In this document: in pieces, positions 1 to 64,000 of the stretch
How the letters are laid out: every line of letters starts with the position of its first letter
How positions within the stretch are numbered: position 1 is the stretch's first letter
Virus record (IMG/VR): IMGVR_UViG_3300028780_000001
DNA length: 64,000 bases
Origin: a virus
Direction: 5' to 3' (one strand)
Made by a program: the position numbers and the translations under genes
The notes under the pieces: generated by a model
Database searches by the model: none
What the model saw: only the letters and a program-made list of their open reading frames with translations
What the model was told of the DNA's origin: nothing

Positions 1-275
1 CGAGAGGCGTCGTTACGGTCGGACCGATCACGATCCGCGTGAACGGAGAACTCTGCCGAGAGGGTAACGTGTATGTGGACCCGGCCGGATACGTCAACGT
101 CAATGACCAGCACACGGTATTTGGTCATGGTATTGATCGGGTACCCTTTGGTAATGATACTGATCTTGTGAGGGGTAAGTTCGCTGGTTTCTGCGTGGAA
201 GGCGAGAAACATTGTGTCTGTGGCGGAGACTTGCCGCGCGTTCGTGCTGATTGCACAAACTGGCGTAAGGCGTAG
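1..275 (+). CDS. hypothetical protein, 3' part (ORF open to window start)
   Basis: Frame starting at nt 3 has no stop until TAG 273-275; Cys-rich C-terminus. Confidence 0.45.
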   Translation, partial: RGVVTVGPITIRVNGELCREGNVYVDPAGYVNVNDQHTVFGHGIDRVPFGNDTDLVRGKFAGFCVEGEKHCVCGGDLPRVRADCTNWRKA

Positions 276-326
276 AATTCCTTCGAGAACGGTCGAAATT
301 TTAACCAGTATAACGAAGGACGAAAC

Positions 327-641
327 ATGACATTCAATTTCAACCAGGCTAGTGTACGGTCGCACAAGGCCGGTTCCAAGGTTCACGTTATCAAGGCGCT
401 TATCTGCCTGAAAGAAGATCGCCCTCGCAAGCCTTCCGAACTCGACGTTCTGACGAAGGCGATCGACTACATCAAGTCGCTTGAGGCGGAAGTGTCGCGT
501 CAACAGTCGAGCGTTGTCGTTGAAAATTTCAGCGTTCGTATGGAAAGCGAATCTGGCACGCTGCAGAAGATCGGCGAAGCTGTCGGCCGTGGTGCGCTTG
601 GACGCCTGTTCGGCGGAAAACAATGGCAAATCAATGAATAA
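327..641 (+). CDS. hypothetical protein
   Basis: ATG ORF, AAGGA-like RBS upstream, same-strand gene train. Confidence 0.5.
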   Translation: MTFNFNQASVRSHKAGSKVHVIKALICLKEDRPRKPSELDVLTKAIDYIKSLEAEVSRQQSSVVVENFSVRMESESGTLQKIGEAVGRGALGRLFGGKQWQINE

Positions 642-1014
642 CGGAATCGATAAAGCCGCCGTGATGTCGAAGGGCATCGAGCAATGGCGAGAACATTACA
701 TGACATCGCACGATGAAGCTCGACAAGCTTCTGTCGACCCCGACAGGAAAGAAGCTTCCATAAGGATCGAGAATGCAAGGAGCAGAAAGCGGTCGGCTCT
801 CGCGTGTATGGCCGCGACATTGCTACTTCACGATCGAGCGGTAGTTGACGTATCGAACCGACGCAAGAAAATCCGCGCCGATTTCGAGGCGGCCGGAATG
901 CTGTTACCCGGCTATCGGTTGGGCTTTATTGGCGATCGACCTATAGCGATTTCGATCGATATCCCGCTAGTCGTAAAGAATCCGTTTCATATCGCAGGCT
1001 TGACGGGAATCTAA
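634..1014 (+). CDS. hypothetical protein
   Basis: Internal ATG 634 of ORF 481-1014, overlaps upstream stop by 8 nt. Confidence 0.45.
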   Translation: MNNGIDKAAVMSKGIEQWREHYMTSHDEARQASVDPDRKEASIRIENARSRKRSALACMAATLLLHDRAVVDVSNRRKKIRADFEAAGMLLPGYRLGFIGDRPIAISIDIPLVVKNPFHIAGLTGI

Positions 1015-1286
1015 TGGCTCTCGAAAAGATTGGATTCATCCCTGTCGATCCCGTAGGCGGATCGGAGTCAGCGGCGCGAAATGGATGGTCAGGTGACATT
1101 CATCCGAACTGCATTCGGTCGACAAAGGAAGGTGCTGCGAAAGCATGGTTTCTTCGCCAGACATGGGACATCAACCAGCAACACGCCTTCTATACGGCGA
1201 CCAGTGGCGCCGCCTGGTGTGAGTTCCTTGGCGTTCAGTTCAAGACGGTCTTTGTAGGAGAACTTACTAATGCTTTCCAGTCATAA
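1014..1286 (+). CDS. hypothetical protein
   Basis: TAATG stop-start overlap with upstream gene. Confidence 0.5.
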   Translation: MALEKIGFIPVDPVGGSESAARNGWSGDIHPNCIRSTKEGAAKAWFLRQTWDINQQHAFYTATSGAAWCEFLGVQFKTVFVGELTNAFQS

Positions 1287-1575
1287 GCCCAATTTTGTCG
1301 AGGACGGCATGCATAAGCCCGGCGCGCTCGCGAACAAGCCGGAAGAGTTCGTGTTTGTGACTGCCTCAGTTCCATACGGTTATCGATGGTATCAGGTGGC
1401 GATGTGCCAGGACGATATAGACCGTGATGTTCACGACCTGTTCGCGCATAGCCTTCAATCAACGGTCTTCGTCGGGCTCCATGACGGGACGTTCAAAACC
1501 TTTACGACGCTCACGGCATGGAGCGAATTTCTGTCAGGCTTCCGAGGGGCGGTCAATGATAAACGGACTTCTTGA
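1270..1575 (+). CDS. hypothetical protein
   Basis: ATG ORF in gene train; start uncertain (alt ATG 1309). Confidence 0.45.
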   Translation: MLSSHKPNFVEDGMHKPGALANKPEEFVFVTASVPYGYRWYQVAMCQDDIDRDVHDLFAHSLQSTVFVGLHDGTFKTFTTLTAWSEFLSGFRGAVNDKRTS

Positions 1576-1894
1576 ATTTCGGGAAGAGCGCGACGAAGCT
1601 CGCATGCGCTTGCGAACGGAAATATTTCGTCAGACGCTAGACCAGTCATCGCGGGGTCGATCCGTCTGGAGATCGTTCCTCGCGATGGGCGATCAGGCTC
1701 TACATACTAGCGTCGGAACCCCACGTAGCGCCAAGGAGAGGTGGCGTGATGCGTATCGCGATACTCGAAAACGCGATAGGGAGATTTGCAAGTCGATTTC
1801 AAGCATTACAAGCCAATGGATGTCAACGTACGTCAAATGCATCGTTGCGCCGCGCAAGATAGATTCATTGCTAGGTCGACCTAGTGGTTTTTAG
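1556..1894 (+). CDS. hypothetical protein (basic)
   Basis: Internal ATG 1556 of ORF 1424-1894. Confidence 0.4.
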   Translation: MINGLLEFREERDEARMRLRTEIFRQTLDQSSRGRSVWRSFLAMGDQALHTSVGTPRSAKERWRDAYRDTRKRDREICKSISSITSQWMSTYVKCIVAPRKIDSLLGRPSGF

Positions 1895-1970
1895 AATTGT
1901 CGACGCGTTTCGATTGATGTAGTATCGGGTCTCGTCGACGTTGTTCGACTTTTATAGAAAGGAACAGAAA
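1871..1970 (+). promoter_or_regulatory. early promoter-leader cassette (variant copy)
   Basis: Palindrome CTAGGTCGACCTAG 1871-1884 + T-run; -35 TTGTCG 1897-1902, 17-nt spacer, -10 TAGTAT 1920-1925; AGAAAGGAACAGAAA 1956-1970 then ATG 1971. Confidence 0.55.
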
Positions 1971-2420
1971 ATGAAAGAATTTCCACTGTCAATACTTCGC
2001 GAAGCAAACATCAAGCGTCTTCCGCAGTTTCGCGATCGCCAAGGAAACCTTGCACACACGCATCCGCAGGGGAAGTGCTGGTCGCCGGATCGATGGATGA
2101 ATGCTGTAACCGGCGAAGTGGGCGAACTTGCTGGCGAGCTTAAAAAGGCTGCGCGCGGTGACTATGGCCTGGATACGCGGTACGCGATGGACCATAACGT
2201 CGACGCCATTCCTGAATCCGTCAAGTTAAAGATCGCTCAAGAAATGGCCGACGTGGTTACATACCTTGATTTGCTGGCGATTCAATTCGACATCGATCTA
2301 GGTCAGGCGATCAAGGATAAGTTCAACATCGTTTCGGGACGCGTCAACTCGTCGATTTGCATCGTCGAGTTTTCCGACGGAACGTTTGTTGTTTCCGACG
2401 GCAACGAAATCCCCTTCTGA
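1971..2420 (+). CDS. MazG-like nucleoside triphosphate pyrophosphohydrolase
   Basis: EVGELAGELKK and EMADVVTYLDLLA helices typical of all-alpha MazG family; ATG directly after cassette leader. Confidence 0.65.
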   Translation: MKEFPLSILREANIKRLPQFRDRQGNLAHTHPQGKCWSPDRWMNAVTGEVGELAGELKKAARGDYGLDTRYAMDHNVDAIPESVKLKIAQEMADVVTYLDLLAIQFDIDLGQAIKDKFNIVSGRVNSSICIVEFSDGTFVVSDGNEIPF

Positions 2421-2429
2421 CCGGTTTAT

Positions 2430-2813
2430 ATGGCCCGCTTTCACTGCCGTTGCCGTCACTGTCGCACGCGTCGGGTGCTGAAGCAACACCCAACCGGGTA
2501 CACGGCTGTTCCGCAGTGCCGCGTGTGTGGAAAACGCTTCTATACGTTCAAAAACAAGCTGGTCGGTCCTATATTCGTCGTCGACAAATGGATGCAGCGC
2601 CGTACGAAGAAGAATCGCGCAATGGGCTGTATGTGCATCGGCTATAAATGGGAAGGTAACATGACCGGAGCCATGCATCGTCGCGGCTCGAAGCAATGCT
2701 GGTTCAGGGCGAACGGCGATCAACGCGTGTACGGTGACTCGGATTATTTTATGGACCCTGACATAGAAAGGATGGATTATGAAAGCAACACAGAAGTTTT
2801 ACGCGCGGCCTGA
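2430..2813 (+). CDS. zinc-ribbon protein
   Basis: CRCRHC...CRVC cysteine pairs at N-terminus. Confidence 0.5.
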   Translation: MARFHCRCRHCRTRRVLKQHPTGYTAVPQCRVCGKRFYTFKNKLVGPIFVVDKWMQRRTKKNRAMGCMCIGYKWEGNMTGAMHRRGSKQCWFRANGDQRVYGDSDYFMDPDIERMDYESNTEVLRAA

Positions 2814-3009
2814 TAAAGCGCCGACGACCGAAGTCGTACCCGTACTCGCGAATCACGCGGTCGACGGCGATCGCGGCGTGAACCTTCGCTTTATCGCCGT
2901 CGGTGAAAGCGCAGCATCCGGCGAAATGCATGTTCGCATGTCGAGCTTCGAAGCGCTGTCGCTCGCGGCTGAAATCGTGCTGAAGGTTGCGCGAGCGAAA
3001 GTGTTCTAA
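2779..3009 (+). CDS. hypothetical protein
   Basis: GAAAGGA RBS 7 nt upstream of ATG. Confidence 0.5.
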   Translation: MKATQKFYARPDKAPTTEVVPVLANHAVDGDRGVNLRFIAVGESAASGEMHVRMSSFEALSLAAEIVLKVARAKVF

Positions 3010-3389
3010 TGCAACGCGCCTTTACGCTAGATGGCTGGGGTAATGGCCCGCTCTTCGCACCTGTCGTGAAGCAAAGACCGCTCGCACGCCCGAAAGGTCT
3101 TCAGGGTACGGTTAGAAGGCGTCAGGAGAGGGGGCGTACGCCTCGCTGGGCCGATCGGAAGGCAATGGCGGCAATCTACCGTCAAGCGCGCCTGTTGACC
3201 CGTCTAACGGGCGAATTATGGGTCGTTGACCATATCGTTCCACTGTTCGGAAAGTACAACGGCGCCCATATCGTGAACGGCTTGCATTGGGAAGGGAACA
3301 TGCGGGTCGTTCATTGGCGTGAAAACGCACTCAAGGGGAATTTTGAATGGCCCGATATGCCGGTTAAACAGTTAGAGTTTTTACTCTAA
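3009..3389 (+). CDS. HNH endonuclease
   Basis: VDHIVPL...NGLHWEGNMRVVHWRENALKGN (His-Asn-His core). Confidence 0.8.
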   Translation: MQRAFTLDGWGNGPLFAPVVKQRPLARPKGLQGTVRRRQERGRTPRWADRKAMAAIYRQARLLTRLTGELWVVDHIVPLFGKYNGAHIVNGLHWEGNMRVVHWRENALKGNFEWPDMPVKQLEFLL

Positions 3390-3480
3390 TTTGGGCGATT
3401 GACGTCGAGAAAGGTCGAGAATACTATTCGTCTAACGGTTCGCAACGTGCGTTCCGATCCACAGAAAGGAATAGAAAGAA
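3372..3480 (+). promoter_or_regulatory. early promoter-leader cassette
   Basis: TTAGAG-N6-CTCTAA 3372-3389 (covers HNH stop); -35 TTGACG 3399-3404; TCGA at 3405/3415; -10 TACTAT 3422-3427; AGAAAGGAATAGAAA 3463-3477. Confidence 0.65.
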
Positions 3481-4149
3481 ATGAAAAAGATCGCTTTCGC
3501 CGTTGCAGTCGCCTTCGCTTCGATCAATGCCCACGCAGACGACTGGATGCCGCGCATTCAGGTCGGTTCCGGCTATCAGTTCTCTAAGGACATGGGCGAT
3601 GGAACCTGGATTCAGCAAGGCGCATTCAACAATCACGAGCAGACAAACGGCGCGGCGTTATCGATTGGACTCACGGGTCGTATCTGGACTAGCGGTCCAT
3701 GGTCGGTCGACTATCACCTTGACTATGTGTATTACGGCCAGCAGTCGGCCAGTGTCGACGGCGTTCCCGACAACCAGTACAACGCGCAAACCCATCGCAT
3801 TGTCGGATATCAGGGTGAACGCCTGAGCCCGTTTAACGGTCAAGGCCACGTTCAAGGTATTCCGCTCACGCTCGATATCGGCTACACGTACAACGGATGG
3901 CGCGTATCGGCTGAAGGCGGCGCTTGGGAGTACTGGAATACGTGGCACGAGTCGCTGTATGATCTGTCGAACCAATGGGTCGACCTTTCTCACGTCACCA
4001 AGCCGCAGACTGGATTCGTCGTTGGCGCTCGCGTCGAGCATGGCCCGCTGTCGCTGTCGTACCGGTACTACCAAGTCAAAGAACAGTGGAATCCGCAACC
4101 GGGACTTGTGACAGGTACTCAAATGCTCATGCTACAGTACAAGTTCTAA
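3481..4149 (+). CDS. outer-membrane beta-barrel protein with signal peptide
   Basis: MKKIAFAVAVAFASINAHA signal peptide, alternating aromatic/Gly strands, C-terminal ...LQYKF. Confidence 0.65.
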   Translation: MKKIAFAVAVAFASINAHADDWMPRIQVGSGYQFSKDMGDGTWIQQGAFNNHEQTNGAALSIGLTGRIWTSGPWSVDYHLDYVYYGQQSASVDGVPDNQYNAQTHRIVGYQGERLSPFNGQGHVQGIPLTLDIGYTYNGWRVSAEGGAWEYWNTWHESLYDLSNQWVDLSHVTKPQTGFVVGARVEHGPLSLSYRYYQVKEQWNPQPGLVTGTQMLMLQYKF

Positions 4150-4170
4150 ACTCTGTAAGGACTGTTTATC

Positions 4171-4380
4171 ATGCCAGAAAGAAAACTTTTGTCGATCTTT
4201 GTCGAGTGGCGCGATGAAAAGGGCGATCGCGATTCGGTCACGTACTACGCCGAAACGCTTGGGGATTCACGCGCCAGGCTTCGTGCTGCGCAACGGGTCG
4301 AGATTTGTCGATCGTCTCAGTTCGTGATCACCGCGTATCGTTTCGAACATAGCGACGGTTCGGTAACCAACGCTATTTAG
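4171..4380 (+). CDS. hypothetical protein
   Basis: ATG ORF; stop TAG lies inside cassette inverted repeat. Confidence 0.5.
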   Translation: MPERKLLSIFVEWRDEKGDRDSVTYYAETLGDSRARLRAAQRVEICRSSQFVITAYRFEHSDGSVTNAI

Positions 4381-4480
4381 AGTCTTTCCTCTAATTTTCA
4401 GGTTCCGTTCGTCGAGATTGTTCGATAAGATTCTTTCACGGTCGACGAACGGCCGGAACCTAGAAAGGAATAGAAAGATC
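4377..4480 (+). promoter_or_regulatory. early promoter-leader cassette
   Basis: TTAGAG 4377-4382/CTCTAA 4389-4394; TCGA at 4412/4422/4442; -10 TAAGAT 4426-4431; AGAAAGGAATAGAAA 4462-4476. Confidence 0.6.
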
Positions 4481-4732
4481 ATGGACAAGATTCGGATTAC
4501 GCCGCTCGACACGAAAAATCTTGACGAAATTACCTTGGTCGATCCACTAATTACCGCGTTTCGCAACGCGATGCGCTTCGGAAACTCCACGGTTATCGCG
4601 ATGATCAAGGGTTCTCCGTACATTTTCTTCGTCGAAAAATCTTCTCTTGGGCTCGACAAGTTTTACGCCCGACTGCTGAATGAGAACGGCGAAATCGTTG
4701 CAATCTGCGACTTCGACAGTTTCGATATGTAA
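4481..4732 (+). CDS. hypothetical protein
   Basis: ATG right after cassette leader. Confidence 0.6.
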   Translation: MDKIRITPLDTKNLDEITLVDPLITAFRNAMRFGNSTVIAMIKGSPYIFFVEKSSLGLDKFYARLLNENGEIVAICDFDSFDM

Positions 4733-4739
4733 ATCAACC

Positions 4740-4770
4740 GGGCGCCGCGAGCGCCCATTTCTTTCGTTTT
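4740..4770 (+). terminator. intrinsic terminator
   Basis: GGGCGC-cgcga-GCGCCC followed by ATTTCTTTCGTTTT. Confidence 0.6.
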
Positions 4771-4782
4771 GGAGAACGAACC

Positions 4783-5076
4783 ATGCGCACTGGACCTAAC
4801 TTCCGATCGCTTCAAATCCTGCTGAAGACCCGCGAGCAGCGTCGCGTCGACGAAGCGTTCGACGAAGCGTTCGACGATGTCACATACGATCGCTCACGCG
4901 CCGTCGAACTGGCGAAACTCGAAGACGCCGAAAAGGCGTATCACCTTTCGGCTCAATTCCGCCTTGACGTGATTCAGGAACTGATCGACGAAGGCCGCAC
5001 ACGCCAGCAAGCGGAAGGCATGACGCGGGATCAAGCGCGCCTGTTCCGTGAAGCACAACGCCTGGGCGCAATGTGA
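4783..5076 (+). CDS. hypothetical protein
   Basis: GGAGAA RBS before ATG. Confidence 0.55.
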   Translation: MRTGPNFRSLQILLKTREQRRVDEAFDEAFDDVTYDRSRAVELAKLEDAEKAYHLSAQFRLDVIQELIDEGRTRQQAEGMTRDQARLFREAQRLGAM

Positions 5077-5576
5077 ACAGCGGCGCAACCATAAGCGAGT
5101 GCGGTCTGTACCGGATGGACCTGTTCCGCATTGTTAGCAAACCAACGGCAGAGCCGATCGAGATAGTTTACGTTGGTGTGAATCCGTCGACGGCCGGTCC
5201 TTTAAATGACGACCAGACCATCGCAAAACTTCGCGAGTTCACGAGGCGATCTGGCGCCTTCAAGTTCTCTATTGTCAATCTGTTCGCCTATCGCTCGACC
5301 GACGTAAAGGAACTCGCCAAGGTTTCGGACCCGGTCGGAAAATTGAACAACAGGGCTATTAGCGATGCGCTCGCGCGCTCGGATATCGTCGTCCCAATGT
5401 GGGGGTCGCGGAACAAGCTTCCGAAGGTTCTATGGCCGCGCATCGATGAAGTTGTCGACGGGATTCGACGCTCGAACAAGCTGGTTATGACGTTCGGATT
5501 CACAAAGACCGGCGACCCTAAACACCCTTTGATGCTTGGGTACGACACCAAGCTAACACTATGGAACCTGGAATGA
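5073..5576 (+). CDS. DUF1643-like protein
   Basis: SECGLYRMDLFR, VGVNPSTAG, IVNLFAYRSTD motifs as remembered for DUF1643; GTGA overlap start. Confidence 0.55.
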   Translation: MNSGATISECGLYRMDLFRIVSKPTAEPIEIVYVGVNPSTAGPLNDDQTIAKLREFTRRSGAFKFSIVNLFAYRSTDVKELAKVSDPVGKLNNRAISDALARSDIVVPMWGSRNKLPKVLWPRIDEVVDGIRRSNKLVMTFGFTKTGDPKHPLMLGYDTKLTLWNLE

Positions 5577-5779
5577 AATTCGCATCTAGCCTTTGGCTCG
5601 TTAGCGTCTATGCTGAAAGATCACACACGAATCCTTCGTGGACGACAAACGTACGAGCGACGAGCAAGCATGGCGCGATCATTTGCGCCATGACCGTTTA
5701 TCAAGGGGCGATTGGTCGCATCGAGTGCGAGCCTTTCGACGGATACGGCGAAGCGTCGCCGGAATGGACGGGCGAATGA
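5561..5779 (+). CDS. hypothetical protein
   Basis: ATG ORF, start uncertain (alt 5573). Confidence 0.4.
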   Translation: MEPGMKFASSLWLVSVYAERSHTNPSWTTNVRATSKHGAIICAMTVYQGAIGRIECEPFDGYGEASPEWTGE

Positions 5780-6003
5780 AGTCCGATCTTAAAGAAGGCG
5801 ACACACCGCCGGAAGACGTTGGCGAGATTTACGCCGACATGCACCTTCAGTTCGAGGCGCGGTATCCGACGGCGTCGCACCGCAAGATCGCGACAATGGT
5901 CGCCGTTCACTATATCGAAGAGTCGTTGCGCGTTACGCGCGAACGTGACTTGCTTCAGCTTGCGTTCGATAACCTGAAGGAGGCGGCGAAGTCGGTCGAT
6001 TAG
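5776..6003 (+). CDS. hypothetical protein
   Basis: ATGA overlap with upstream stop; stop TAG inside cassette repeat. Confidence 0.5.
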   Translation: MKSDLKEGDTPPEDVGEIYADMHLQFEARYPTASHRKIATMVAVHYIEESLRVTRERDLLQLAFDNLKEAAKSVD

Positions 6004-6089
6004 AGTGTTTCCTCTATTGCGCCGGTCGACGCTTGTCGATAGTATTCGTTCACGGTCGCGTGACCGGCGCAACGCAGAAAGGAACAGAA
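6000..6089 (+). promoter_or_regulatory. early promoter-leader cassette (short form)
   Basis: TTAGAG 6000-6005/CTCTAT 6012-6017; -35 TTGCGC 6017-6022; TCGA 6026/6036; -10 TAGTAT 6040-6045; AGAAAGGAACAGAA 6076-6089. Confidence 0.6.
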
Positions 6090-6269
6090 ATGCGTACTTT
6101 TGACGATCATAGCGGCTTGCTCAAGACCCTGGATGAAAAGCACTTCAGCGAGTTTCGCACGAAGCACGGCGCAATCCTGTTCATCGTCGGCTGTGCGCTT
6201 GTAGGCCTCCTGGTTCCCCTGTGCGGTGTTCTGTGCTTCACTAACTGGCTCGACCCGCTCTTTCACTGA
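6090..6269 (+). CDS. small membrane protein
   Basis: ATG after leader; hydrophobic AILFIVGCALVGLLVPLCGVLCF. Confidence 0.55.
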   Translation: MRTFDDHSGLLKTLDEKHFSEFRTKHGAILFIVGCALVGLLVPLCGVLCFTNWLDPLFH

Positions 6270-6272
6270 ATC

Positions 6273-6458
6273 ATGACCGCGAGCCTGCTAGACGACGATT
6301 CAATAAGCCTGGTCCGCAAGTTCGTTGCGGTCTTTGGCGCCGACGCGTACGAACGCCTGTGCGACAAGTTCGCCGGGCAACCGGACGAGCGTTTAATCTC
6401 AACCATGAAAAGGGCCTTGTATGGCGACCCGCAAGAAACCGATCCCCGTACCGATTGA
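6273..6458 (+). CDS. hypothetical protein
   Basis: ATG ORF in train. Confidence 0.4.
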   Translation: MTASLLDDDSISLVRKFVAVFGADAYERLCDKFAGQPDERLISTMKRALYGDPQETDPRTD

Positions 6459-6684
6459 AGACGCGCGCTTCATTGCGCATGGCGTAACCGACCCGGAACT
6501 TACCGAGGCCCGTACGAAGGGCTATTCGGTCGCGTTCCTGTACGAGACGAAGGGTATATCGCTCGACGAATGGCAAAAGGTCTGGTTTGCATTCCGCCCC
6601 TCGAAAGAAGAGGAAATGGAGCGGACCATGTCCGAAGCCGTCCGCACAGGCAACGCCCGCAACCCCGTTCGAATCGAGTTTTGA
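6421..6684 (+). CDS. hypothetical protein
   Basis: ATG ORF in train. Confidence 0.45.
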   Translation: MATRKKPIPVPIEDARFIAHGVTDPELTEARTKGYSVAFLYETKGISLDEWQKVWFAFRPSKEEEMERTMSEAVRTGNARNPVRIEF

Positions 6685-6686
6685 TC

Positions 6687-6905
6687 ATGCCAAACACAAT
6701 CAGACATACCCATCGCCTCATGCGAATCAAAGACGGCCTGTCGTTCGTCGTCGAAATCGAACTGAACATTGATGAAATCGCACAGTCGCTGGCGGCACGC
6801 GCGATCGAGTCGAAGAGTCAGAAGTCGCAAGCCTTGAACGGCGATATCAAATGCAGGGTGATTTCTACCGGCGACGATATCCAGAAGAAGACACTACAGG
6901 TTTGA
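6687..6905 (+). CDS. hypothetical protein
   Basis: Internal ATG 6687 of ORF 6570-6905, 2 nt after upstream stop. Confidence 0.45.
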   Translation: MPNTIRHTHRLMRIKDGLSFVVEIELNIDEIAQSLAARAIESKSQKSQALNGDIKCRVISTGDDIQKKTLQV

Positions 6906-6908
6906 GCC

Positions 6909-7274
6909 GTGGCAAAGGACCGTTCAGACTATCTCTTTACGCGCAAGACCATTCGAGAGAGTATCCCCCTCAGAAGTGGCCTTGAGGCCCGCGAGATAGC
7001 GGCTGTGAGCGGTTACTCGCTGATTTCTGTACGCAGGGTCATTGCAGAACTAAAAGCCGCTGGTGACGTCTTCATCATTAGCTGGAAGGTCGAGCGAGAC
7101 GAGGAAGGATTTCCAACAGGCCAGCCGCGAGCACTTTATGCGCGTGGTGCGAAACGACCGGATGCACCGCGACCGGCGCCGATACCTAAGCCGCTTGTTT
7201 ACAAGCGCTATCGCGGGCGACGTGATCGCAAGCGCATTCACTTACGTTTATTTGGGGATGTCAATGAGTCTTGA
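6909..7274 (+). CDS. winged-helix-like DNA-binding protein
   Basis: REIAAVSGYSLISVRRVIAELKAAGDV helix-turn-helix-like segment; basic tail. Confidence 0.45.
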   Translation: MAKDRSDYLFTRKTIRESIPLRSGLEAREIAAVSGYSLISVRRVIAELKAAGDVFIISWKVERDEEGFPTGQPRALYARGAKRPDAPRPAPIPKPLVYKRYRGRRDRKRIHLRLFGDVNES

Positions 7275-8013
7275 AGAATTGATGAATAGCATGGCCGGAA
7301 ATCTGTTGTTCCGCTCGAACCGGTTCAAGGGAACGGTCATTGCGCTGTGCAATCTGACGACGAACTTCGTCGAGCCGTGGATTGTTGGCGGATACCTCGT
7401 GATCATGGTCGACCCGCAGCACGAGCGCACGTACTTTGACGGCTTCGCGGTGTATCGCATCAAGTCGACGATTCTCGAAGCGCTTCCCTTCCTTCGTCGC
7501 GCCATGATGCAAACGAAAGTCGTTTTCGTCGCTGGCTTTCCGCCTTGCACCGATATGGCGGTGAGCGGGGCTCGCTGGTTCGAGCACAAGCGCAAGCTTG
7601 ACTCGATGTTTCAGGCGAAGGCGGTCGCGGTTGCCGAACAGTGTCGAATGGTTGGCGAGCTATCCGGCGCACCGTACCTTGTCGAGCAACCTGTAAGCGT
7701 GCTATCGCGTGTTTTTGGTAAGCCGCAGCATAGCTTTCATCCATGGCAATACACAGCCTACTGCGACGAGGACAATTACACGAAGCGTACGAACCTATGG
7801 ACGGGCAACGGCTTCGTCATGCCTGGTCCGAGTCGCTTCCCTGATACGCCAGCGCCCGATGACCGCATTCATAAAGCGCCGCCGGGAGAAGATCGAGCGA
7901 ACTTCCGCAGCGCAACGCCAAAGGGCTTCGCGCGAGCGGTCTATTGCCACAATGCACCGCATATTGTCGAAATGCGTCGACTGGAAATGGAAGCTTACCC
8001 GGACTCCCTGTAA
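7258..8013 (+). CDS. C5-cytosine-methyltransferase-fold protein (motif I degenerate)
   Basis: GFPPCTDMAVSG (PC motif), VEQPVS (ENV-like), TNLWTGNGF; Gly-loop position reads LCNLTTNF. Confidence 0.55.
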   Translation: MSMSLEELMNSMAGNLLFRSNRFKGTVIALCNLTTNFVEPWIVGGYLVIMVDPQHERTYFDGFAVYRIKSTILEALPFLRRAMMQTKVVFVAGFPPCTDMAVSGARWFEHKRKLDSMFQAKAVAVAEQCRMVGELSGAPYLVEQPVSVLSRVFGKPQHSFHPWQYTAYCDEDNYTKRTNLWTGNGFVMPGPSRFPDTPAPDDRIHKAPPGEDRANFRSATPKGFARAVYCHNAPHIVEMRRLEMEAYPDSL

Positions 8014-8126
8014 TGGAAGATACCCTCACAACCGCCGGTTGCCTTGTGGTGATCATTCTTGTCTGCTGGATTTTCGCGGAAGGAATAAATCTCTTCGGGC
8101 GCTGGCTGTGGAGCAGGAAACGATGA
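8013..8126 (+). CDS. small membrane peptide (37 aa)
   Basis: TAATG overlap; TTAGCLVVIILVCWIF hydrophobic core. Confidence 0.35.
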   Translation: MEDTLTTAGCLVVIILVCWIFAEGINLFGRWLWSRKR

Positions 8127-8479
8127 GAACGCAAGACCTTGAACGAGCTATTGTCCAGTGTAAGAAATTCTTTGTCAGTCCTAAGCATGGTCGCGCCGTC
8201 TATGAGTACAGCGATATTCGTGAGGTGCTCGCGACGAACAAGGTCGACGCGACAAAGATTACTAACGGAATGATGGGTCGCATGATCGCCAGATTTGGCG
8301 GGTTTGTTCTCCATCAGTCGACGATCGGCGGTAGAACTGTTTCGACGGTTCAGGCCGCGCCGGAACGTATCGAGCAATTGCGCAAGCTGGTGTCGAGCTA
8401 CGTCGACAAGCCGTCAAAAGGGTCGAACGGCGTGCGTTTTGGCGCCGGTCCAAAATACTCAACAAGGGCGAGGTTCTAA
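8123..8479 (+). CDS. hypothetical protein
   Basis: ATGA overlap with upstream stop. Confidence 0.5.
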   Translation: MRTQDLERAIVQCKKFFVSPKHGRAVYEYSDIREVLATNKVDATKITNGMMGRMIARFGGFVLHQSTIGGRTVSTVQAAPERIEQLRKLVSSYVDKPSKGSNGVRFGAGPKYSTRARF

Positions 8480-8697
8480 TGAGTCAGTCGCGCAAGGGTT
8501 CGGCGTTCGAGGCGCTAACCAACATTGCAATCGGAATCGTCGTGTCGATGATCGCGAACGCTACCGTTTTTCCGCTTTTCAACTTCCATCCGTCGGGCTC
8601 GCAAAACTTCGAGATTACGGCAATCTACACCGGCATTTCCTTCGTGCGATCGTACCTGATTCGTCGGATGTGGAATTCCATAGGGACAAGGGTCTAA
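8479..8697 (+). CDS. small membrane protein
   Basis: TAATG overlap; two hydrophobic segments. Confidence 0.55.
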   Translation: MSQSRKGSAFEALTNIAIGIVVSMIANATVFPLFNFHPSGSQNFEITAIYTGISFVRSYLIRRMWNSIGTRV

Positions 8698-8699
8698 TC

Positions 8700-8951
8700 A
8701 TGTATTGGGATTCAGAAGGGGAATGTTTCCGCTACAAGATCACGGAAATTAACTGGTCGGACATCGCCAAGGCGTACGCGCGCTGCAATGCTATCGTCAT
8801 ATCGAACATCGTCGGCTGGACCCAGTACGGTTTTCGGGATATTTCGACCGGCGCGACGATCATGGAGACGCGCATAGGTGTAACCTCCTATCGTGCGCTG
8901 TACGTTGCCATGGTCAAATATGTCGCAAGCAAACAAGGTGCGTCGAAATGA
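8700..8951 (+). CDS. hypothetical protein
   Basis: Internal ATG 8700, 2 nt after upstream stop. Confidence 0.5.
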   Translation: MYWDSEGECFRYKITEINWSDIAKAYARCNAIVISNIVGWTQYGFRDISTGATIMETRIGVTSYRALYVAMVKYVASKQGASK

Positions 8952-9247
8952 ATCGAAGCGAAGCGATGGATATTATTCAGCGGTCGATCAATGACGCGAA
9001 GATGAGCCTTCCCTGTTTTCTGGTCGACCTTGGCAAGGTGTTCGGCGGTGCATACGCAGGAATTGCAATCGTGTTCGCGGACAACGAAGACGCTGCAGCG
9101 CGCCTCGTGAACCAGACATACAAAGACGCCCTTCACCTGAACCCGTCTTCGTTCGGCCAGCACACCAACCGCGAGCGTCAGTGCAAGGCTTCTGATTGCG
9201 ATCGCATGGACTCGTCGGTGCCGGGCGCATTTATCGTAATGGGGTGA
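8948..9247 (+). CDS. hypothetical protein
   Basis: ATGA overlap. Confidence 0.5.
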   Translation: MNRSEAMDIIQRSINDAKMSLPCFLVDLGKVFGGAYAGIAIVFADNEDAAARLVNQTYKDALHLNPSSFGQHTNRERQCKASDCDRMDSSVPGAFIVMG

Positions 9248-9251
9248 TATC

Positions 9252-9434
9252 GTGAAAGAATCGAAACGCGTCGACAACCGGGTATTTTGCGATACATGCA
9301 ACAGCTTGCGATCGAAAGACTGCAGCCGGGCAGATTGCGGTATGCGCATCGAGGTTACAGCCGTTCCAAAGGATGATGTCTACTTTATCGCTGAAGGCTG
9401 CAGCGTAACCACACGTAAGGCCATGCTGGATTAG
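9252..9434 (+). CDS. Cys-rich small protein
   Basis: GTG start; CDTC...CSRADC. Confidence 0.4.
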   Translation: MKESKRVDNRVFCDTCNSLRSKDCSRADCGMRIEVTAVPKDDVYFIAEGCSVTTRKAMLD

Positions 9435-9446
9435 GAAGGTGTCGCG

Positions 9447-9599
9447 ATGGACGATTTCGGAACGCTTATTTCGAACACGCCAGCGTACGCGCACGGCGCA
9501 TGCCTTTGCGGTTTCTTCGTGTTTATGATGTGTGCGGAGTGCAACATGTCCGAACACTTTCACGACGAACTGCTTCGCGCGTACGGTGCGATTGAATGA
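9447..9599 (+). CDS. Cys-rich small protein (50 aa, below ORF-track cutoff)
   Basis: AGGAAGG RBS 6 nt upstream of ATG 9447; read by hand. Confidence 0.4.
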   Translation: MDDFGTLISNTPAYAHGACLCGFFVFMMCAECNMSEHFHDELLRAYGAIE

Positions 9600-9766
9600 A
9601 CCAATCGTACATGTTAATGTTCGTTTTTGGCTTCTTTACCGGGCTCGTTGCTGTCGGATGGTTCATTGTATTTTTGTCGCGGTATCGTGAAGTGCAGTTT
9701 AAGAAATTGGAGAATTCGACATGGGTCGACAAACGATTTGGGATGGTCGAGGACTACCCGAAATAG
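9596..9766 (+). CDS. small membrane protein (56 aa, below cutoff)
   Basis: ATGA overlap; MLMFVFGFFTGLVAVGWFIVFL. Confidence 0.4.
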   Translation: MNQSYMLMFVFGFFTGLVAVGWFIVFLSRYREVQFKKLENSTWVDKRFGMVEDYPK

Positions 9767-9996
9767 GCGACGAGGTTCTGTTCGATACGGCTTCGTCTGG
9801 CTGGTGTCGGGGATTCGTAGACCGCTTCGAAGTTGTTAGAAAGAATCCAAGCCAGTGCAAGCATGATTCGTACGCATGGCGGATCGAAGTGCATATGGTC
9901 TGTCGCGATGCCGGGCGCGAGACGTATCCCATGATGCGTTTTCTTGAGGAAGTGTTTCCGCTTACGCATCAAATATTGATCAAGGCGGAGAAATGA
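9721..9996 (+). CDS. hypothetical protein
   Basis: ATG ORF in train. Confidence 0.5.
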   Translation: MGRQTIWDGRGLPEIGDEVLFDTASSGWCRGFVDRFEVVRKNPSQCKHDSYAWRIEVHMVCRDAGRETYPMMRFLEEVFPLTHQILIKAEK

Positions 9997-10268
9997 AGCG
10001 CGACTCCATCCAGGCGCGTGATATCACGCCGGGAATGACCATTGTTCCGCCGATCCGCACCATGCGCCACGCGCTCGTCGAGCGGGTCAGGCGCGATGGC
10101 GACGGGCTCGTGATCGATACGCAAGGCACACCATTCGATAAGAATGACATTCCGCGAAACATGCGCAATCACAACACATCCTATATAGTTCTCGTGACCG
10201 ACATCGGCCTGAAATCTTACGACGCAAACCAGGTCGTTGACGTTCTGGTATATGAACCTCATGGCTAA
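9993..10268 (+). CDS. hypothetical protein
   Basis: ATGA overlap. Confidence 0.5.
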   Translation: MKRDSIQARDITPGMTIVPPIRTMRHALVERVRRDGDGLVIDTQGTPFDKNDIPRNMRNHNTSYIVLVTDIGLKSYDANQVVDVLVYEPHG

Positions 10269-10446
10269 ACCAAGCGGAGGGAGGGGTATTCGTCGGCGCG
10301 GCCTGATATGGGGTCAATCGTTCGAAGGTCCGGGTACGATTGGATACTGTTACATCAAGTGTCTTAAATGCCCCAATGCGACGCAGCGCGACAGACCTTT
10401 GTGTCGGCTGTGCAGTGAGAAAGAAAACAGAAGGCGGATGAAATGA
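10261..10446 (+). CDS. zinc-ribbon small protein
   Basis: CYIKCLKC...CRLC. Confidence 0.45.
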   Translation: MAKPSGGRGIRRRGLIWGQSFEGPGTIGYCYIKCLKCPNATQRDRPLCRLCSEKENRRRMK

Positions 10447-10742
10447 GCGCAACGTATGTGTATTTAGTATCCGCGTACACGTCGCACGAGTCCTGCAATG
10501 TCATCGCATGCTTCTCGCTTGAGCGCGATGCCAAGGCGTTCGCGGATCGCTGCAGAAAGTATGATGAGAAGAAGCCGCATGTTCCTTATCTCAACGAACC
10601 AGACGAAAACTGGACGCGTTGGGAAAAGGCGAACGGGCGCTGGTACGATCGGCATCCGGCGAAGCTGCATTCAGAGCCAGACGCTTATATCGTTGAGGGT
10701 ATCAGGTTGCGACCGGCCGTCATGAAAAAGGTCCCGAAATGA
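10443..10742 (+). CDS. hypothetical protein
   Basis: ATGA overlap. Confidence 0.55.
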   Translation: MSATYVYLVSAYTSHESCNVIACFSLERDAKAFADRCRKYDEKKPHVPYLNEPDENWTRWEKANGRWYDRHPAKLHSEPDAYIVEGIRLRPAVMKKVPK

Positions 10743-11056
10743 ACCTTGATAACGTTTTGGTCGTATCGTTCGAAACGCTCGTCGAGTCTGTACGGCATAT
10801 CTCTATGGACCCGGAGAAGATCAGGATTCTGATTCTTATATCGAAGACAGATAAGCCTCACTACGTCACAAATTGGGACGGAAAGGTTTTGAAAGTTAAC
10901 CCGCCTGTCAGGATGACATGTCCCTTAGACTCTGTTGAGTTTCCATGCAATAACAAGATCGCCACCGAGTTCGATCCGTTGTCGGCGTTGTCGGCGTGCT
11001 TTCGTTGCCGCGCTGTCGTTTGTGCCGTCGACAAAGGTCGAATCTTTTCGGATTAG
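10739..11056 (+). CDS. hypothetical protein
   Basis: ATGA overlap; stop TAG inside cassette repeat. Confidence 0.55.
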   Translation: MNLDNVLVVSFETLVESVRHISMDPEKIRILILISKTDKPHYVTNWDGKVLKVNPPVRMTCPLDSVEFPCNNKIATEFDPLSALSACFRCRAVVCAVDKGRIFSD

Positions 11057-11115
11057 AGTGTTTCCTCTAGGCATGTTAGCGATACACTAGACGCCTAAAC
11101 CAGAAAGGAATCAGA
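11053..11115 (+). promoter_or_regulatory. truncated cassette (repeat + leader, no TCGA boxes)
   Basis: TTAGAG 11053-11058/CTCTAG 11065-11070; TACACT 11083-11088; AGAAAGGAATCAGA before ATG 11116. Confidence 0.45.
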
Positions 11116-11400
11116 ATGTCCGATCCAAGGCAAACCCATCTTCGCTTTCTCCTTGACGCAGAGTACCGTTATCTAGGCGAGCCCATGGCGAAGGTAATAG
11201 ACGACGTTCTGCTTCTGTTGCCCGACCTGGTAGAGGATCGCGACGCGCTCGCGCAGGATGTCAACGCCGGTTTGAGTGAAGAGCACCGCGAGGCACAGAA
11301 GCGCCTCGAAAAGAAGCGCCGCGAGTTCTCGTCTGTTCTCTGTCAGGTCGAGCACCTTCGACAGGTAATCAGGCAGTATTACAGGAACACTTCGATATGA
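11116..11400 (+). CDS. hypothetical protein
   Basis: ATG after leader. Confidence 0.55.
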   Translation: MSDPRQTHLRFLLDAEYRYLGEPMAKVIDDVLLLLPDLVEDRDALAQDVNAGLSEEHREAQKRLEKKRREFSSVLCQVEHLRQVIRQYYRNTSI

Positions 11401-11807
11401 ACAAGACACCGTTTATCACGATGAAGAAGCAGGTTCGCCACATCATACCGGGCGATATCATCGTAAGCTCGACCATGGGCGCCAAGCTCGTTACGTACGC
11501 TGCACGAAGCATTGATGGTAACTTCGTTTTTTTCTTCGGACTGCCTAACGAAAAGGGCGAGTTCGACGACGAAAAGGGGACGGGCAGACGCGTTAGTGTC
11601 GACCGATTTTGGGGCGAAACTGAGTTCACCGTGATCGTTGGCGTTACCCCGACGAGTGCCGAGATTCTGCTTTTGCGAGAACAACTCGCCGCGCGTGATG
11701 CTGCGCTGGACGCGGTACTGAAGCTTGCCACGTCTCAGGCCGGTCCGCTCAATCCGGCCTGCTTCGACATCGTTGCTTTGCTTGATCGGAACGGGGTTCG
11801 GATATGA
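11397..11807 (+). CDS. hypothetical protein
   Basis: ATGA overlap. Confidence 0.55.
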   Translation: MNKTPFITMKKQVRHIIPGDIIVSSTMGAKLVTYAARSIDGNFVFFFGLPNEKGEFDDEKGTGRRVSVDRFWGETEFTVIVGVTPTSAEILLLREQLAARDAALDAVLKLATSQAGPLNPACFDIVALLDRNGVRI

Positions 11808-12190
11808 ACGAGAAAACCACCCCCGTGTCGCGCCGTCGCTTCGAGGTTGAAATTCGTGTTGTCGAAGTCGTTGACAACCCGGCGTACTACGACCCGTACG
11901 CAGAACAAAATTTTCGCTCGACAACGACCCATGATCTTTTCGACGCGGGCAATCCAAAGTTCGGCATGAAGTCAGGGTCGGATGTCCAGAAGACGATCAA
12001 GAAAGACGTCGGATATGCCGAAGTATCGTTCGACTTTAGCCTGTTGGAATTCTCGAAGTACTTGCGCGACGGTGCGATGGAAGCGATGCTGGAAGATCGC
12101 GTAAAGAATGCGGTGTTCGCATGCATCGTCGACAAGTCTTTTGGTATCGTTACGCAGCTTGTCAAGTGGTTTAAAAGGAATCCATCATGA
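11804..12190 (+). CDS. hypothetical protein
   Basis: ATGA overlap. Confidence 0.55.
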   Translation: MNEKTTPVSRRRFEVEIRVVEVVDNPAYYDPYAEQNFRSTTTHDLFDAGNPKFGMKSGSDVQKTIKKDVGYAEVSFDFSLLEFSKYLRDGAMEAMLEDRVKNAVFACIVDKSFGIVTQLVKWFKRNPS

Positions 12191-12417
12191 AAATAAGAGC
12201 CGTTCGCGTGGGCGAGCTTAGACTGGGCGCGATTATTCGTTGGCCGATCGACCAGACGCTCTACCATCGCGTCAAGGGTATCACGCGCAACCCCGGTAAC
12301 ACGGCGCTTGTAAAGGTCGACGGCGGACGTTCTATTGGCTTCTCGATCGACGAGCATGTCTATGTGCTTGAAGACGAACCGGCGCTGATCGTACTGGACG
12401 CTTTACAACTCGGATGA
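12187..12417 (+). CDS. hypothetical protein
   Basis: ATGA overlap. Confidence 0.5.
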   Translation: MKIRAVRVGELRLGAIIRWPIDQTLYHRVKGITRNPGNTALVKVDGGRSIGFSIDEHVYVLEDEPALIVLDALQLG

Positions 12418-12629
12418 CAGTCGACGAGCTTCGAGCCCTGATCAACGACCCGTCTGTTCGCGGTGACCTTGTTGTAATGGTTCCTGACGATATGGCGTTG
12501 TTTGGTGAGTCATCACCCGATGTCGCGCGCGTATCAAGACCAAGATTCTTCATCGGTTCCGACAAGTGCGAGCCCGACGACCCGAAAGCAAACTTCTTCT
12601 ACATCGGACCAAAAGGATTTAACGAATGA
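12414..12629 (+). CDS. hypothetical protein
   Basis: ATGA overlap. Confidence 0.5.
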   Translation: MTVDELRALINDPSVRGDLVVMVPDDMALFGESSPDVARVSRPRFFIGSDKCEPDDPKANFFYIGPKGFNE

Positions 12630-13039
12630 AGCCCAATTCAAACACCTATTTCGGTCGCTATCGAATTTACCTTCGAGAGGCGTCGACCGGTATGTTGATC
12701 GCGCCGTTCAGTCCGCACCTTTGGGATAGATTCATCGACAGCCTGGTTGACGTCATTATGACGCTGGTAACGTTCGCCTTCCTTATTGGGTGTATCTGCG
12801 TCTATCCGGTCGCCGTGGCACTCTTCGCCCTTTTCGCGTGCGAGGGTGACCGACTCAGAGCAAAGCGATACGAAGCATACTTGTCTCGCATGTCGAAGGA
12901 AATCAAGAGTTTCAGCAATGCCGACAAGGTCGAGTTTCTGAGCGTGCCGGACGGGTATTGTGACAAACCAATGGACGATGTGTGGATATGTACTCGCGGT
13001 AGGGGTCACGAAGGCCCGTGCGCGGACGAACGCCCATGA
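12626..13039 (+). CDS. membrane protein
   Basis: Two hydrophobic helices (VIMTLVTFAFLIGCICVYPVAVALFALFA). Confidence 0.55.
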   Translation: MKPNSNTYFGRYRIYLREASTGMLIAPFSPHLWDRFIDSLVDVIMTLVTFAFLIGCICVYPVAVALFALFACEGDRLRAKRYEAYLSRMSKEIKSFSNADKVEFLSVPDGYCDKPMDDVWICTRGRGHEGPCADERP

Positions 13040-13193
13040 CCGATCCCGTCACGGAAGATACGGAGCCGTACCGCTCCCGCGATTTCTTTACATGCGGTTT
13101 ATGCGGCGGCTCTGGCTGGGTGCCTCGCGACCCTGACATCGGAACCGATCAGGAATGTTTCGTTTGCGACGGGAAGGGAGAAGTTACAGATTA
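13035..13193 (+). CDS. DnaJ-type CxxCxGxG zinc-finger miniprotein (52 aa, below cutoff)
   Basis: CGLCGGSG and CFVCDGKG read by hand; ATGA overlap; stop TAG inside cassette repeat. Confidence 0.5.
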
Positions 13194-13289
13194 GAGGCTT
13201 CACTCTAATTTAGTTAGTGACAAGCGTCGACCGCATTCGATATGATTCGTTTGCGGTCGACGTGATCGCGATACCAGAAAGAGATAGAA
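13190..13289 (+). promoter_or_regulatory. early promoter-leader cassette
   Basis: TTAGAG 13190-13195/CTCTAA 13202-13207; -35 TGACAA 13217-13222; TCGA 13226/13236/13256; -10 TATGAT 13240-13245; AGAAAGAGATAGAA before ATG 13290. Confidence 0.65.
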
Positions 13290-13532
13290 ATGTCCGCACT
13301 TTCCGAAATCAACAGCAAGCGCTTCAATCGTGCTTCGCGTTTGTCCTTCAAGTTGATCGATCAGCAAGCCTCGAAGGCTATCGATCCGCGCGTAACGCGC
13401 CGGTTGGCTCGCATCGTTCTTTCCGCGATGCGTAACGGAATTCTCAAAGACGGTTATAAGCCGTCCAACGGTCTGAAGCGTGTCGCTCGCTACGGCCACA
13501 AGCGCAGGGCGCAACCCAAGGTTAATCCGTGA
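13290..13532 (+). CDS. basic small protein
   Basis: ATG after leader; Arg/Lys-rich. Confidence 0.55.
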   Translation: MSALSEINSKRFNRASRLSFKLIDQQASKAIDPRVTRRLARIVLSAMRNGILKDGYKPSNGLKRVARYGHKRRAQPKVNP

Positions 13533-14077
13533 CTTGGGAAACAACCCTTCAGGCTTTAGGTGCGGGCTCGCATTGCGTCGAACTCGCGTCGAGCAACGGG
13601 CGCTTTACCGCGCTCGTGAAGGTAACCGACAAGGGCTTTGTCCACCTGTTCAAGAAGCCCGACGAAGGCGACATGTACACGCCTTGGCTGCTCGTGCGCG
13701 GCGATCGCCTCGAACACCTGGCGAAGATCGAAGTAGAATTGTGGGCGTATCAGAACGCGGAACTAATGCGCCAGTTTGAACAGCCGCAAACGCGTCATTT
13801 TCAAGGATCAATCGTGAGCAAATTTCAAGTAGACCAAATCTGGCGCGCGAAACAACCAGCGAACTCGGGCGGTCTCGTTAATGACCGCGTGATCATATAC
13901 GTCGGTTCGTTCGGGCAGGTCCAGTACGACTCGCCTTCCGTTGCACACGGCCGTCGCTATCCAACCGTCGGCGAAGCCGTGTTCGATAAATGGGCCGGTC
14001 GCCTTATCGAAGAAAAAGAACTGCCTCTGGACGAATGGGCGCCGTGGAACTTTCAGAACAGGGTCGCAAACAAATGA
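13529..14077 (+). CDS. hypothetical protein
   Basis: GTGA overlap start. Confidence 0.5.
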   Translation: MTWETTLQALGAGSHCVELASSNGRFTALVKVTDKGFVHLFKKPDEGDMYTPWLLVRGDRLEHLAKIEVELWAYQNAELMRQFEQPQTRHFQGSIVSKFQVDQIWRAKQPANSGGLVNDRVIIYVGSFGQVQYDSPSVAHGRRYPTVGEAVFDKWAGRLIEEKELPLDEWAPWNFQNRVANK

Positions 14078-14322
14078 AGCTACTACTCGACGGCGAGCGC
14101 AAGGAAGTCCGCGCATCGCGACAATGGTCTATGTTCAAGCACAAAGGATTCAGAGTGACCGCGCATCGGGAAGACTGCGATACGCCTTTCGTCGAGGTTG
14201 AACTTGCGTTCGGAACCGACGTTAAAGACGGTTCTTTGAAGTACCACATGACCGATGTCGAAGCGCTCGACCTGATTGATCGTCTGCAATCCGCCCTTTC
14301 TATTTTGCCTTCGAGTAAGTAG
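14074..14322 (+). CDS. hypothetical protein
   Basis: ATGA overlap. Confidence 0.5.
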   Translation: MKLLLDGERKEVRASRQWSMFKHKGFRVTAHREDCDTPFVEVELAFGTDVKDGSLKYHMTDVEALDLIDRLQSALSILPSSK

Positions 14323-14336
14323 TGAAACGCCCTTCG

Positions 14337-14355
14337 TTTATACGCATCGACTTTG
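14337..14355 (+). promoter_or_regulatory. degenerate copy of TTTATGCGCATAAACTTTG element
   Basis: TTTATACGCATCGACTTTG. Confidence 0.3.
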
Positions 14356-14441
14356 TCGAGAATGGTCTGTACTTCAGCGTATCATTCAATGGTAGAGTGC
14401 CTTAAGGCGTTAATCGCACGCGTTCCCGGAGGAGGTTGATT

Positions 14442-14657
14442 GTGACTGTCGTGACGAAGAAGTTTCCCGAAGAGTGGATGACGCTAGACGGTCGCCGGAT
14501 CGCCGTGTCTGACATGGACGAGGATCACGTACGCGCCGTACTGAACATGATCCTGAAGCGTCGCCGGTTACGCGCACGCTTGCGTCTGGAACTGAAAGCT
14601 CTTGATGAATGGGCCGAAGAATGCATCAACGACGATGCGAAGTGGGGTAAGTCTTGA
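14442..14657 (+). CDS. hypothetical protein
   Basis: GGAGGAGG 14428-14435, GTG 14442 at 6-nt spacing (track start TTG 14436 abuts RBS). Confidence 0.5.
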   Translation: MTVVTKKFPEEWMTLDGRRIAVSDMDEDHVRAVLNMILKRRRLRARLRLELKALDEWAEECINDDAKWGKS

Positions 14658-14851
14658 ACCATCCGTTAGAAGACCTAAGCGTCCATCTGTAAAAGGCCTA
14701 CGTCGATATCGCCGAGGCGTTCAATGCGACGTTTCCGCCGATCGGCGATGCTCATGTAATATCGAAGGTGCGGTCGCTCATGCAGGAGGCTTCAGACAAG
14801 CTCGAACATGCTAAGGGCCTGGTTACGAGTGAGATATGCCGATCGCGTTAG
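14654..14851 (+). pseudogene. ORF interrupted by in-frame TAA (14690-14692)
   Basis: TTGA overlap start; protein-like reading LNHPLEDLSVHL*KAYVDIAEAFNATFPPIGDAHVISKVRSLMQEASDKLEHAKGL...; stop TAG in cassette repeat. Confidence 0.25.
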
Positions 14852-14950
14852 AGCCTTTCCTCTAATTCTCCGCTAGACGCATGTCGACACTTTTCGATAT
14901 TATTCGCTTGCGGTCGACGAAGACCGGGCCTAGAAAGGAACAGAAAGATC
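14848..14950 (+). promoter_or_regulatory. early promoter-leader cassette
   Basis: TTAGAG 14848-14853/CTCTAA 14860-14865; TCGA 14884/14894/14914; -10 TATTAT 14898-14903; AGAAAGGAACAGAAA 14932-14946. Confidence 0.65.
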
Positions 14951-15229
14951 ATGGCGACCATCCAAATCCGCGCGCAAGACCTGAAGATTGGCGACAGGCT
15001 GGTTTTCTCCGCACACAAGACCGTCGAGCTAACCGACGTCGTCAAGGCGCCCACTTCCGGCCGTGTGTACGTCTCCTGGATGGAATCGAACGAGACGCGT
15101 ACCGGCATGATCGAGCACGATTACCACTTCGATTCGTACCTGTCGTTCGCAGCGATTGAAGTCGTCGAGGGCTTGCGCGAGATTGACGCCGACGGCTTCG
15201 CGACGTATCACCTTCCGTTCAAGCTGTAA
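14951..15229 (+). CDS. hypothetical protein
   Basis: ATG after leader. Confidence 0.6.
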   Translation: MATIQIRAQDLKIGDRLVFSAHKTVELTDVVKAPTSGRVYVSWMESNETRTGMIEHDYHFDSYLSFAAIEVVEGLREIDADGFATYHLPFKL

Positions 15230-15256
15230 AATCAAGCGAGCCCGGCGCGAGTCGGG

Positions 15257-15272
15257 TTTATGCGTATAAACT
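15257..15272 (+). promoter_or_regulatory. TTTATGCGTATAAACT element
   Basis: Near-palindrome after GCCCG..CGGGT hairpin; 27 nt upstream of ATG 15299. Confidence 0.45.
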
Positions 15273-15298
15273 CTTCGCTTAACAGAAAGGAATAGAAC

Positions 15299-15703
15299 AT
15301 GAAAACCCTGATTATCGAGCCGTTCAAGCAAATGACCTTCCGCATGCTCCCGTTCGATCGCGTATGGGACTTGGAAATGATCGGCGGTATTCTCGAACTG
15401 ATCGACAGCGGCGTCGGATATTGGGCGGTCGACGAGGCGCCGGAGCCGCACCAATTGCCGTTGCTCTTCGTGCTCACCGAACAAGAGCCATTGAGTGCTG
15501 AAGGTCCGCAAACGCACCGCGTCGACCTGGCGACTGTCGCATGCGGTATCAATCGCATTCTGTCGGGCTCGTGCGAAGTGAACGTCGACGCGATCGGCAA
15601 CATCGCGAAGTTCGTCGCGACAAACGACCTATCGCACGTCGATATCGAAGACATGGACCTGATCGTCCAGGCTGGCGTGTACGGCAAGATCGTGTTCGGG
15701 TGA
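15299..15703 (+). CDS. hypothetical protein
   Basis: AGAAAGGAATAGAAC leader then ATG. Confidence 0.6.
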   Translation: MKTLIIEPFKQMTFRMLPFDRVWDLEMIGGILELIDSGVGYWAVDEAPEPHQLPLLFVLTEQEPLSAEGPQTHRVDLATVACGINRILSGSCEVNVDAIGNIAKFVATNDLSHVDIEDMDLIVQAGVYGKIVFG

Positions 15704-15831
15704 AAATACGCCACCTGAAGAAACGACCGCGACCCGTCGAGCGAGCATGGATTTACGGCGGTCGTTTCACCGTACCAAAAGAGACGGTCGACGCGATCAC
15801 CGCTTGGCTTAAGTCTTTCATTCGCATGTAA
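15700..15831 (+). CDS. small basic protein (43 aa)
   Basis: GTGA overlap; below ORF cutoff as trimmed. Confidence 0.3.
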   Translation: MKIRHLKKRPRPVERAWIYGGRFTVPKETVDAITAWLKSFIRM

Positions 15832-15839
15832 AACCGCGC

Positions 15840-15861
15840 GACTTTATGCGCATAAACTTTG
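15840..15861 (+). promoter_or_regulatory. GACTTTATGCGCATAAACTTTG element
   Basis: Perfect 14-bp palindrome TTTATGCGCATAAA 15843-15856; GAGG RBS and ATG 15873 follow. Confidence 0.5.
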
Positions 15862-15872
15862 AGGTAAGCATC

Positions 15873-16127
15873 ATGGCACGAAAGAAAATGAATGCGGCCG
15901 AACGTATCGCTGCGCTGGTTGAGCGGGCAAAGTTAAATGGTCGTGCGCGTATCACGCTGAAGCGCAACCACAGGCTAGGGTTTAGCCGCGAGGTAGTCGA
16001 GTGCTACCTGTCGGGTACCGTCTACCGAAACGGGCAGTACGTCGGCCGGCGACTGTTTTTCAGTCTTAACGGAAATAGAATCTCCCGTTCTAAGCTGCTG
16101 GGCATCATGATGGATTGGCTTGAATGA
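15873..16127 (+). CDS. hypothetical protein
   Basis: GAGGTAAG RBS then ATG 15873. Confidence 0.55.
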   Translation: MARKKMNAAERIAALVERAKLNGRARITLKRNHRLGFSREVVECYLSGTVYRNGQYVGRRLFFSLNGNRISRSKLLGIMMDWLE

Positions 16128-16537
16128 GCCTCGTCCACGTAAGCGGATACGCGCACGTCAATCCGGTCGACGTCGCCAAGGTCGAGGGGTTTCCTCTGAC
16201 GCTGTCGATCGTCGTCACGATGCGCAATGGCGACGCGCTCACGCGGTACGTCGACGAGAAGGACATCGCCGAACTCATGGAGCCTTCTACGGATGACCCG
16301 GCGACCTGGTCTGAAAGGCAGTTTAATTTGTGGCTTACGATCCACCATCCGAGTATGGGAGACTACACATCAGAGGCGGGCCGAAGATACCAAATGTATA
16401 CGAACAAGGGTCGCCGGATGACCGTGTTCGATTGGGAACTTGAAGCGGTGAACGACCATAAGCCTTGCGTCGACCGCGAGAGCGCGTTTGCCCTTAAGCT
16501 GTCTTCGTACGTGGCGCTTTTTAATCGGGCCAGTTAG
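16124..16537 (+). CDS. hypothetical protein
   Basis: ATGA overlap. Confidence 0.55.
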   Translation: MSLVHVSGYAHVNPVDVAKVEGFPLTLSIVVTMRNGDALTRYVDEKDIAELMEPSTDDPATWSERQFNLWLTIHHPSMGDYTSEAGRRYQMYTNKGRRMTVFDWELEAVNDHKPCVDRESAFALKLSSYVALFNRAS

Positions 16538-16744
16538 AATCATCGACATGCATATTCTTCGAATCCTTTTCGCGCTTGTGTCGCTCCCGTGCGTGGGAAT
16601 GGCTTGGCGCCAACCGCTGATCGATCGACAAAAGTCGACGCGTCGCAATACCCGGCCGGGTCAACTTGATTATGGCTAGGTGATCGCGGTTCGATCGTCA
16701 CGCACGACGGTTGACCGCCGACGACAATCTGACGCCGATAGAAG

Positions 16745-16799
16745 AATCGCCCGCGCTGGACGTAGACCGTTAATCTACTGGCGCGGGCGATTTGCTTTT
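16745..16799 (+). terminator. intrinsic terminator
   Basis: AATCGCCCGCGC 16745-16756 pairs GCGCGGGCGATT 16781-16792, then TGCTTTT. Confidence 0.6.
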
Positions 16800-16905
16800 A
16801 GAGGGATCGCTCTAATTTTTCTGTTTGCGACGTCGAGAAACGTCGATATGATTCGGTCATGGGTTGCAGCACGGAGCCGCGACCGGATAGAAAGGAATAG
16901 AAATC
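16798..16905 (+). promoter_or_regulatory. early promoter-leader cassette
   Basis: TTAGAG 16798-16803/CTCTAA 16810-16815; -35 TTTGCG 16824-16829; TCGA 16833/16843; -10 TATGAT 16847-16852; AGAAAGGAATAGAAA 16889-16903. Confidence 0.65.
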
Positions 16906-17130
16906 ATGTCACAAGCCCAATACCTCGTTGCAGATAAAGCGGTAGAGGCGTATGACGCTTTCGTGTTCACTTCGGTTGGGCGCGAGTTCAATCAGGGCCG
17001 TGCCGACGTTCTGGCTTGGGTTGCTGCGGACGAATGTAAGAAAGCTGCGCGCGACAAGGCGCTGAACCATATGACTCAAATGTATTATCACGAGCAGGCG
17101 AAAAACTTCGTCGCGATCATTGCGGATTAA
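16906..17130 (+). CDS. hypothetical protein
   Basis: ATG after leader. Confidence 0.6.
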   Translation: MSQAQYLVADKAVEAYDAFVFTSVGREFNQGRADVLAWVAADECKKAARDKALNHMTQMYYHEQAKNFVAIIAD

Positions 17131-17220
17131 AGATCACGGCGCGTCGCGGGTTTCCAGTACCGATCAGGCGACGCGCAAAGAGCGCTGCGTTCGAGCGTGT
17201 GAATCCGACGGCACAAAGAG

Positions 17221-17255
17221 AAAGGCCCGAAGCGCTTATGACGCGACGGGCTTTT
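17221..17255. terminator. bidirectional terminator at convergent junction
   Basis: AAAGGCCCG...CGGGCTTTT: A-run 5' and T-run 3' of a GC stem. Confidence 0.5.
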
Positions 17256-17272
17256 GTGCTTTCAGACTCGCG

Positions 17273-17294
17273 CAAAGTTTATGCGCATAAAGTC
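17273..17294 (-). promoter_or_regulatory. GACTTTATGCGCATAAACTTTG element (inverted copy)
   Basis: 22/22 identical to 15840-15861 but on minus strand, immediately after stop of 17300-17827. Confidence 0.5.
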
Positions 17295-17299
17295 GACGG

Positions 17300-17827
17300 T
17301 TATCGGGGCTTCGTCGGCCAGGTCGAGTTCACGCTACCATGCATCGTGTCCATCGCGTTACCGGCTTGCGAACCGCCCACCTTGAACGCTTGACGCTGTT
17401 CGGTGAGTGCCGCGCCCGAGTTCGCCTTGGCCTTGATTTCTGCCTTCGCCTCGTCCATTACCGACGGGCTTTTGGTCGTGCGCAACTCGCCTTCAGGTTC
17501 GGTCTTCACGCCTTCGCCCACGATTGCGTGGTCGACGACCGGAACCTTCAATTCGACATGCTGTTCGCCAAACGATTCGCCCGTGTGCTCGACTTCGACG
17601 TTGATCACGCCTTGCGCCGGTTCGGTTGACGTGATGGTTGCGCCGATCACTTGCGGCTCGACAGCGGTCACAGGTTCTGTAGCGCCGATAGGCTTCACTT
17701 CAAGCGGATCGTTACCCGGCGTTGCGATCGACGCAACTGCAGCTTGAGCTTCGTTTGCAGCGGTCAATGCTGCCTGGACTGCTTGCGACTCGGTTACATC
17801 GGCTTCGGTTGATTGGACGTCGGACAT
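17300..17827 (-). CDS. strongly acidic protein
   Basis: About 20 D/E vs 3 K/R in first ~112 aa (hand count). Confidence 0.55.
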   Translation of the reverse strand: MSDVQSTEADVTESQAVQAALTAANEAQAAVASIATPGNDPLEVKPIGATEPVTAVEPQVIGATITSTEPAQGVINVEVEHTGESFGEQHVELKVPVVDHAIVGEGVKTEPEGELRTTKSPSVMDEAKAEIKAKANSGAALTEQRQAFKVGGSQAGNAMDTMHGSVNSTWPTKPR

Positions 17828-17937
17828 ATCATTTTCCTTACAATTGATTAGAGCCCTTTAGACGGGCCGTTGGGAATTTTGGCTACCCTATCCTTAGTAG
17901 AACATCACGAACGGAAAGGATGCCGTGCTAACGCGAT

Positions 17938-18837
17938 TTAGCTGGCATTTTCAGAAGGTGTTTCGCCTCTCATTTTCGCCTCGAACGCGATCGCTTCTGG
18001 CGAACCAGGCGAAGGGTGTTTGAAAGCTTGCGGATTGCCCTCGCTCGAACCCGGATCGCGGTCCAGTTCGTCGCGATAGAAATCGTCGAGCGACTTCGTT
18101 GCCTTCGTCGTTCCCGCCTCGTCGACGACCGTAATTCCGTAGATCACCTGAAGCGAATCGATAGCCTTGGCGCGAACGGTCTCGCGCACAAACGGATTGT
18201 TGAGCAGCGACAACCAATGCCAAATGGCGTGCTTGACCGAAAACATGCGCGAAAGCGGCGTGGCGCCGAAGCGCTTGGCGAACACCTGGCGATAGACGAT
18301 GTTGTGCTCAAGCGCTTCGATGCGCGCGAACAGGTGCATGTCGCCGTAGTCGGTGCCAAAGACGCGGATGAATGCCCGCTCTGGATTCCAACCCATCACG
18401 CGGTAGTCGGCGTAGTCGCTGATCAGTCCGATATTGTCGTTGGCAAACCCCTGATCGCGAAAGGCTCTGGCGGGCTGCACCTCACTCGTGACGATATCGC
18501 GCTCGCGGTTCTCGTCCATCCATTCGTCGAGGTTTTTGGCGACATCGCCGCGAGTCGAATCGTTAAGCGCCTTGACCGCAGCTTCGAATTCTCCCGGCGA
18601 GCGCGTGTCGTGGACTTCCCAGTTATCCGGCTTCTTGTCGGGCATGCGGGATTCACGCTTTGTCCGGGCTGCAGACTTAGCCGCGACCTTCAAACGCTCT
18701 TCGTGCGTATCCAGTGCGGGATTGACCGGCTTTATGCGGTTCGGTGCCTTGGGCTTGGCTGGCGTGATGCGTTTAGCCGCTGCGCTCGTACTGGCGTTCT
18801 TTCCGGGCTGCTTGGGCGTCTTTGGGCGTTCGGTCAT
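17938..18837 (-). CDS. hypothetical protein with basic disordered N-terminus
   Basis: 299-aa ORF; no recognisable motif. Confidence 0.55.
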   Translation of the reverse strand: MTERPKTPKQPGKNASTSAAAKRITPAKPKAPNRIKPVNPALDTHEERLKVAAKSAARTKRESRMPDKKPDNWEVHDTRSPGEFEAAVKALNDSTRGDVAKNLDEWMDENRERDIVTSEVQPARAFRDQGFANDNIGLISDYADYRVMGWNPERAFIRVFGTDYGDMHLFARIEALEHNIVYRQVFAKRFGATPLSRMFSVKHAIWHWLSLLNNPFVRETVRAKAIDSLQVIYGITVVDEAGTTKATKSLDDFYRDELDRDPGSSEGNPQAFKHPSPGSPEAIAFEAKMRGETPSENAS

Positions 18838-18871
18838 GGCCGCGAGGATCGTCGAGATTCGATAGGATTCG

Positions 18872-18898
18872 ATTATACCGACATTGGGCGCTTGTCAA
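18872..18898 (-). promoter_or_regulatory. sigma70-consensus hexamers, 15-nt spacer
   Basis: Minus strand TTGACA (18898-18893) and TATAAT (18877-18872) upstream of ATG 18837. Confidence 0.45.
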
Positions 18899-19133
18899 GC
18901 TAAAAAGTTCGATACGGCTATGCAGCGGTAGAAAACTGACGATTGCATTACTGCAAAACAATATAGCCTTTCAGTTTGCCGCAAGTGTTTGATTTGATAG
19001 CAAATTACGTTCCTTACACAGTTGACATAATGAATTCTATCGATCTTTCAGTGTGCAGGCGTATTGAAAGAATATGACAAGTGTCGCTTGTCACTTTACG
19101 GTCTAGTTGGGATATCCAGCACTCTTGACTCTC

Positions 19134-19312
19134 TCAACTATCCGTTCAACTTTCGAAAGTCCAAGCCAGCAAACGGATTGCGGTTGATAGTTGTATATAT
19201 ATATAATTGTATGATCTATATATATATATATATACATTACACACCCATATGCTTTGGGCGGTATTTTTAACTTCCACTCCAACTAACTTGCCAACTATCA
19301 AAGTCACAACTA
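19134..19312. repeat. AT-rich origin-like region: TA tracts and CAACTA iteron-like repeats
   Basis: (TA)6 19194-19205, (TA)9 19217-19234; YCAACTW at 19134, 19146, 19279, 19291, 19306; inverted GTTGATAGTTG 19183-19193. Confidence 0.5.
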
Positions 19313-19551
19313 TTCGCGGCAATGTCCAGTATATTCAACAACCTGCGCGGACATCCTCAAGTATTTCCTTAGCTATTCACTCGACGTCACGCCTTTGCCA
19401 TGGCTTCGCGGCTCTCAGGTGTGACCTTCCGACGCCGGGCAGCAGACAGGGCGTTCCTATACCCATAGAAGCGACAGTGGAAGGTTCGCGCAGTGCTTCC
19501 AATGGAAAAGCCGCCCGAAGGCGACCTGACCACATACACGCCGCACATAGA

Positions 19552-21186
19552 CTAGAATCCCGTAACCTTGGCTTTCCGGGGCGTACCGGTCGCGGAGTCG
19601 ACATGACCGTCCCCCTCGAAATCTTTCATATTCCCTACTTCTTCATCGAACGACTTGACGTCCGTAAACTGGCTAAACAGATACCCGGCATAGCCGCCCG
19701 TGAACAGGTGCTCTTTCGCGCCAAGCGCGAGCATCTTTGGCCGAAGGTGTTTCCAGAACGGTTTGACGTGTTTAAGCGTATCCTGAAAAAACATCTTGAA
19801 CTCGCTGGTCTTGACCCCAATACAGCGGTGACCGCCTACCTTACGAATCCATACGAACTTGCCGGGAAACTGCTTCAGCATTTCAACCAGGTAGATGTCA
19901 AACACATCGTCGTTGATCGTGCCTCTATCCTGAGACATTTCCGTGATGCTGAAGTCAAATACCCTCTTCGACACCCGTCGAACCATGTCGCGGTACTCGT
20001 CGATGCCGTTCGACTCGATCCATGCGCGGGCTTCTGCCATGATCTGCCAGAGGTTTTCGCGCACAAGGGAAAAGTCGGCCTTGAAATCCTGCTTCCATTG
20101 CTGCTTACCGGCGACGTCGGGCAACTGGCCACAGAACATCGGGTAAAAGCGACGATTGCCGGTGTCGTCCCGTAACAGACCCTCGTACTTGTTCGCATCC
20201 ATGATCGTAATCCACTGGCGCGGTTGATGAATGACGCCCTCGAACTTGTACGAGAACTTGTCATGCGTACGTGTGATGGTGTCTTTCATGCGATTCAGGT
20301 CGGATTTTGAGAAGCCGCTCATTTCGCCGACCGAGGCTATCACCGACTGACCCGTGATTTCACGAAGGAAATCGACCTTGTTGCCGTCGAGATTAAGCTG
20401 AACGCTATCCGACTCAGGATCGCCCGTCACGATGCGCGTCAACAGCTTTCCGAAGTAGGATTTACCGCACCCTTGCGAACCGATCAGCGTCAGGACGATC
20501 GGCGCTTCTTCGCCGGGAAACATGCAGCGACAATAAAGAGACAGCCAGAAGTAGAAGCCGAACTCCTTGTTGAGCGGCGTTGTCTGGCTGTCGAACATAT
20601 CGATCAGGGCCGTCTGCATGCGATCAACCCCATCCCATTCCGGGATCAGCTTCTCAAGCCTGACCTTCAGGTCATTCTGGCGATTCCGCAGCGCGTACTG
20701 GCGCACGGCCTTGATGACCTTGTCGAGTTCCAGCTTACGCAACCCTACAGCATTGTAAGCGTCCAGATAGTCGGTACCATCATAAAAATCATCCATGATG
20801 ACACCCTTGTGATCGACGATCCGGCCGCGAAACTCGTCGAAGTGCGGGCGCTGGCCGGTACCCTTGAACAGGTAGTCGAGCACGATGCGCTTGTTCGTAT
20901 CGGTCGGTTCCGGCATGGCGATAAACATGTCGCCCATGCGAACCTTTTTGATGTCCGCGAACTGGATAACATCGGCGATTTCCTTGCCGCGCTCCACCAG
21001 TGATTCAATCTTGACGGCTTCCTCGACCCGTTGCTCTTTTTCCCGGTATGCAACGACGCGCGCGGCCTTCTGTTCGGTCGCCACCTCTTCGGCCTGCTCT
21101 GCATAGCCCTGCGCTTCCAGTTCGAACATGTCGATCGTCTGGTTGTCCTCTTCGACTTCGCTAGGTTTGGTAATTTTTCGTGCCAT
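19552..21186 (-). CDS. VapE/D5-type primase-associated helicase
   Basis: Walker A LIGSQGCGKSYFGKLL; size and context. Confidence 0.75.
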   Translation of the reverse strand: MARKITKPSEVEEDNQTIDMFELEAQGYAEQAEEVATEQKAARVVAYREKEQRVEEAVKIESLVERGKEIADVIQFADIKKVRMGDMFIAMPEPTDTNKRIVLDYLFKGTGQRPHFDEFRGRIVDHKGVIMDDFYDGTDYLDAYNAVGLRKLELDKVIKAVRQYALRNRQNDLKVRLEKLIPEWDGVDRMQTALIDMFDSQTTPLNKEFGFYFWLSLYCRCMFPGEEAPIVLTLIGSQGCGKSYFGKLLTRIVTGDPESDSVQLNLDGNKVDFLREITGQSVIASVGEMSGFSKSDLNRMKDTITRTHDKFSYKFEGVIHQPRQWITIMDANKYEGLLRDDTGNRRFYPMFCGQLPDVAGKQQWKQDFKADFSLVRENLWQIMAEARAWIESNGIDEYRDMVRRVSKRVFDFSITEMSQDRGTINDDVFDIYLVEMLKQFPGKFVWIRKVGGHRCIGVKTSEFKMFFQDTLKHVKPFWKHLRPKMLALGAKEHLFTGGYAGYLFSQFTDVKSFDEEVGNMKDFEGDGHVDSATGTPRKAKVTGF

Positions 21187-21191
21187 ATCGA

Positions 21192-22193
21192 CTACGCTCC
21201 GATTCTTTCAGACAGTAATCCTGTCATTTTCAATGTTTGTCGACCGTTCTCGAATGTCTTAGAGATTTCACGAAGCAAATCTCGACCGTGAATTTCTTCG
21301 ATTCCTATATCACTTCCCGTTAAGTACTTACCCTCGTTCATTACAACGGTGACGCCGGAAGTACTTATTACCGATTTACTATTCGGAGATTCGAGCCACC
21401 CCAAAAACACGTTACGGGTGAAAACTTCAGTCATTCCGCTGTCGATAAGATGCGGCCCATCGAAGTCGATTTCGTAACGGTCGGATTTATATAAACGCTT
21501 GATTCTCCGCTCCACGTCGGCGCATAGTCGACCATCTTCGAAATGAACAAGCGATCGAAGCGGCATAGATAATCCTTCGATCGCACCGAATTGAGAGGCT
21601 CTATTTGCCGGTTCGAAGTTAGTAATTCCAATCTTGAAATTTCCAGGACGAATAATCCCACCTTCACTCAGGAATTCACGAGAGTACAGGAACCCTGGAA
21701 TGTCTGGATTGAACCCTCCCGTACCGCGCTCCATATGGACGCATATCTCGTCAAGCCACCTATTTCTCCACGCAGCGTCGTACGCACTCATTGACCCCTT
21801 CTTAAATTCGTTCCGAGTCCTACACCCCTTAGCTTCCAACCTGCACGTTTCTAATGTCCATGTCGTACGGACCTTTTCCATATGAGCGCATATCTCGTCA
21901 AGCCAACCATTATTCCGCGCGGCTTGGTATATACCACTTGACCCCTTCTGAAATTCGTACCGCGTCCGATACCCCTTAGCTTCTGACTTGCACCTTTCGA
22001 AGGTCCACGCCGTACGGACCTTTTCCATATGAGCGCAGATTTCATCAATCCACCTATTTCGAAAAGCGGCTTGGTATGTACCACCTGACCCCTTCTGAAA
22101 TTCGTACCGCGTCCGATACTTCGCCGCTTCTGACTTGCACCTTTCGAAGGTCCATTTTGCCGGGAGACCCATCCCCTCAAATCCTCGCGTCAA
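21192..22193 (-). CDS. T5orf172/GIY-YIG-like homing-endonuclease-like protein with 3 N-terminal repeats
   Basis: C-terminal GFLYSREF...FKIGITNFEPANRASQF; three 49-aa WTFERCKSEA...ICAHMEKVRT repeats. Confidence 0.6.
   Translation of the reverse strand: MTRGFEGMGLPAKWTFERCKSEAAKYRTRYEFQKGSGGTYQAAFRNRWIDEICAHMEKVRTAWTFERCKSEAKGYRTRYEFQKGSSGIYQAARNNGWLDEICAHMEKVRTTWTLETCRLEAKGCRTRNEFKKGSMSAYDAAWRNRWLDEICVHMERGTGGFNPDIPGFLYSREFLSEGGIIRPGNFKIGITNFEPANRASQFGAIEGLSMPLRSLVHFEDGRLCADVERRIKRLYKSDRYEIDFDGPHLIDSGMTEVFTRNVFLGWLESPNSKSVISTSGVTVVMNEGKYLTGSDIGIEEIHGRDLLREISKTFENGRQTLKMTGLLSERIGA
21714..22154 (-). repeat. 3 x 147-bp in-frame tandem repeat
   Basis: Units 22154-22008, 22007-21861, 21860-21714; long identical nucleotide runs between units 1 and 2. 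Confidence 0.8.
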
Positions 22194-22521
22194 ACGAATA
22201 ACTCACATACTGCGGCGCTTCGAGCCCGGCCGCGAACTTTGCGACTTCCTCTTTGGTCGGCTGCACGATCTTGAACGACACTTCGCGCGCCGGTTTCATC
22301 GGCCACACCGACAGACACCACGCTTGCGGATTGTTTGCGGAGGCATCATGTGAGCGCTCGACGCAGTTCGCCCAACGACCCATTGCATATTCGAACGCGA
22401 CGTCGATCGAAGACGCCTTGACGCAGTCAATCACCTTTCCCGTTTCGCCGTCATTCCGTGACTTCCGCACGACATACCATTCGATCGACCTGGCGTCCAT
22501 AATCCTTTCTTTATCAATCAT
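22177..22521 (-). CDS. hypothetical protein
   Basis: ATGA overlap with upstream gene. Confidence 0.5.
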   Translation of the reverse strand: MIDKERIMDARSIEWYVVRKSRNDGETGKVIDCVKASSIDVAFEYAMGRWANCVERSHDASANNPQAWCLSVWPMKPAREVSFKIVQPTKEEVAKFAAGLEAPQYVSYSFDARI

Positions 22522-23726
22522 TTGACAATCTCCGAATATTCAGATAATGCAAAGTCCTGTTGCTGGCGGTTGCGGATTTCCAGCAGGTCGGTGATGTAAC
22601 GTATCACGATGTAATCGACAAATGTCGACCAGGTGCGTTTGTTGGTCTTGCGACAGGTGTCATGCGCGCAACCGAACACGTAGTCGTATTCGGCGCCGGG
22701 AATGCGATCGCGGAAGTAGGCGCCTCCGGTATCGCCGTTAGAGTGCTCGTCTCCCCACGGGCATTGAATGCGGTACTTGCCGCTCATGTTCTGGACGACG
22801 GCTCCGTTCGAGCCCTCACCCATTTGCATGTCGTCAAGGATTTTGACGGCCAGCTTCAGCCAATAGTGATTGAACCAGTCGTCGATATCGGCGTTGGCGA
22901 GTTCAGATTCGCTTCGGACCTTTGCGACGGGCTTGACCACTGAAAATCCAAAGCGTGCTGCGATATGAGCAATTCCATACCGTCTCGCATAGTCTGCACA
23001 AACCAGTCGAGCTCGATACGGATTTTCTCCCGCTGCTCCGGTGTCATTTGATAAGGGATACTTAAGGGTTCCATCAGGCTTACGTTTGTTATTGATCCCC
23101 ACGGGCATCCGGCCATAGCGCGAGACGTCTCGAATCGTGGTGTCTCCGCCCTTTTTGACAAGTACTCCCGCGACGAATCCGGTAAGGAACGCTTTAAACT
23201 GAACCATGTCGGCGCAAGGCTCATCCAGGAAGTACCAGCATTGATAGTTGTTGGGGGAAGTCTCAACGATGGCAGTAGGCTCAAGTACTCGTCGAATATC
23301 GTCAAGTCCGAGTCCGCCTTTGGACCCAGTGCCTGTGCCGACATCGTCAACCATGAGTGCAAGCCCATGGCCGAAAGACTGTTCGCCGCGCCAGTAGCGC
23401 ATTTGTCCGGTGCGCGGGTTGGGTGTTTTGATGGACGATGAAATGCACGCATAGCAGTTGTCGTTCCCATTGATGTACTTGCCGTCTGACCACGCGACCG
23501 GCCACCATCCGGCATTCAGTTTCTTGCCGTCCGCGTCGACCTGTACCGTTGCTTCCCTGGCATAACCAACCATCACCCGCTCTTCTTCGGGTATGCCCCT
23601 ACCGAGTTCTCGAAGAAACTCTTCGGCCATGGCTACCTGTTCACGCAAGTTCAATTTCTGGTCCCTTTCTAGTCTTTCGTCGACAAGTGGCGATCTTACG
23701 CTACCGCTTTTCGGTAAGCAATACAT
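22518..23726 (-). CDS. primase-polymerase-like protein with C-terminal Cys/His cluster
   Basis: LMVDDVG, VETSPNNYQCWYF (AEP-like by eye), CPWGDEHS...CAHDTC; ORF extends to 23891 but that would overlap the divergent gene and promoters. Confidence 0.45.
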   Translation of the reverse strand: MYCLPKSGSVRSPLVDERLERDQKLNLREQVAMAEEFLRELGRGIPEEERVMVGYAREATVQVDADGKKLNAGWWPVAWSDGKYINGNDNCYACISSSIKTPNPRTGQMRYWRGEQSFGHGLALMVDDVGTGTGSKGGLGLDDIRRVLEPTAIVETSPNNYQCWYFLDEPCADMVQFKAFLTGFVAGVLVKKGGDTTIRDVSRYGRMPVGINNKRKPDGTLKYPLSNDTGAAGENPYRARLVCADYARRYGIAHIAARFGFSVVKPVAKVRSESELANADIDDWFNHYWLKLAVKILDDMQMGEGSNGAVVQNMSGKYRIQCPWGDEHSNGDTGGAYFRDRIPGAEYDYVFGCAHDTCRKTNKRTWSTFVDYIVIRYITDLLEIRNRQQQDFALSEYSEIVK

Positions 23727-23756
23727 AGTTGTGAAAAATTCCCCAACTTTTACCGG

Positions 23757-23847
23757 TTGAAATCTCGACGGTTCTCGACTACTATCCATATGCCCGGTGT
23801 GCGCCGGGTCCGCTTGTTGCGGTGAACACCAAAAGAAAGGCTTAGAA
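23757..23847 (+). promoter_or_regulatory. cassette-type promoter + leader for helicase operon
   Basis: -35 TTGAAA 23757-23762, 17-nt spacer with TCGA 23765/23775, -10 TACTAT 23780-23785; AGAAAGGCTTAGAAA then ATG 23848. Confidence 0.6.
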
Positions 23848-25047
23848 ATGTCAAATATGAGCGACGTGCCCGGCAAGACCTTTTCGTTCAACGAAGGCCA
23901 GCTAGAAGCAATCCGCCTGATAAAGAAGTGGTATAGCGATTACGTATTGGGGCGCACGACGAAGCAGTGTTTCTTCCTGAACGGCGACGCGGGCACGGGC
24001 AAGACGTCGGTCGCGAAGGCTGCTGCGATCGAGTGCATGGGTGGCGAGTCGATGCTGTACCGCGTCAAGTTCATTGCGCCGACGGGTAAGGCTGCGTCGC
24101 GGCTGCGTCAGAAAGGATGTGCGGGCGCCGGTACGCTTCACCAGTTCGTTTATCGCGTGCTGGGTGAAGACGAAGAGGGCGACCCGCAATTTATGGAGAA
24201 GGTGAAGCACGACGAGAATCCGTCGCTCGTGGTGTGTGATGAGATTTCGATGATCACCGCATACGACTTTGGTACTGTCAGGCGTCGCGGTATTCCCATC
24301 CTGCAACTGGGTGACCTGAAGCAGGTACCGCCGGTCAAGGGTACGCCGTGCGTGACGCATCAGGATGCCGATTACACCCTGACCGAGACCATGCGCCAGG
24401 TAGATGAAAACGGCCAGCCCAAGCCATTGTCGAACATTATCCGGGCTGCGATGTTTCTGAGCGAAGGCAAACAGTTGCCGTGTCGCGAGTATGACGACGT
24501 CCAGGTGCGCGCCGGTATGCCGCCAATCGCCGATCTTCTGGCGCACGTCGACGAGAACGCCCAAATCCTGTGTTCGTACAATTCGACTCGCGTCGGCATC
24601 AACACCGACATCAGGAAGGCGCTTGGATTTGACGGCCCCACGCCGCAAGTGGGAGAAAAGGTAATGTGCTGGTTTAATCAGCATGGCAAGAATTTCATGA
24701 ATGGTGAGCAGGGGATCGTGCTGGGGTATCGTGAGCCCGACACGGAAGAGTGCGCCGAGGGCGACGCGCCGCAAATGCTAATGCTTACACTGCGCTCGCT
24801 CACCGACGGCCGTGAGCGTACGGTAAAGTTCAACCCCCTATCGTTCGACGCGGACGACGCGGTTGCCAAGGAAGCGCTCAAGGCGCCCGGTGGATTCCAG
24901 TTCGGGTATTGCTGCACGGCACACAAGGCCCAAGGTTCTGAGTGGGATCGCGTACTCGTGATCGAAGAGCGCATGGGTGATTACGCCAAGTTGGGCTACA
25001 CAAAGGCTACACGGGCTGCGAAGAATCTTCGCTGGTATCGGCCATAG
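23848..25047 (+). CDS. Dda/RecD-like SF1 DNA helicase
   Basis: GDAGTGKTS Walker A, VVCDEISM, TAHKAQGSEWDRVLV. Confidence 0.8.
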   Translation: MSNMSDVPGKTFSFNEGQLEAIRLIKKWYSDYVLGRTTKQCFFLNGDAGTGKTSVAKAAAIECMGGESMLYRVKFIAPTGKAASRLRQKGCAGAGTLHQFVYRVLGEDEEGDPQFMEKVKHDENPSLVVCDEISMITAYDFGTVRRRGIPILQLGDLKQVPPVKGTPCVTHQDADYTLTETMRQVDENGQPKPLSNIIRAAMFLSEGKQLPCREYDDVQVRAGMPPIADLLAHVDENAQILCSYNSTRVGINTDIRKALGFDGPTPQVGEKVMCWFNQHGKNFMNGEQGIVLGYREPDTEECAEGDAPQMLMLTLRSLTDGRERTVKFNPLSFDADDAVAKEALKAPGGFQFGYCCTAHKAQGSEWDRVLVIEERMGDYAKLGYTKATRAAKNLRWYRP

Positions 25048-25078
25048 TCTGTACTGACGATTCTTGATCAACCCAGCA

Positions 25079-25114
25079 CGGCCCGAAGTGTAGAACAGAA
25101 CCCTCTTCGGGCCG
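25079..25114 (+). terminator. stem-loop (terminator-like, weak U-tract)
   Basis: CGGCCCGAAG 25079-25088 pairs CTTCGGGCCG 25105-25114. Confidence 0.45.
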
Positions 25115-25125
25115 CTATTCAAGGA

Positions 25126-25347
25126 ATGAAAGTGTCGCTAAAATTTCTCAAGGTAAACCCGGAAACGGCAAACATTACCGCTGGCATCGCATTTATTTGT
25201 GCTGTGTTTGCGTTCTCGTTCGGCTGCTGGTACCTGGTGCTATTCAAGCTGTTGCCGTACCTGATTCATCACCTGTCGTTTAGCTGCGCGGCTAGAGTAA
25301 ATCCTCTAGTTACTTTCTCGACGATTGTCGATAAGCTTCGTCAATAG
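25126..25347 (+). CDS. membrane protein
   Basis: AAGGA RBS; two hydrophobic helices; 3' end reads through the next cassette. Confidence 0.45.
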   Translation: MKVSLKFLKVNPETANITAGIAFICAVFAFSFGCWYLVLFKLLPYLIHHLSFSCAARVNPLVTFSTIVDKLRQ

Positions 25348-25376
25348 AATCGACCCAACACAGAAAGGAATAGATC
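25292..25376 (+). promoter_or_regulatory. early promoter-leader cassette (variant CTAGAG/CTCTAG)
   Basis: CTAGAG 25292-25297/CTCTAG 25304-25309; TCGA 25318/25328; -10 TAAGCT 25332-25337; AGAAAGGAATAGA before ATG 25377. Confidence 0.5.
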
Positions 25377-25760
25377 ATGAAAAAGTTCACCCTCTCAGAA
25401 GTGCTAGTAATCGTTATGTTGTTCGCGGCTGTAATGGTCGTCGCGCGCCCGACACAGGCCCATACCGTTTGCGGACCCTACGCATGCCAGCCCGCGCCGG
25501 TGTTCGAGCCGCACGTTCTCGCCGATTATGAGCAGTCGGTCGAAGGGCATCGCCAGCGCATGACCCTGACCGATTTCGCGTGCAACGGGCGCGGTCGCGA
25601 AGCGGTGTTTGTCGACGGAAACCCCAACCATTTCATGCGCGGTTGCTGGTCGAATGGGCCACAGAACATGATCGAGATTGCATGGCCCAATGGCAACGTC
25701 GCTGAAATCCCGTATGGCGAACTGGTTAGCACGCCTTACGGTGAGAAGGTCGGTTTCTGA
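25377..25760 (+). CDS. secreted/periplasmic protein
   Basis: Signal-peptide-like MKKFTLSEVLVIVMLFAAVMVVARPTQA; paired Cys. Confidence 0.6.
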   Translation: MKKFTLSEVLVIVMLFAAVMVVARPTQAHTVCGPYACQPAPVFEPHVLADYEQSVEGHRQRMTLTDFACNGRGREAVFVDGNPNHFMRGCWSNGPQNMIEIAWPNGNVAEIPYGELVSTPYGEKVGF

Positions 25761-25877
25761 ATGGACTTCCTTCACGTTCTCGCCTTTACCGCTGGCGTGT
25801 TGCTCGTAAGCAGGTTCACGGCCGCGCCCGTGTTCGTCGGTATCGTTCTACTGTGCTACGCGGGCGGGTTTATCTGA
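25761..25877 (+). CDS. mini membrane peptide 1 (38 aa)
   Basis: Hand-translated MDFLHVLAFTAGVLLVSRFTAAPVFVGIVLLCYAGGFI; starts 1 nt after upstream stop. Confidence 0.45.
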   Translation: MDFLHVLAFTAGVLLVSRFTAAPVFVGIVLLCYAGGFI

Positions 25878-25878
25878 T

Positions 25879-26019
25879 ATGCGTCGACGCTACCGACCGC
25901 CGTCTGTGTTCGATTGCCTGTTGCTGGTTGGCGGCGTACTACTGATCATCGGCCATAACGTACTGATCGGCCTTGTGCTGATCCTGATTTCTATGCAGGA
26001 ATTTTTCGAGGGAATTTAA
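25879..26019 (+). CDS. mini membrane peptide 2 (46 aa)
   Basis: MRRRYRPPSVFDCLLLVGGVLLIIGHNVLIGLVLILISMQEFFEGI. Confidence 0.45.
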   Translation: MRRRYRPPSVFDCLLLVGGVLLIIGHNVLIGLVLILISMQEFFEGI

Positions 26020-26022
26020 CCT

Positions 26023-26124
26023 ATGTCGGTTATCGTTTTCATCGGCGGTTGCGTGCTCGTCTCGTGCGATCATCCCATCATGGGCGTACTGCTGATCCTG
26101 TGTGCGTTTGGAGTGTTCTCGTGA
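26023..26124 (+). CDS. mini membrane peptide 3 (33 aa)
   Basis: MSVIVFIGGCVLVSCDHPIMGVLLILCAFGVFS. Confidence 0.45.
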   Translation: MSVIVFIGGCVLVSCDHPIMGVLLILCAFGVFS

Positions 26125-26351
26125 AAATTATCGCCACGATCCGCTATCACGCGGACAACGACCCGGACGAAACACCGTTCTCGAACCCTGTCGACGCGAA
26201 TCGCCATGGTGATCGGCTGGCGATCGTCAAGAAAATTCGCGCGCATATGGCAAATGTTTGGGTCTTCGGCGCCGAGCAGCATGTTTACGAACTGACGAAT
26301 AATGACTGGATCGAAATCGTCTCGATCGTGCAGCGAGAAACACCAACGTAA
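26121..26351 (+). CDS. hypothetical protein
   Basis: GTGA overlap start inside ORF 26049-26351. Confidence 0.45.
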   Translation: MKIIATIRYHADNDPDETPFSNPVDANRHGDRLAIVKKIRAHMANVWVFGAEQHVYELTNNDWIEIVSIVQRETPT

Positions 26352-26366
26352 CTCGACAAGTGTCGC

Positions 26367-26396
26367 TTTACACGTTACGCCGGATTAGTTTACAAT
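26367..26396 (+). promoter_or_regulatory. sigma70-like promoter
   Basis: TTTACA 26367-26372, 18-nt spacer, TACAAT 26391-26396. Confidence 0.55.
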
Positions 26397-26426
26397 TCGA
26401 CCCAATGTAATCTATTGGGGTTGATC

Positions 26427-26837
26427 ATGATCGACGAGCAAAAGGCGCGCAAGCTCGAAGCGCTCGAAGAAATTCGACGCATGCGTGAAGAGAACAGAAA
26501 GAAGGATGCCGAAGAACGTCGATCAAACCTGATCAAGAAAGCCAAAGAACGCGACCAGGCCATTCGTGACCGTCACGACCGAAACATAGAAGGTAACCGC
26601 CGTCGACGCGGAGCGATTGGCGTATTCTGGACTAGCAGGGGTATTACCAAGCTTCACCCTTACTCGACGCGGGCCATGATCGTGCGATGGATGCGCGAGC
26701 ACCTTGCCGAAGGGCAATCGATCGATATCGACGAGCTTCACAAGAAGTGCTCGCCCTTCCTGTACGGCGCCAAGATTCGACAGCACCTGGTTCGCCTCGA
26801 AGAGTTCGGCCATATCGAGTACGTATTTAAAACGTAA
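26427..26837 (+). CDS. coiled-coil + winged-helix-like protein
   Basis: Charged N-terminal helix; C-terminal IRQHLVRLEEFGHIEY wing-like segment. Confidence 0.5.
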   Translation: MIDEQKARKLEALEEIRRMREENRKKDAEERRSNLIKKAKERDQAIRDRHDRNIEGNRRRRGAIGVFWTSRGITKLHPYSTRAMIVRWMREHLAEGQSIDIDELHKKCSPFLYGAKIRQHLVRLEEFGHIEYVFKT

Positions 26838-26846
26838 GGAATCCTT

Positions 26847-27188
26847 ATGAGAATCAAGACTCTCACGATTGCAGAAGCCAAGGTCGCTCGTGAGTCGTGG
26901 CGCCGTACGTTCGCCCTGTTTCCTGTCAGGGTTGCCGATGGGGAATGGCGCTGGCTTGAGTTCGTCGAGCGTAGAGAACTGTCGACGGTATCGAGATATG
27001 TAAGAACCTTTACGGTTCAGCATCGCGCGCCCGGCGCTGTCGATTTTTACCCGCCCTACCCTTGGCTCGTCGGAGACGGTCGTAACCGTATTTGCAATCA
27101 GGATTTTGAAGTTGAACAGCGCCGCTCCAACCGAGACCGACCTGAATTCCCCAAATCAGAAATCATAAAGGATCATCGTGCAAGCTAA
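26847..27188 (+). CDS. hypothetical protein
   Basis: AAGGAATCC RBS then ATG. Confidence 0.5.
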   Translation: MRIKTLTIAEAKVARESWRRTFALFPVRVADGEWRWLEFVERRELSTVSRYVRTFTVQHRAPGAVDFYPPYPWLVGDGRNRICNQDFEVEQRRSNRDRPEFPKSEIIKDHRAS

Positions 27189-27756
27189 TGACCGACCGCT
27201 TTACATCTTCGATCTTGACGGGACATTGGCCCTGATCGATCACCGACGACCGCTTGTCGAGGCGCCGTATATTTTCGTCGGTGACGCCGCGAATACGCAC
27301 TCGATCCATGACCCGAATCACCCGCGCAAGTACAAGACGATCGACGGGATGGTGTATCAGCAAGACCCCAATTTCAAGCCGGATTGGTCCGCGTTCTATG
27401 ACGCGTGCCACCTGGACGTGCCGAACATGCCGGTCGTGCGCACATTCAACCAGCTTTACACGATCGGCGCCGAACTCATGATCTGGTCGGGTCGCGAGGA
27501 TAGCGTTCAGGATAAGTCGATTCAATGGCTGTCGCGTGTCCTGAACATTCACGGCCATATGCTCGCGCAAATGCTCAGGATGCGCCCAACCGGCGACTAC
27601 ACGCCCGACGAGCAGCTTAAGCGCAAATGGCTCAACCAGCTTCAGCCGTCGCAGCGTCAACGCCTGACCGCCGTTTTCGACGATCGAGACAAGGTCGTAA
27701 AGATGTGGCGCGGCGAAGGCGTTACGTGCTTTCAGGTGGCGCCGGGAGAATTCTAG
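27178..27756 (+). CDS. HAD phosphatase, polynucleotide-kinase 3'-phosphatase-like
   Basis: Motif I IFDLDGTL; motif IV VFDDRDKVVKMWRGEGVTCFQV. Confidence 0.7.
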   Translation: MQANDRPLYIFDLDGTLALIDHRRPLVEAPYIFVGDAANTHSIHDPNHPRKYKTIDGMVYQQDPNFKPDWSAFYDACHLDVPNMPVVRTFNQLYTIGAELMIWSGREDSVQDKSIQWLSRVLNIHGHMLAQMLRMRPTGDYTPDEQLKRKWLNQLQPSQRQRLTAVFDDRDKVVKMWRGEGVTCFQVAPGEF

Positions 27757-27811
27757 TCATAGCACGAAATAATATCGATCATCAATTTTAACATTACTAC
27801 CAGGATAAATA

Positions 27812-28033
27812 ATGTTCTCACTACTAATCACAACCCTTAACGCAACGACGACCAACGGCAATCGCAAGTCTCCGCCGCGCCTGATCCCGGTAGGCTCGCA
27901 CACCACATCGTTTATGTCGGAAGAGTTACGAGAAGCAGCGATTACTGCGATCGACAAGTACAACGCCGATCGCTACAGCGAGGCTGTTGCGCATATCGTC
28001 GGCCATATCTCGTACATGTACGTGCGCCTGTAA
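27812..28033 (+). CDS. hypothetical protein
   Basis: ATG ORF after AT-rich gap. Confidence 0.4.
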   Translation: MFSLLITTLNATTTNGNRKSPPRLIPVGSHTTSFMSEELREAAITAIDKYNADRYSEAVAHIVGHISYMYVRL

Positions 28034-28066
28034 ATCGTCGCGAATCGTAACAATCAAGGAATCCTC

Positions 28067-29137
28067 ATGAATCAACCAATCAAGCGCGAAATGTCCGGTC
28101 GTATCGTCGTGATTAACATCGACGGCTGTATCAGTGACGATCGCTGGCGCCGGGCTCGCGTACCGGAAGGTGCCAATCAACCCGAACACTTCGCGCACTA
28201 TCACGCTGGCGCAAGCGACGATCCACCGTTGCATTTCGGTTCGGCCATTCTCATGAATCACATCGCTAACGGCGATTTCATCGTTTTCGCGACCGGTCGC
28301 TATGCGAAAGAGGCGGAATCGACCGCCGCATGGATTAGCCGGAATTTCCGTATCGAGCCGGTTACCGACTTTTCCATCCTCATGCGCGCCGACGAAGACC
28401 AACGCCCGGTCGTCGAAGTGAAGCGAGAGTTTGCCGCATACCTGAATAATTCGTTCTGCCAACAGAAGGGAATGAAAGTCGTCGCGGCATACGACAACCG
28501 TCGGGACGTTGTTGAAGTCTATCGCGAAGCCGGATTCGAATCGACCATCCTGAACGAGAACGGTGAGTTCGTCCCGTATGAAGGCGACGGCGACGACCAG
28601 AAGGCGTCGAGCGATCAACCGCTGGTTCCGACCGGCCTGCACGTACCATCGATTCAGACCGTTCGGAACGTACCGTTGCCTACCGAAATCAGAATAAACG
28701 ACTTGGTGAACGTTTCAACAATGAACACGAGCGGCGCGGAGAACAGTGTTGCGCGCGACGGGTTCGAAAAGAATATTGCCGAACTCGTCGCGTCGATCGG
28801 TTCAATAGGCTCTCTCGGCGTCGCGCTCGACGCGGGCGTTATGAAGGATGTCGGGATTCCATCGGCGCTCCCACTCGCGGAAAAAGTCGACTATAGCAAC
28901 CGGAAGCACTCGCACTATTTCAAGGACGTTCGACACCTTGATTACGTCGACGTCTACCGCGTACTGCAACTGTTCAACGTCACGGACAACGCAATCGGAC
29001 ACGCGATCAAGAAACTTCTTGTCGCCGGTTGTCGCGGCTCGAAGCCCAAAAACAGGGATATCTCCGAGGCAATCGACTCTTTGGAGCGCTGGCTCGAACT
29101 GAACGCCGAAGACTTTTTCAACCAGAACGCGACATAG
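28067..29137 (+). CDS. fusion: degenerate HAD/PNK-phosphatase-like domain + C-terminal small helical nucleotide-hydrolase-associated (DUF3310-like) domain
   Basis: VINIDGCI (Asp nucleophile is Asn), AAYDNRRDVVEVYREAGF; C-terminal HSHYFKDV...GHAIKKLLVAGCRGSKPKNRDISEAIDSLERWLE. Confidence 0.55.
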   Translation: MNQPIKREMSGRIVVINIDGCISDDRWRRARVPEGANQPEHFAHYHAGASDDPPLHFGSAILMNHIANGDFIVFATGRYAKEAESTAAWISRNFRIEPVTDFSILMRADEDQRPVVEVKREFAAYLNNSFCQQKGMKVVAAYDNRRDVVEVYREAGFESTILNENGEFVPYEGDGDDQKASSDQPLVPTGLHVPSIQTVRNVPLPTEIRINDLVNVSTMNTSGAENSVARDGFEKNIAELVASIGSIGSLGVALDAGVMKDVGIPSALPLAEKVDYSNRKHSHYFKDVRHLDYVDVYRVLQLFNVTDNAIGHAIKKLLVAGCRGSKPKNRDISEAIDSLERWLELNAEDFFNQNAT

Positions 29138-29144
29138 TCGATCC

Positions 29145-29318
29145 TTGTCGAATTAGCTCGAAATGTTGTACACTGGCTGCTCCTCGTCTCGTAAAGACAC
29201 TCAGGAGGAACAGCCAGAAAGACCGCTCAAGACAAATCCGCCCGGCCGTTTCTGGTTCGGCTCTGGTCTTCAGCCGTAACCCGTCGCACCGCACGAACAT
29301 AGAAAGAGGATAGAAAGA
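29145..29318 (+). promoter_or_regulatory. promoter plus long structured leader of the replication operon
   Basis: TTGTCG 29145-29150, TACACT 29169-29174; interrupted stem 29175-29184/29203-29215; AGAAAGAGGATAGAAAGA then ATG 29319. Confidence 0.5.
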
Positions 29319-29603
29319 ATGACAGATAAAGCATGGTCTATCGATAGCGAAGAAGAGTTGCGCAATACTCAACTTCGTCTGCAGGAACTGAAGCGTCAGA
29401 AGGATATGTCGACGGCGCGGATTCACGACAAGATCGGAAAGTACATCGACAAGACCGTTGCGGGTCACGAACTGGATTTGAGAGGGGTCAATGACTTTCT
29501 GGTTGTCCATCGTTGGGAACTGATCAATATCCTGACCGAGGGCGAGTATGCGAAACTCTTGCAGTTTCGCGCCCTTTCATTGGAACAGACCGAGAATGAC
29601 TGA
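29319..29603 (+). CDS. hypothetical protein
   Basis: ATG after leader. Confidence 0.55.
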   Translation: MTDKAWSIDSEEELRNTQLRLQELKRQKDMSTARIHDKIGKYIDKTVAGHELDLRGVNDFLVVHRWELINILTEGEYAKLLQFRALSLEQTEND

Positions 29604-29913
29604 ACGTACACGTCGAGCGCTCGCGCGTCGCGATTTTTTCAAGGGATACACACCGAACAGGCCGTCGGCAATCGCCAATTCTTTCGGTGCACCGATTCAT
29701 AAGCCGCTGTGCATCCGCAGCATGCGCCAGTATTATCGCGCCGTGAAGCTTCACAACGAGCGTGCTACTGCCGCGAGCCCGAACGGAGAAAACCTCCTTC
29801 ACATGCTGCGCGGGCAATCGCCTCATGACCATTTGAAGGACATGTCGAGTAGCCGGATTGCTCGTGACGTTCGAGACGCAAAGCGCCGCATGAGGATCGA
29901 TCATGCTGTTTAG
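29596..29913 (+). CDS. hypothetical basic protein
   Basis: Internal ATG 29596 of ORF 29548-29913. Confidence 0.45.
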   Translation: MTERTRRALARRDFFKGYTPNRPSAIANSFGAPIHKPLCIRSMRQYYRAVKLHNERATAASPNGENLLHMLRGQSPHDHLKDMSSSRIARDVRDAKRRMRIDHAV

Positions 29914-30466
29914 CATCTTCGATACCGAAACGACAGGCCTCACTAAGCATCCCGAAGCGTCGATCGAAGATCAGCCGAAGATTATCGAGTTCGGCGGAAT
30001 CATCACCGACGGCGTGAGCGTGCTCGAAGAGCTTGAGTTCAAATGTAATCCCGGGCAGGCGCTCGAAGCGGTGATTACGAAGATCACGGGATTGACCGAC
30101 GCCGACCTAAAGGACAAGCCTCCGTTCGCGTCGTACGTCGAAGACCTTCGCAACTACTTCACGAAGACGCGCGGTCGGATCGCGCATAACCTTTCCTTCG
30201 ACCGTGACATGCTGTACTACGATTGCGAGCGTGCCGGGCTGAAGCTATCCGACATCGGCTATTACGTTGACGCGCCCGGCGGATCGACAACGATCGAGAT
30301 TTGTACCGTCGAGCAAAGCTTCTTCGAGTATGGCCGAAACATGAAGCTTCAGGAACTGATCGAAATCGTCAAGGGCGAATACGTTCAGAAGCACAGGGCG
30401 CTCGACGACGTTTTACAACTGTTCGACGTGGCGAAGTTTTTGGGTATCTTCGAGGTGTTCGCATAA
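29903..30466 (+). CDS. DnaQ-like DEDDh 3'-5' exonuclease
   Basis: ExoI IFDTETTGL, ExoII AHNLSFDRDML, ExoIII HRALDDV. Confidence 0.8.
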   Translation: MLFSIFDTETTGLTKHPEASIEDQPKIIEFGGIITDGVSVLEELEFKCNPGQALEAVITKITGLTDADLKDKPPFASYVEDLRNYFTKTRGRIAHNLSFDRDMLYYDCERAGLKLSDIGYYVDAPGGSTTIEICTVEQSFFEYGRNMKLQELIEIVKGEYVQKHRALDDVLQLFDVAKFLGIFEVFA

Positions 30467-30666
30467 TGCAGGTTCTTTACATGACGGTGCAAAAGAAGCT
30501 TCCACTTACGCCGCGCGAGTGTTCGCAAATCTCCCGCGACTGTAACGTTCAAATCGTCGCGCTCGAATCGCTGTCGACAGGCTTTTTCTATTCGGTCGAG
30601 TTTATGGAAGGATCGAACAACGAAAACGTGTCGACCGTCCTTTGTCAGGTGGCTGATCCCGTATGA
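30466..30666 (+). CDS. hypothetical protein
   Basis: TAATG overlap. Confidence 0.45.
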   Translation: MQVLYMTVQKKLPLTPRECSQISRDCNVQIVALESLSTGFFYSVEFMEGSNNENVSTVLCQVADPV

Positions 30667-30854
30667 GTATGCAATATCTAAATGGCGGGTTCGAAGTGCT
30701 CGTTATCATGGCGCTTTTGCCGGACGGAAAAATTGCAGTGTGCGACGTTGATCGTGCGGGCGATGATCCGCTTGTTTCTATGGATGGCGCGCGACGTTTC
30801 GAGGTTGCAATCCAGTTTCCGCAGAAAGAAATCACGCGAGTAGAGGCAAAATGA
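30663..30854 (+). CDS. hypothetical protein
   Basis: ATGA overlaps on both sides. Confidence 0.45.
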   Translation: MSMQYLNGGFEVLVIMALLPDGKIAVCDVDRAGDDPLVSMDGARRFEVAIQFPQKEITRVEAK

Positions 30855-33682
30855 TCCAGTTCCCCCAATTGCGGGTCCGTACCGGCTTCAGCTTCAAGAA
30901 GGCATACGGACACCTTGACGACGTCACGGAACGCCTTCAGGCGATCAATACGGGGTCCGCCGGTATCGTCGACGCGGGCACATGGGGCCATGTGAAGTAC
31001 GAAGATGCCATGAAGAAAGCGGGTATCACGCCGATGTTCGGCGCCGAACTCCCGGTGATCACTGAAGGTTCCGACTTCAAGCCGCGCGCCTGGGTACTCG
31101 CGAAGGATACGCGTAAGCTGTACAACATCACGTCGCGAGCCGAACGCAACGGCGGTGTATCTGCTGTCGAACTGGCGCATTCGCGAGAAGGGCTAATCAG
31201 GTTTATGGGCGGCGCAATCCACGCACCGCACGGCGCCTTCGATTACGTCGATATCAACCCTGCGTCGATCACGCATGCGCTCAAGGCGGTTCGCTACGCG
31301 CGGCGTTTCAACATGCCAATGGTGCTTACATCGTACAACGACATGCCCGACTACAGGCATGAGTCGGACGCGTACGCATGGGAGGTTCGACAGTCTGTCG
31401 GGCCGCGCATCATTTCGGATGTCGGCGCGCTGCATGAATACCTGGTTGAGGATGCCGGTATCATGACGAACGCGGAATTTACCGACGCCGTCTATAGCAC
31501 ACATGCGATCGCCGATCAATTGAAAGACGTCAAGCTTCAGAAGGCACCACTGATCGAACTCGAAGGCGATATGGTCGCAGAAGCGCGCGAGGGCATGCGA
31601 GAACGCCTGGCGCTGGGGCACATCAAGGAATGGACACCTGAATATGAAGCGCGCTTCAATAGCGAAATTGAAATTATCAAGGCGAAAGCGTTTGACTCTT
31701 ACTTTCTGTGCGTGGCGGACCTTATCCGCTTCGCAAAAAAGAAGATGCTCGTTGGCCCGGCGCGCGGCTCGTCGGCCGGTTCACTCATTTGCTATCTACT
31801 TAGAATTACTGAAGTTGATCCGATCAAATATGGCCTTCTCTTCTATCGGTTCATTGACATCAGTCGTTCAGACTTCCCGGATATCGACATCGACTTCGCC
31901 GACACTAAACGTTACATGGTGTTTGACTACCTGAAGGAAAAGTACGGTGAACAAAACGTATCTAAGCTTGGAAACGTCAGTTTCCTTAAAGGACTGTCGA
32001 CGCTTGAAAAAGTCCGTCAAAAGTTTGCGCTCCCGTTTAGTGCGACGGACCAGGTTAAAGCCTCGCTTGTTGATTACCCTGAAGGCGACCCGCGCTATGG
32101 TTTCGCTGTACAGGACACCATTAATCAGACAGAAGCGGGGCGCGAGTTTGGTCGACGCTTTGAATCGGCCGCCGCTTGCGCGAGTGCTATCGAAGTCCAT
32201 CCGTCGCATAGCAGCGTACACGCGGCTGGGATCATCGTGTGTAACGACCCAATTAGCGACTATGCGACCGTCACGGCGGACGGCATTGCGCAAGTCGATA
32301 AACGCGATGCTGAAAAGCTTAACCTGCTCAAAATTGATGCGCTGGGCCTTCGGACCCTTGGCGTGATCGACGACGCCAATTGCGTTACGCACGACGAACT
32401 GTATGCGCTTGAACCTGTCGATCCGGCCTGTTTCAAGATGCTGGACGACGATAAGGTCGGCGGTCTGTTTCAGTTCGAGGGCGACGCGGTGCGCTCGATC
32501 ACGCGCCAAATGACGATTGACCGTTTCGACCAGATTGATCACATCACATCACTGGCGCGACCCGGCCCGATGTCGTCTGGTATGGCGAACGCCTATATCA
32601 GGAGGGCGAACGGAAAGGAGTCCGTAACATACGACATTCCGCAGCTTCGACCCATTCTGGAATCGACGCACGGCGTTATCGTGTATCAGGAACAGATTAT
32701 GTCGATCGTGAAGGACGTCGCCGGGTTCGACTGGGAACAGACATCCTCGATCCGCCGTGCGATGGGCAAGAAGATGGGCGAAGAGTACTTTAATAAAAAA
32801 CTCGAAGAGTTCGTCGATGGATGTGCCAAAACGTCAGGTGTTGCGCGCGACGACGCGACGAAGATATGGCAACAAATGCGCACGTTCGGCGCGTACGGCT
32901 TCAACCGGTCCCACAGCGTGAGTTACGGTCTTGTCACGTACTGGACGCTGTACATGAAGGTGTATCACCGTCTGGATTATGCAGCGGCTTCCTTGCGCGC
33001 CGCCAAGGACGACGAACAGGTATATGCAATCCTTCGAGAACTCGCCGCAGAAGGGGTTCCGTACACACCGATGGACCCTGACTATTCGGAAACTAACTGG
33101 ATGGTCGCAGCGGGCCGTCTAGTGGGCGGCATACAAAACGCCAAGGGATACGGCCCGGTTACCGCGCTGAAGTATATCGAGAAGCGTCGACTAGGAATGA
33201 TCACAGAGAAAGATCGGGCCAAGCTGGCGAAAGCAGAAGTCAAGTTCTCCGATATCGCAGAAGCACGGACGCGATGGGGCTGGGCCTATGATGACCCGAC
33301 GGCGATCGGCGTCACGAGCGGAAACCCCATCGTCACAATTAAAGAGGTTCGCGAGCGCGACGACTGTCTTATAATCGTCAAGCTTCGAAAGAAATCACTT
33401 GAAGACGAGAACGACCCTGTTCGACAGAAGCGTCGCGTCGAAAATGGAAAGGCCGAAAAGTATCGAGGGGCGTCGCAATTTCTAGACATGCACTGTGTCG
33501 ATGATAGCGTTGACTCCCCTGTAAAGGTTCGTTTGCGCCCGAAAGAATTTATGACGCACGGCGCATCGATCGCAAAGAACGATCCGGTAGGCGCATGGTA
33601 CCTCGTAAAAGCATGGCGTATCGGCAGTGTCTTCATTGTTAAAAACATCATTCGCATCGACGATAAGGACTGGACCCAGTGA
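30851..33682 (+). CDS. dnaE: DNA polymerase III alpha-type (DnaE-like) replicative polymerase
   Basis: GPARGSSAGSLICYLLRITEVDP, FPDIDIDF, N-terminal PHP-like region; 943 aa. Confidence 0.9.
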   Translation: MIQFPQLRVRTGFSFKKAYGHLDDVTERLQAINTGSAGIVDAGTWGHVKYEDAMKKAGITPMFGAELPVITEGSDFKPRAWVLAKDTRKLYNITSRAERNGGVSAVELAHSREGLIRFMGGAIHAPHGAFDYVDINPASITHALKAVRYARRFNMPMVLTSYNDMPDYRHESDAYAWEVRQSVGPRIISDVGALHEYLVEDAGIMTNAEFTDAVYSTHAIADQLKDVKLQKAPLIELEGDMVAEAREGMRERLALGHIKEWTPEYEARFNSEIEIIKAKAFDSYFLCVADLIRFAKKKMLVGPARGSSAGSLICYLLRITEVDPIKYGLLFYRFIDISRSDFPDIDIDFADTKRYMVFDYLKEKYGEQNVSKLGNVSFLKGLSTLEKVRQKFALPFSATDQVKASLVDYPEGDPRYGFAVQDTINQTEAGREFGRRFESAAACASAIEVHPSHSSVHAAGIIVCNDPISDYATVTADGIAQVDKRDAEKLNLLKIDALGLRTLGVIDDANCVTHDELYALEPVDPACFKMLDDDKVGGLFQFEGDAVRSITRQMTIDRFDQIDHITSLARPGPMSSGMANAYIRRANGKESVTYDIPQLRPILESTHGVIVYQEQIMSIVKDVAGFDWEQTSSIRRAMGKKMGEEYFNKKLEEFVDGCAKTSGVARDDATKIWQQMRTFGAYGFNRSHSVSYGLVTYWTLYMKVYHRLDYAAASLRAAKDDEQVYAILRELAAEGVPYTPMDPDYSETNWMVAAGRLVGGIQNAKGYGPVTALKYIEKRRLGMITEKDRAKLAKAEVKFSDIAEARTRWGWAYDDPTAIGVTSGNPIVTIKEVRERDDCLIIVKLRKKSLEDENDPVRQKRRVENGKAEKYRGASQFLDMHCVDDSVDSPVKVRLRPKEFMTHGASIAKNDPVGAWYLVKAWRIGSVFIVKNIIRIDDKDWTQ

Positions 33683-33942
33683 AGCTATCAGAACTCATGC
33701 GAGACCAGAATCGCGTAATCAAAAATGCCATTCCGGAAGCGCTCAAAACGGTACGCGGCGCTATGGCGATGGCGCTCGACTCGCCAGTCCCAGAATTTGT
33801 CGAAATGGGTCGAGAACTGGCGAGCAAAGAAGCGGTTTTTATGGCGATGGGCGCTTTCCAGTGTTACTTCGACATGATGGAACTGGTAATAAAGATCATC
33901 GATGCGGCGGAGCGGTCGCAGGAGGGTCAAGGTAATGGGTAA
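33679..33942 (+). CDS. hypothetical protein
   Basis: GTGA overlap with dnaE stop. Confidence 0.5.
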   Translation: MKLSELMRDQNRVIKNAIPEALKTVRGAMAMALDSPVPEFVEMGRELASKEAVFMAMGAFQCYFDMMELVIKIIDAAERSQEGQGNG

Positions 33943-34363
33943 CAAACAGCGCGAGTCCGCCGCGTGGAGTAATTTCTCCGACTCTATCGATAGGGGTCGA
34001 CTTCTGACGCATCGCGTCGAGAACATGGAAGGCAACGGCACGCCCGACGTTATCATGAAAAATAGCTACGGGACCGTTATATGGTGCGAGAACAAGGCGC
34101 TCGAAGTATGGCCTAAGCGCCCTACTACCTGCCCCCTAAAAAATTCGTTCGAGCGCGGTCAACTAGGCTGGATGCGTGAATGGAAATTTAAAAACGGTCA
34201 CGCGTTCTGCCTGCTGCGCGTCGAAGATAAGGAGTTCTATCTGCTCGATCCGGCATGGCGCATTGAAAATAAGACGCGCGCCGAACTGCTAATTCTGGCG
34301 AAAGCGACCGGCAAGACACAGATTATCGAATTCCTGTACGAGCTACGGAACAATGGACTATGA
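33935..34363 (+). CDS. VRR-NUC/PD-(D/E)xK-like nuclease
   Basis: GTPDVIM...VIWCENKAL (D...E.K) core; sits directly upstream of SNF2 helicase. Confidence 0.55.
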   Translation: MGNKQRESAAWSNFSDSIDRGRLLTHRVENMEGNGTPDVIMKNSYGTVIWCENKALEVWPKRPTTCPLKNSFERGQLGWMREWKFKNGHAFCLLRVEDKEFYLLDPAWRIENKTRAELLILAKATGKTQIIEFLYELRNNGL

Positions 34364-35892
34364 AAACCAAAGGAATGAAACACCAGTTGCGCGGTCTCGA
34401 CGCGAGCGAAGGCAAGCGAAACTTCGCTTTCTTTATGGAGCAGGGAACGGGAAAGACATGGGTAACGCTGGCCGACGGCGAACGATGCTTCGTCGGTAAC
34501 AAGATCGATGCTGTCGTTGTGTTCGCCCCTAAAGGCGTTCACTCGAACTGGGTTCTGCGTGAGATTCCTAAACACCTTGGTGTTGCGAGCGTTTCTTTCG
34601 CATGGAATGGGCCTGTCAAGACGAAAAAACAGAAAGAGGGTCTCGCCCGCCTGTACACGTCGGAAAGTCGCTTTACCGAGCCAACCCTTCGAATCCTGTC
34701 GATCAATTTCGAGGCGATGCTGCGACCTGAAGCGATCGAGGTTGTCCGGGAATTTATGAACAGCTTCCGCGTAATGGCTGTTGTCGACGAATCGAAGAAA
34801 ATCGGCAATCCAAAGGCGAAGCGGACCGTCAACATCATTAATGCCGGGCGCGCGGCAACCGCTCGACGAATCCTGTCGGGTAAGCCCCTTACCAAGGCGC
34901 CGATGGACCTTTTTTCTCAGTTCGATTTTCTGAAAGAGGGGTTACTTGGCACTACTTCGTATCGGGCGTTCGTGAGCGAATACGCCGTTCTGCTCGACCC
35001 CCAGTCGCCCCAAATGCAGGGTTTGATTCGCAAGATGGGTCCGAAAGCAGCGTTCGCACAGGTCGTCGCGACGGAGAAGGTCGTCGACGAGGAAACCGGC
35101 GCTACGGTCGAACGCAAGCAATACAAAAACCTCGACAAGCTCGCGGCGATGATTGCGCCGCATGTATTTCGCGTACGCAAGTCTGAGTGTCTGGACCTTC
35201 CGCCAAAGGTTTACAAGAAGGTTTATTTCGACATGACCGACGCGCAGCAGGCCGTCTATGACGAACTGAAAAACGAACTGGCATACGCGAGCCAACAGGA
35301 GGGTCCGCAGTCGTTCGTTGCAATCGCCGCGCGCGCCAAGATGCAACAGTGTACCAGCGGCTATATCAACGTCAACGGTAAGCCCGAGATCATGGCGCCT
35401 GAAGACAATCCGCGCATGCGAGAGTATCTGGACGTCGTCGATGATATCCCCGAAGACAAATCGTTCATTACGTGGGCGATCGGGCGCGAAGAGATTCGAC
35501 AGATTTGCGTCGCGCTCGAAGCAGAGGGGATATCGTATGTTGAGTATCACGGCGGCGTAAGCGACGAAGATCGGGAAATTGCAATCGATGATTTCCAGAA
35601 TGGTCGGGTCCGCGCGTTCGTCTGCAACAAGGCCGCGTATGCAGGGCTTACCCTGACGCGTGCAACGTACTCGCTTTACTACTCGTGTGATTTCGACAAC
35701 GACGTGCGCGGTCAATCCGAGGATCGCTGTCACCGTATCGGCACGACCGAAAGCGTGCTGTACGTTGACTTCATCGCTCGCGGAACGATCAATGAAGATG
35801 TTGCCGCGAGCCTGGCGTTCAAGGATCACATCGCCGATATCGTGATCGACAATGATCGAAAAGAGGTTGCGACATTCGTCGAGAATGGGTAA
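34360..35892 (+). CDS. SNF2-family helicase
   Basis: MEQGTGKT motif I, VVDESKKIGNP motif II, C-terminal helicase lobe (QSEDRCHRIGT). Confidence 0.85.
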   Translation: MKTKGMKHQLRGLDASEGKRNFAFFMEQGTGKTWVTLADGERCFVGNKIDAVVVFAPKGVHSNWVLREIPKHLGVASVSFAWNGPVKTKKQKEGLARLYTSESRFTEPTLRILSINFEAMLRPEAIEVVREFMNSFRVMAVVDESKKIGNPKAKRTVNIINAGRAATARRILSGKPLTKAPMDLFSQFDFLKEGLLGTTSYRAFVSEYAVLLDPQSPQMQGLIRKMGPKAAFAQVVATEKVVDEETGATVERKQYKNLDKLAAMIAPHVFRVRKSECLDLPPKVYKKVYFDMTDAQQAVYDELKNELAYASQQEGPQSFVAIAARAKMQQCTSGYINVNGKPEIMAPEDNPRMREYLDVVDDIPEDKSFITWAIGREEIRQICVALEAEGISYVEYHGGVSDEDREIAIDDFQNGRVRAFVCNKAAYAGLTLTRATYSLYYSCDFDNDVRGQSEDRCHRIGTTESVLYVDFIARGTINEDVAASLAFKDHIADIVIDNDRKEVATFVENG

Positions 35893-35919
35893 AGTGAGGG
35901 CTCTCACCGAAAGGTTGTC

Positions 35920-35994
35920 GTCGCGTTCATCTAGCGGTTAGGATCACAGGGTTTCATCCTGTTAACACGAGTTCGAATCTCGTACGCGACTCCA
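35920..35994 (+). tRNA. tRNA-Glu (anticodon UUC), CCA encoded
   Basis: Hand-folded cloverleaf: acceptor GTCGCGT/ACGCGAC, D stem ATCT/GGAT, anticodon stem ACAGG/CCTGT, loop GTTTCAT, T arm ACGAG-TTCGAAT-CTCGT. Confidence 0.7.
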
Positions 35995-36034
35995 AAGAGC
36001 CCTTAAGAGAATTTATAGAAAGGATCAGAAATGT

Positions 36035-36376
36035 ATGAATGAACCCCGCGTTTTCGTACCGCAAGTCGTCGAGCGTTACAACAATGACAAGGGTCGATTC
36101 GAGCCTGTCTTTGACCTTTCGACGGCAACGGTTTTCGGCACGCTAACCCCGATCCTGAATCCGACCGACAACCCGATTTACCTCGCGCGCTTAACGAGTC
36201 GTATCCGCGATGGACTGAAAGACTTCGACGCGGACCGGGACTGTTTTCTTGCAATTGGTGATCCGTCACTGATCGCCGTTTGCTCTGGACTTATCCTGCG
36301 TCGTCAGAAGCAGTTCAAGATGTTGAAATGGGATAAGAAGATGACCCGCTACATTGTTATGGATATCAACCCATGA
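36035..36376 (+). CDS. hypothetical protein
   Basis: AGAAAGGATCAGAAA leader upstream. Confidence 0.55.
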   Translation: MNEPRVFVPQVVERYNNDKGRFEPVFDLSTATVFGTLTPILNPTDNPIYLARLTSRIRDGLKDFDADRDCFLAIGDPSLIAVCSGLILRRQKQFKMLKWDKKMTRYIVMDINP

Positions 36377-37005
36377 GCGATATTCAACCGCAGCAACCCG
36401 ACACGTTTGACGATGAGCCGGGGATCAGTGCCGATGATATCTTCGGCGTGGGCGACGCGCCCGACATGACCGCTGCAGAACAGGGCGACGCGCTCGAAAA
36501 ACTGATCGAGCTTGCAGAACAGTTGCGCGCCAAAGACGCCGATGTTGTGCTCGCGAACGAAGCGCTCGCGCTGGTCAAAGGCGAAGCGGACACGCTTCGT
36601 TCGCGGACTATTCCGAACCTTATGCAGCGCCTGAAAATGATGTCTTTCACGCTCGAAGATGGTTCGGAAATCAAGATTAAGCCCGATATCAAGTGCTCGT
36701 TGACCGTCGAAAAGAAACCGGCCGCGCTTGCCTGGGTTCGCGCTCGCGGCGACGACGGGATTATCAGGAAGGAGCTTACGCTGTCATTTGGTAAGGAAGA
36801 CGAAGAGAACGCAAAGAAAGCCGAAAAGCTTTTGCGTGAACAGGGTTTTACACCAGACATCGGCGAAAATATTCACCCGCAAACGCTGAAGTCGTATGTC
36901 AAGGAGCGCATGGAAGCGGGCGATAACATTCCGCTCGACACGTTTAGCGTGTTCGAATACAAAGAAGCGAAAATAACGCTTCCCAAAAAGAAAAAGTCGA
37001 AGTAG
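36373..37005 (+). CDS. acidic N-terminus/coiled-coil protein (possible recombination or DNA-end-binding accessory)
   Basis: ATGA overlap; no firm motif. Confidence 0.5.
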   Translation: MSDIQPQQPDTFDDEPGISADDIFGVGDAPDMTAAEQGDALEKLIELAEQLRAKDADVVLANEALALVKGEADTLRSRTIPNLMQRLKMMSFTLEDGSEIKIKPDIKCSLTVEKKPAALAWVRARGDDGIIRKELTLSFGKEDEENAKKAEKLLREQGFTPDIGENIHPQTLKSYVKERMEAGDNIPLDTFSVFEYKEAKITLPKKKKSK

Positions 37006-37052
37006 CATTCAATCCGCTGTACCAACAATTTTTCAGAAAGGAATCAGAAATT

Positions 37053-37967
37053 ATGGCAACTGCAAAGAAAACCGCGTCGAGGCCTGTCGATCAGGAAGCG
37101 AAGCAAGAGGTTCTGGCGTCTGCTTCGACGGCTGTCGCCGAAGTCAAGCGCACCGCGATCGCCGCGCCGTCGTTTATGGACGCTGCGGACATGGGCGCGG
37201 GTTTCGAGGGTGCGAGCGCGGACGCTTATGCAATCCCCTTCCTGCAACTGCTTCAAAAGATGTCGCCGGTTGTCGACGAGGACAATCCGAAGCACATCCC
37301 AGGCGCCAAGGCCGGGATGTTCCTGAACACGTTGACCGGCAAGCTGTACGATGTGAAGTCGAGGCCGCTCGACATCGTACAGTCGGCGTACAAACATTCG
37401 TTCATTCTTTGGGGCTCCCGCGACGGTGATCAGGGCGGTTTCAAGGGCGAAATCTCGCCGGAAGACATGGATTCGATCGTCGCCGACGGCAAGGTCGAGA
37501 ACGTGAACGGCAAGCTGATCGTGAAGAACGCCGACGGAACGTTCGATGTCAAGAAGTCCGATTACTACTCGGACACGCGCGCCCATTACGTGATCGTGAT
37601 CGACCCGGATACCGGCGAGAGCATGGCTGCGATTCTGTCGCTGGCGTCGACGCAAATCAAGTCGTCGAAAACGCTCATGACGATGCTGCAGAACAAGAAG
37701 GTCAGTATCGGCAACAAGATCGGCACGCCCGCGACGTACGCCAATCGCATCAAGCTCACGACGACCGTTCAACAGAACGATCAAGGTACCTGGTCGACCG
37801 CCAAGTTCGATCTTGACGGTCTCGTGACGGACGCCGAAATCTTCGTTCAGGCGAAGGAGTTCCATAAGGCCGTCGCGACCGGTAAAGCGAACGTCGACTA
37901 TTCGAAATCGGTCGATACGGGCGAAGGCAATGTGACCGGCGCACCGAAGCAGGCAGAAGGCTTCTAA
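37053..37967 (+). CDS. hypothetical protein (possible ssDNA-binding/annealing role by position only)
   Basis: AGAAAGGAATCAGAAA leader then ATG. Confidence 0.5.
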   Translation: MATAKKTASRPVDQEAKQEVLASASTAVAEVKRTAIAAPSFMDAADMGAGFEGASADAYAIPFLQLLQKMSPVVDEDNPKHIPGAKAGMFLNTLTGKLYDVKSRPLDIVQSAYKHSFILWGSRDGDQGGFKGEISPEDMDSIVADGKVENVNGKLIVKNADGTFDVKKSDYYSDTRAHYVIVIDPDTGESMAAILSLASTQIKSSKTLMTMLQNKKVSIGNKIGTPATYANRIKLTTTVQQNDQGTWSTAKFDLDGLVTDAEIFVQAKEFHKAVATGKANVDYSKSVDTGEGNVTGAPKQAEGF

Positions 37968-38049
37968 ACGTTTTCCGCTGCACTGGGCAGCATCTAACCG
38001 GCCGGGCCTGTCATGGCCCGTCTATCAAAACTTTGTAGGAGTATTGCAA

Positions 38050-38274
38050 ATGTCCATTATCAACAGTATCGAAGAAGGCGCGGAAAAGGTTCTAAAGGAA
38101 GTCGAAAGCGTCTTTTCCGGCGGTGAAGTGAAGAAGGTCGAGGAAGAAATCGTCGGTGAGGCGGAAGCCGTTGCCGGTGACGTCGAGACGGATGCGAAGG
38201 ATGTCGTCGCGGAAGTCGATCCGAAGACAGAAGCACCTAGCACGCCGACTACACCGACTACGCCCGCTGCATAA
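38050..38274 (+). CDS. small acidic protein
   Basis: AGGAG RBS then ATG 38050; Glu/Val-rich, PTTPTTP tail. Confidence 0.5.
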   Translation: MSIINSIEEGAEKVLKEVESVFSGGEVKKVEEEIVGEAEAVAGDVETDAKDVVAEVDPKTEAPSTPTTPTTPAA

Positions 38275-38363
38275 GCGAACATGAAGAAGTAGACGGGCAA
38301 GTTTCATAGCAGAACGACAGGGCGCTTTGTGTGCCCTGTTCCACCATCAAGAAAGGAAAGAAT

Positions 38364-38693
38364 ATGCCATCAAAATCCCCAGCGAAAGCTGCGGCGGCAA
38401 CGGGAGTCGACCAAAACAAAGAGCAACAGTGTTCTTTGCCTACGGCGCGCGTCACCGTTCAGTCGGAAATCGAATCGATCTTTAACGCGCTCGTTACGAC
38501 CGGCGCGGAAATCGAAGCGCTCGAAAATACTCTTCTGCCGATTGCGCACGGTGGCGTCGTCGGCTCTGGCCAGTGCGGCGACACGGAACCCCCTCCGCAA
38601 CCGCAAGTGATCGACAGCCTTCGCGGCCTGTTGTCGGGCGTCGAGTCATACAACATTCGACTGTCGAATCTGCGTCACCGCCTGGCACTTTAA
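38364..38693 (+). CDS. hypothetical protein
   Basis: AGAAAGGAAAGAAT leader then ATG 38364. Confidence 0.5.
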   Translation: MPSKSPAKAAAATGVDQNKEQQCSLPTARVTVQSEIESIFNALVTTGAEIEALENTLLPIAHGGVVGSGQCGDTEPPPQPQVIDSLRGLLSGVESYNIRLSNLRHRLAL

Positions 38694-38702
38694 GGCGTTA
38701 TC

Positions 38703-38957
38703 GTGGGCATTCGGAAAGTCTTTATCGACTGCTGCAGCGAGAACGACGGTCAGAGCTATGACCTTCCTCGCGTTGCAGCCTTCTTCATGGTCTTTACCGG
38801 TTTTCCATCCTTTCTTGCCCTGACCGCGTACAGTGTTTATTCCGGCCCAGACCACCATTTCGACATGATCGCGTTCGGTACCGCGTTCGGTGCGATCCTT
38901 TCCGGTGTTGCGATGGTGACGGGCTCGATCGCATTCAAGCAACGCAGCGATTTATAA
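38703..38957 (+). CDS. holin-like membrane protein
   Basis: Two hydrophobic helices and charged C-terminus (KQRSDL); precedes spanins. Confidence 0.45.
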   Translation: MGIRKVFIDCCSENDGQSYDLPRVAAFFMVFTGFPSFLALTAYSVYSGPDHHFDMIAFGTAFGAILSGVAMVTGSIAFKQRSDL

Positions 38958-38968
38958 GGAATCCAGAA

Positions 38969-39154
38969 ATGAGTAATGAACGGACCCTCACCCGCAAACA
39001 GCTAGTCGCGGCGTTCGAGGAATGGGAAGAAGAGCGCCGCGCAGAGCCGGAAAATCACGGATTCGAGAATCTGGATGATGGACCCGTCTCAACGGTCGCA
39101 AAAATTCAGGTCGATTACGTCTTTGAACTGGTCGACCGCCAGGAGAAGGCTTAA
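38969..39154 (+). CDS. small acidic protein
   Basis: AAGGAATCC RBS then ATG. Confidence 0.45.
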   Translation: MSNERTLTRKQLVAAFEEWEEERRAEPENHGFENLDDGPVSTVAKIQVDYVFELVDRQEKA

Positions 39155-39723
39155 TGAGCATTCTGACAGACCTTGTACCCGGATCGCTCGCGGCGAAAGC
39201 GCTGATCGCTGTTGCGGTCTGCGATTTCGCCCTCGCGATCGGCGGGTATTACTACGGCCATAAGCAGGAAAAGGCCGCTTTCGACGACTATGTGCAGACG
39301 CAGAAGGCCGCAGCCGAAGCACAGGTTATCGCCAACCAGGCCGCGCTCAAAAAGCAGTCGGCCGACTTCGCCGCGCAAGTGGCGTCGATCCATTCGGAGT
39401 ACACCGACAATGCACAGCATCTTCAATCGGCGCGTGATGCCGCTCTGGCTTCCGCTGCTAGTTATTCTGGCGAGTTGCAGCGCTACCTCGCCAGTCCCCA
39501 CATCATCCGCGTTACAGTGCCCGGCGCTCCCGCCAGCGCCAGCGGAGTTGACGCAGCCGGTTCAGGCGGACTTCTTGACGGGGTATCAAGCCTTAATTGG
39601 TACCTCACCCAGCGGTTCAGCGACGCCGACGCCGACGCCAACGCCCTCAACGAAGCCATCGCCCTGATTGCAAAAGATCGAGCAGAGTGCAATGGCTCTT
39701 TGCCGGGAGTGACGCCGCAATGA
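39154..39723 (+). CDS. i-spanin (Rz-like)
   Basis: N-terminal TM helix, long coiled-coil-like Ala/Gln region, embedded lipoprotein ORF. Confidence 0.65.
   Translation: MSILTDLVPGSLAAKALIAVAVCDFALAIGGYYYGHKQEKAAFDDYVQTQKAAAEAQVIANQAALKKQSADFAAQVASIHSEYTDNAQHLQSARDAALASAASYSGELQRYLASPHIIRVTVPGAPASASGVDAAGSGGLLDGVSSLNWYLTQRFSDADADANALNEAIALIAKDRAECNGSLPGVTPQ
39437..39667 (+). CDS. o-spanin (Rz1-like lipoprotein), fully embedded in +1 frame
   Basis: MPLWLPLLVILASC lipobox, Pro-rich mature part. Confidence 0.6.
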   Translation: MPLWLPLLVILASCSATSPVPTSSALQCPALPPAPAELTQPVQADFLTGYQALIGTSPSGSATPTPTPTPSTKPSP

Positions 39724-40457
39724 TCAAACACGCCGGTCACATCCTGGCGTTCGACAAAGAACGCTTCGGAATGGGTCAGTTAGGCCCGCTCGTTAGCATG
39801 AATCCGAAGTCGTTCTTTGAAGCGGCGTACGCGTCGCTTTTCATCGGGCGCCGTCACGAACTCGAAACCGACGAACGCTTCGGGCAGTTTCTTCCCTATG
39901 TGATTCTGCGTAGGATCGCTCAGGACGGCTCCGTGACGCTGTTCGAATACCAGCGCACCAAAAAAGTCGGGGAAGACCGCCTAGGTGGCAAGAAATCGTT
40001 CGGCGTAGGCGGTCACGTCGATTTGGCCGATGTATGGATCGACGACAACAGCGTTATTGATGTTGTCGCCACGACGGCGCATGCGATCGCCCGCGAAATG
40101 AACGAGGAAATCCTGTTCAGACTCGATCCGCAAGACCCGGTCGAGTCGATAACCATCACGTTCGATGAAGCTCGATACGGAAAGGCTAAAAGCGGCGAGC
40201 GAGAATTCGAGTTCGAGCGAAACTCACTCGTGCCGATTTTTCACGGGATCATCAATGACCTGTCGGACCCCGTCGGCCGGGTTCACTTCGGCTGCGTTTT
40301 CACGATCGACATTCCGGCGTATCTTGAGCCCATGTGCCGCGAGTCGGAACTGATCACCATCGGTATGCGACCGGTATCGGACATCTCAGGCGACGACCTT
40401 GAAAACTGGTCGCGGCTGCTCCTGAACGACATCGATTTTCTTAAGGTGACTGCGTGA
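39720..40457 (+). CDS. Nudix-like hydrolase (divergent)
   Basis: GGHVDL...AIAREMNEEILF resembles a Nudix box; ATGA overlap. Confidence 0.35.
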   Translation: MIKHAGHILAFDKERFGMGQLGPLVSMNPKSFFEAAYASLFIGRRHELETDERFGQFLPYVILRRIAQDGSVTLFEYQRTKKVGEDRLGGKKSFGVGGHVDLADVWIDDNSVIDVVATTAHAIAREMNEEILFRLDPQDPVESITITFDEARYGKAKSGEREFEFERNSLVPIFHGIINDLSDPVGRVHFGCVFTIDIPAYLEPMCRESELITIGMRPVSDISGDDLENWSRLLLNDIDFLKVTA

Positions 40458-41341
40458 GCGAATTTCAGTGGCGAAAGCCCATGAAGGCCGAAGACTTCGT
40501 CGACGAAGCCCTTGTGTTTCCGTATTACGCGTCGGTCAAGCTCGACGGTTACCGGACCATCGTCGACGAATGTATCGCGCGCACATCGAGCGGCGCTCCG
40601 ATCGGTAATGATTTCGTCCGCGATTTCCTGTCGCACGAAAGCCTTGAAGGGCTCGACGGCGAACTGATCGTCGGAGCATGGAACGACAAGCGCGCGTTTC
40701 ACAACACCAGCGGCCCGGTTCGACGGAAGCACGACAATCCCGATTTTCGCCTGTTCCTGTTCGACGATCGTACGCGGCCGGGCGATACGTTCTCGACACG
40801 CTTCAGCATGCTTAAGCATCGCGTATCGGTGATCCAGTCCAGGCACAAACGCCCGATCGAAGCGCGAATCGAAGTTATCCCGCAAACGCTGATATATAAC
40901 CGGGAAGAATTATCCCGCTTCGAAGAGTCCTCGATTATGGGCGGTTTCGAAGGCGTCATGCTTACGCACCCTGAAGGGCATTACAAGTTCGGTCGTTCGA
41001 CGTTGAACGAGAACCTTCGACTAAAGGTGAAACGTTTTATCACCGAAGAGGCGCAAATCGTCGGCTACGTCGAGCAGTTACGCACGCCTGAAGGTGGCAT
41101 GATCGCTAACGAGCATACCGGAATGGTTGGCGCGTTCAAGGTGCATTCCGCGAAGTGGGGCGATTTCGACATTCAGGCGACGTCGCTTTCTTTCAAAGAG
41201 CGCAAAGAGGCATTCGACAATTTCGGCGCGATGTACAACCGCCAGATTGCATCGTTTGAATACTTCCCGCATGGCACGATTGACCGGCCGCGCCATGGCA
41301 TTTTCCGGGGAATCCGGGGCAAAGAGGACATGGCAGAATGA
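40454..41341 (+). CDS. ATP-dependent DNA ligase
   Basis: Motif I VKLDGYR, III LDGELIV, IV FEGVMLTHP, V LRLKVKRF. Confidence 0.8.
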   Translation: MSEFQWRKPMKAEDFVDEALVFPYYASVKLDGYRTIVDECIARTSSGAPIGNDFVRDFLSHESLEGLDGELIVGAWNDKRAFHNTSGPVRRKHDNPDFRLFLFDDRTRPGDTFSTRFSMLKHRVSVIQSRHKRPIEARIEVIPQTLIYNREELSRFEESSIMGGFEGVMLTHPEGHYKFGRSTLNENLRLKVKRFITEEAQIVGYVEQLRTPEGGMIANEHTGMVGAFKVHSAKWGDFDIQATSLSFKERKEAFDNFGAMYNRQIASFEYFPHGTIDRPRHGIFRGIRGKEDMAE

Positions 41342-42072
41342 CAGTGAAACTTACAACCGATATTCTGGTTGCTGGCTGCGGCTCTTCGACGGCACTTGCC
41401 GGGCAATGGCTCGCCGCGATTCAGGCCGCATGCGATGCGCAAGGTATCAGCAACAGCGCTTCAAGCACCGCTGCGTTTCTCGCGAACGTCGGTGTAGAGT
41501 CGATGGGCCTGACGAACCTTGCGGAGAACCTGAACTACACGGCGGTTCGTCTCGCCCAGGTATGGCCGCAGCGTTACGCCGTGAGCCCGCAAACAGACAC
41601 CAAGATTCCGAACAATCTCGCCGTGCTACTCGCTGGTCAGGGCCCACAAGCGATCGCGAACGATGTGTACGCTAACCGCATGGGGAACGGCCCGGCATCG
41701 AGCGGAGACGGCTGGAATTATCGTGGTCAGGGTTTGATTCAGTTGACCGGGCGTGCGCAGTATATGAATTTTTTCGCGGCCATCGACGTACCGTTGAACA
41801 CCGATACGTCAGAACTGCAAACGACCGAACTGGGCGCGTCGTCGGCCGCGTGGTTCTTTGTTGATAGCGACGCGAACGACGCGGGTATTCAGGGGGACTT
41901 CGATACGACCGTCCAGAAGATCAACGGCCAGCCGCCATGCGCGGGTAACCAGGGGTCGCTGCGACAGGCGCGCTACGCGGCTGCGTTACCGCTATGTTCA
42001 GCAGCGAATATTGTTGCGAAGAGTCAGTCGACGAAGAAAACCCAAACCACGCCCCCAGTCCCGCAACAATAG
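41338..42072 (+). CDS. GH19 chitinase-like endolysin
   Basis: NYRGQGLIQLTGRAQY and ANVGVES motifs. Confidence 0.75.
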   Translation: MTVKLTTDILVAGCGSSTALAGQWLAAIQAACDAQGISNSASSTAAFLANVGVESMGLTNLAENLNYTAVRLAQVWPQRYAVSPQTDTKIPNNLAVLLAGQGPQAIANDVYANRMGNGPASSGDGWNYRGQGLIQLTGRAQYMNFFAAIDVPLNTDTSELQTTELGASSAAWFFVDSDANDAGIQGDFDTTVQKINGQPPCAGNQGSLRQARYAAALPLCSAANIVAKSQSTKKTQTTPPVPQQ

Positions 42073-42143
42073 CAGTCAGGACCGCGCGCAACATGCGGTC
42101 TTTCACCGTCGAACCGATCACCTTCACGGCGATGGATGCGATC

Positions 42144-42190
42144 AGCCCCGCTAACTCTGGCGATGCCAAAAAGTTAGCGGGGCTTTTTTC
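42144..42190 (+). terminator. intrinsic terminator at convergent junction
   Basis: AGCCCCGCTAAC 42144-42155 pairs GTTAGCGGGGCT 42173-42184, then TTTTTT. Confidence 0.75.
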
Positions 42191-42246
42191 ATGGTGTTCT
42201 ATCGGCTCGCGGTCGCGCTTGCGAAAGCCGTGCCAGAATTTCTTCA

Positions 42247-43575
42247 TCAAGCCCCCGTATACATCACAAAGACTGCTGCCAGATACGGCGGAACGATGCT
42301 GAATGCCGTACCGCTTCCGGTGTTGCCCGACGTCGCCGTGATGCTCGTACCCGCGCCATTGACCGAAATCGGAATCGTGTTCGCCGCGACCGATACGCCG
42401 GTACCGTTACCGAAGATCTCTATCCCGGTACCGCTTACGGCCGTCGCCATATTCCCGCTCTGCTGCTGAACCGTATTTCCGCCAGCCGCACCCTGACCGA
42501 GACCCGGCGAAGAGTTTACGATGTGTGCATGGCCGGGGTCACTAACCGCGTGCGCGTGTCCTGGATCGTTAACGACGTGCGCGTGTGCGCTTTGACTCAG
42601 GCCATGAGTATGACCGGGATCATTAACGTTGACCGGGTGATTATGTTGCGGCAAGTTACCGGTCGACAGTGTCGCGGTAGAAGAGCCCCCGGTCGCGCCA
42701 GCAGCGAGCGTCGGACCCGCGCCGATCGGGAATACGCCAGCATAGTTCGGCGTGCCGTTCAGGCCATTGCACAGGTGCCAGCCGGGTCCGTAAGCGGCCT
42801 GTACTGCCGCTTCGGTCGCCGTGCCGAACCACATCCGAATTTCGCCAATGACGTATTGTGTCGAGTTCGCCCAAATCTTCCATGCGGTCCACGATCCGTT
42901 TGAGCCGCCGCGCATGAATCCAAGGCCATTACGATCGCGATAGAACTGTGTGTAATAGGTCGTCGCGCCGTTCACCCATGACATGATCTCGAGTATCCCG
43001 GCTGCAGCCTGGTTGCCGCCATTCGACGGGGTATTTGGCGAGCCCGAAACGATTGCGTCCGACTGAAACTGAAACGTGCCCGAACTCAACAGCGTGTTGA
43101 AGTCGGTCGCCTGCGTAATCAGCATGACGCCGGGACCGCCGGGACCGCCGGAAGGCATTGGAACGTTTTTGATCATCTCGCCCGAACCCTGGATATATTC
43201 CCAGTTCGGAGAAGAGCCCGGCGCCGCGACATTTCCCGCGACCAGCGAGCGGTATGGTACGGGAACGCCAGAGCCATTAGCCGCAACTACTTCGGCGTAC
43301 TGTGCATATCCCCCAGGGAAGCCTGCATACCATGGCGGACGGTTCGACGTTTGCCATGCCTGCACGGCCAGCGTCAGGGCGTTGAAAAGATAGTTCTGAA
43401 TGCCGCGCTCGACCGCCTTCGCTTGCGGGTCGCCCGAGCCAAGATTGATTTCGTAATCGGGCGTATAGCCGTTTGCAAAGTTGACGAATCCGTTCGGATC
43501 GGTCGGCGGAATAACCGTCTGATCGCCCGCATTTGCGAAAGGCGTCAGGATAAGCGGCGGGACGATAAGTGCCAT
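42247..43575 (-). CDS. tail fibre protein with tail-collar domain and HxH repeats
   Basis: IGEIRMWFG...WHLCNGLNGTPNYAGVFP collar motif; DPGHxH repeats. Confidence 0.8.
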   Translation of the reverse strand: MALIVPPLILTPFANAGDQTVIPPTDPNGFVNFANGYTPDYEINLGSGDPQAKAVERGIQNYLFNALTLAVQAWQTSNRPPWYAGFPGGYAQYAEVVAANGSGVPVPYRSLVAGNVAAPGSSPNWEYIQGSGEMIKNVPMPSGGPGGPGVMLITQATDFNTLLSSGTFQFQSDAIVSGSPNTPSNGGNQAAAGILEIMSWVNGATTYYTQFYRDRNGLGFMRGGSNGSWTAWKIWANSTQYVIGEIRMWFGTATEAAVQAAYGPGWHLCNGLNGTPNYAGVFPIGAGPTLAAGATGGSSTATLSTGNLPQHNHPVNVNDPGHTHGLSQSAHAHVVNDPGHAHAVSDPGHAHIVNSSPGLGQGAAGGNTVQQQSGNMATAVSGTGIEIFGNGTGVSVAANTIPISVNGAGTSITATSGNTGSGTAFSIVPPYLAAVFVMYTGA

Positions 43576-43578
43576 TTG

Positions 43579-45267
43579 TTAGGACTCCTGGACAACAGCG
43601 TAAGCTGTACCGGCGCACTGCGGCATGATGCCGTATGCAGGATTGTTGAGGATATCGAGAAACTGCGAAGACAGATTCATGTTCGACCCGACGCGATATT
43701 CCATATAACCACCCTGTGTAAGCGCGGGAATTGCGCCGGGGGGTGCGGTTAGCGTGAAATCGACGTTCGAGCCGTTGCCCGTGCCGAACTGTTGCGGACC
43801 CGTCGTCGTTGCCCATTGCCACGTACCCGACCAATAAAGAATCGCGCCGGTAGAGGGTACGAACGACGTCACAACGGCGCCGGTCACGTCGTTTAGCGTG
43901 TAGTCGGTCTGACTCTCAACGGTGCCGCTGGTTCTGATAAGAAGACCGCCAACCGTACCCAGTTCAAGCTGCGGATACGACAAGGTAATGGCCTTGTTGG
44001 ACCCGGTCGGATCGGGCGTTACAACCGTCGCGGCGGTCGCACTGTTCCCGCTGTTGAACGAAATCTGAACACGGTACCAGCCGGGCGTATTGGTCGCGGA
44101 TATGGAAGCCGTAGCAGAGCCGCCAGCGACTGCAATCGTCGGCGTAGAGCCCCATGTAATCGTCGCGGTCGCCGGTCCGCACGCTACCTTTGATTGTGTC
44201 GCGGTTCCCGGCTCGATATAGCAAGACAGCACGTAAATCGTGTTCAGGGCGACCGTTGATGCCGGGCCTGTCATGGCGCCAGCCGCGCTCGTCGGGGTTA
44301 CCAGAACGCCGCCGTTGGCCGTACCGTCGATCCCTGTCTCGGTTGTCCTGGTTGCGTTCGCAACGGTCCACGACCCCGACGCGACGATGTCGGTGTTCGT
44401 GGATATCAGGTTCGTGCGCGACGAGGCAGACATCGGCAACGTTCCGCCGAAGCCCGTAATCGTGAGGGATTCTCCCGTCACGTTTTGAGCCGCCTGGGTA
44501 TTGTCGGTCAGGTAGAAATAAGTCCCGGCCGCGAAGTTCCATGGCTCGCCGCCATTGAAAATGTATTGCAGCATTTGGTTAATCCACTGCTGCCGACCGT
44601 TCGACACGAGAGCGACGTATCGAAGCTGGCACGCGTAGCGGATTTCACTCAATAGGCCGACGACATTCGAACCGCCGCCGTAGAAGTTGTTGCCCACTTC
44701 GTTGTAATTTTCCGAGTCCGATGGGATCAGACTGAACGATGTCGTCGTGCCGTCGCCCGTACCGAATACGCGCGGCTGCTGAATGATCATCATCTGACCG
44801 GTGTTCTGCTGCGTTACTGTTGCCGTCCACGTCAGGGTCGCGCCAAGGGCCGGGGGCGTCGTGAACGTTACCTCATCCGTGGTGATGTTAAGCGACCAGT
44901 CTGCCGCAGGAACCGTTGTTCCGGCTTTCTGGATTGCGAGTGTACTGCCGACAAACTGAATGGGTGCGACGTTGCCGCCACCGTCGAGGAAGTTTCCGCG
45001 TTGTGCGCCATAGGCGAACGCATTCGTGATTGGATCGAAAACAAAGATGTCAAGTGGAAGGCCCAAAATGATGCACCAGACAACGAGCCCGAAAGCGTTT
45101 GCCGTCTGAAGGTCGAAGACGTTCTCTTCCCAGTTTGACCAGAACGCGGTGTTGTATTTGGTGTACCAGGTCTGCTTCGCATTGATGATCGACTGAATGT
45201 TGGGCGCGTTGTTTTGCATCCACTTCAGCGAGCGGGTCAGGGACGGATTCCAGGGCGTCATACTCAT
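43579..45267 (-). CDS. baseplate-attached tail fibre/DUF2612-like protein
   Basis: Position after baseplate J; N-terminal WMQNNAPNIQSIINAK region as remembered for DUF2612. Confidence 0.55.
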   Translation of the reverse strand: MSMTPWNPSLTRSLKWMQNNAPNIQSIINAKQTWYTKYNTAFWSNWEENVFDLQTANAFGLVVWCIILGLPLDIFVFDPITNAFAYGAQRGNFLDGGGNVAPIQFVGSTLAIQKAGTTVPAADWSLNITTDEVTFTTPPALGATLTWTATVTQQNTGQMMIIQQPRVFGTGDGTTTSFSLIPSDSENYNEVGNNFYGGGSNVVGLLSEIRYACQLRYVALVSNGRQQWINQMLQYIFNGGEPWNFAAGTYFYLTDNTQAAQNVTGESLTITGFGGTLPMSASSRTNLISTNTDIVASGSWTVANATRTTETGIDGTANGGVLVTPTSAAGAMTGPASTVALNTIYVLSCYIEPGTATQSKVACGPATATITWGSTPTIAVAGGSATASISATNTPGWYRVQISFNSGNSATAATVVTPDPTGSNKAITLSYPQLELGTVGGLLIRTSGTVESQTDYTLNDVTGAVVTSFVPSTGAILYWSGTWQWATTTGPQQFGTGNGSNVDFTLTAPPGAIPALTQGGYMEYRVGSNMNLSSQFLDILNNPAYGIMPQCAGTAYAVVQES

Positions 45268-46526
45268 GACAGGTTCACCGTCACATTACCAATTTGCAAG
45301 TTGCCCTGCTGGAATCGGGTCATAACAACCTCGTACACATACGCGCCAGGGAAAGAAGGCGCGGCGTCGCCTTGCGGTACGCATGCTACCTGGCACGTCT
45401 TGACATAGAGACCCGGATACGCAGTAAGCACGGCGCCGCTCATTTCGAAGGCGTTCACATTGGCGCCCGCGACAAGGCCCGGCTCGCCCGCAACCAGACC
45501 ATCGGCATAGTCCAGAATCGACTGGGCGATATTCGGTGCTCCGGGGGACTGTTGCGGGGTCTGCTGTACCGTTATGTTCACATAGGCGTCGTACATGATG
45601 GGCGTCGTGAACAGGACATAATACGAGACGCCGGTAACCGGGTCTTGCGTCAAAACTCCGTTCGGGCTCTGAACCGGATTACCCATCCCTGCCGCACCAA
45701 AATCCCACGGGCATCCGCTATTGTGCGAGGCATACATTGCAGCGGCGACAGCAGCCGGAGAAGGCGTACCAGCGACGCACACCCAAAGTGCTGAACCCTT
45801 GGTAAATGTCACGCCCGCGACGACGCCCGGCGATCCGGTGTTGTTCTCGACGACCTGAACTGACGTTACATTCGGAACGTTCAACAGGTTCGCATAGACG
45901 GCAGCAGCGCTTGCTGTGCCCTGTACCGCGAGTTGCTGATTTCGCTGATTCTTAAGCTGGGGGTCGGTCAGTTGTGATGCGCCCGGCGTAACGGTCGTTC
46001 CGGTTGTGCATGTCACGGAGCCAATGCCAACCTGACCGTCGATAATCTCCATTGCCCCTAGCGGGAATGGTATTGCACCGAACGCCTGAGACTGGAAAGT
46101 TGCCGAGACCGTCCCGCTGTTCGGGATGTCGATCGCCGACAGGAGGGCGAACGCGTCGCCGTTTGGCGTTTGCACGCGCGAGCCAGCAGCCCATACAGTC
46201 GTTGCATCGCCCGCGACCACGACGCCTTGCGCCACCGTCGATTTGTTAGTGCCGCGACCAATGCCGAGCAGTGAGCACGTCGCGTCCAGAAAAGTCCCGT
46301 ACGCTAGTCCGGGGTTCTGCATGTTCGCTAGTTCGGCATTATTCTTCATGACTGAAGTACGCGCCGTCGTCTCGCTCGCGATCATTGTTCCTTGCGGCGT
46401 GCTCGCGTCAGTATCCAGGGTTGCGCCGAAAGCACCAGTCCATTCCCCTTCGACGTCCGACAAAAGATCGGTCGTGTCGATCGAAATCGTTCCGGTATCC
46501 AGAAGGTAAGTGTAGGAAGCGCTCAT
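45264..46526 (-). CDS. baseplate J-like protein
   Basis: Size, position, N-terminal pattern typical of Baseplate_J. Confidence 0.65.
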   Translation of the reverse strand: MSASYTYLLDTGTISIDTTDLLSDVEGEWTGAFGATLDTDASTPQGTMIASETTARTSVMKNNAELANMQNPGLAYGTFLDATCSLLGIGRGTNKSTVAQGVVVAGDATTVWAAGSRVQTPNGDAFALLSAIDIPNSGTVSATFQSQAFGAIPFPLGAMEIIDGQVGIGSVTCTTGTTVTPGASQLTDPQLKNQRNQQLAVQGTASAAAVYANLLNVPNVTSVQVVENNTGSPGVVAGVTFTKGSALWVCVAGTPSPAAVAAAMYASHNSGCPWDFGAAGMGNPVQSPNGVLTQDPVTGVSYYVLFTTPIMYDAYVNITVQQTPQQSPGAPNIAQSILDYADGLVAGEPGLVAGANVNAFEMSGAVLTAYPGLYVKTCQVACVPQGDAAPSFPGAYVYEVVMTRFQQGNLQIGNVTVNLS

Positions 46527-47302
46527 TATGTGATCATCCCGCCCGCCGTGCGCCCGCTCGTGCCGTCCTGCTCGTGGCCGTGCCCTGCGACGACGATGCT
46601 GTCAATGGTTGTCGAAGCAGGCAGGGTGCATACCTCGTCGCCGCTCGTTCCGGTCGCCGTGAAGCCGCCATTTACTGCGGTTAGGCCGGTCACGGTCAGG
46701 TTCTGATCGATCTGAAGATTTCCCGTGATCACTCCGTTACCGTTCAGAGTCCACGTTGGTGTGGTTACAGCGCACGAGCCCGGCGCGGTGATGTTTACGA
46801 CACCATCGCCGATACTGACCCGCGTCGTGCCATCGACCGACTGAATCACCATGTTCGCGGTGTCGGCGCCGTTAATCGTGTACTTTCGAAAGACGTCAGG
46901 AACGAACCAGGAATCTTCGAAGCGGTGCTTTCGATATGAATTTGGCGGGGCCGGTGAGAGATTTTCGAGGAAGGTCGAAATATCCTTGTCCGCCGCGAGA
47001 ATCCATCCCAAATCGCCCTTTTTCAGAGGGAAGTTGATATGAAAGCCGCCGCCGCCCAACGACAGAACCGGCGCGCTGGCAATCTGGTTACGCGCTCGCG
47101 TGTTGTCGTTCACGTCAACCAGCATCACGAGCGGCTGAACGGTCGCGACGTTGGTTGTTCGGTTGTAATTGATGACTTGCGCCGGAAGCAGCTTGTTCGT
47201 CTTCAGACCGTTTGCGTTAAACAGTGCAGCCATACCCGAAGCGAAAAAACTATTTTCGCCCGGCTGTTGATTAGCTAACGGTTTGTTCTGTAGAGACGAC
47301 AA
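46526..47302 (-). CDS. baseplate central spike (Gp138-N/gp5 OB-fold-like)
   Basis: LPAQVINYNRTTNVATVQP...GGGGFHINFPLKKGDLGWIL. Confidence 0.6.
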   Translation of the reverse strand: MSSLQNKPLANQQPGENSFFASGMAALFNANGLKTNKLLPAQVINYNRTTNVATVQPLVMLVDVNDNTRARNQIASAPVLSLGGGGFHINFPLKKGDLGWILAADKDISTFLENLSPAPPNSYRKHRFEDSWFVPDVFRKYTINGADTANMVIQSVDGTTRVSIGDGVVNITAPGSCAVTTPTWTLNGNGVITGNLQIDQNLTVTGLTAVNGGFTATGTSGDEVCTLPASTTIDSIVVAGHGHEQDGTSGRTAGGMIT

Positions 47303-47377
47303 AAGACACGCCCGAAAAAGGTCGATTACGGGCGATTTTACAGCGTCGATCGTCTATATTAAGGCCGAAACAGTAAT

Positions 47378-47896
47378 CTACTTTCGGCCCTTCTGCGCAT
47401 GCTCATTTGCGAATGCCTCGCTCACTCCCTTGGCGACCATAACGTCGAACATCTTGAGCGCGTCTTCGAGCGAGTAATATTCCTCAAGCTCGCGCAAACG
47501 CGCCATATCAGCCCCAAGGAGCGCGGCGATAACCGGATCGACATAGGCCGACTCACGCGTCGCTACACCCTGCCCATCGGCTGTAAATCGCGTCGGCACA
47601 CGAACCCCCTTCCACCCCCTTGCGATCGACCACGAGTGATCGCCGACCGTCTTCAGGAGCGCTTTTAGCACGATGCGTGGTGCGAGAACATCGGCTCGAT
47701 CGAGGACGTACTGATTCACCCGTTCGCGGCTGTCAAGCGCGACCCAGTCTTCGCCAACGAGCACGTCGGTAAATTCAAGGACTGCGAGTGGAGACGAGTC
47801 GACGTCAGTTGCCAGTTCGAGCGCACGCACGGCCGCAAACTGGCGGGTTCGATATGTCACGCCGAACATTTCAAAGGTCTTGGTCTTGGTAGCCAT
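47378..47896 (-). CDS. tail/baseplate protein, unknown
   Basis: ATGA-type coupling to upstream gene; in structural block. Confidence 0.45.
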   Translation of the reverse strand: MATKTKTFEMFGVTYRTRQFAAVRALELATDVDSSPLAVLEFTDVLVGEDWVALDSRERVNQYVLDRADVLAPRIVLKALLKTVGDHSWSIARGWKGVRVPTRFTADGQGVATRESAYVDPVIAALLGADMARLRELEEYYSLEDALKMFDVMVAKGVSEAFANEHAQKGRK

Positions 47897-48780
47897 TATG
47901 CAGGAGGCGCCCCGTTTGCCTTGATATCGAAAGGGGTATCGCGAGAAGTCAGATTATATTCAAGTGCGTAAATAACATATCCAACGTTATTAAGGCTGGG
48001 ATTCATCGTCGACACGAGGGTTGCCGCGCACGACAAAAGGAGTTGCGAATTAAAAAGCACTTCGAATTCGCATCCCCATTCATCCCAAAGTGGCATGTTA
48101 ATAAATTCGTCAAGCGTAACCTGACCGGCCGATGCAATGACCGCATTAACATCCTTGACATACAGGGTATTATTGTCTACATAAGCCGCAACATTAGGGC
48201 GGTAATATGACTGAAGGTCGACAAGCAAATCTCCGACGGTATGAACCGACGCGCCGGGGTTCGTAATGACCTGATCATCATAGCTCGTCTGGCAAGCCAG
48301 ATTGACGCCCATTTGCGCAGCGATAAAAGCCGCGTATGCCTTAAACGTCATTTGTCCCGGCGGAATCTGTGTGATGTACTGGACCTTGTTGATCTGCTGC
48401 GAATAAGCCGTGATCTTCACGGCCATATTCGGCAATTCTCCAATAGGACCGGCGAGCGCGACCTGACCGACGAACACCGTAATTACGTTAGATTGTTGAC
48501 CCGGATTAGAATAACCAGCCTGTACCGTCACGCCGATATAACTCTGTTGGGTCGCGTTCGGTTGCCCGTTTTCTATATTGCGCTTGTTCCACGCCGAAAA
48601 CTGGGTGATAAGGGACGCGCGAAGACTCACCGACAAATTTGTGACGACGACTTCGCACTGCTGCTGCTGCGCGAGCGCGGCTTTCGTAATCTTGACTTTC
48701 AGGTCAAGAGATTCGTCGAGCACCACATTACCCTGCGGCATTGCAAGGGTAATGGTCAGAACGCGGGTTCCCAACGGCAT
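47896..48780 (-). CDS. tail/baseplate hub-like protein
   Basis: Immediately downstream of tape measure. Confidence 0.5.
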   Translation of the reverse strand: MPLGTRVLTITLAMPQGNVVLDESLDLKVKITKAALAQQQQCEVVVTNLSVSLRASLITQFSAWNKRNIENGQPNATQQSYIGVTVQAGYSNPGQQSNVITVFVGQVALAGPIGELPNMAVKITAYSQQINKVQYITQIPPGQMTFKAYAAFIAAQMGVNLACQTSYDDQVITNPGASVHTVGDLLVDLQSYYRPNVAAYVDNNTLYVKDVNAVIASAGQVTLDEFINMPLWDEWGCEFEVLFNSQLLLSCAATLVSTMNPSLNNVGYVIYALEYNLTSRDTPFDIKANGAPPA

Positions 48781-48782
48781 GA

Positions 48783-50924
48783 TTAACCCTTTTCCTGATT
48801 CGTGACGCTATTCACAGCGTTTTGCATATGGTACTGCATGCGGTCGTCGATCGCTTTCGCGAGTGTTTTTGCGTCCATTCCCGCACCGCTGATATAGAAA
48901 TTCATCGTTGGCGGCGTTGCCATGACCCCGCCGACACGCTGCGCGGTGAGTGATGTCGAGCCGTTCGATCCGTCGATAATCTGCTTCTTGTACGTTTCCA
49001 TCGCCGCGAGCCCGCGCTGCGCGACGAGAAGCTGATTCTTGAAATCGGCGATCTGTATTTGCGACAGGCCGATCGGATTCTGAAGGCGCGAGTTCGCCTG
49101 GTTCGCGCTATTCAGATAGCCCGCTTCGAGGTTATCGACGGTGTATTGGACGTCGCCTTTACCGATACCGCCTTGCTTCAACTGCTGCACGGGAACGCCC
49201 AGCGCGCCCGCGATCGCGTTCTGTACCTGTGTGAGCATGAGTGTGTCGCGGTTCTGGCCGATACCCGAACTCGAACCGCCGTAGTGCCCGGCGACTTTCG
49301 CTTGATAGTTAGGGTCGGAATTGCCGTTGTAATAGCCAAGTCCCTTCGACACATCGCCGCCAGCACGCTTCAGGCTTTCCGCGTAGATGCGGGCGCCAAC
49401 CATGATGTTCGCGCCCGGGTCCATTACGTCGGAGCCGCCGCCATAGGCTTTCCAGTTGCCCTTCGTTACCTGCATAAGACCGCCCGCGCCGGTCGACGAA
49501 TACTGACCGTTTCGACCGTGCGATTCAGTCTGCATGATCGCATAGAGCATTTGCGGATCGAGCCCGTACGCCGCTGCGCCCGCTGCAATTTGCGCGCTGT
49601 ACTGGCTATTTTTCCAGTCGCCGTTACCTCCGCCGCTCGTCGACATGTTGGACGGACCAGACGAGCCAGAGGCGCCCTTGACGCCCCCCGCCTGCCCGAT
49701 GTTACCCGCCCATGCCGCCCACGCCTGGTGAATGTCCACGGCCTGTGAGAACGACGCTACGGACGCCGCGAACAGGTTCATTGCAAGCGTCGTCTGGTTG
49801 GCCGTCTGGATACCGGCCTTGTTCGACTCGTCCATCTTGTCGACGATATCGCTTGCTTTTTTCTGCTCTTTTTTCTTGTCTTCGGCCTGCTTCGTTTCAG
49901 CCTGTTTTTGAGCAGGCGACGGCGCGTCGGGAATCCAGAAGTGGCCCGGTCCAAAGTGACCAGGGCCGGTCGCGCCAGGTGTCGACGATGCGGGTTGACT
50001 GGGTACAAAGTGGCCGTTGACGATTTTCCCGGGTGTCGGCGCGTTTGGCGTCGTTACCTTGTTCATTGCGTCGACGATCTTCGTGATCCATCCAACGAAC
50101 TTTTCTGCGGCGGGTAACAGGTGCTCACCGAGCGATATTTCGAGTTCGTTTATCGTTTCCTTGAACTTTCCAAGCTCGTCGTTAAATTTTGCGAGACTAT
50201 CTTCTGACTGCTGGCGTTGCGTGATTTCTGTCGTCGTAAGCTGGTTGATGTCGCCGATCGCCGGTCCAAGCTTTTGAAGCGTCAAAAGCCAGTCCTGAGA
50301 GAAGCCGGTCGACTTCGCGATACCCTTCACCTGATCGGACGACTTGCCTTGAAGCGACGAAGCAATCTGGCGCATTTCGTCGTTCAGACCGGTCGGCTTA
50401 TCGTACGATCCCGGATCGACGCCAAGGAACTGCTTCATTTGGAAACGCTTCATTCCCGACGGATCGGCGAACGCGTCATTCGACATTTGCGACAGGCGCT
50501 TGACGCCTTCTAGCGCACCGTCACGGCTCACCATGCCGCCCGAGCCATTGGCGAAGGCTCGTTGGTAGTTCTCGATCCGCAAGCCCGACACACCCAGTTG
50601 CATTCCCGCCGCGCGCTGGGCGTTAAATTGCTCGCGAAGGTCCATTACCGACTTGACGCCGATCGCGAGTGCGCCAACTGCGACGGCTGCGACGGCGAAT
50701 TCGGCGCCTAGACCCTTGACGGCGGTCGCGACGGCGTTCAATCCCGGAACCATTTGATCGAGTTCCTTCGCCGCGCCGGATGCGAACTCTTTAAGCCCCT
50801 TACCGGCCTTCGACCCCGATTTTTCTACACCGTCCATCTTCGTCTGTAGCTTCTCAAGACGAGAAATACTGTCTTTTAGCTCGACGGTGTACTGAAGTAC
50901 GAACTTGTCAAGATCGTCGGCCAT
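48783..50924 (-). CDS. tail tape measure protein with lytic transglycosylase (SLT) domain
   Basis: Helical Ala/Gly-rich N-terminus; IMQTESHGRN...GLMQV...YYNGN. Confidence 0.85.
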   Translation of the reverse strand: MADDLDKFVLQYTVELKDSISRLEKLQTKMDGVEKSGSKAGKGLKEFASGAAKELDQMVPGLNAVATAVKGLGAEFAVAAVAVGALAIGVKSVMDLREQFNAQRAAGMQLGVSGLRIENYQRAFANGSGGMVSRDGALEGVKRLSQMSNDAFADPSGMKRFQMKQFLGVDPGSYDKPTGLNDEMRQIASSLQGKSSDQVKGIAKSTGFSQDWLLTLQKLGPAIGDINQLTTTEITQRQQSEDSLAKFNDELGKFKETINELEISLGEHLLPAAEKFVGWITKIVDAMNKVTTPNAPTPGKIVNGHFVPSQPASSTPGATGPGHFGPGHFWIPDAPSPAQKQAETKQAEDKKKEQKKASDIVDKMDESNKAGIQTANQTTLAMNLFAASVASFSQAVDIHQAWAAWAGNIGQAGGVKGASGSSGPSNMSTSGGGNGDWKNSQYSAQIAAGAAAYGLDPQMLYAIMQTESHGRNGQYSSTGAGGLMQVTKGNWKAYGGGSDVMDPGANIMVGARIYAESLKRAGGDVSKGLGYYNGNSDPNYQAKVAGHYGGSSSGIGQNRDTLMLTQVQNAIAGALGVPVQQLKQGGIGKGDVQYTVDNLEAGYLNSANQANSRLQNPIGLSQIQIADFKNQLLVAQRGLAAMETYKKQIIDGSNGSTSLTAQRVGGVMATPPTMNFYISGAGMDAKTLAKAIDDRMQYHMQNAVNSVTNQEKG

Positions 50925-50934
50925 TTATTGAATC

Positions 50935-51384
50935 CTAGTTACCCTGTTGCGCCGCGAGACCGATAGCCGGTCCCATAATGCGAGTGATTTCGACCGCGAA
51001 AGATGTCGCCATTTCGGCGCCAGCCTTCTCCCAAAACACGGGCCGGTCGGCGTGCGTCTTGGGGTCGATGCCGTTGTGTTCGAGGATTGCTTCGAAGACG
51101 CTCTCGACGTTTTGCCACGACCCAAGATGGTTGTCGATCAGTTGCGGCGTCTTCATTTCGATGCGCGCGCCGTTGTTTATCACGACCGCATAGGCGAGCA
51201 CTTCGAGCGTGTAGGCGCGACGGAATGTCTTGTCGTGCGACGCCGCGAACTCGACAAAACGCTGCTGGATATCCCATCCGTCGAGCGCCGGGAAGCGACT
51301 GATTTCGACGGCACGTTTTGTTCCGTCGGGAAGCGTAATTTCAAAATTCATGCGGAAGCCCAAAGGAAGGTCGACAAAGAGCAC
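50935..51384 (-). CDS. tail assembly chaperone-like protein
   Basis: Small acidic protein directly upstream of tape measure. Confidence 0.5.
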   Translation of the reverse strand: MLFVDLPLGFRMNFEITLPDGTKRAVEISRFPALDGWDIQQRFVEFAASHDKTFRRAYTLEVLAYAVVINNGARIEMKTPQLIDNHLGSWQNVESVFEAILEHNGIDPKTHADRPVFWEKAGAEMATSFAVEITRIMGPAIGLAAQQGN

Positions 51385-51418
51385 TCATTATCGACCCCCT
51401 TCGAGTTGCGGGCAAGCT

Positions 51419-54040
51419 TTACAGTTCGGCATCGAGCGCTATATTTGCCAACGCCAAAAACAGACCGGCGGCGGGGGTATTCGCGTTCGGAGTAATGTTG
51501 TTGCTTGTCGCGCCGCAGCCAATCGACGTCACGTTACTGGAACTAGAAATGTTAGCTGTTACGGCTGGCGTCGTGCGCATCGAAACTGGAATAGGAAGGC
51601 CTGACGTCGTGGCATTCCCCGCCGAAGGGTTGTATCCTGCTATGGCAATCCCGTTGAATCCGATGCTGTTGTGATAGCGAAGACATCGATATCCTGTAAT
51701 TCCGACATCTTCTTCTTCGAACGGCGTGCAAACAGAACCAGCCTCAAGTTGGACTTTTGTAACCCCAATCGTCGCGCCAACGGTCTGACTCCATTGTGTA
51801 GTCCCGGTGGCGCACAAGAAAGCCCCACCAGACTGCCACACATTAAGAGTCGAAGTTGCAATTCCTCCGTTGTTGATACCGCCGATGCGCAACCAAAGGC
51901 CCATTGCACTTGAACGCGGAATTGTCGCCCCGGACGGAATCGCGGGCCAGTTTATATTTACCAGTTTCGGGGTATTTGCTACGGCAGTGAACGTCCCTAC
52001 GATGCTGAAGTTTGATGTACTGTCGCAAAGTGAAACGGAATAAGTACCGCTAATGCTTGCCGTGAACAGGAACTGGACTGATATCGGCTGACCAACCATA
52101 TCGTAACAGTTGAACCCTTCAATCTGTTGCGTGATTCCGATCCAGTTATTAGTCCCGGAAAAGCTAGACGCTGCGCTTACACTCGAAGCTTGGGCGGTAC
52201 TGTACGTTACACCGTTAAAAGTTAGGGTTCCAGAAGAAAGGCTGTAGCTTCCGCCCGCGCCGTTGACCGCGCCGCAGTAACGATCGGGTCCGCCATATAC
52301 GCGCGCTCCTGCAATCGTTACTGCGGCGCGTTGCGCGAACATGCACTGGCCGTTAATTATCTTGTTCTTTCCCGATGCAGCGCTAATCTGCTGCGATCCG
52401 TCCGAGAAAGTAAGCGGGCCGCTCGCGATTGTTGGATTCGCCGTACTCATGGACGATGTCGCGGCGAACGACGCCTCTTGCGAATAGAGCGTCGCAAACG
52501 CGCTGTTTTCGATCTTAATACGCTTAAACCCAACCCCCAACGCAGTAGCTGCAACCGACCCGCCGCTAATCGACTTTGTCAGTTGTACGTACGCGGTGTT
52601 TGCCGGTGTCGTGCCGGTGGCGGTCTCGCGCGTGAAGGCGGTTCCGTTGGCGAGTGTGATTGAGCACACCGTACCAAGGTTGGCATTTGCCGAACTGAAG
52701 GCCGTCAACGTCAATGCGATGGTTCCGCTGGTCACACCGCTGGTTAGAATATCGCCAGTAAGAGACAGGGGGACCGCTGCGCCAACCGGGATGTTCTGAG
52801 AGACGTCGCTTGCTGCAGTCGTGAGCGCTAGGATGTTCGAAAACATAGAACCGCCCGCGCCCGTAGCGTCGTTCTGACCGCTGAACGTGGTACCGGTCCA
52901 GCCGATATTTCCGAATTCACCCGTACTGTTGTAGAGCAGGTTGGAATGTCCCTTGGCGCCGATCAAACCAGAAATCGTCGTATCACTTCCGATCGTCGCA
53001 CCGCCAGCGACATTCAACGCGCCAGCTACGCCAGCGCCGCCAGCGACGATCAGGGCACCTGTCGTCGGCGACGTGGAAGCCGTAGCATTGGTCACGTCTA
53101 CGGCACCCGCAAACGTCGAGGCGACCGCAGCGTTCGTTGTCGCTACATGGTCGGAAGATACGAGACCAGACGCATTGATCGCGCCGCCTACGCCTACGCC
53201 GCCCGCAACGATCAGGGCGCCCGTGGTAGGGGAAGTTGACGCGGTCGCAGACACGATATCAACGGCGCCGTCAAGCGTCGCGGTACCTCCTACCGAAAGA
53301 TTACCGGTCGAATTGATTGCACCGCCGACGCCGACGCCACCCGTAACGACGAGCGCGCCGGTTGACGGAGAAGTGGACGCGGTAGCGGCAGCGACCGACG
53401 CGGTTTGGGTAGTGACCTTTTGGGCGACCTGAAGATTCTTGCTGATACCGACGCCACCCGTAACGATCAGGGCGCCCGTTGTCGGGCCGGTCGTATCAGT
53501 CGTCGCGGTTATCTGCGCGGCACCCGCCACGTTTAGGGTCTCGCCGACGGTAAGGTTATCGCCGACCGTAACCGACAGAGCGACGCCAAGGCCACCCTCA
53601 ACGATGATTGCGCCCGTCGTCGTGCTGGTCGAGTCTTCGGTACTGGCAGCTTCGATCGGATCGGTTACGGTCAACGAGCCCGCGATGCCAACGGAGCCGC
53701 CGATATTGACGTTTCCGCCAATACCAACGCCGCCAATCACGACGATTGCGCCTGTCGTATTACTAGTCGATTGGGTCGTGGCGTTGGCGATCACCTCACC
53801 CTCGACCGTGACGTCTCCGCCGACCTGCATGTCGAGTTCAACCCCCACGCCTCCCGCGACCGTGAGCGCGCCGGTAACTGGTGACGTCGAATCGGCTGTT
53901 CCGGTAATCTGAAGGGACGTAAGGCCCGCGATCGTACCGCCTGTGATTGCAGCTTCCGCCGCGTCGACCTTTGCGTCGAACGAAGCGTTAAGCGCGGCTG
54001 CGGTTAGAATCTGACCAGGCGTATAGTTAGACGTGCTCAT
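51419..54040 (-). CDS. repeat-rich tail fibre (873 aa)
   Basis: Seven S-x-T-T-G-A-L/I-x-V-x-G-G-x-G-V repeats in aa ~49-347, non-repetitive C-terminal half. Confidence 0.7.
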   Translation of the reverse strand: MSTSNYTPGQILTAAALNASFDAKVDAAEAAITGGTIAGLTSLQITGTADSTSPVTGALTVAGGVGVELDMQVGGDVTVEGEVIANATTQSTSNTTGAIVVIGGVGIGGNVNIGGSVGIAGSLTVTDPIEAASTEDSTSTTTGAIIVEGGLGVALSVTVGDNLTVGETLNVAGAAQITATTDTTGPTTGALIVTGGVGISKNLQVAQKVTTQTASVAAATASTSPSTGALVVTGGVGVGGAINSTGNLSVGGTATLDGAVDIVSATASTSPTTGALIVAGGVGVGGAINASGLVSSDHVATTNAAVASTFAGAVDVTNATASTSPTTGALIVAGGAGVAGALNVAGGATIGSDTTISGLIGAKGHSNLLYNSTGEFGNIGWTGTTFSGQNDATGAGGSMFSNILALTTAASDVSQNIPVGAAVPLSLTGDILTSGVTSGTIALTLTAFSSANANLGTVCSITLANGTAFTRETATGTTPANTAYVQLTKSISGGSVAATALGVGFKRIKIENSAFATLYSQEASFAATSSMSTANPTIASGPLTFSDGSQQISAASGKNKIINGQCMFAQRAAVTIAGARVYGGPDRYCGAVNGAGGSYSLSSGTLTFNGVTYSTAQASSVSAASSFSGTNNWIGITQQIEGFNCYDMVGQPISVQFLFTASISGTYSVSLCDSTSNFSIVGTFTAVANTPKLVNINWPAIPSGATIPRSSAMGLWLRIGGINNGGIATSTLNVWQSGGAFLCATGTTQWSQTVGATIGVTKVQLEAGSVCTPFEEEDVGITGYRCLRYHNSIGFNGIAIAGYNPSAGNATTSGLPIPVSMRTTPAVTANISSSSNVTSIGCGATSNNITPNANTPAAGLFLALANIALDAEL

Positions 54041-54675
54041 GATAGTCTGCTCGTATCCAGAGTAAAGGGGTTCCCAAGTCCGTCGATAAGCGCGCCGGAA
54101 ACAATAGGCGTGATGCTACCGACCGCAGCCGAAATAGCTTTCGTGAGTGTGGCGAGGGGAACGACAGAAGGCGGGTTTGCGATGCTGATTCCATACGTCG
54201 ATTCGTCGGCCGGTTGTTCGGGTGCGTAACCGGTAGATTCGGCCGGTTGTGCCTGTTCGAAAACGACCACAATGCGCACGGCGGAAATCATTTCGCCTGA
54301 CTGCTCTATATCGCATTCGGACATCACCATAGACCGCGTGATTACCGACTTGGTATTGATCGACATCGTTGCTGTCAGGTTGCTGAAATAGGATATTACA
54401 CTCTTTACGGTCGACAAGTCGGAGCACAACGCCGTCACTCGAACGCGGTCTGGCGAAATGATTTTTACACTCGCGATGTCCGCCGAAAGGATCGACTGAT
54501 AGACCGTCGAATCATTAATCTGCTGGTTAGACAGCGGCTGATCAGTGTTGTCAGACGGCGTAGTAATCTCGACGTCGACTATCCCAAGGTCCGTCCAGAT
54601 AGCGGAACCGGTCGAATCGTCGGTAACCGAAAAAGAAGGCGCACCGAGTACGGTTGAGAGGATTGAGCCGGGCAT
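54037..54675 (-). CDS. tail protein, paralogue of 54698-55312
   Basis: AAGGGGG RBS before ATG 54675; shared N- and C-terminal motifs with neighbour. Confidence 0.5.
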   Translation of the reverse strand: MPGSILSTVLGAPSFSVTDDSTGSAIWTDLGIVDVEITTPSDNTDQPLSNQQINDSTVYQSILSADIASVKIISPDRVRVTALCSDLSTVKSVISYFSNLTATMSINTKSVITRSMVMSECDIEQSGEMISAVRIVVVFEQAQPAESTGYAPEQPADESTYGISIANPPSVVPLATLTKAISAAVGSITPIVSGALIDGLGNPFTLDTSRLS

Positions 54676-54697
54676 TACGCGCCCCCTTTGATCGTAT

Positions 54698-55312
54698 TCA
54701 TCCGAGCACGCTCGAATCGAGAACGAACGAACCGCCAGAGACATCAACCAGTGCGTCGCCAACAACCGGAACGATCACGGAAGCGGCCGTCGCGGCAATG
54801 GACGCCGCCAATCCCCCGACAGACTGCACCGCCGAAGAAATCGTCTGAAGACCCTTGTCAATCAGTGTCGAGTCGGCGGGTTGCGCAACGGTCTGCTGGC
54901 CCGTGCTGCTTTTGTTCTGCGTCAACAGTTCCTTGAATGCCAGTCTGACCGGGCTCGCCGACAACATATCGGCAGTTTGCTTGATCGCGGCTTCGTTCAT
55001 CATCATGTTGCGAAGCACCAGGCCGCGCGACTTGATTGTGTACGTGCTCGTGCGATCGAGCAGGGCAGAGTTAAGCATGGCGAGACTGTCGAGCGTCGGC
55101 GCGAACACGTCGATTTCCGTCACCATCGGCTCGACAACGCGCGCATCGACAACCGTTGTTCCGTCTTCCCGCTTGTGGCGAAAAATCTTCGAGCGCAGCT
55201 TTATCACGACCTTTGACACGCCGCACGCCTGTGCGATGTTGATCGCTGTCGCATCGCTGGTGACGGTCAGGGAAGGCGCCGAAAGTGCGCTCGAAAGGAT
55301 CGTGTTCGCCAT
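54698..55312 (-). CDS. tail protein, paralogue of 54037-54675
   Basis: MANTILSSALSAPSLTVT... / ...GDALVDVSGGSFVLDSSVLG. Confidence 0.5.
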   Translation of the reverse strand: MANTILSSALSAPSLTVTSDATAINIAQACGVSKVVIKLRSKIFRHKREDGTTVVDARVVEPMVTEIDVFAPTLDSLAMLNSALLDRTSTYTIKSRGLVLRNMMMNEAAIKQTADMLSASPVRLAFKELLTQNKSSTGQQTVAQPADSTLIDKGLQTISSAVQSVGGLAASIAATAASVIVPVVGDALVDVSGGSFVLDSSVLG

Positions 55313-55318
55313 GGCGCT

Positions 55319-55816
55319 TTACAGCAGAGGTCCGATGTTTTGTGCGACGCTCTGGACGAGTTCAGACGCGCTCTGAGCCCCCGCGAACGTCCCGAACACG
55401 AAGTGATAGACATTCCCCTTCTTGCGCCCTTGCGCGGTCAGGGAGTCGGCCAGAGCGCCGGAAAGAATGGTACCGTTCGACATCGCGACCTTGCCGCCAT
55501 CCGCGTAGCAAATGACGCACGATGTCGTGTCCACGATCGGCAACAATTGCGGGCTCGACTTGCGCATTTGCATCAGGACTTTCAGGTTAGAGTCGTCGCT
55601 GCTGTTCGGTATGACGCCTACAGAAAGAAGCAGTGGAGACGTCTTATCGAACGTGAAAATCGATCCGTCGTAAAGCTTTTCGTACCCCGAAACTTCTGTG
55701 TTCTCGACATTCAGCGCGTCTTCATCATCCGCGAAAGACGACAGGGTGAAGCCGACCGGAAACGACGTCGTTGCAATAATCGTTATGCCGGTCCCGAAAC
55801 CGCTGATATCGATCAT
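55319..55816 (-). CDS. second tail-tube-like protein (paralogue of 56847-57314)
   Basis: DISGFG...ATTSFPVGF..SSFADDEDAL aligns with tube N-terminus. Confidence 0.5.
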   Translation of the reverse strand: MIDISGFGTGITIIATTSFPVGFTLSSFADDEDALNVENTEVSGYEKLYDGSIFTFDKTSPLLLSVGVIPNSSDDSNLKVLMQMRKSSPQLLPIVDTTSCVICYADGGKVAMSNGTILSGALADSLTAQGRKKGNVYHFVFGTFAGAQSASELVQSVAQNIGPLL

Positions 55817-55822
55817 GCGCTA

Positions 55823-56071
55823 TTACGCGGCCGGTGCAACGTTGGCGGCGTCCTTTTGAAGTTGTTCGGCTGCAGCCTGAAGTGCGACCGCTTCTTCAGC
55901 GATCTGCGCGGACGTTTTATGGACAACAACAGATTCCGGCGTCGGACCGGTCGAAATCGGATGCGCCGTGAGAGGGGCTTCTGCCTGAAGCACTGACGAA
56001 GGCTTCGACGCCTTGAAATTCTTGACGTCGATGTTGATCACGCCGTGCGATACAGATTGTGCGGTCATCAT
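55823..56071 (-). CDS. hypothetical structural protein
   Basis: ORF in structural operon. Confidence 0.45.
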   Translation of the reverse strand: MMTAQSVSHGVINIDVKNFKASKPSSVLQAEAPLTAHPISTGPTPESVVVHKTSAQIAEEAVALQAAAEQLQKDAANVAPAA

Positions 56072-56076
56072 TTCAC

Positions 56077-56487
56077 CTATACGGATGCTTGATTTGATGT
56101 CGAAGTGTTCGATACGGTGATCTGGTCATAGATCGTCGTCACGTCCGCTTCGTACGTAAACTGGGCCTCACTCAGGCCGCTGTTCGGATTGATCGCCGTC
56201 GTCGGTGTGATCGTCAACGACGAAATCCCCGTGACGTCCGGGGCTTCGAGAATGTTATTTTCGAGCGACTCGCGCGCCAGGTCGTAATCCGGCTGGGGCG
56301 TAAATACCGTTCCAAAATAGTCGACTCCATCCGCCGTGTTGTACTGGTTTTCGCCGAGTACCATCAACGTTTTTTGCAGGATGTTTTGTGCGCACGCGGG
56401 CGCTCCGGTCAGAAAGCCAAGGTTGCGGCCGTCAACCAGATACATATCATTGTTTTCGTTGCATGCGATGGTCATGGTTGCCATCAA
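56077..56487 (-). CDS. hypothetical structural protein
   Basis: ATGA overlap with upstream gene. Confidence 0.5.
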   Translation of the reverse strand: MMATMTIACNENNDMYLVDGRNLGFLTGAPACAQNILQKTLMVLGENQYNTADGVDYFGTVFTPQPDYDLARESLENNILEAPDVTGISSLTITPTTAINPNSGLSEAQFTYEADVTTIYDQITVSNTSTSNQASV

Positions 56488-56843
56488 ATCACCCCAGCTT
56501 GAAGCGCATCCGTGAACTCCGCTATTTCATCCTGTTCGAGGTAGTACAGATTGCACGACGCACTAAACTCGGTCCAGTCTGCGTCGCTGTCGAACATGAA
56601 GTTGCCGAAATTCGGCTGATACATGTAAGGGTAAGGAAGCAGACCGATACCGCCGAAACAGCGAATTCCGTTTATAAGCGGAAAAGGACTTGCCGAACCG
56701 GCGGGGTCGGTTGATAGAACAGAACGGCTCACGTCCGCACACATATGATTCACGGCCTGATAGACGTGAATCGTCCACAAAACCCCGTCTGCGTTGAACG
56801 AGATTTGCTGGTTAGGTACCTGTTCGAGCGGAATCGCGAGCAT
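56484..56843 (-). CDS. hypothetical structural protein
   Basis: ORF in structural operon. Confidence 0.5.
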   Translation of the reverse strand: MLAIPLEQVPNQQISFNADGVLWTIHVYQAVNHMCADVSRSVLSTDPAGSASPFPLINGIRCFGGIGLLPYPYMYQPNFGNFMFDSDADWTEFSASCNLYYLEQDEIAEFTDALQAGVI

Positions 56844-56846
56844 GCA

Positions 56847-57314
56847 TTACGCCGTCGTTCCCGGCGGGTTCTGGCGCGTCACCTGGCCGAACTTGAACGA
56901 AAAACGCTTGCTCTTCGCCTTGCCCTCTGCGGTACCCGACTGGACAACCGGACCGGTCACCATCTTGCCGTCCGAGCACGTCACGACCATGCCGTTCGGA
57001 TACGTCCAGACGATAGTAATTTCGTCCTGCGCGCTCGTCTTGCCCTTCGCAACGCGGTTGGCATCTTCGAGAACGGTCAGGTTCACGTCGTCGTTGGACT
57101 GCGGAATGATGGTCGTGGTGATTTCGACCAGTTGCGGCCGGGACCATGTCACGGTATCGCCGTTCGGGCCGATCGCCATATCAGCGATTTCCAGGTCGGG
57201 CGAATCGAGCGGGTCGCCGTCGTTGGCGAATGCCGTGATGTTGATACCGTTCGGGAAGGTTGTCGAGGCGACGACGTTGGCTTCTAGGCCAAATACGCTA
57301 ATGTCTTGAGCCAT
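56847..57314 (-). CDS. tail tube protein
   Basis: ~155 aa directly after sheath gene. Confidence 0.6.
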   Translation of the reverse strand: MAQDISVFGLEANVVASTTFPNGINITAFANDGDPLDSPDLEIADMAIGPNGDTVTWSRPQLVEITTTIIPQSNDDVNLTVLEDANRVAKGKTSAQDEITIVWTYPNGMVVTCSDGKMVTGPVVQSGTAEGKAKSKRFSFKFGQVTRQNPPGTTA

Positions 57315-57347
57315 TGCATAAACTCCTGTGTGATTCGGATTGTACCG

Positions 57348-57388
57348 GTCGAAGGGGTTCGACTAGCGCCGAAAACCCCTTCTTCGAC
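57348..57388 (-). promoter_or_regulatory. intercistronic stem-loop between sheath and tube genes
   Basis: GTCGAAGGGGTT 57348-57359 pairs AACCCCTT(CT)TCGAC 57374-57388; no U-tract. Confidence 0.55.
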
Positions 57389-57392
57389 AGCG

Positions 57393-58913
57393 TTAGATCA
57401 TCACATCGGAGCCGACAACCGACCGGATAGCGTCCGACTTCGAGTACACGAACTGGTAATTTGCAACCCATTCCGTAAGCTCGCTGTTCGGGTTCTCTTG
57501 CGACGTGAACGTGATCGACAGCCAGTATCCCAGCGTCTGAACCTGACGCCATGCCGTCGTGTCGCCAGTGATCGACGAAATCAACTGTTGCTGTACGGCG
57601 CTCAACGGCTTGCCGACGGAAATTACACCGTTGGTCTTCGCCGTCTGGATCGTCGGCGTCATGACGCCTAGCAGCATCGCGGCGCCGCTGTCGTCGGCCG
57701 GTACTTCAGGCACGTTCAGGAACAGGCTCATGAATTGCGCGCTGAAAGACGACTTCAGCCACATTTCATTCGCGAAGGTGTTCATATCGGTAGCGGCTTG
57801 CGATCCGCCGCAGAGAACGCCGCGCTGATAAAACGCCAGTTGTTGACCGGCCGACTGCGTCACGCCGATATAGTTTCCTCGCGATGCATCGACCAGGTTC
57901 GCCGTGTTGTCGTCGGACACTGTAATGTTCCGGTTGGCGAACTGGTAGTACATGTAATTCTGCGACGCAGCCGCCTGACTATAGTTTGTCGCCGCGAGGA
58001 TTTCGCCCGGCGACTGCTCGATATAGTCATTGGCCTGGGTCGTCGACAGGATGTTGATTCCGACGCCGCTAAAGCCGCCGATCAGCGCAAACAGCGTTTG
58101 CAGGTTCGCCAGCGGCGTCGCGAGCAAATACATGTACTGGTTGTTCTGCGAATCGGTCCACGCCGAAATCGCTTCGATCTGCGTGTTCGTGAGCGGGGTC
58201 GACGGCGTGCAGTATGCGAACGAACCGAAGTTGTTCGAGATTGCGGCCGAACTGGAAATCGCGACGTCAGGCGTTGCCGCAGCTTGACCCGGTACAAGGA
58301 TTGTGCCGCCGGTCGTCCATCCCAATAGCGCGGAGATATCGGTCGACAGTCCCGTCGGGGTTGCCGACAACGTCCCGGCACCCGAATTCGATCCGGTCAG
58401 GACGAACTGGTTCGTGTTGGTGTTATAGGTCACCGTGCAGTTCGTCAACTGCGTATCGACGTTTAGGCGAAGAGCCGTTTGCAGTGCAGCCGCGACCGCC
58501 GTCAAGGTCGAGCAGCCAGCGAACGATATAGCCGAGATCGGGATCGCTGTCGCGCCGTCATTCAACGTCAACGTGCCGGTTGTAACGCTCACGAACGAAG
58601 CGAGTACCTTGGCGATCGTGTCGCCGACGATCATCGGGGCGATAGCGGTCGAGACCCAGCGCACGAAGCTGATCAGGGACGGGCTATTGATCTTCTTGTT
58701 GACGAACGAGAAGTACGCTTGCGCACGCAGGTACTCTTCGGACTGCGTACCGAAGTATGCGCCGACAGATAGCGCGTTCGAGAACTGGGCGACAAGGCCC
58801 GGCGGAAGCACTGAGTTCTGCGTAACGAGTCGCAGGATTAGCTGGCGCTGCGCGACCGCCGCGCCCGCGCCTACGCCGGAAATGATGCTGATATACCTGC
58901 TCATCGAAATCAT
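57393..58913 (-). CDS. tail sheath protein
   Basis: 506 aa, followed by tube; N-terminal pattern as remembered for DUF3383-type sheaths. Confidence 0.7.
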   Translation of the reverse strand: MISMSRYISIISGVGAGAAVAQRQLILRLVTQNSVLPPGLVAQFSNALSVGAYFGTQSEEYLRAQAYFSFVNKKINSPSLISFVRWVSTAIAPMIVGDTIAKVLASFVSVTTGTLTLNDGATAIPISAISFAGCSTLTAVAAALQTALRLNVDTQLTNCTVTYNTNTNQFVLTGSNSGAGTLSATPTGLSTDISALLGWTTGGTILVPGQAAATPDVAISSSAAISNNFGSFAYCTPSTPLTNTQIEAISAWTDSQNNQYMYLLATPLANLQTLFALIGGFSGVGINILSTTQANDYIEQSPGEILAATNYSQAAASQNYMYYQFANRNITVSDDNTANLVDASRGNYIGVTQSAGQQLAFYQRGVLCGGSQAATDMNTFANEMWLKSSFSAQFMSLFLNVPEVPADDSGAAMLLGVMTPTIQTAKTNGVISVGKPLSAVQQQLISSITGDTTAWRQVQTLGYWLSITFTSQENPNSELTEWVANYQFVYSKSDAIRSVVGSDVMI

Positions 58914-58939
58914 GAATGTGACTCCACTTGGGTGATTGG

Positions 58940-59506
58940 TTACTGTTTCGGCTTCTGTTTGCCGTTGACTGAGCTTGCTACGCCTTGCCAGGCTTGAGAA
59001 GTGTCGATCAGCGGTTTGTCGAAGCCCTTCTGTTCAATCGTCGATTTCGCGTTGGGAGCCCAGTCACCGTCTCGAATAGCGTCGACGATACAGCCTTCGA
59101 GTTCGAGCGCGATTTGGCCTAGAACCTTTTCGGGAGCAAGCTTGCCTTTCAGCAAATCTTCGGCCATGCGCGCCTGAATTTTCTTTCGTCTTTGAAGAAA
59201 TCGCGAGTACGCCAATTGCATAAACGGACGGGGCGGAATTCTGATTATTTTCCCATCCTTACGCTTGATCGTTGCGCCGAAATTCTGTATACGCATGATC
59301 CATGCGATAGACATGCCGACTTTTTTCGGGTCTATTTCGCGATCTTTCGTTTTAACCTTTTTTCCCTGCCTATCCTTTACCGTTTTACCGCTCACCTTAC
59401 CGGCTTTATAGCGGGCCGATTCGAACCAGCCAGCTTCTATTTCGTTCTGCTTTCCAAGCGCCTGAAGCGCGGCTATATGACGGTCGACGAGTCGTGTTTT
59501 TGCCAT
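58940..59506 (-). CDS. head-tail joining/tail completion-like protein
   Basis: Position between head-tail genes and sheath. Confidence 0.45.
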   Translation of the reverse strand: MAKTRLVDRHIAALQALGKQNEIEAGWFESARYKAGKVSGKTVKDRQGKKVKTKDREIDPKKVGMSIAWIMRIQNFGATIKRKDGKIIRIPPRPFMQLAYSRFLQRRKKIQARMAEDLLKGKLAPEKVLGQIALELEGCIVDAIRDGDWAPNAKSTIEQKGFDKPLIDTSQAWQGVASSVNGKQKPKQ

Positions 59507-59508
59507 GG

Positions 59509-60165
59509 CTATACAGGGAAAGTGCCCGCTCCCTTGATACCCTCGACGACGGCACCCTGAACAATGTTTGTTGCGGGTATCGTCACTGCCAGTTGCGCCT
59601 GATACTGAACGATCAGGTCGAATGAAGGCGTCGCTTCGTAAATGTCGCGATCGTCTTTATCCCACGGATTGCGGACGGTACCGACCTTCAGTACCGATAC
59701 GTTACTCGTGCGCGTCAGTTGCTTGACGATCGTGCGCATGTTCAGGTACTGAGCGCAATAACGCACGACGTCGAGCGCGGTCGGCAATGTCAGGTCTGAA
59801 GGGTTCTGGATTACCATGGCCGAAACCTGAAAATGCGCTTCGATCCACTGCTTTTCCGTCTTCGTGTAAGTACCCTGCGGATTGGGCGGCGTATCCGGCG
59901 TCGGCGGGTTATACGTGCTCTGAACAGCGGGCCAGCCGTACCGATCGTCAAACTGACGCTCAAGGTAGATCGTCCCTGCGGTAACGGCACCCTGCGGCGA
60001 CGGCTGATCGCGTTGCACGGTGAGATAGTTCCAACCGGCGAGAGCGGACGCCGCGTCGAGCGTATCGGCGACCAGGGCGAACAGTGTATTGTCGGTGTAG
60101 AGCGTCGTCACAGTACTGGGCCGGTTGCGCCGTTCTTTATGCGGCATGCGAGAACGGTCGACCAT
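59509..60165 (-). CDS. hypothetical structural protein (alt GTG start 60111 overlapping upstream TGA)
   Basis: ORF; long form overlaps upstream gene by 58 nt. Confidence 0.5.
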   Translation of the reverse strand: MVDRSRMPHKERRNRPSTVTTLYTDNTLFALVADTLDAASALAGWNYLTVQRDQPSPQGAVTAGTIYLERQFDDRYGWPAVQSTYNPPTPDTPPNPQGTYTKTEKQWIEAHFQVSAMVIQNPSDLTLPTALDVVRYCAQYLNMRTIVKQLTRTSNVSVLKVGTVRNPWDKDDRDIYEATPSFDLIVQYQAQLAVTIPATNIVQGAVVEGIKGAGTFPV

Positions 60166-60497
60166 CCATCCTGTTGAAACCAGTTCTCGCCATCCGCGAA
60201 GGCGTACAGGTCTCCGTTATAGATGAAACGGTCGCCGCTCGTGTCGCGATCGAGCGCGACCATTGCGAGAGACGCCCATACGCGTACGTAGAATTTGTTG
60301 AAATCAAGCCCCTCCTTCTGGTAGTTCGCTCGCGGTACTGCCTGGACGCTTGCAGAAAGGGTTGCTGCCTCGCCAAACGAAGCGATCCACTGACGCGCCG
60401 TATTCATCGTACGGCCGGTCGTGGCGTAATACTGTACCGATCCGAACTTGATCAGCTTGCGCGCGCGCTTGAGAAGGTTCGAGCCCGGATTGCTCAC
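60108..60497 (-). CDS. hypothetical structural protein
   Basis: ATGA overlap upstream. Confidence 0.5.
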   Translation of the reverse strand: MSNPGSNLLKRARKLIKFGSVQYYATTGRTMNTARQWIASFGEAATLSASVQAVPRANYQKEGLDFNKFYVRVWASLAMVALDRDTSGDRFIYNGDLYAFADGENWFQQDGWSTVLACRIKNGATGPVL

Positions 60498-60964
60498 CAG
60501 AAAGTACCCCCAGCCTTGCGAAAGCCGCTGCGTTCTGGCGTCGGATTACCGCCGATATATAGACCGCCGACGGCCTTGACCGCCAGCAGTGCGAGCAACT
60601 GTTGACCGTACCGCGTCTGATTCAGCCAGTAGCGCCATGGGTCATCGTCGATCGGCGGAGGGAGACTTCCAACAGAGACCGAACCGACAGAAGCCGATGT
60701 CTCGATCGATCCCGGTTCGCCCGGGTCTTCTCCCTCATCGACGTTGTTCTGATCGGCGGTGAAAAGGGTAAGGATGTGCGCGCACAACAGGTCGAGCGCC
60801 AACTGCAAAGAGTTGCCGTTCAGGATGTTGAACGAAGAATCGTACGTGCTGATATAGTCTGAAGCCACTCCCCAGTACGTCAAGATTGTGGCTTCAGGAT
60901 ATGTTGCAGCATTCCCAAAAACGGTGAATAGCGCTCGAAAATTCGTGTCGTTGTACGCGGGCAC
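60494..60964 (-). CDS. head-tail connector-like protein (DUF4054-like by eye)
   Basis: Position after capsid genes. Confidence 0.45.
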   Translation of the reverse strand: MPAYNDTNFRALFTVFGNAATYPEATILTYWGVASDYISTYDSSFNILNGNSLQLALDLLCAHILTLFTADQNNVDEGEDPGEPGSIETSASVGSVSVGSLPPPIDDDPWRYWLNQTRYGQQLLALLAVKAVGGLYIGGNPTPERSGFRKAGGTFW

Positions 60965-60967
60965 GGC

Positions 60968-61441
60968 TTACGCTCCCCATTCCTGGGCGATTTCCTTCAT
61001 CGGGGTTTTGACCTTGATTCGTTGTGCGACCGAATCCTTGGTCAGTTGCGCCTGGTTGTCGGACGGCTTCATGTTGTCTTCGACGACGCGGGCGATCGCT
61101 TTGTGATTGCTCGAAATGTCTCGATTGACGACTTCCATGCGACCATTTTTAAGGTGCTTTTGGAACAGCCAATGACCCTTCAGACTCTCGTACTGATCTT
61201 CCGTGATGGACGTCACAACGCCGCGCGCGGTCCACAAAACGTTTCCGTTTAAATCCTGAGTCTGTTCGCCGAAACCAAGACGCTGGCTAGGCCGATTGGC
61301 GCCGCCGCGAATGGTGATGGTTTCTTCGTTAATCGGCGCGACGATACGCGGTCCCTTTTCAGGGTTTTCCAGACCGATCGTGCGATACACACGATACGAC
61401 ATGGAATTCGTCATGGTCGACAAGATGTAAACGTTGGACAT
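60968..61441 (-). CDS. hypothetical head-associated protein
   Basis: First gene after capsid terminator. Confidence 0.5.
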   Translation of the reverse strand: MSNVYILSTMTNSMSYRVYRTIGLENPEKGPRIVAPINEETITIRGGANRPSQRLGFGEQTQDLNGNVLWTARGVVTSITEDQYESLKGHWLFQKHLKNGRMEVVNRDISSNHKAIARVVEDNMKPSDNQAQLTKDSVAQRIKVKTPMKEIAQEWGA

Positions 61442-61496
61442 TTTGAAACCTCTTTATCAAGTCCGGGTATGGTGCTCGAAGGCTTACCGGATCGGT

Positions 61497-61526
61497 AGAA
61501 AAGCGCGAGGTTTTAAACCTCGCGCT
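61497..61526 (-). terminator. intrinsic terminator after major capsid gene
   Basis: Minus strand AGCGCGAGGTTT/AAACCTCGCGCT perfect hairpin followed by TTTTC. Confidence 0.75.
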
Positions 61527-61560
61527 CGACATAGACCGACGTCGCCGCCGGTCGACAAGC

Positions 61561-62709
61561 TTAGATGCCAGCGACGCGGACGACTGCCCATGGGCGCTTG
61601 CAGAGTGTACCGGCCGTACCGTTCGAATAATCTTCGATGTACGACTTGGCACGCTTTTCGACACCAAGCGTAACGAACTTGGTCTGAACCAGTTGGGCGA
61701 AGGTCTCGCCGCCGTCCGTCGAGCCGTCGATTTCAGACGAGATTTCTTCTGCGAACAGATAGAAAACGTCGTCGCTACCGTCGGCCGCGCCCAGTTCCGG
61801 CGCCGATTCAACGCGAATCTTTTTGTACGTCTGGTCGAGCCAGTCGCGCACGCTCACGCCGAAGTCGGTCGTCACGGTCAGGTAATCGACTTTGTCCGTC
61901 GGCAGAGCCAACGTCATATCGACCTTTTCCGGGTTGATCTGATCTTGCGATTGCGTACGCAGTTGCACCACGGCCATACGGATGTCGCCCGTGATCGCCT
62001 GGAAAGTGCCGTTTGCCGAACCCCAACCGCCGGTAACGGACGACGAGATATAGGCTGGCAAGTTCGGATCGTTCAGGAAACCGTACGTCTGGTTGTTGCC
62101 GCTATTCCAGCCGTAGAAACCGACTGCATTTCGGAAGATTTCCAGGCCGACAGCCGAACCTTGACGCTTCGTTTCCGCGCTCGACAGACGCATCGCGGCC
62201 GAACGACCTTCTTCGAGCAGACCGACCTGGATGCCGATTTCACCGCGAACGATCGTCCGTTTGATGAAGTTCGTATTCCAGAGTGCGAGCGGAATGTTCG
62301 TGAAGTCGCCGTATTCGGTCGCGGTCGCGGCCGGTTCGACGATGCCCTGCACGATTTCCTGATCTTCCCAGCTACCGACGGTCTTCACGCCGATCAGGTC
62401 ATCGATCTTGCGAGCCGATGTCATGACCTTGATGAAACCCGGCAACCAGGTTTGCAGGAACTGGACCGGCGTCGGAACGCTCGCTGCTGTTGCGGGCGCA
62501 ACGAAGGCGGCATCCATCGCCGCGCCTGAGCCCGCGCCACCTTCGTACAGCAAGTGGACCTGTCGCAGTACGGTTGCGTGATCGAACACGATGCCAAATT
62601 CGCGTGCAATCTCTTGCACCGCTTTGGATGTGATTTGTTTCGCATCCATCGTCAACGGCACAATCTTGCGACCGCTGATCGACGAGCGAATTACGGAAGG
62701 CTTCAGCAT
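61561..62709 (-). CDS. major capsid protein
   Basis: 382 aa, flanked by hairpins, AGGAG RBS; pattern as remembered for DUF2184-type capsid proteins. Confidence 0.7.
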
Positions 62710-62742
62710 TTGTGAGAACTCCTAAAGTAGTCTCGTTGATGT

Positions 62743-62766
62743 CAGGCGCCTGTTTTAGCGCGCCTG
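62743..62766 (-). promoter_or_regulatory. stem-loop in capsid gene leader
   Basis: CAGGCGC/GCGCCTG 7-bp stem, 10-nt loop. Confidence 0.45.
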
Positions 62767-62775
62767 TGCGGTCAA

Positions 62776-63408
62776 TTACAGTTGAACGATTGCCAGGGCC
62801 GATACGGGAGCGCCGACGGCGGATGCGCCAAGCGGCGTGTTCGTAACGATGATCGGGTTGCCCGGCACAGCCAACATACCGGTCGGTACTGCCGAGCCCT
62901 TCGGAACGTACACCAGACCGCCCAACGGAATCACCATCGTGTTGTCGCCACCCGGTACGCCGACCGGAACGTAGGCGAGCGTGTCGCCGTAGTTCATCGT
63001 GACAGCGCCAGCCGTACCGTTGAAAATCTCGCACACCATACCGGTGAACATGTCGAACATTTCACCTTCCGTGCCTTGCGGAAGGTCGATCGTCGGCGCC
63101 AGCGCGCTACCAATCTGACCGTACGATGCATAGCGTTCGGGGTGGCCCAGGATGCCGTAGAAGTCGACACCGCCGACCACGACGAGATCGCTATCTGCCG
63201 CGAGCGTGGTACCGCCGGGAACGCTGCCGTCGGCCGAATAGCCGAACACGCGCGACATCCGGTTTGTGGAAAGCGCCGGGTCACTCCCGATCGAAGCCGA
63301 CGTAATGCGCGCTACCTTGCCGCGCGTTGGGCCGTGGCGTACGATCTGGCCTTGGAAACCAGTTGTGTACGCGCGCTTGACAGAAGTCTGAAGTTGACCG
63401 TTGCTCAT
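62776..63408 (-). CDS. head protein (possible decoration/cement or scaffold-associated)
   Basis: Between scaffold-like and capsid genes. Confidence 0.45.
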   Translation of the reverse strand: MSNGQLQTSVKRAYTTGFQGQIVRHGPTRGKVARITSASIGSDPALSTNRMSRVFGYSADGSVPGGTTLAADSDLVVVGGVDFYGILGHPERYASYGQIGSALAPTIDLPQGTEGEMFDMFTGMVCEIFNGTAGAVTMNYGDTLAYVPVGVPGGDNTMVIPLGGLVYVPKGSAVPTGMLAVPGNPIIVTNTPLGASAVGAPVSALAIVQL

Positions 63409-64000
63409 TAGCTCACCTTTTTGAGGTATGCCGAGACGACCGAATCACCATCGGCACCATCAGCGGCTTGGGTTGGAACAGGATTTTGTTGAACGACAAC
63501 GCCGTTTCGCAGGTTCTCGTGCGCGGTAAGGAACGCGTCGAGGGCCGTGGATTCGTGACCTTTCGGGCACTTGATTTTCAGGGCTTTTACCCCGTAAACA
63601 GCGACGTCAGTAGATGTGCAAGATGCAATATCAAGGGCGCCGTCGAATGTGCCAACCAGTTTAGACACGCCGTCCACGAAGCGAGTCTTGCGAGTAGCGT
63701 CAGCATAGAAATTACGCAGCGCAGCATCAGCACCCGTGTGCTTTCCTGCCGAAGGGCCAGGCGACGCAGAGCCTTGTCCACCTTCGCCGCTCGCCGCGCC
63801 CGGTTCGCCTTCATCCGTTCCCTCACGGACCTCAGCGGTAAGTCCCTCGACGGCGTCTTCGGTTGATTCTCCATTGGGTTCCCCGGTCTCGCCGCTCGAC
63901 GCTTCGGCGCCCATTTCGTCGCCTTCCTTTTTCGGGGTGGCGGGCGTTGCTGGTGCTGCGGCCGGTTGTGCTGGCGCGGCTTCTTCGCTACCGCCCAATG
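63408..64000 (-). CDS. scaffold-like protein, 3' part (ORF open at window end)
   Basis: Ala/Pro/Glu-rich low-complexity N-terminal region; ATGA overlap with next gene. Confidence 0.45.
   Translation of the reverse strand, partial: LGGSEEAAPAQPAAAPATPATPKKEGDEMGAEASSGETGEPNGESTEDAVEGLTAEVREGTDEGEPGAASGEGGQGSASPGPSAGKHTGADAALRNFYADATRKTRFVDGVSKLVGTFDGALDIASCTSTDVAVYGVKALKIKCPKGHESTALDAFLTAHENLRNGVVVQQNPVPTQAADGADGDSVVSAYLKKVS

Follow-up and report, generated by a model that had tools for sequence, protein, structure and literature searches.

The DNA analysed here, called the window, is a 64-kb stretch of a genome of about 73.5 kb, and belongs to a distant PB1/BcepF1-like myovirus. Judged by VapE, its closest isolated relatives are BcepF1, Maja and BCSR52, all of which infect Burkholderia, and this independently indicates Burkholderia as the host genus. 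The Pol III alpha is 56% identical with that of Pseudomonas PB1-like phages. We found no close DNA relatives among deposited phages, and a search for related loci with the 299-aa protein gave no matches. The features treated below are listed here, where parS-c2 stands for the centromere of Burkholderia chromosome 2, a Burkholderiales secondary replicon (Bsr), and the core is the 14-bp palindrome TTTATGCGCATAAA.

14337-14355, plus strand: degenerate copy of the palindrome, TTTATaCGCATcgACTTTG, 16/19
15256-15271, no strand assigned: parS-c2-type site G-TTTATGCGtATAAA-C, 15/16 (position 10 C to T)
15842-15857, no strand assigned: parS-c2-type site C-TTTATGCGCATAAA-C, core 14/14, 15/16 of gTTTATGCGCATAAAc
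15873-16127, plus strand: gene C, 84 aa, basic
17223-17262, no strand assigned: bidirectional intrinsic terminator, a strong hairpin with T-rich tails on both strands
17277-17292, no strand assigned: parS-c2-type site G-TTTATGCGCATAAA-G, core perfect, 16-mer 15/16
17300-17827, minus strand: gene F, 175 aa, acidic, predicted to be mostly disordered (pLDDT 49)
18838-19551, no strand assigned: non-coding AT-rich stretch of 714 bp that contains (TA)n tracts and separates the 299-aa gene from the VapE primase-helicase gene

Searching the window for the palindrome, we found the 22-mer GACTTTATGCGCATAAACTTTG at 15840-15861 on the plus strand and, with 0 mismatches, at 17273-17294 on the minus strand, where shuffled sequences lead one to expect 0 matches. 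The preliminary description had noted this 22/22 pair, and its identity in fact extends to 23 nt (15839-15861 against 17273-17295). With at most one mismatch the core occurs three times in 64 kb (15257, 15843 and 17278) versus 0.01 expected, forming a cluster of 3 sites in 2.0 kb. The related copies described earlier, one with a one-mismatch core at 15257 and a degenerate one at 14337, are both confirmed. By its core alone the 14337 copy, with 3 mismatches, is not separable from chance (6 matches versus 2.5 expected). Once its CTTTG flank is included it agrees at 16 of 19 positions, and 19-mers with at most 3 mismatches number four versus 0 expected; since the flanked 19-mer beats the chance expectation, we take the copy to be real, probably a decayed site and unlikely to be bound well. 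A sigma-70-like promoter, TCGAGA-18-TATCAT at 14356-14385, follows it directly. Beyond these four copies nothing similar occurs in the 64 kb. The 16-mers of the window take the forms C-core-C, G-core-G and G-TTTATGCGTATAAA-C.

The position of the copies relative to genes differs from site to site. The site at 15842-15857 lies within the 41-nt gap ahead of gene C, with 16 nt from the end of the core to the ATG, and the one at 17277-17292 lies at a convergent junction, 8 nt past the stop of gene F and just outside the bidirectional terminator. The plus-strand copies had been placed 27-90 nt upstream of genes; we measure gaps of roughly 86 nt to the gene at 14442, 26 nt to that at 15299 and 11 nt to that at 15873. 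The terminator itself (MFE -36 kcal/mol; z = -3.4 on the plus strand and -3.0 on the minus strand) closes the early operon on the plus strand and the replication-side operon on the minus strand. Gene F, whose N- and C-terminal segments are conserved (..QAGNAMDTMHG.VN.TWPPK.R), is found in 7/7 site-bearing genomes and is missing from 5 relatives without sites; with its predicted disorder (pLDDT 49) it was rejected as the binder of the palindromes. Gene C stands directly downstream of a site in the window, L037 and L193. Its model is an alpha-beta4-alpha fold without HTH and with no significant structural match, and we also set it aside as an autoregulator, with no homologues beyond itself and no PDB sequence match. 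We regard the AT-rich stretch, which lies 1.5-4 kb from the parS cluster, as a candidate replication origin. L036 and L037 have a gap of about the same length at the corresponding position, and both, like L192 and L193, also contain (TA)n tracts. Queries with the host ParA and ParB in tblastn and phmmer detected neither protein in the window, and Pfam on its approximately 60 ORFs gave no ParA, ParB, HTH or RHH domain; a ParAB pair in the other 9 kb of the genome is unlikely. No lysogeny genes were found either.

Extending the comparison to related phages, we found 18 perfect cores, the window's two included, in seven independently assembled genomes (the window, L036, L037, L176, L189, L192 and L193). 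Each of the six relatives carries 2-4, and in every one at least one core marks the point where the early and replication operons converge. The sequence of the cores does not vary, although flanks and neighboring genes have diverged (VapE 67-96% identical in three relatives, gene F 38-76% in five), and, as predicted, two divergent genomes retrieved via gene F alone both contain the sites. The phage clusters, 2-4 sites across 0.1-2.5 kb adjoining the AT-rich candidate origin, resemble host and plasmid centromere clusters in their geometry. The phage copies are bordered by sequences of their own, CT or CTTTG at one end and CCGCGC at the opposite end, and the gene-proximal ones stand at a fixed 16-18 nt (or 28 nt) ahead of start codons; these flanks and this spacing suggest a further or different constraint. 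In IMG/VR, neither the 16-mer nor the 19-mer matched anything beyond single chance hits. The site is absent from the 25-kb stretch around the VapE gene of BcepF1, BCSR52 and Maja and from the first 50 kb of the unrelated Burkholderia phage Bm1, so it is not a general requirement. In these four phages and in the more distant L043 and L044, neither this palindrome nor another recurring one was seen. Two sets of candidates were discarded: L003, where the motif lies inside a gene of an AT-rich, unrelated phage, and the VapE homologues P0005, P0006 and P0007, which belong to integrase-bearing, satellite-like elements without the motif. The sequence of L042 ends before this region.

The 14 bp of the phage core are also the invariant core of the chromosome-2 centromere in Burkholderia cenocepacia. 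The table of a review gives this parS as gTTTATGCGCATAAAc, with 6 sites (PMC7022226; Dubarry 2006 as cited there and in PMC5450999), and we cross-checked the sequence against genomes directly. A Bsr centromere is a palindrome of 16 bp whose 5' arm is T-rich and whose centre is CG; most of those tested tolerate changes at positions 1 and 16, and their binder ParB is a dimeric HTH protein (PMC5450999). The phage copies share the T-rich arm and central CG. Their cores at 15843 and 17278 match at 14/14 positions and the 16-mers at 15/16, and copies in relatives (L036 6445, L037 9449, L037 10116, L176 324 and others) match at 16/16. Host sites have G or C at position 1 and C or G at position 16, and the phage copies vary alike. 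The window's site at 15256-15271 has perfect 16/16 counterparts in L036 and L037; its C-to-T arm change is absent among 233 host sites. The chromosome-1 parS, TGTTNCACGTGAAACA, does not occur in the window.

Mapping the 16-mer across 185,579 species genomes returned 120 loci, 78 of them in Burkholderia, Paraburkholderia or Trinickia. At least three exact cores are present in 51 of these 78 (median span 1.2 kb, median gap 315 bp), while 40 of the remaining 42 loci hold a single copy and the other two, with 4-5 sites, are betaproteobacterial MAGs. Multi-site clusters occur, among all the genomes scanned, only in the three genera and the two MAGs, in keeping with a centromere type confined to Burkholderia sensu lato and clustered there. 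In complete genomes the sites lie on 'chromosome 2', with the sole exception of L134, which is titled chromosome 1, and at the one annotated host locus (L119) they flank parA and parB. Several sites within 1-2 kb are common to host and phage, but the phage loci have fewer: 2-4 perfect cores each, where most host clusters have 3-5 and the published number for B. cenocepacia is 6. In contrast to the host sites, the phage copies adjoin no parAB operon or RepA-type origin, the cognate parAB is not encoded, the candidate AT-rich origin is the only one nearby in the window, and the CT/CTTTG and CCGCGC flanks belong to phage copies only.

Four things are observed: the sequence identity, the restriction of the motif to the host group, its conservation over seven phage genomes and the absence of detectable phage ParAB. 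From them we infer ParB binding and everything downstream of it. We consider it probable, at roughly 0.75, that the palindromes are copies of the host secondary-chromosome parS that would be bound by the resident ParB-c2, with coupling to ParABS as their most likely use. The earlier expectation that the perfect 14-bp palindrome serves a dimeric helix-turn-helix protein holds, but an early phage regulator is most likely not what binds it, the sequence being that of the host chromosome-2 centromere bound by ParB. When phage DNA enters a Burkholderia-type cell, its 3 (possibly 4) sites would be bound by the chromosome-2 ParB already there, a dimeric HTH protein and CTP-dependent clamp that loads at parS and then spreads onto adjacent DNA. 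Lacking a ParA and a ParB, the phage would borrow those of the host. Phage genomes would in this way most likely be coupled to the chromosome-2 ParABS, and replicating or dormant phage DNA could be positioned or partitioned near the putative origin, with ParB titration an unavoidable side effect once phage DNA multiplies. The consequence of binding could thus be partition or positioning of phage DNA, ParB titration, or local repression. PB1/BcepF1-like phages are regarded as virulent, and why a lytic phage should need a centromere is not obvious. It is possible, if rather doubtful, that the host ParABS-c2 segregates or positions the phage like an extra replicon, giving a heritable carrier state or an organised replication site, with protein F perhaps as adaptor. 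Extra parS copies are known to be active in B. cenocepacia, where they lead to mispositioned origins, slowed growth and the appearance of anucleate cells (PMC4948915).

Phage genomes with several short palindromic sites bound by ParB or SopB, some of them among lytic or replication genes, are known from P1, with its parS, and from N15, with four dispersed IR sites (PMC7205306). However, these are temperate plasmid prophages with their own ParAB or SopAB, whereas in the window phage no par or lysogeny genes were found and the site is the host's own centromere sequence. A further parallel is offered by the experimental parS decoy plasmids of B. cenocepacia, multicopy replicons with additional parS and no parAB, which titrate ParB and disturb the cognate chromosome (Du et al. 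2016, PMC4948915). Those are laboratory constructs, whereas the phage would be a natural, conserved viral version.

The decoy plasmids lead to an alternative that deserves attention as a minority reading: replicated phage DNA, in hundreds of copies with 3-4 sites each, would soak up ParB-c2 and derail chromosome-2 segregation, possibly also replication control and cell division, to the benefit of the phage and with no movement of phage DNA. In B. cenocepacia, extra parS on a plasmid of 10-15 copies is enough to misplace origins, delay growth and yield anucleate cells (PMC4948915), and the window searches revealed no phage ParA. However, titration requires neither a conserved position at the operon junction nor proximity to the putative origin, and the benefit of disturbed segregation inside one lytic cycle is not evident. 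Host ParB might instead serve the phage as transcription factor: gene-proximal sites, which overlap the -10-like TAAACT, would be ParB-repressed promoters or roadblocks that set how strongly the last early genes are expressed. The model for this would be KorB of the IncP plasmid RK2, a ParB-family protein that binds OB operators, short TTTA...TAAA-type palindromes upstream of many genes, and is both centromere binder and repressor; unlike the situation here, KorB is encoded by the replicon that carries its operators, whose sequence is not that of the phage site. In five phages, a start codon follows the end of six copies at a distance of 16-18 nt, with a Shine-Dalgarno between, but the intergenic gaps measure just 41-69 nt, so any intergenic site is necessarily near a start codon. 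A T completes TAAACT after the core in 11/13 phage versus 43/233 host sites, a test inflated by the descent of the phage copies from one another. The preliminary description was right that TAAACT follows the core and that no -35 accompanies it, but the C of this hexamer is merely position 16 of the 16-bp parS. There is no extended -10 (TGn) either, and our sigma-70 scan finds promoters only in the cassettes and at 14356-14385, none at the palindromes, which leaves the proposed activator-dependent middle-class promoter regulon without support. Nor does a gene or RNA follow each copy: the 17278 copy and the junction copies of the six relatives lie between convergent stops and a bidirectional terminator, have no downstream gene and face terminators in either orientation or a convergent stop, and one copy in a relative (L189 2871) is inside an ORF. 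The genes downstream of the sites also differ among phages. As the main use of the sites, ParB-regulated transcription thus seems unlikely, although gene-proximal copies may possibly double as ParB-controlled -10 elements.

Should the binder be encoded by the phage, the palindrome would be an operator for a dimeric regulator of a phage-specific middle class, and its identity with the host parS would be coincidental. The palindrome is indeed clustered and upstream of three window genes, gene F and the sites co-occur, and a regulator could hide among the small phage proteins, most of which have no recognisable domains. This reading is nevertheless very unlikely, as a match of 14/14, in several copies 16/16, to a host-group centromere would hardly arise by chance, no HTH, RHH or ParB domain occurs in the approximately 60 ORFs, gene F is acidic and predicted to be disordered, and gene C matches no DNA-binding fold. 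An action in mRNA, as terminator, processing site or translational operator, is suggested by copies that adjoin terminator hairpins, by the TTTAT of the 15256-15271 site doubling as the T-tract after the hairpin at 15240-15257, and by a weak antisense terminator-like stem formed from the core centre and the CCGCGC flank. We rejected the palindrome as an RNA hairpin on fold z-scores: with 0.3 and -0.8 for the gene-proximal copies, the folds are not stable and no better than those of shuffles. Moreover, invariant cores give no covariation evidence for base-pairing, and the element is conserved in both orientations relative to transcription, making an RNA role highly improbable. Equally improbable are DnaA-box-like origin elements. 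Each half-site, TTATGCGCA, differs at a single position from the relaxed DnaA box TTATNCACA, an AT-rich candidate origin is close by, and a figure legend reports that Ori-finder calls some host parS sites DnaA boxes (PMC4948915). However, DnaA boxes require neither a palindromic arrangement nor an exact 14-mer, and the sites lie 1.5-4 kb away from the AT-rich region, not within it.

ParABS centromeres are treated as replicon-private signals, whose specificity keeps the several chromosomes of Burkholderia apart. Our literature search turned up no report of a phage carrying a host parS without its own ParB. If binding by host ParB is correct, a virus that has copied a segregation signal without its proteins would use or sabotage host chromosome segregation, an instance in nature of a virus mimicking a centromere. 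Fluorescent ParB-c2 is already available as a tool (PMC4948915). The parS sites would also provide a sequence-based host predictor for this uncultured phage clade.

The 22-nt pair in opposite orientation reported in the preliminary description is real: the 22-mer GACTTTATGCGCATAAACTTTG has exactly two copies in the window, 15840-15861 (+) and 17273-17294 (-), where chance would give none, and identity between both reaches 23 nt. Its core, TTTATGCGCATAAA, is a perfect 14-bp palindrome found three times in 64 kb at one mismatch or fewer (15257, 15843, and 17278, against 0.01 expected), all within 2.0 kb. The core of a further copy at 14337 is by itself not beyond chance; including the CTTTG flank this copy matches at 16/19 positions, and judging by this resemblance it is a decayed relative of the palindrome.

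The window comes from a myovirus allied to the group of PB1 and BcepF1. Its Pol III alpha is 56% identical to the homologue in Pseudomonas phage SN, and among its further typical genes are those for the primase-helicase VapE, a RepB-type primase, and a DUF3383 sheath protein. No close DNA relative was found among deposited phages; judged by VapE, Burkholderia phages BcepF1, Maja, and BCSR52 come nearest among isolated ones. Up to 17130, small early genes point rightward, and from 17300 on the direction is leftward; a strong bidirectional terminator (17223-17262) lies where the two blocks meet. The palindromes lie at this junction and in the three short intergenic gaps that close the early block. 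Repeated cassettes are interspersed through that block, each combining a hairpin with a sigma-70-like promoter and a common ribosome-binding block. The cassettes run in the order hairpin TTAGAGn7CTCTAATTT, then GTCGAC..TTCGATAtgATTCG..GGTCGAC, which holds the sigma-70-like -35/-10 (e.g., 13217-13246, 14874-14903, and 16825-16852), then ribosome-binding block AGAAAGGAAyAGAAA; presumably they are terminator plus early-promoter modules, the "cassette promoters" of the preliminary description.

Early cassettes and candidate origin in the window
3372-3394, 4377-4399, 6000-6022, 11053-11075, 13191-13213, 14848-14870, 16798-16820: repeated cassettes, each including about 100 nt beyond the range given
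18838-19551: 714 bp, non-coding, AT-rich, between the gene for a 299-aa protein and the VapE gene; candidate origin

The palindrome corresponds in sequence to the centromere of Burkholderia chromosome 2 (parS-c2). A review table lists six sites for the chromosome II centromere of Burkholderia cenocepacia and gives its sequence as gTTTATGCGCATAAAc (PMC7022226). Centromeres of Burkholderiales secondary replicons are described as palindromes of 16 bp whose 5' arm is T-rich and whose centre is CG; most of those tested tolerate substitution at positions 1 and 16 (PMC5450999). Scanning the 16-mer against one genome per species gave at least 120 loci. Among the matches listed, 78/120 are from Burkholderia, Paraburkholderia, or Trinickia, and in 51 of these 78 an 8-kb stretch holds three to five exact copies of the 14-bp core (median span, 1.2 kb), while 40 of the 42 listed loci outside this group have a single copy, which is chance level, the other two being betaproteobacterial MAGs. 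In the complete genomes among these matches the replicon is labelled chromosome 2, except for one locus (L134) titled chromosome 1, and in B. pyrrocinia (L119) the sites flank genes for a ParA ATPase and a ParB (ParB_N plus HTH_ParB). The listed host sites have an invariant 14-bp core with G/C at position 1 and C/G at position 16, a pattern exactly reproduced in the phage copies. By sequence, the identification of the motif as a member of the c2-type parS family is robust. Many Burkholderia genomes have an additional isolated parS-c2 site that lies outside the main parAB cluster, within AT-rich surroundings of conserved sequence, tttaagTTTATGCGCATAAAcgtttt; in complete genomes it is positioned about 1.0-1.2 Mb into chromosome 2.

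Isolated parS-c2 sites in host loci
Forward: L050, L060, L061, L066, L084, L106, L109, L117, L123
Reverse orientation: L051, L053, L071, L076, L091, L116

Comparing the window with six relatives from independent assemblies, we found perfect cores in 6/6, for 18 in seven genomes counting the window. When homologous intergenic regions are aligned, the core stands as an identity island amid diverging flanks, and in every site-bearing genome one or more copies sit next to the terminator at the convergent junction, where flank orientation varies. One core (L189, 2871) is within the coding sequence of a GIY-YIG ORF; this homing-endonuclease-like ORF (2762-3292) is inserted in the spacer between VapE and the 299-aa gene.

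Cores in phage relatives (relation to the window; core positions)
L036: VapE 96%; 4569, 4730, 6000, 6445
L037: VapE 71%; 8765, 9449, 10116
L176: 299-aa protein 63%; 244, 324
L189: VapE 67%; 2871, 4770
L192: obtained through gene F; 10540, 10826
L193: obtained through gene F; 10542, 10889, 13029
Phage-specific flanks: window 15843, 17278; L036 4569, 6000; L037 8765, 9449; L176 244; L189 4770; L192 10826; L193 10889, 13029

On one side of these phage cores, CT or CTTTG follows, which is not seen in host sites; on the other, many phage copies have CCGCGC(G/A) 2-4 nt from the core, absent from host sites and yielding a second TGCGCR 13 nt from the palindrome centre. Neither this palindrome nor another recurring one was found in the stretches examined of more distant relatives, namely L043 and L044 (VapE about 52% identical) and, over 25 kb surrounding VapE, BcepF1, BCSR52, and Maja; the first 50 kb of the unrelated Burkholderia phage Bm1 has no such palindrome.

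Gene F, a minus-strand ORF (17300-17827) whose end lies 8 nt from the window's junction site, occurs in every site-bearing genome and in none of the five site-less relatives. As a check of prediction, two divergent full-length genomes were picked solely by their F homologues (38% and 46% identity), and both carry sites. The acidic product (175 aa) has conserved termini, is predicted mostly disordered, and does not look like a DNA-binding protein; its co-occurrence with the sites may reflect a functional link or simply mark a clade.

Host ParA and ParB sequences match nothing in the 64-kb window, and none of about 60 ORFs of the early and replication regions has a Pfam match to a ParB, ParA, or HTH domain. 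Gene C (15873-16127, plus strand, 84 aa), which follows a site in three phages, encodes a small, basic product with a confident alpha-beta4-alpha model, for which no significant structural neighbour and no HTH were found. Read most simply from their identity to parS-c2, the sites would be bound by the chromosome-2 ParB resident in the host.

The preliminary description had instead suggested that the palindromes mark a locally regulated, possibly activator-dependent middle-class regulon. The palindromes have neither a -35 nor an extended -10, a consensus scan puts promoters elsewhere (a sigma-70-like one at 14356-14385 comes after the 14337 copy), and the -10-like TAAACT is present because parS position 16 is C and the next base T. 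This T is much commoner in phage copies (11/13, against 43/233 host sites, an excess inflated by common descent), and in five phages a start codon lies 16-18 nt downstream of a copy (six copies in all), two facts in keeping with a possible, though unlikely, minor regulatory role. There is nothing to transcribe at the junction or intragenic copies, and start-codon proximity is unavoidable with intergenic gaps of only 41-69 nt. The start-codon distances given in that description are roughly right for two genes and too large for that at 15873, which starts 11 nt beyond the 22-mer and 16 nt beyond the core. RNA folding gave no support for a structural RNA role.

ParB dimers are CTP-dependent clamps that load at parS, spread onto adjacent DNA, and link it to nucleoid ParA. 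In B. cenocepacia, extra parS on a 10-15-copy plasmid misplaced the cognate origin, slowed growth, and produced anucleate cells (PMC4948915), suggesting that a replicating phage with three or four putative sites per genome must interact strongly with ParABS-c2. We rank first that the phage would hitch-hike on this system to have its DNA positioned or partitioned, since the conserved centromere-like cluster adjoins the AT-rich, (TA)n-bearing candidate origin and the junction location is shielded from transcription. ParB titration as a host-takeover device ranks second, and ParB acting on the last early genes, as a repressor or a roadblock, third; the three are not mutually exclusive. One defining feature of a centromere locus is a cognate parAB on the replicon, and none was found in the phage window. 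P1 and N15, which also have centromere sites, are temperate plasmid prophages with partition proteins of their own, and decoy parS plasmids are laboratory constructs. Our literature search found no report of a phage with host-chromosome parS yet without its own ParB, which is not proof of novelty; the biological role of the phage sites is putative and unproven, and directly testable.

The candidate replication origin or DNA-unwinding element at 18838-19551 contains several inverted repeats along with tracts of the (TA)9 type; L036 and L037 have a comparably long gap at the equivalent position, and (TA)n tracts occur in both as well as in L192 (about 8585) and L193 (about 8694). A minus-strand ORF (21192-22193, 333 aa) contains three tandem 147-nt (49-aa) repeats at 21730-22170, 69-80% identical, with only a weak Pfam match to DUF7667. 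VapE proteins 60-65% identical to the phage's occur in four integrase-bearing, satellite-like islands (L041, L038, L039, and L191), none with the parS motif, which may be satellites of this phage group; L041 (Paraburkholderia sp. EB58, JBNDMQ010000010.1, 215109-236737) encodes an integrase, AlpA, VapE, and a Terminase_3 protein, and L038 an integrase and a PyocinActivator protein. In a 1138-bp JGI contig (P0130), a frameshifted F homologue reads through the site as ..VDFMRINF (GTCGACTTTATGCGCATAAACTTT), giving one further contig with the junction site. Records of the window's F and C proteins come from 47-48 contigs of up to 73,515 bp, suggesting that the phage recurs in public data and has a genome of about 73.5 kb.

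Follow-up and report, generated by a model that had tools for sequence, protein, structure and literature searches.

Organization of the Mini Gene Locus

Three short ORFs, termed m1, m2 and m3, follow each other closely on the plus strand of the 64-kb stretch of virus DNA analyzed here (64,000 nucleotides; referred to as the window). They are preceded by the gene for a signal-peptide protein (sp127) and followed by the gene for a small soluble protein (g76). The following features were assigned to the locus:

25080..25113, plus strand: stable hairpin GGCCCGAAG-N16-CTTCGGGCC, 3' of the helicase stop codon; left boundary of the island
25126..25347, plus strand: TM73, hydrophobic ORF of 73 aa, GRAVY 0.86; its last ~20 codons are cassette sequence
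25292..25309, plus strand: hairpin of the cassette, CTAGAG-N6-CTCTAG, with a T-rich run behind it; alignable to the TTAGAG..CTCTAA hairpins found in the cassettes of the early region
25317..25354, plus strand: promoter-like core CTCGAC-GATTG-TCGATAAGCTTCG-N-ATCGAC, containing the TTCGATAWKATTC motif with 2 mismatches
25362..25374, plus strand: cassette RBS box AGAAAGGAATAGA, 2 nt ahead of the sp127 ATG
25377..25760, plus strand: sp127, 127 aa, starting with a signal peptide (..ARPTQA/HT); first gene of the unit
25761-25877, plus strand: m1, 38 aa, MDFLHVLAFTAGVLLVSRFTAAPVFVGIVLLCYAGGFI
25879-26019, plus strand: m2, 46 aa, MRRRYRPPSVFDCLLLVGGVLLIIGHNVLIGLVLILISMQEFFEGI
26023-26124, plus strand: m3, 33 aa, MSVIVFIGGCVLVSCDHPIMGVLLILCAFGVFS
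26121..26351, plus strand: g76, soluble acidic protein of 76 aa, with a GTG start overlapping the m3 stop codon; last gene of the unit
26367..26396, plus strand: sigma-70-like promoter TTTACA-18-TACAAT (10/12 matches); right boundary of the island

The coordinates, lengths and peptides that a first-pass annotation had given for m1, m2 and m3 were all reproduced by an ORF listing of the region 24900-26700 (ORFs of at least 20 aa). The spacing it had described was read from the sequence as well: m1 and m2 are separated by 1 nt, m2 and m3 by 3 nt, and the TGA stop codon of m3 shares GTGA with the GTG start of the next gene at 26121. In addition, the TGA of sp127 (25758-25760) abuts the ATG of m1 with a gap of 0 nt. 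SD-like purine runs (GAGAAGG, GGGCGGG, GAGGGA and GGAG) are found ahead of every start. The annotation had also called the three ORFs missing from the ORF track. This is due to a length threshold only, and the ORFs had been annotated before: about 48 contigs in JGI/IMG, ENA and Logan, the largest of 73.5 kb, carry gene calls with exactly these sequences. In the public calls, m2 comprises 46 aa, or 37 aa when started at GTG 25906.

The GRAVY values were 1.75 for m1, 1.09 for m2 and 2.05 for m3. A value above 1.0 was reached by only 11 of the 420 window ORFs of 28-60 aa, and m1, m2 and m3 are three of these 11. When the 364-nt stretch that they occupy was shuffled with its dinucleotides preserved, only 2.6% of the shuffles tiled at least 340 nt with ORFs of at least 30 aa.

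The Window Derives from an Uncultured Distant Relative of PB1-Like Phages

The window has a G+C content of 55%, and no nucleotide match to it, near or distant, was found among 50,697 cultured phage records. Its DnaE-type polymerase shares 56% identity with Pseudomonas PB1-like phages (Pbunavirus), and its Dda/RecD-like helicase shares at most 53-56% identity with the helicase of Luteibacter phage Pluto. Based on these identities and the lack of a cultured match, the window was assigned to an uncultured, distant PB1-like phage of about 73 kb. Its tail is presumably contractile. This ~73-kb phage was assembled in at least 65 collection blocks, and several samples contained copies that were base-identical to the window across the 5.1 kb checked. 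The rough gene map of the window is as follows:

0.5-17 kb, plus strand: block of small genes
after the small-gene block, minus strand: primase block
23.8 to 42.5 kb, plus strand: replication block, which holds the mini genes
minus strand: structural genes
41338-42072: endolysin (phrog_181, E=1e-54)

Metagenomic relatives were recovered in four lineages, namely L005, L006 with L007, L030, and L032 with L033. Nucleotide identity to the window was about 95% for L005 and about 80% for L006/L007, and the helicases of L030 and L032 share about 73% identity with the window helicase.

Comparison with these and other phages revealed the status of the locus. The phrog_4765 gene, i.e., the homologue of window 26427-26837, comes directly after the helicase gene in Pbunavirus Pa193, Pluto and the majority of metagenomic relatives. 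Further relatives contain different insertions here, namely L010 a GIY-YIG-like ORF, L001 a lipoprotein-like ORF and L003 one unrelated 51-aa two-segment hydrophobic ORF. The module with the mini genes is absent from Pbunavirus, Pluto and L001-L003. Thus, with helicase and phrog_4765 genes adjoining in other phages and with varied inserts between them, the module represents an accessory element that was inserted at a hot spot in particular lineages. When metagenomes were scanned with the helicase profile, the relatives obtained were all distant (33-56% identity), and the module was missing from every one examined.

At the left boundary of this island, RNA folding of 25045-25130 gave -25.8 kcal/mol (z=-2.6), and L006 possesses a hairpin of different sequence at the corresponding position. 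At the right boundary, the sigma-70-like promoter precedes the next conserved gene and is kept in L005, L006, L030 and L032. The last gene of the unit, g76, is variable among the relatives: L032 encodes a 98-aa homologue (g98) and L030 a 26-aa remnant, and the gene is deleted in L005, L006 and L007.

A Repeated Cassette Precedes sp127

The promoter-like core upstream of sp127, a box of the form GTCGAC..TCGATAAG.TTCG..TCGAC, aligns with cassettes at 4.4, 6.0, 14.9 and 16.8 kb. Across the window, the TTCGATAWKATTC motif was matched 17 times, as compared to 5.5 matches expected. The RBS box AGAAAGGAAYAGA occurs in 9 copies versus 0.08 expected; seven of these fall between 1.9 and 17 kb, another is found at 36.0 kb, and the ninth ends 2 nt before the sp127 start. 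In L005, L006, L030 and L032, the cassette RBS box is kept 5' of the sp gene. The repetition of the cassette in the left-end block of small genes is the sole basis on which a promoter role and early timing are suggested for it.

According to the first-pass annotation, the membrane protein at 25126-25347 (TM73), sp127 and the mini genes belong to one cassette-driven operon. A cassette-driven unit is consistent with the repeated cassette directly upstream of sp127; the inclusion of TM73 was not borne out. Since the cassette is located inside the 3' end of TM73, this ORF lies upstream of the cassette-driven unit and outside it. Between the window and L005, TM73 showed a pS of 0.112 and a pN of 0.024; its homologues comprise 53 aa in L030 and L032, and none was found in L006.

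The product of the first gene of the unit, sp127, has a conserved C-terminal domain, which contains Cys residues conserved across the sp family. Its dN/dS was 0.03 in comparison with L005. Homologues comprise 129 aa in L006, 198 aa in L030 and 196 aa in L032, and m1 follows the sp gene in every lineage. The conserved core of the module consists of the signal-peptide protein gene and then m1, which are always found together among the relatives. The AlphaFold model of sp127 was poor, its pLDDT of 51 being below use for fold comparison.

The Mini ORFs Are Conserved as Coding Sequences

The annotation had named conservation of the triplet with synonymous-biased substitution as support for its reading and frame-breaking changes in related genomes as evidence against it. 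Frame-breaking changes were sought in the related lineages and none was found: in L005, L006/L007, L030 and L032, the mini ORFs show zero indels and keep their lengths exactly. Substitutions were counted according to Nei-Gojobori, and the pooled synonymous share was assessed with a binomial test. For m1, m2 and m3 together, comparison of the window with L005 yielded 17.5 synonymous and 4.5 nonsynonymous substitutions, where neutrality predicts a synonymous share of 0.26 (P=7e-8). Thus, the expected synonymous bias is present in the pooled set; it is clear for m2 and m3 and not significant for m1 alone (P=0.12-0.21).

For m2, 0 nonsynonymous and 6 synonymous substitutions were counted against L005, and 9 and 19, respectively, against L006, corresponding to dN/dS values of 0.00 and 0.11. 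The respective values for m3 were 0.04 and 0.18, and its dN/dS or pN/pS ranged from 0.04 to 0.29 across the lineages. Both alternative frames gave ratios above 1 in the same kind of count. The amino acid identity of m3 between lineages (window/L005, L006 and L032) is 73-82%, so that this 33-aa peptide is about as conserved as the replicative helicase (72-82%; window to L032 73%, window to L006 82%), while neighbouring 136-aa proteins share only 39-62% identity between lineages. Judged from these comparisons, the constraint on m3 is striking for a peptide of 33 residues. m3 is present in the window, L005, L006 and L032, with an invariant C-D-H-P break that forms part of an invariant C-x4-C-D-H-P. 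m2 is not present in L030 or L032.

m1 evolves faster, with 37-53% identity and a pN/pS of 0.27-0.87. It has exactly 38 codons and is located directly 3' of the sp gene in five lineages; in L006, its start codon is TTG. After the initiator, the residues D2, H5, A8, G12, L14, G27, L30, A34 and G36 are invariant in the five sequences, four of which were aligned, and a conserved [ST]-[RK] pair precedes loop residues that are acidic in most lineages. A conserved His and a conserved Asp occur in each of m1, m2 and m3. On the substitution and conservation patterns, coding is certain for m2 and m3 and very probable for m1.

The Mini ORFs Are Arranged as Separate, Putatively Coupled Cistrons

In the window, sp127 and m1 share one frame and are split by a TGA, and m2 and m3 share one frame and are split by TAA-CCT. 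This arrangement, together with the overlap of m3 with the g76 start, would suit an explanation in which m1-m3 are not independent genes, i.e., in which they are decayed gene fragments, parts of readthrough-joined products (sp127-m1 and m2-m3) or upstream ORFs regulating g76. However, in L032, the junctions sp-m1, m1-m3 and m3-g98 are TAATG stop/start overlaps, and the same holds for the sp-m1 junction in L030. These overlaps put the neighbours in different frames and, therefore, readthrough fusion is not the conserved mode; on the same ground, readthrough fusion and decay of a larger gene were rejected as explanations. Moreover, every lineage preserves a separate start and stop codon for each ORF, purifying selection on m2 and m3 is strong, and L005 and L006 have lost g76 and retained the mini genes. 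The view that m1-m3 lack independent products is thus extremely improbable.

The translational coupling proposed in the first-pass annotation agrees with the geometry of the window and with the TAATG overlaps that relatives possess at the corresponding junctions. Such an overlap is the classic geometry of termination-reinitiation, which suggests that translation of these cistrons may be coupled. The locus is best explained by three small-protein genes, m1, m2 and m3, that are translated separately and make up the middle of a five-gene accessory operon, sp127-m1-m2-m3-g76.

The Mini Genes Probably Arose by Tandem Expansion

All three peptides were found to follow the two-part hydrophobic design ascribed to them: in the alignment, a hydrophobic block G-[VC]-[LV]-L is followed by a polar break and a second block consisting of G and a run of L/I/V. 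Pairwise similarity was assessed by composition-preserving shuffling and by hhalign, with the following results:

m1-m3: shuffle p 0.0025; hhalign P 2e-4; hhalign probability 45%
m2-m3: shuffle p 0.0105; hhalign P 1.5e-4; hhalign probability 52%
m1-m2: shuffle p 0.036; hhalign P 0.025; hhalign probability 2%

No similarity was obtained in the shuffle test against unrelated hydrophobic TM controls. In a six-frame profile search of the sequences collected for this analysis, the first non-self matches of the m3 and m2 profiles were other members of the set. These paralogy statistics are modest, and similarity scores are inflated for hydrophobic peptides. Two other hydrophobic ORFs, the 51-aa ORF of L003 and TM73, were considered as kin of the mini genes and rejected, as they showed no similarity to them beyond composition.

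Copy number at the locus varies from m1 in L030 through m1 and m3 in L032 to m1, m2 and m3 in the window, L005 and L006. This series of one to three copies fits a tandem expansion. The earlier view that the three are paralogues is therefore plausible: the shared pattern, the shuffle and hhalign P values and the copy-number variation speak for it, and the hhalign probabilities of 2-52% speak against it. The simplest history would begin with m1, to which m3 and then m2 were added by tandem duplication. This order is favored with moderate confidence only, owing to the modest statistics of such short hydrophobic sequences.

A solitary m3-like gene (53% identity, with a H-P-[VI]-[IM]-G-V core) is found in L031, where the small ORFans around it form a block unrelated to the module. 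Exhaustive profile searches, covering 1.84 and 5.8 billion proteins, returned no further members. Likewise, no relatives were found when IMG/VR was scanned with the m3 and sp profiles or when the m3 profile was run against 185,579 species genomes, and tblastn of sp127 and of an m3 variant against cultured phages returned nothing. The literature on tandem small hydrophobic phage paralogues yielded nothing specific.

Predicted Membrane Character of the Peptides

m1 has hydrophobic blocks at residues 6-17 and 24-38, between which lies the polar break S-R-F-T-A-A-P (of the S-R-x-x-E-E-P type). In m2, a basic N-terminus (MRRRYRPP) is followed by a hydrophobic stretch at residues 10-39, which is broken by G-H-N, and by an acidic tail. 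The two hydrophobic blocks of m3 are arranged around the C-D-H-P break. AlphaFold modelled m2 as one continuous helix of residues 10-45 (pLDDT 81). Insertion energies were estimated as a simple sum on the Hessa scale. On this estimate, m2 contains a window of 19-23 residues with favourable insertion energy, and no favourable 19-residue window was found in m1 or m3. Since the uninterrupted hydrophobic blocks of m1 and m3 comprise only 12-15 residues each and a favourable window is lacking, membrane spanning of these two peptides is not assured. They may form short hairpins or re-entrant helices, or they may need partners in the membrane. Two-part design is thus an apt description of the sequences; as to the fold, this design need not imply a hairpin, and m2 is predicted to be a single helix.

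Discussion

The analysis of the locus suggests the following mechanism. Ribosomes would move from cistron to cistron by termination-reinitiation, which would lead to roughly equal amounts of the products. The peptides would insert into the host inner membrane, m2 in N-in orientation as a single long helix and m1 and m3 as short kinked or hairpin helices. There, m1-m3 would associate with one another and with the periplasmic domain of sp127. Taken whole, this picture of genes, operon and membrane complex is given a probability of about 0.6. In the last and most speculative step, the complex would act on the envelope of the infected cell. A secreted protein encoded with hydrophobic peptides, the island location, the early-type cassette, the constraint on m2 and m3 and the distance to the lysis gene fit an envelope-directed accessory function.

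Database searches gave no hint of a function. Searches of m1-m3 and sp127 against Pfam, PHROG and NCBIfam gave no match to T4 Imm or Sp at E values of up to 1-5, and none of Pfam, PHROGs, NCBIfam and PADLOC assigned a significant family to a gene of the module. A PDB sequence-profile search with the sp family and an Rfam search of 24900-26600 (E up to 1) gave no match either. The best non-significant PHROG match of both m2 (E=0.098) and m3 (E=0.32) was phrog_10874, both peptides aligning to one and the same part of its profile.

Several functions may be considered for such a complex. By analogy to T4 Imm and HK97 gp15, it could block genome entry of superinfecting phages, which is put forward as the best, though tentative, guess. 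As a rather unlikely alternative, the peptides may modulate or poison a component of the host inner membrane, such as a transporter, a sensor kinase, a protease or the division or respiration machinery, and thus serve host takeover without phage exclusion. The conservation of m3 exceeds that of some core genes, suggesting that it binds a specific partner that is itself conserved, the unit carries an early-type cassette, and many characterised small membrane proteins regulate larger membrane proteins (PMC12648545). However, homology to any characterised small regulator is lacking, the obligatory pairing with a secreted protein is atypical of such regulators, and the module is dispensable across the phage group, as seen from its absence in Pbunavirus, Pluto and L001-L003. 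In a more far-reaching reading, sp127 and m1-m3 might constitute an undescribed hetero-oligomeric inner-membrane complex, either a tape-measure-capturing immunity device or a viroporin-like or metal-binding microprotein channel, whose subunits have grown from one to three by tandem duplication; in this specific form, the proposal is decidedly unlikely.

It is quite improbable that the module is an anti-defence island countering a membrane-associated host defence, e.g., an abortive-infection effector. Its position in a variable hot spot that carries different accessory genes in different relatives would be in line with this, and so would its restriction to certain lineages and its change in copy number, both typical of arms-race genes, but neither PADLOC nor any other library gave a match and selection on m2 and m3 is strongly purifying rather than diversifying. 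A role of the peptides in lysis timing, as holin, pinholin or antiholin-like proteins with sp127 as a periplasmic regulator like T4 RI, is very improbable, even though they are small and hydrophobic, m2 has charged ends and a periplasmic partner is encoded next to them. The endolysin is encoded 15 kb away in another gene block, and the reading of the locus as a lysis cassette was rejected on this position. Furthermore, the cassette is of the type found in the left-end small-gene block and not of a late context, no lysis PHROG was matched, and m1-m3 are smaller than holins as generally known. As a working analogy, superinfection exclusion by phage proteins of the inner membrane comes closest, which does not make the mini genes members of such a system.

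Phage genomes abound in small hydrophobic ORFans, most of which are ignored. Here, a microprotein family has apparently grown in place from one to three cistrons and is still coupled to a secreted partner. The module is a compact candidate for an envelope-acting phage function, be it exclusion, host-membrane takeover or anti-defence. The mini genes provide a useful example for small-gene annotation and overturn nothing known.

Comparison with Known Systems

T4 Imm, a membrane protein of 9.3 kDa, binds the tape measure protein of the incoming phage, and a like mode of action was proposed for HK97 gp15 (bioRxiv 10.64898/2026.03.06.709160). As predicted for the mini genes, T4 imm and sp and HK97 gp15 encode small phage proteins of the membrane, which the cell produces during infection or lysogeny. 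The inner-membrane protein Imm of T4 is complemented by the envelope-directed Sp, a pairing that the hydrophobic peptides and the signal-peptide protein sp127 described here may resemble, with the reservation that the hydrophobic blocks of m1 and m3 measure only 12-15 residues. Imm acts on a contractile-tailed phage, and the phage of the window is PB1-like and presumably contractile-tailed as well. However, no sequence or profile similarity exists between these proteins and m1-m3 or sp127, Imm is larger (83-94 aa versus 33-46 aa), and the system described here consists of three putatively paralogous cistrons and a secreted protein.

Holins have a typical size of about 60-150 aa and at least one full transmembrane domain. 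The mini proteins comprise 33-46 aa, with a favourable window of 19-23 residues in m2 only, and thus fall outside this description. With holins and pinholins (S21 68), they have in common that they are small phage proteins with two hydrophobic segments and charged ends; they differ in having half the size or less and a different gene-block context that is not beside the endolysin. Small hydrophobic type I toxins (Hok, Ldr, TisB and Ibs) have a transcript of their own under the control of a cis-encoded antisense RNA or a known RNA family. They differ from the mini genes, which are internal cistrons of a putatively coupled operon and gave no Rfam match. The PHROG family phrog_10874 is likewise a short hydrophobic phage ORFan family, but its profile is 69 positions long and the scores of m2 and m3 were far below significance.

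Bacterial small membrane proteins of the AcrZ type interact with larger membrane complexes and are chromosomally encoded by single-copy genes that usually adjoin the operon of their target. AcrZ, KdpF, MgrB and CydX resemble the mini proteins in their size of 30-50 aa, in a single hydrophobic helix (as in the m2 model) and in strong conservation. In contrast, the mini genes are carried by a phage, occur in tandem copies and are linked to a gene for a secreted protein, and they match no NCBIfam or Pfam family. m1-m3 are a new family of a familiar kind, which is not surprising to a phage specialist. As conserved and apparently tandemly expanded phage microprotein genes in a putatively coupled accessory operon, they are real and well supported.

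Variation Downstream of the Helicase Gene

As a mechanical open reading frame (ORF), the helicase spans positions 23797-25047 of the window and encodes 416 aa from GTG 23797, while public gene calls and relatives place the start at ATG 23845 (399-400 aa). The hot spot between the helicase and the next conserved gene, which in the window holds the secreted-protein gene sp127 and the three tandem mini ORFs m1-m3, is occupied by different accessory genes among the related metagenomic sequences L003, L001 and L010:

L003, 7157-7312: ORF of 51 aa that contains a pair of canonical hydrophobic segments and is unrelated to m1-m3
L001, 7350-7859: lipoprotein-like ORF of 169 aa with the lipobox LTSGC
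L010, 5139-5879: GIY-YIG-like ORF

The following gene also varied:

Window, 26121-26351: 76-aa gene 3' of m3

This gene was precisely deleted in L005 (4134-4160), where its first five codons remain, and it was absent from L006 (3019-3040) and L007. Its counterparts were a 98-aa version in L032 and a 26-aa remnant in L030.

Repeated Intergenic Cassette and Further Repeats

A three-part intergenic cassette recurs in the window, and a tRNA gene lies close to the last of the sites listed:

1950-17000: left-end block of small genes with cassette copies, e.g., at 4377-4476, 6000-6090, 14848-14946 and 16798-16903
36012-36031: additional cassette site
35920-35994: tRNA-Glu (anticodon TTC), the sole tRNA in the window

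The first part of the cassette is a hairpin, TTAGAG-N6-CTCTAA, plus a T run. The second part, 3' of the hairpin, reads GTCGAC-N5-TTCGATAWGATTCG-N-GGTCGAC, and the third, AGAAAGGAAYAGA, lies immediately 5' of the start codon. The cassette probably represents a unit of terminator, promoter or operator, and ribosome binding site (RBS). The cassette-like RBS at 36017 has the tRNA-Glu directly upstream.

Repeats of another kind were observed in two minus-strand blocks:

21730-22170, minus strand: three tandem 147-nt direct repeats
53004-53881, minus strand, structural block: series of diverged direct repeats, each 45-84 nt long, at a spacing of 117-162 nt

In the former, the further copies shared 80% and 69% identity with the first, suggesting a repeated protein unit of 49 aa. 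The latter point to a repetitive protein, either structural or a fibre.

m3-Like Sequences at Other Loci

Two small genes outside the m1-m3 locus resembled m3:

L031, 504-602: lone m3-like gene of 32 aa, MESILFIVGIVLCFNRHPVIGVILILIAMGPS
Window, 6090-6269: cassette-driven gene of about 59 aa from ATG 6090

The former lies on an unrelated 2.5-kb contig among small ORFans overlapping one another, and no secreted-protein gene was seen beside it on this contig. The latter carries an m3-like C-terminal hydrophobic segment, AILFIVGCALVGLLVPLCGVLCF, and was the top match outside the family when the window was searched with the m3 profile (E=0.084). It may be a distant relative.

Follow-up and report, generated by a model that had tools for sequence, protein, structure and literature searches.

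Every HAD phosphatase studied depends on the motif I Asp as its nucleophile, and mutants in which this residue is changed to Asn are inactive. The fold also serves as a non-catalytic or ligand-binding module in proteins such as soybean VSP and Tim50, and pseudo-enzymes are well documented for eukaryotic signalling but rarely for phages. We know of no phage example of a conserved natural Asn at the HAD nucleophile position, and a literature search for natural HAD pseudophosphatases (pseudophosphatase, HAD and nucleophile) found nothing. Among phage proteins, the closest described systems include the 3'-phosphatase domain of T4 polynucleotide kinase/phosphatase (Pnkp; 5UJ0, 1LTQ) and PHROG 4889, a family labelled 'polynucleotide kinase/phosphorylase' of PB1-like phages, an annotation made by homology. 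To our knowledge, PHROG 4889 has no experimental characterisation.

We observed a relative of these proteins with Asn at the nucleophile position, gene B, in the window, by which we mean the whole 64,000-nucleotide stretch of viral DNA that was analysed (IMG/VR record IMGVR_UViG_3300028780_000001). The window phage is kin to the Pseudomonas PB1-like viruses; a megablast of the region against isolated phages returned no match. Gene B, its domains and motifs, and the two genes upstream of it are arranged as follows:

27178..27756, + strand: gene A, a standalone PNKP-type HAD 3'-phosphatase-like protein (192 aa, GTG start)
27812..28033, + strand: a conserved gene for a 73-aa protein between A and B (ATG start; AGGA 8 nt upstream)
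28067..29137, + strand: gene B, 356 aa, consisting of a pseudo-HAD domain, a disordered linker and a SaV/DUF3310-like module (ATG start; AAGGA 8 nt upstream)
28088..28567, + strand: pseudo-phosphatase HAD_PNKP domain of gene B, residues 8-167 (Pfam match, Foldseek, dN/dS of 0.06)
28115..28129, + strand: motif I of gene B, N17-I-D19-G-C21, in which the nucleophile Asp is Asn
28490..28501, + strand: motif IV of gene B, Y142-D143-N144-R145, in which the first Asp is retained and the second acidic residue is Asn
28568..28891, + strand: Ser/Thr/Val/Pro/Gly-rich disordered linker of gene B, residues 168-275, ~105 aa (AlphaFold, alignment)
28892..29122, + strand: C-terminal three-helix module of gene B, ~75 aa, residues 276-352 (PHROG 2452/13223; AF2 pLDDT 87.5)

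The open reading frames of genes A and B were borne out in the window at these coordinates and on this strand. Gene A had been predicted to encode a canonical PNKP-type HAD phosphatase, and we found it to carry FDLDGTL and VFDDRDKVVKMWR, with all four HAD motifs canonical (FDLDGT ... SGR ... K ... FDDRD) and a variable insert at residues 26-74. Profile searches matched it to Pfam HAD_PNKP (E=1e-27) and phrog_415 (E=1e-36), and it aligned with the T4 Pnkp phosphatase (5uj0/1ltq) at E=4e-11 to 6e-10 with the motifs in register. Orthologues of gene A adjoin those of gene B in six related genomes; motif IV is changed in two relatives, to FEDRK in L002 and FERHD in L004. The order gene A, 73-aa gene, gene B was kept in all six N-type genomes examined. 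Orthologues of the 73-aa gene (40-49% identity) lie immediately 5' of gene B in L002 and L004, an open reading frame of the same size occupies this position in L077, L078 and L079, and L080 has a homologue; searches of the 73-aa protein against Pfam and PHROG gave no match. On the 3' side of gene B, profile matches identified an exonuclease and a Pol III alpha gene, in agreement with the predicted placement just before the replication genes. Scans of 25-31 kb for promoters and terminators found no more candidates than shuffled sequence did.

The N-terminal part of gene B matched Pfam HAD_PNKP (PF25109) at 33.0 bits against a cut-off of 27.6 bits (E=7.8e-8), and PHROGs 4889 and 415 at E~2e-20; the phrog_4889 match covers only profile positions 7-156 of 339 and does not include the tail. 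The AlphaFold (AF2) model has a pLDDT of 85-93 over residues 11-165 and superposes on the T4 Pnkp phosphatase 5uj0 with a TM of 0.76-0.78 (Foldseek E=1.5e-6). Further structural neighbours include 4xrp, 1ltq-type chains, AphA and the Nir2 LNS2 domain. The relationship of this domain to HAD_PNKP, which the original prediction had proposed, is thus far beyond chance. The fold and the motif positions are those of the T4 domain, and alignments place T4 D165/D167/R176/R213/K258/D277/D278 at N17/D19/R28/R78/K119/D143/N144 of gene B. In contrast to T4 Pnkp, gene B has no P-loop kinase domain, Asn takes the place of both the nucleophile and D278, and the profile comparison reaches only E=1, a very low similarity. 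Direct alignment of genes A and B gives 24% identity (E=1e-6). They belong to different PHROGs and are old paralogues, not products of a recent duplication. Beyond the HAD domain, pLDDT falls below 50 across residues 170-275, so that the linker named in the original prediction is predicted to be disordered; its length and sequence vary among orthologues to the point that it cannot be aligned.

Both predicted substitutions, NIDGC for the nucleophile motif and YDNR for motif IV (DD to DN), are present in gene B. We compared them across 161 family sequences, the window protein and 160 relatives. Proteins with both catalytic Asp residues and a PB1-type tail made up 104 of these, and 28 were short standalone proteins with both Asp. 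The double Asn occurred exclusively in the window's clade (13 sequences, 12 with the C-terminal domain and one partial), and a single sequence (P0126) combined both Asp with this C-terminal domain. At the motif I nucleophile and again at the second acidic residue of motif IV, Asn was found in 13/13 members of the clade and Asp in 104/104 parent-type proteins. Eleven columns are common to the clade and its parents (D19, D25, R28, Y45, D52, R78, R107, K119, D143, R145 and D147), and only D17N, D144N and A77G are switched between them. Within gene B proteins, R78 and the motif III residue K119 are invariant, and the motif II residue T76 is Ser in two orthologues.

Selection was assessed by dN/dS between the window and L079 (dS ~0.31), which gave 0.06 for the pseudo-HAD domain, 0.03 for the C-terminal domain and 0.39 for the linker, compared to 0.27 for gene A and 0.04 for the 73-aa gene. 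Since the pseudo-HAD domain is under stronger constraint than the canonical phosphatase beside it, these data argue against decay and indicate that gene B is a selected pseudo-enzyme. Together with the family census, they strengthen the earlier view that the domain was repurposed. Two lost catalytic residues and a long, disordered, poorly conserved linker might instead point to a decaying relic or a chance fusion without a function of its own. We consider this extremely improbable, and the evidence for selection and conservation effectively disposes of it: dN/dS is low in both folded domains, 12 orthologues at 40-96% identity share the architecture and the same two Asn, and synteny is kept in six genomes. 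The same constraint could be read as the mark of a working active site, as the remaining active-site residues are invariant under strong purifying selection. Gene B would then be a hydrolase or transferase with non-canonical chemistry, using for example D19 or water as the nucleophile, possibly metal-free and acting on a new substrate. This appears improbable to us, given the obligatory motif I Asp and the inactive Asp-to-Asn mutants of the HAD phosphatases studied, and D144N further weakens the coordination of Mg2+ and water.

Gene B descends from PHROG 4889, whose members pair an intact DxDGC HAD phosphatase with a linker and a DUF6378-like helical tail. Members such as ORF57 of Pseudomonas phage SN (YP_002418865.1) occupy the same slot directly 5' of a DEDDh exonuclease and Pol III alpha, and run, like gene B, from a HAD domain through a low-complexity linker to a small helical C-terminal domain. 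The shared signature comprises DxDGC, DD..R past motif I, T-[AG]-R, K and YD[DN]R. ORF57 itself has FDLDGC and FDDR, and its tail differs from that of gene B. The parents differ in keeping both catalytic Asp (104/104) and in their tail, which is unrelated to that of the window; the idea that the window's C-terminal domain is a diverged PB1-type tail was rejected on this comparison (hhalign probability 0.1%). A ThyX gene lies near the PHROG 4889 member in phage SN and in the metagenomic contig L007, and the window has none. This origin from a large two-domain family with intact members replaces the predicted scenario of a duplicated fold with one dead copy. The contig P0126 carries a fragment of gene A, a homologue of the 73-aa gene and a gene B with both Asp intact and the C-terminal domain. 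As an outgroup with an intact HAD domain and the new tail, it places the tail swap before inactivation. The sequences thus indicate that the window lineage first exchanged its tail for a three-helix SaV/gp1.7 (DUF3310-like) module, and that both catalytic-centre Asp, the nucleophile of motif I and the second acidic residue of motif IV, later gave way to isosteric Asn while every other family-invariant residue was kept.

The C-terminal domain (HSHYFKDV...ERWLE, present as predicted) matched phrog_2452 at E=2e-29 and phrog_13223 at E=4e-23. Its family spans PHROGs 2452, 13223, 17613, 18443 and others, the same PHROGs matched by 54/54 homologues; it is present in 786 phage records and is covered by no Pfam model. 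The family motif, [HK]Y...DVY.V...HA[IV]KK.L..G.RG..K...D..E/D, fits the window module, in which 13 polar or Gly positions are invariant within 75 aa (H283, Y284, D295, Y297, H312, K315, K316, G321, R323, G324, D331, E334 and R341) and are kept despite unrelated fusion partners. In GenBank some of these proteins are labelled 'terminase' or 'ATPase'; they lie among small early genes and do not adjoin TerL, and we rejected their assignment as small terminase subunits.

The original prediction likened this domain to DUF3310 (PF11753) and to the N-terminal domain of dATP/dGTP diphosphohydrolases (PF18909). When the C-terminal domain by itself and 20 members of its family were scanned against Pfam and NCBIfam, no DUF3310, dGTP_diPhyd_N or MazG appeared at E<=10, although SaV (E=1e-8) and T7 gp1.7 (E=4.5e-23) do match the Pfam DUF3310 model as positive controls. 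Membership in DUF3310 is therefore unproven. The diphosphohydrolase link is without support by the same Pfam test, and searches of the PDB by sequence profile and by fold gave no meaningful match and no MazG-like structure. Alignment of the C-terminal domain with a 23-sequence DUF3310 alignment gave an hhalign probability of 79.3-79.6%, compared to a usual level of 90-95%, with E of 1.5e-5 to 1.6e-5 over 65-66 columns, a suggestive result. None of 40 column shuffles reached this score (best 21.4 vs 30.3), and the reversed control scored 8.1. The probability was no higher once nine divergent isolated-phage members had been added, and a second scan of viral contigs yielded only close relatives (60-70% identity) and no added diversity. 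Against the single SaV sequence, the profile aligned in the right register at a probability of 2%, which is not significant. In a Foldseek search of BFVD, proteins named DUF3310, SaV-like or 'nucleotide kinase' came at ranks 39-49 (E 0.08-0.3, probability 0.99-1.0, TM 0.57-0.63); a solved structure is absent for both families. Both modules are small (~60-75 aa) and helical: an [HK]Y motif lies at the N-terminus, helix 1 is acidic, helix 2 carries K-[KY]-L and helix 3 D-x-x-[EK]-A, and each has a Gly/Arg/Lys loop. Both occur in phage early regions, standalone or fused to varied partners. The C-terminal domain differs in its own invariants (HSHYFKDV, DVYRVL, HA[IV]KKLL, GGRGAGK) and its own PHROGs. 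In summary, the domain is probably related, at a distance, to DUF3310 (the family of SaV and of the T7 gp1.7 C-terminus); the predicted resemblance is supported by hhalign and Foldseek but not by Pfam.

The description of DUF3310 as a nucleotide hydrolase module was inaccurate, as its sole biochemically studied member is the nucleotide kinase T7 gp1.7. DUF3310 (residues 122-184, E=4.5e-23) is the only conserved domain of this dTMP/dGMP kinase (PMC9339283, PMC12846349). Gene B could by analogy be a nucleotide kinase of the gp1.7 type, or else half of a split end-healing enzyme resembling PNKP, in which the C-terminal domain catalyses phosphotransfer and the dead HAD domain binds the acceptor (a dNMP or nucleic-acid end), dimerises with gene A, or both. 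With the ATP-dependent DNA ligase encoded at 40454-41341, this would bring phosphatase, kinase and ligase together. The C-terminal domain aligns with DUF3310 from end to end, agreeing with it at the HY, K, Gly/Arg/Lys loop and D..A positions, and its invariant loop G-x-R-G-x(1,2)-K looks like a phosphate-binding loop. Its partners in other phages include MazG, HNH and hydrolases, as well as ligase and phosphodiesterase by BFVD name. However, DUF3310 is not known to be the catalytic part of gp1.7, the C-terminal domain fails the Pfam model, and gp1.7, which is reported to be a ~12-mer, acts on dNMPs and not on 5'-OH ends. Many C-terminal domain proteins are moreover tiny standalones of 76-100 aa, and some partners, RF-1 and PaaA2, are unconnected with nucleotides. 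We regard a kinase as unlikely, if the least unlikely of the alternatives.

DUF3310 proteins have also been tied to host interactions: SaV, which is made early and is toxic, binds AbiV, a protein of abortive infection (PMC8306868), mycobacteriophage DUF3310 proteins are strongly cytotoxic (PMC9339283), and Avs5 is activated by T7 gp1.7 (PMC11897194). Gene B, which lies in the early region, might accordingly be a host-takeover or anti-defence effector, with the SaV-like module hitting a host factor or acting as a decoy and the pseudo-HAD domain either soaking up a phosphorylated signalling nucleotide as a sponge or being incidental. The double Asp-to-Asn change strips two negative charges from the pocket, as in a ligand trap. 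On the other hand, gene B is unlike any known sponge family and sits in the same replication-module slot as its catalytically intact relatives, and we found no defence-related genes near it. An effector role seems slightly less likely again than a kinase.

Instead, gene B is probably a binding or adaptor protein and not an enzyme. We give about an even chance to the fuller reading, in which it would act as the binding or adaptor subunit alongside gene A and the 73-aa protein when nucleotides or DNA ends are processed early, before replication. From the known HAD mechanism, an aspartyl-phosphate intermediate cannot form when the nucleophile is missing, and hydrolysis by gene B would therefore be lost. 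The preserved pocket (D19, T76, R78, K119, D143 and R28) may still hold the phosphomonoester ligand of the parent enzymes, putatively a nucleic-acid end bearing a 3' phosphate or a (deoxy)nucleoside monophosphate, so that gene B would behave as engineered Asp-to-Asn 'substrate-trap' HAD mutants do. Such mutants, CbbY D10N and Pah2 D148N in ligand-bound form, are among its structural neighbours, as is Nir2 LNS2 with phosphatidic acid or phosphate, in which the HAD fold is a binding module. These non-catalytic folds are eukaryotic or engineered, and their partners are unrelated to those of gene B. The flexible linker could couple the bound ligand or partner to the SaV-like module, a widely shuffled phage accessory domain, rich in invariant polar residues, that is likely a nucleotide- or phosphate-binding or oligomerising unit. 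Hydrolysis would fall to the adjoining canonical phosphatase, gene A. Since motif IV of gene A is altered in L002 and L004, a strict division in which gene A supplies catalysis fails in some genomes.

A bolder version of the binding or adaptor reading strikes us as a long shot. Gene B would be a natural substrate trap, a dead 3'-phosphatase fold clamping a phosphorylated nucleic-acid end or nucleotide, possibly one used in immune signalling. The gp1.7/SaV-type module would be a new phosphate-handling fold that takes over the ligand or controls gene B. The outcome would be either a new type of sponge or sensor for nucleotides or an end-healing kinase/phosphatase of two subunits, assembled from non-P-loop parts.

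With the parent, the dead form and an intermediate that joins an intact HAD domain to the new tail all in hand, this lineage offers a clean natural experiment on the passage from enzyme to binding module. Gene B also opens a way into two large phage families that are uncharacterised, PHROG 4889 and the SaV/gp1.7-like helical domain, the latter present in hundreds of phage genomes and tied time and again to toxicity and to recognition by host defence (AbiV, Avs5). Should the Asn variant trap its ligand, purification could reveal the substrate of the whole family.

Gene A, a phosphatase-like gene of the polynucleotide-kinase 3'-phosphatase (PNKP) type, and gene B, which encodes a three-part protein of 356 aa, lie in the early/replication module of the phage (window 23.8-42 kb), in the following setting.

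Genes in and next to the early/replication module
22518-23891, minus strand: primase
23797-25047, plus strand: Dda-like helicase; several small genes come next
27178-27756: gene A
27812-28033, plus strand: 73-aa ORF (MFSLLITTL...GHISYMYVRL)
28067-29137: gene B; a 94-aa ORF lies downstream
29903-30466: DEDDh exonuclease
30851-33682: Pol III alpha; helicases further on
40454-41341: ATP-dependent DNA ligase; an endolysin is also in the module

Among cultured phages, PB1-like Pseudomonas myophages (Pbunavirus) come closest, their Pol III alpha being 57% identical, and a nucleotide-level search against isolated phages gave no match for the region. We observed that the primase and the Dda-like helicase are divergently transcribed, with their longest ORFs overlapping at 23797-23891, and that GC skew is negative at 18-24 kb and positive to either side; 22518-25047 may be a strand-switch or regulatory region. 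A sigma-70-like site (10/12) at 26367-26396, upstream of an ORF at 26415-26837, and a GC stem with TTTTTT at 29621-29633, immediately after an ORF at 29319-29603, would bracket an operon of gene A, the 73-aa gene and gene B, with site counts no higher than in shuffled sequence.

The motifs quoted in the original prediction were all found in the sequence where it had placed them, and its description of gene A as a PNKP-type HAD phosphatase with intact motifs held. Gene A matches Pfam HAD_PNKP (E=1e-27) and phrog_415 (E=1e-36) and aligns with the 3'-phosphatase domain of T4 Pnkp (5uj0, 1ltq; E=4e-11 to 6e-10), pairing FDLDGT with FDVDGT, SGRE with SGRE, the motif III Lys, and FDDRDKVVKMWR with IDDRTQVVEMWR. 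Gene A has no kinase domain. Residues 26-74 (window 27253-27399) form a hypervariable insert after motif I, which in two relatives carries CxxC...CxxC and resembles a zinc ribbon. When relatives on other contigs were compared (L078:3927-4499, L007:2318-2908, L002:5003-5524 and L004:5167-5727), motif IV was altered in two of them, to FEDRK in L002 and FERHD in L004. Judged by these motifs, the "active" paralogue is not canonical everywhere, and because of these alterations a division in which A provides chemistry and B binding may not be universal.

For gene B, profile and structure searches confirmed that the N-terminal domain is related to HAD. It scores 33.0 bits against HAD_PNKP (cut-off 27.6), matches phrog_4889 and phrog_415 at E~2e-20, and shows 24% identity (E=1e-6) when aligned directly to gene A. 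AlphaFold models residues 11-165 with confidence, and the structures nearest to this model are the T4 Pnkp phosphatase (TM 0.76-0.78), bacterial Pnkp1, AphA and the phosphatidic-acid-binding Nir2 LNS2. Motif I aligns in one register without ambiguity: B reads I-N-I-D-G-C, A reads F-D-L-D-G-T, and the closest intact relatives read F-D-I-D-G-C.

When the HAD domain was searched against 1.84 billion representative proteins, 990 relatives were returned at E<=1e-3, and we scored tail type and catalytic positions (B residues 17 in motif I and 144 in motif IV) in the best 145 of these, plus 15 earlier homologues. Asp at both positions (D/D) was combined with a PB1-type helical tail in 104 sequences and with no tail in 28 short standalone proteins. 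Asn at both (N/N) was combined with the three-helix tail of the window protein in 12 sequences, plus 1 partial; D/D with this window-type tail occurred in 1 (P0126), and a few other scored sequences were partial or odd. In this sample, the N/N class consists of the window protein and its orthologues and nothing else. Column-wise comparison of 13 N/N with 104 D/D sequences showed that the other pocket residues are retained: among positions at least 90% conserved in the family, N/N proteins keep D19, D25, R28, Y45, D52, F74, R78, R107, K119, A141, D143, R145, D147 and Y152, and only three have switched, D17N and D144N (each 100% vs 100%) and A77G. Between the window and its closest relative, L079 (dS about 0.31), dN/dS is 0.06 for the pseudo-HAD domain, 0.03 for the C-terminal domain, 0.39 for the disordered linker that tethers them, 0.27 for gene A and 0.04 for the 73-aa gene; selection thus holds the "dead" domain more tightly than the "live" paralogue. 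Loss of both catalytic Asp residues might leave B a relic, but under such strong purifying selection this is highly improbable. Instead, the sequence record shows a catalytic centre neutralised surgically, under selection, by the Asp-to-Asn change, and not decay.

The C-terminal domain (C-domain) had been likened to DUF3310 (PF11753) and to the N-terminal domain of a dATP/dGTP diphosphohydrolase. The latter likeness found no support; the former stood as a remote similarity, the C-domain having no sequence match in Pfam, NCBIfam or the PDB and no PDB fold match. Genuine PF11753 members score E=1e-8 (SaV of lactococcal phage sk1) and E=4.5e-23 (T7 gp1.7, residues 122-184). Foldseek, run with the C-domain model on predicted structures of viral proteins, ranked the model's own family first and placed proteins named DUF3310, SaV-like or "nucleotide kinase" at ranks 39-49 (E 0.08-0.3, probability at least 0.99). 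Alignment of 65 C-domain sequences with 23 DUF3310 sequences from viral contigs by hhalign gave a probability of 79% (E=1.6e-5, 65 columns) in the register anticipated from visual inspection, pairing HY with HY, iDVYrV with IEAIEyI, HAiKKL with GNvlKY, aGgRG.K with RAG.K and Di.EA with DLkKA (C-domain first). None of 40 column shuffles reached the score (best 21.4 vs 30.3), the reversed control scored 8.1, and adding nine divergent C-domain members left the result unchanged. The C-domain is probably a remote DUF3310 homologue, the same kind of module, rather than a demonstrated PF11753 member. T7 gp1.7, whose sole recognisable domain is DUF3310, phosphorylates dTMP and dGMP (PMC9339283, PMC12846349); B itself is unlikely to be a gp1.7-like kinase or a split PNKP.

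B residues 276-352 match phrog_2452 (E=2e-29) and also phrog_13223, and the module is present, at 40-70% identity, in over 100 proteins from metagenomes and in 786 records of isolated phages, placed at the N-terminus, the C-terminus, in the middle, or standalone (76-100 aa). A minority of its partners can be named, among them HNH endonuclease (8/54), MazG/nucleotide pyrophosphohydrolase, hydrolase, RF-1, PaaA2 and, from BFVD names alone, phosphodiesterase and DNA ligase. Several GenBank records (L075, L076, matches H47, H48, H70, H75 and H91) label small C-domain proteins "terminase large subunit", "terminase ATPase subunit" or "ATPase", almost certainly wrongly, as their size (76-133 aa) and neighbours disagree. 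The AF2 model (pLDDT 87.5) has an extended N-terminal segment and three helices, with a G-x-R-G-x-K loop joining helices 2 and 3. Thirteen positions with polar residues or glycine never vary (H283, Y284, D295, Y297, H312, K315, K316, G321, R323, G324, D331, E334 and R341), a density within 75 residues that argues for a site of ligand binding or catalysis and against a simple spacer. The B orthologue P0001 (96% identical) lacks 13 residues, GCRGSKPKNRDIS, exactly the invariant Gly/Arg/Lys loop; either a deletion in nature or an error of assembly could account for this.

The origin of this architecture can be followed in the relatives. In Pseudomonas phage SN, ORF57 (338 aa; annotated "polynucleotide kinase/phosphorylase", phrog_4889) immediately precedes the exonuclease and Pol III alpha genes; its motifs are FDLDGC...FDDR, after which come an acidic linker rich in Ala and Pro and the helical tail common to the 104 D/D family members. 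This PB1-type tail has no solved structure, matches DUF6378 at sub-threshold level only (13/14 members, best E=8e-4) and by hhalign is unrelated to the window's tail and likewise to DUF3310. At the metagenomic locus L007, an intact B (P0014) coexists with a distinct HAD resembling gene A, which makes A and B paralogues of long standing. The P0126 contig (L080 1-1864) starts with part of a gene A (71% identity), followed by the 73-aa gene's homologue and a 118-aa gene, and continues with an intact B (FDLDGC/YDDS) fused to the SaV-like, window-type tail, a GIY-YIG gene, exonuclease and polymerase. Since this outgroup combines D/D with the window-type tail, the tail swap preceded the double Asp-to-Asn change; the order of events was a HAD domain with a DUF6378-like tail, then the tail swap, then the double change. 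ThyX lies near intact B in phage SN and L007, and tblastn of the 64-kb window did not detect ThyX, PB1-type MazG or DUF4406; these few genomes may hint that lost B catalysis is tied to thymidylate metabolism or to loss of a thymidylate module.

Gene A, the 73-aa gene and gene B occur in this order in 6/6 genomes with N-type B (window, L002/L003, L004, L077, L078 and L079), and the 73-aa gene precedes B in all related genomes, the outgroup with intact B among them (identity 40-49%). The 73-aa ORF has no Pfam or PHROG match, and its product is likely a functional partner in the cluster. T1-like coliphage ZL19 (L006 1998-2916) carries an intact HAD_PNKP gene (FDFDGTL, WDDS), then an ORF of 41 aa, then a C-domain-like protein of 86 aa that stands alone; this is a "split" counterpart of the window fusion. 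Escherichia phage WildeMaa (L167 1-456) is a Seuratvirus, a group in which 7-deazaguanine modification of DNA is known, and its QueD gene comes immediately after one whose product ends in the C-domain. Such associations suggest a role in nucleotide or nucleic-acid metabolism but do not single out a reaction. Among DUF3310 proteins, SaV is early and toxic and sets sensitivity to the abortive-infection protein AbiV (PMC8306868), mycobacteriophage Waterfoul gp47 is strongly cytotoxic (PMC9339283), and gp1.7 activates the Avs5 defence protein (PMC11897194); with such precedents B could be a host-takeover or anti-defence effector or sponge, a reading we consider quite unlikely.

HAD enzymes work by forming a covalent aspartyl-phosphate at the Asp of motif I, and Mg2+ is held by this residue, the Asp+2 backbone and the acidic residues of motif IV; Asp-to-Asn mutants lack activity yet bind substrate, and they serve as traps. 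Two of these, CbbY D10N and Pah2 D148N, are among the fold matches of B in ligand-bound form. From this mechanism and the Asn substitutions we infer that B cannot hydrolyse, and by analogy with the trap mutants it probably retains binding of the family's phosphomonoester ligand. Non-canonical catalysis in the otherwise retained pocket is distinctly improbable. With about even confidence, we propose that B is a non-hydrolysing binder or adaptor working with gene A and the 73-aa protein, in which the SaV-like module would supply nucleotide/phosphate binding, oligomerisation or partner recruitment.

The HAD_PNKP superfamily and the DUF3310-like helical module are known kinds, the two-domain plan pre-exists in PHROG 4889, and gene B is not a categorically new system. 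What is new is a conserved natural Asn/Asn catalytic centre, absent from all others of the top 145 cluster representatives and 15 earlier homologues, the pairing of this centre with an exchanged SaV-like tail, and the tail itself, a large family without a Pfam model that is probably allied to DUF3310. In conclusion, gene B is a clean, testable case of a pseudo-enzyme with an inferred function, and a possible tool for finding the substrate of an uncharacterised phage family.
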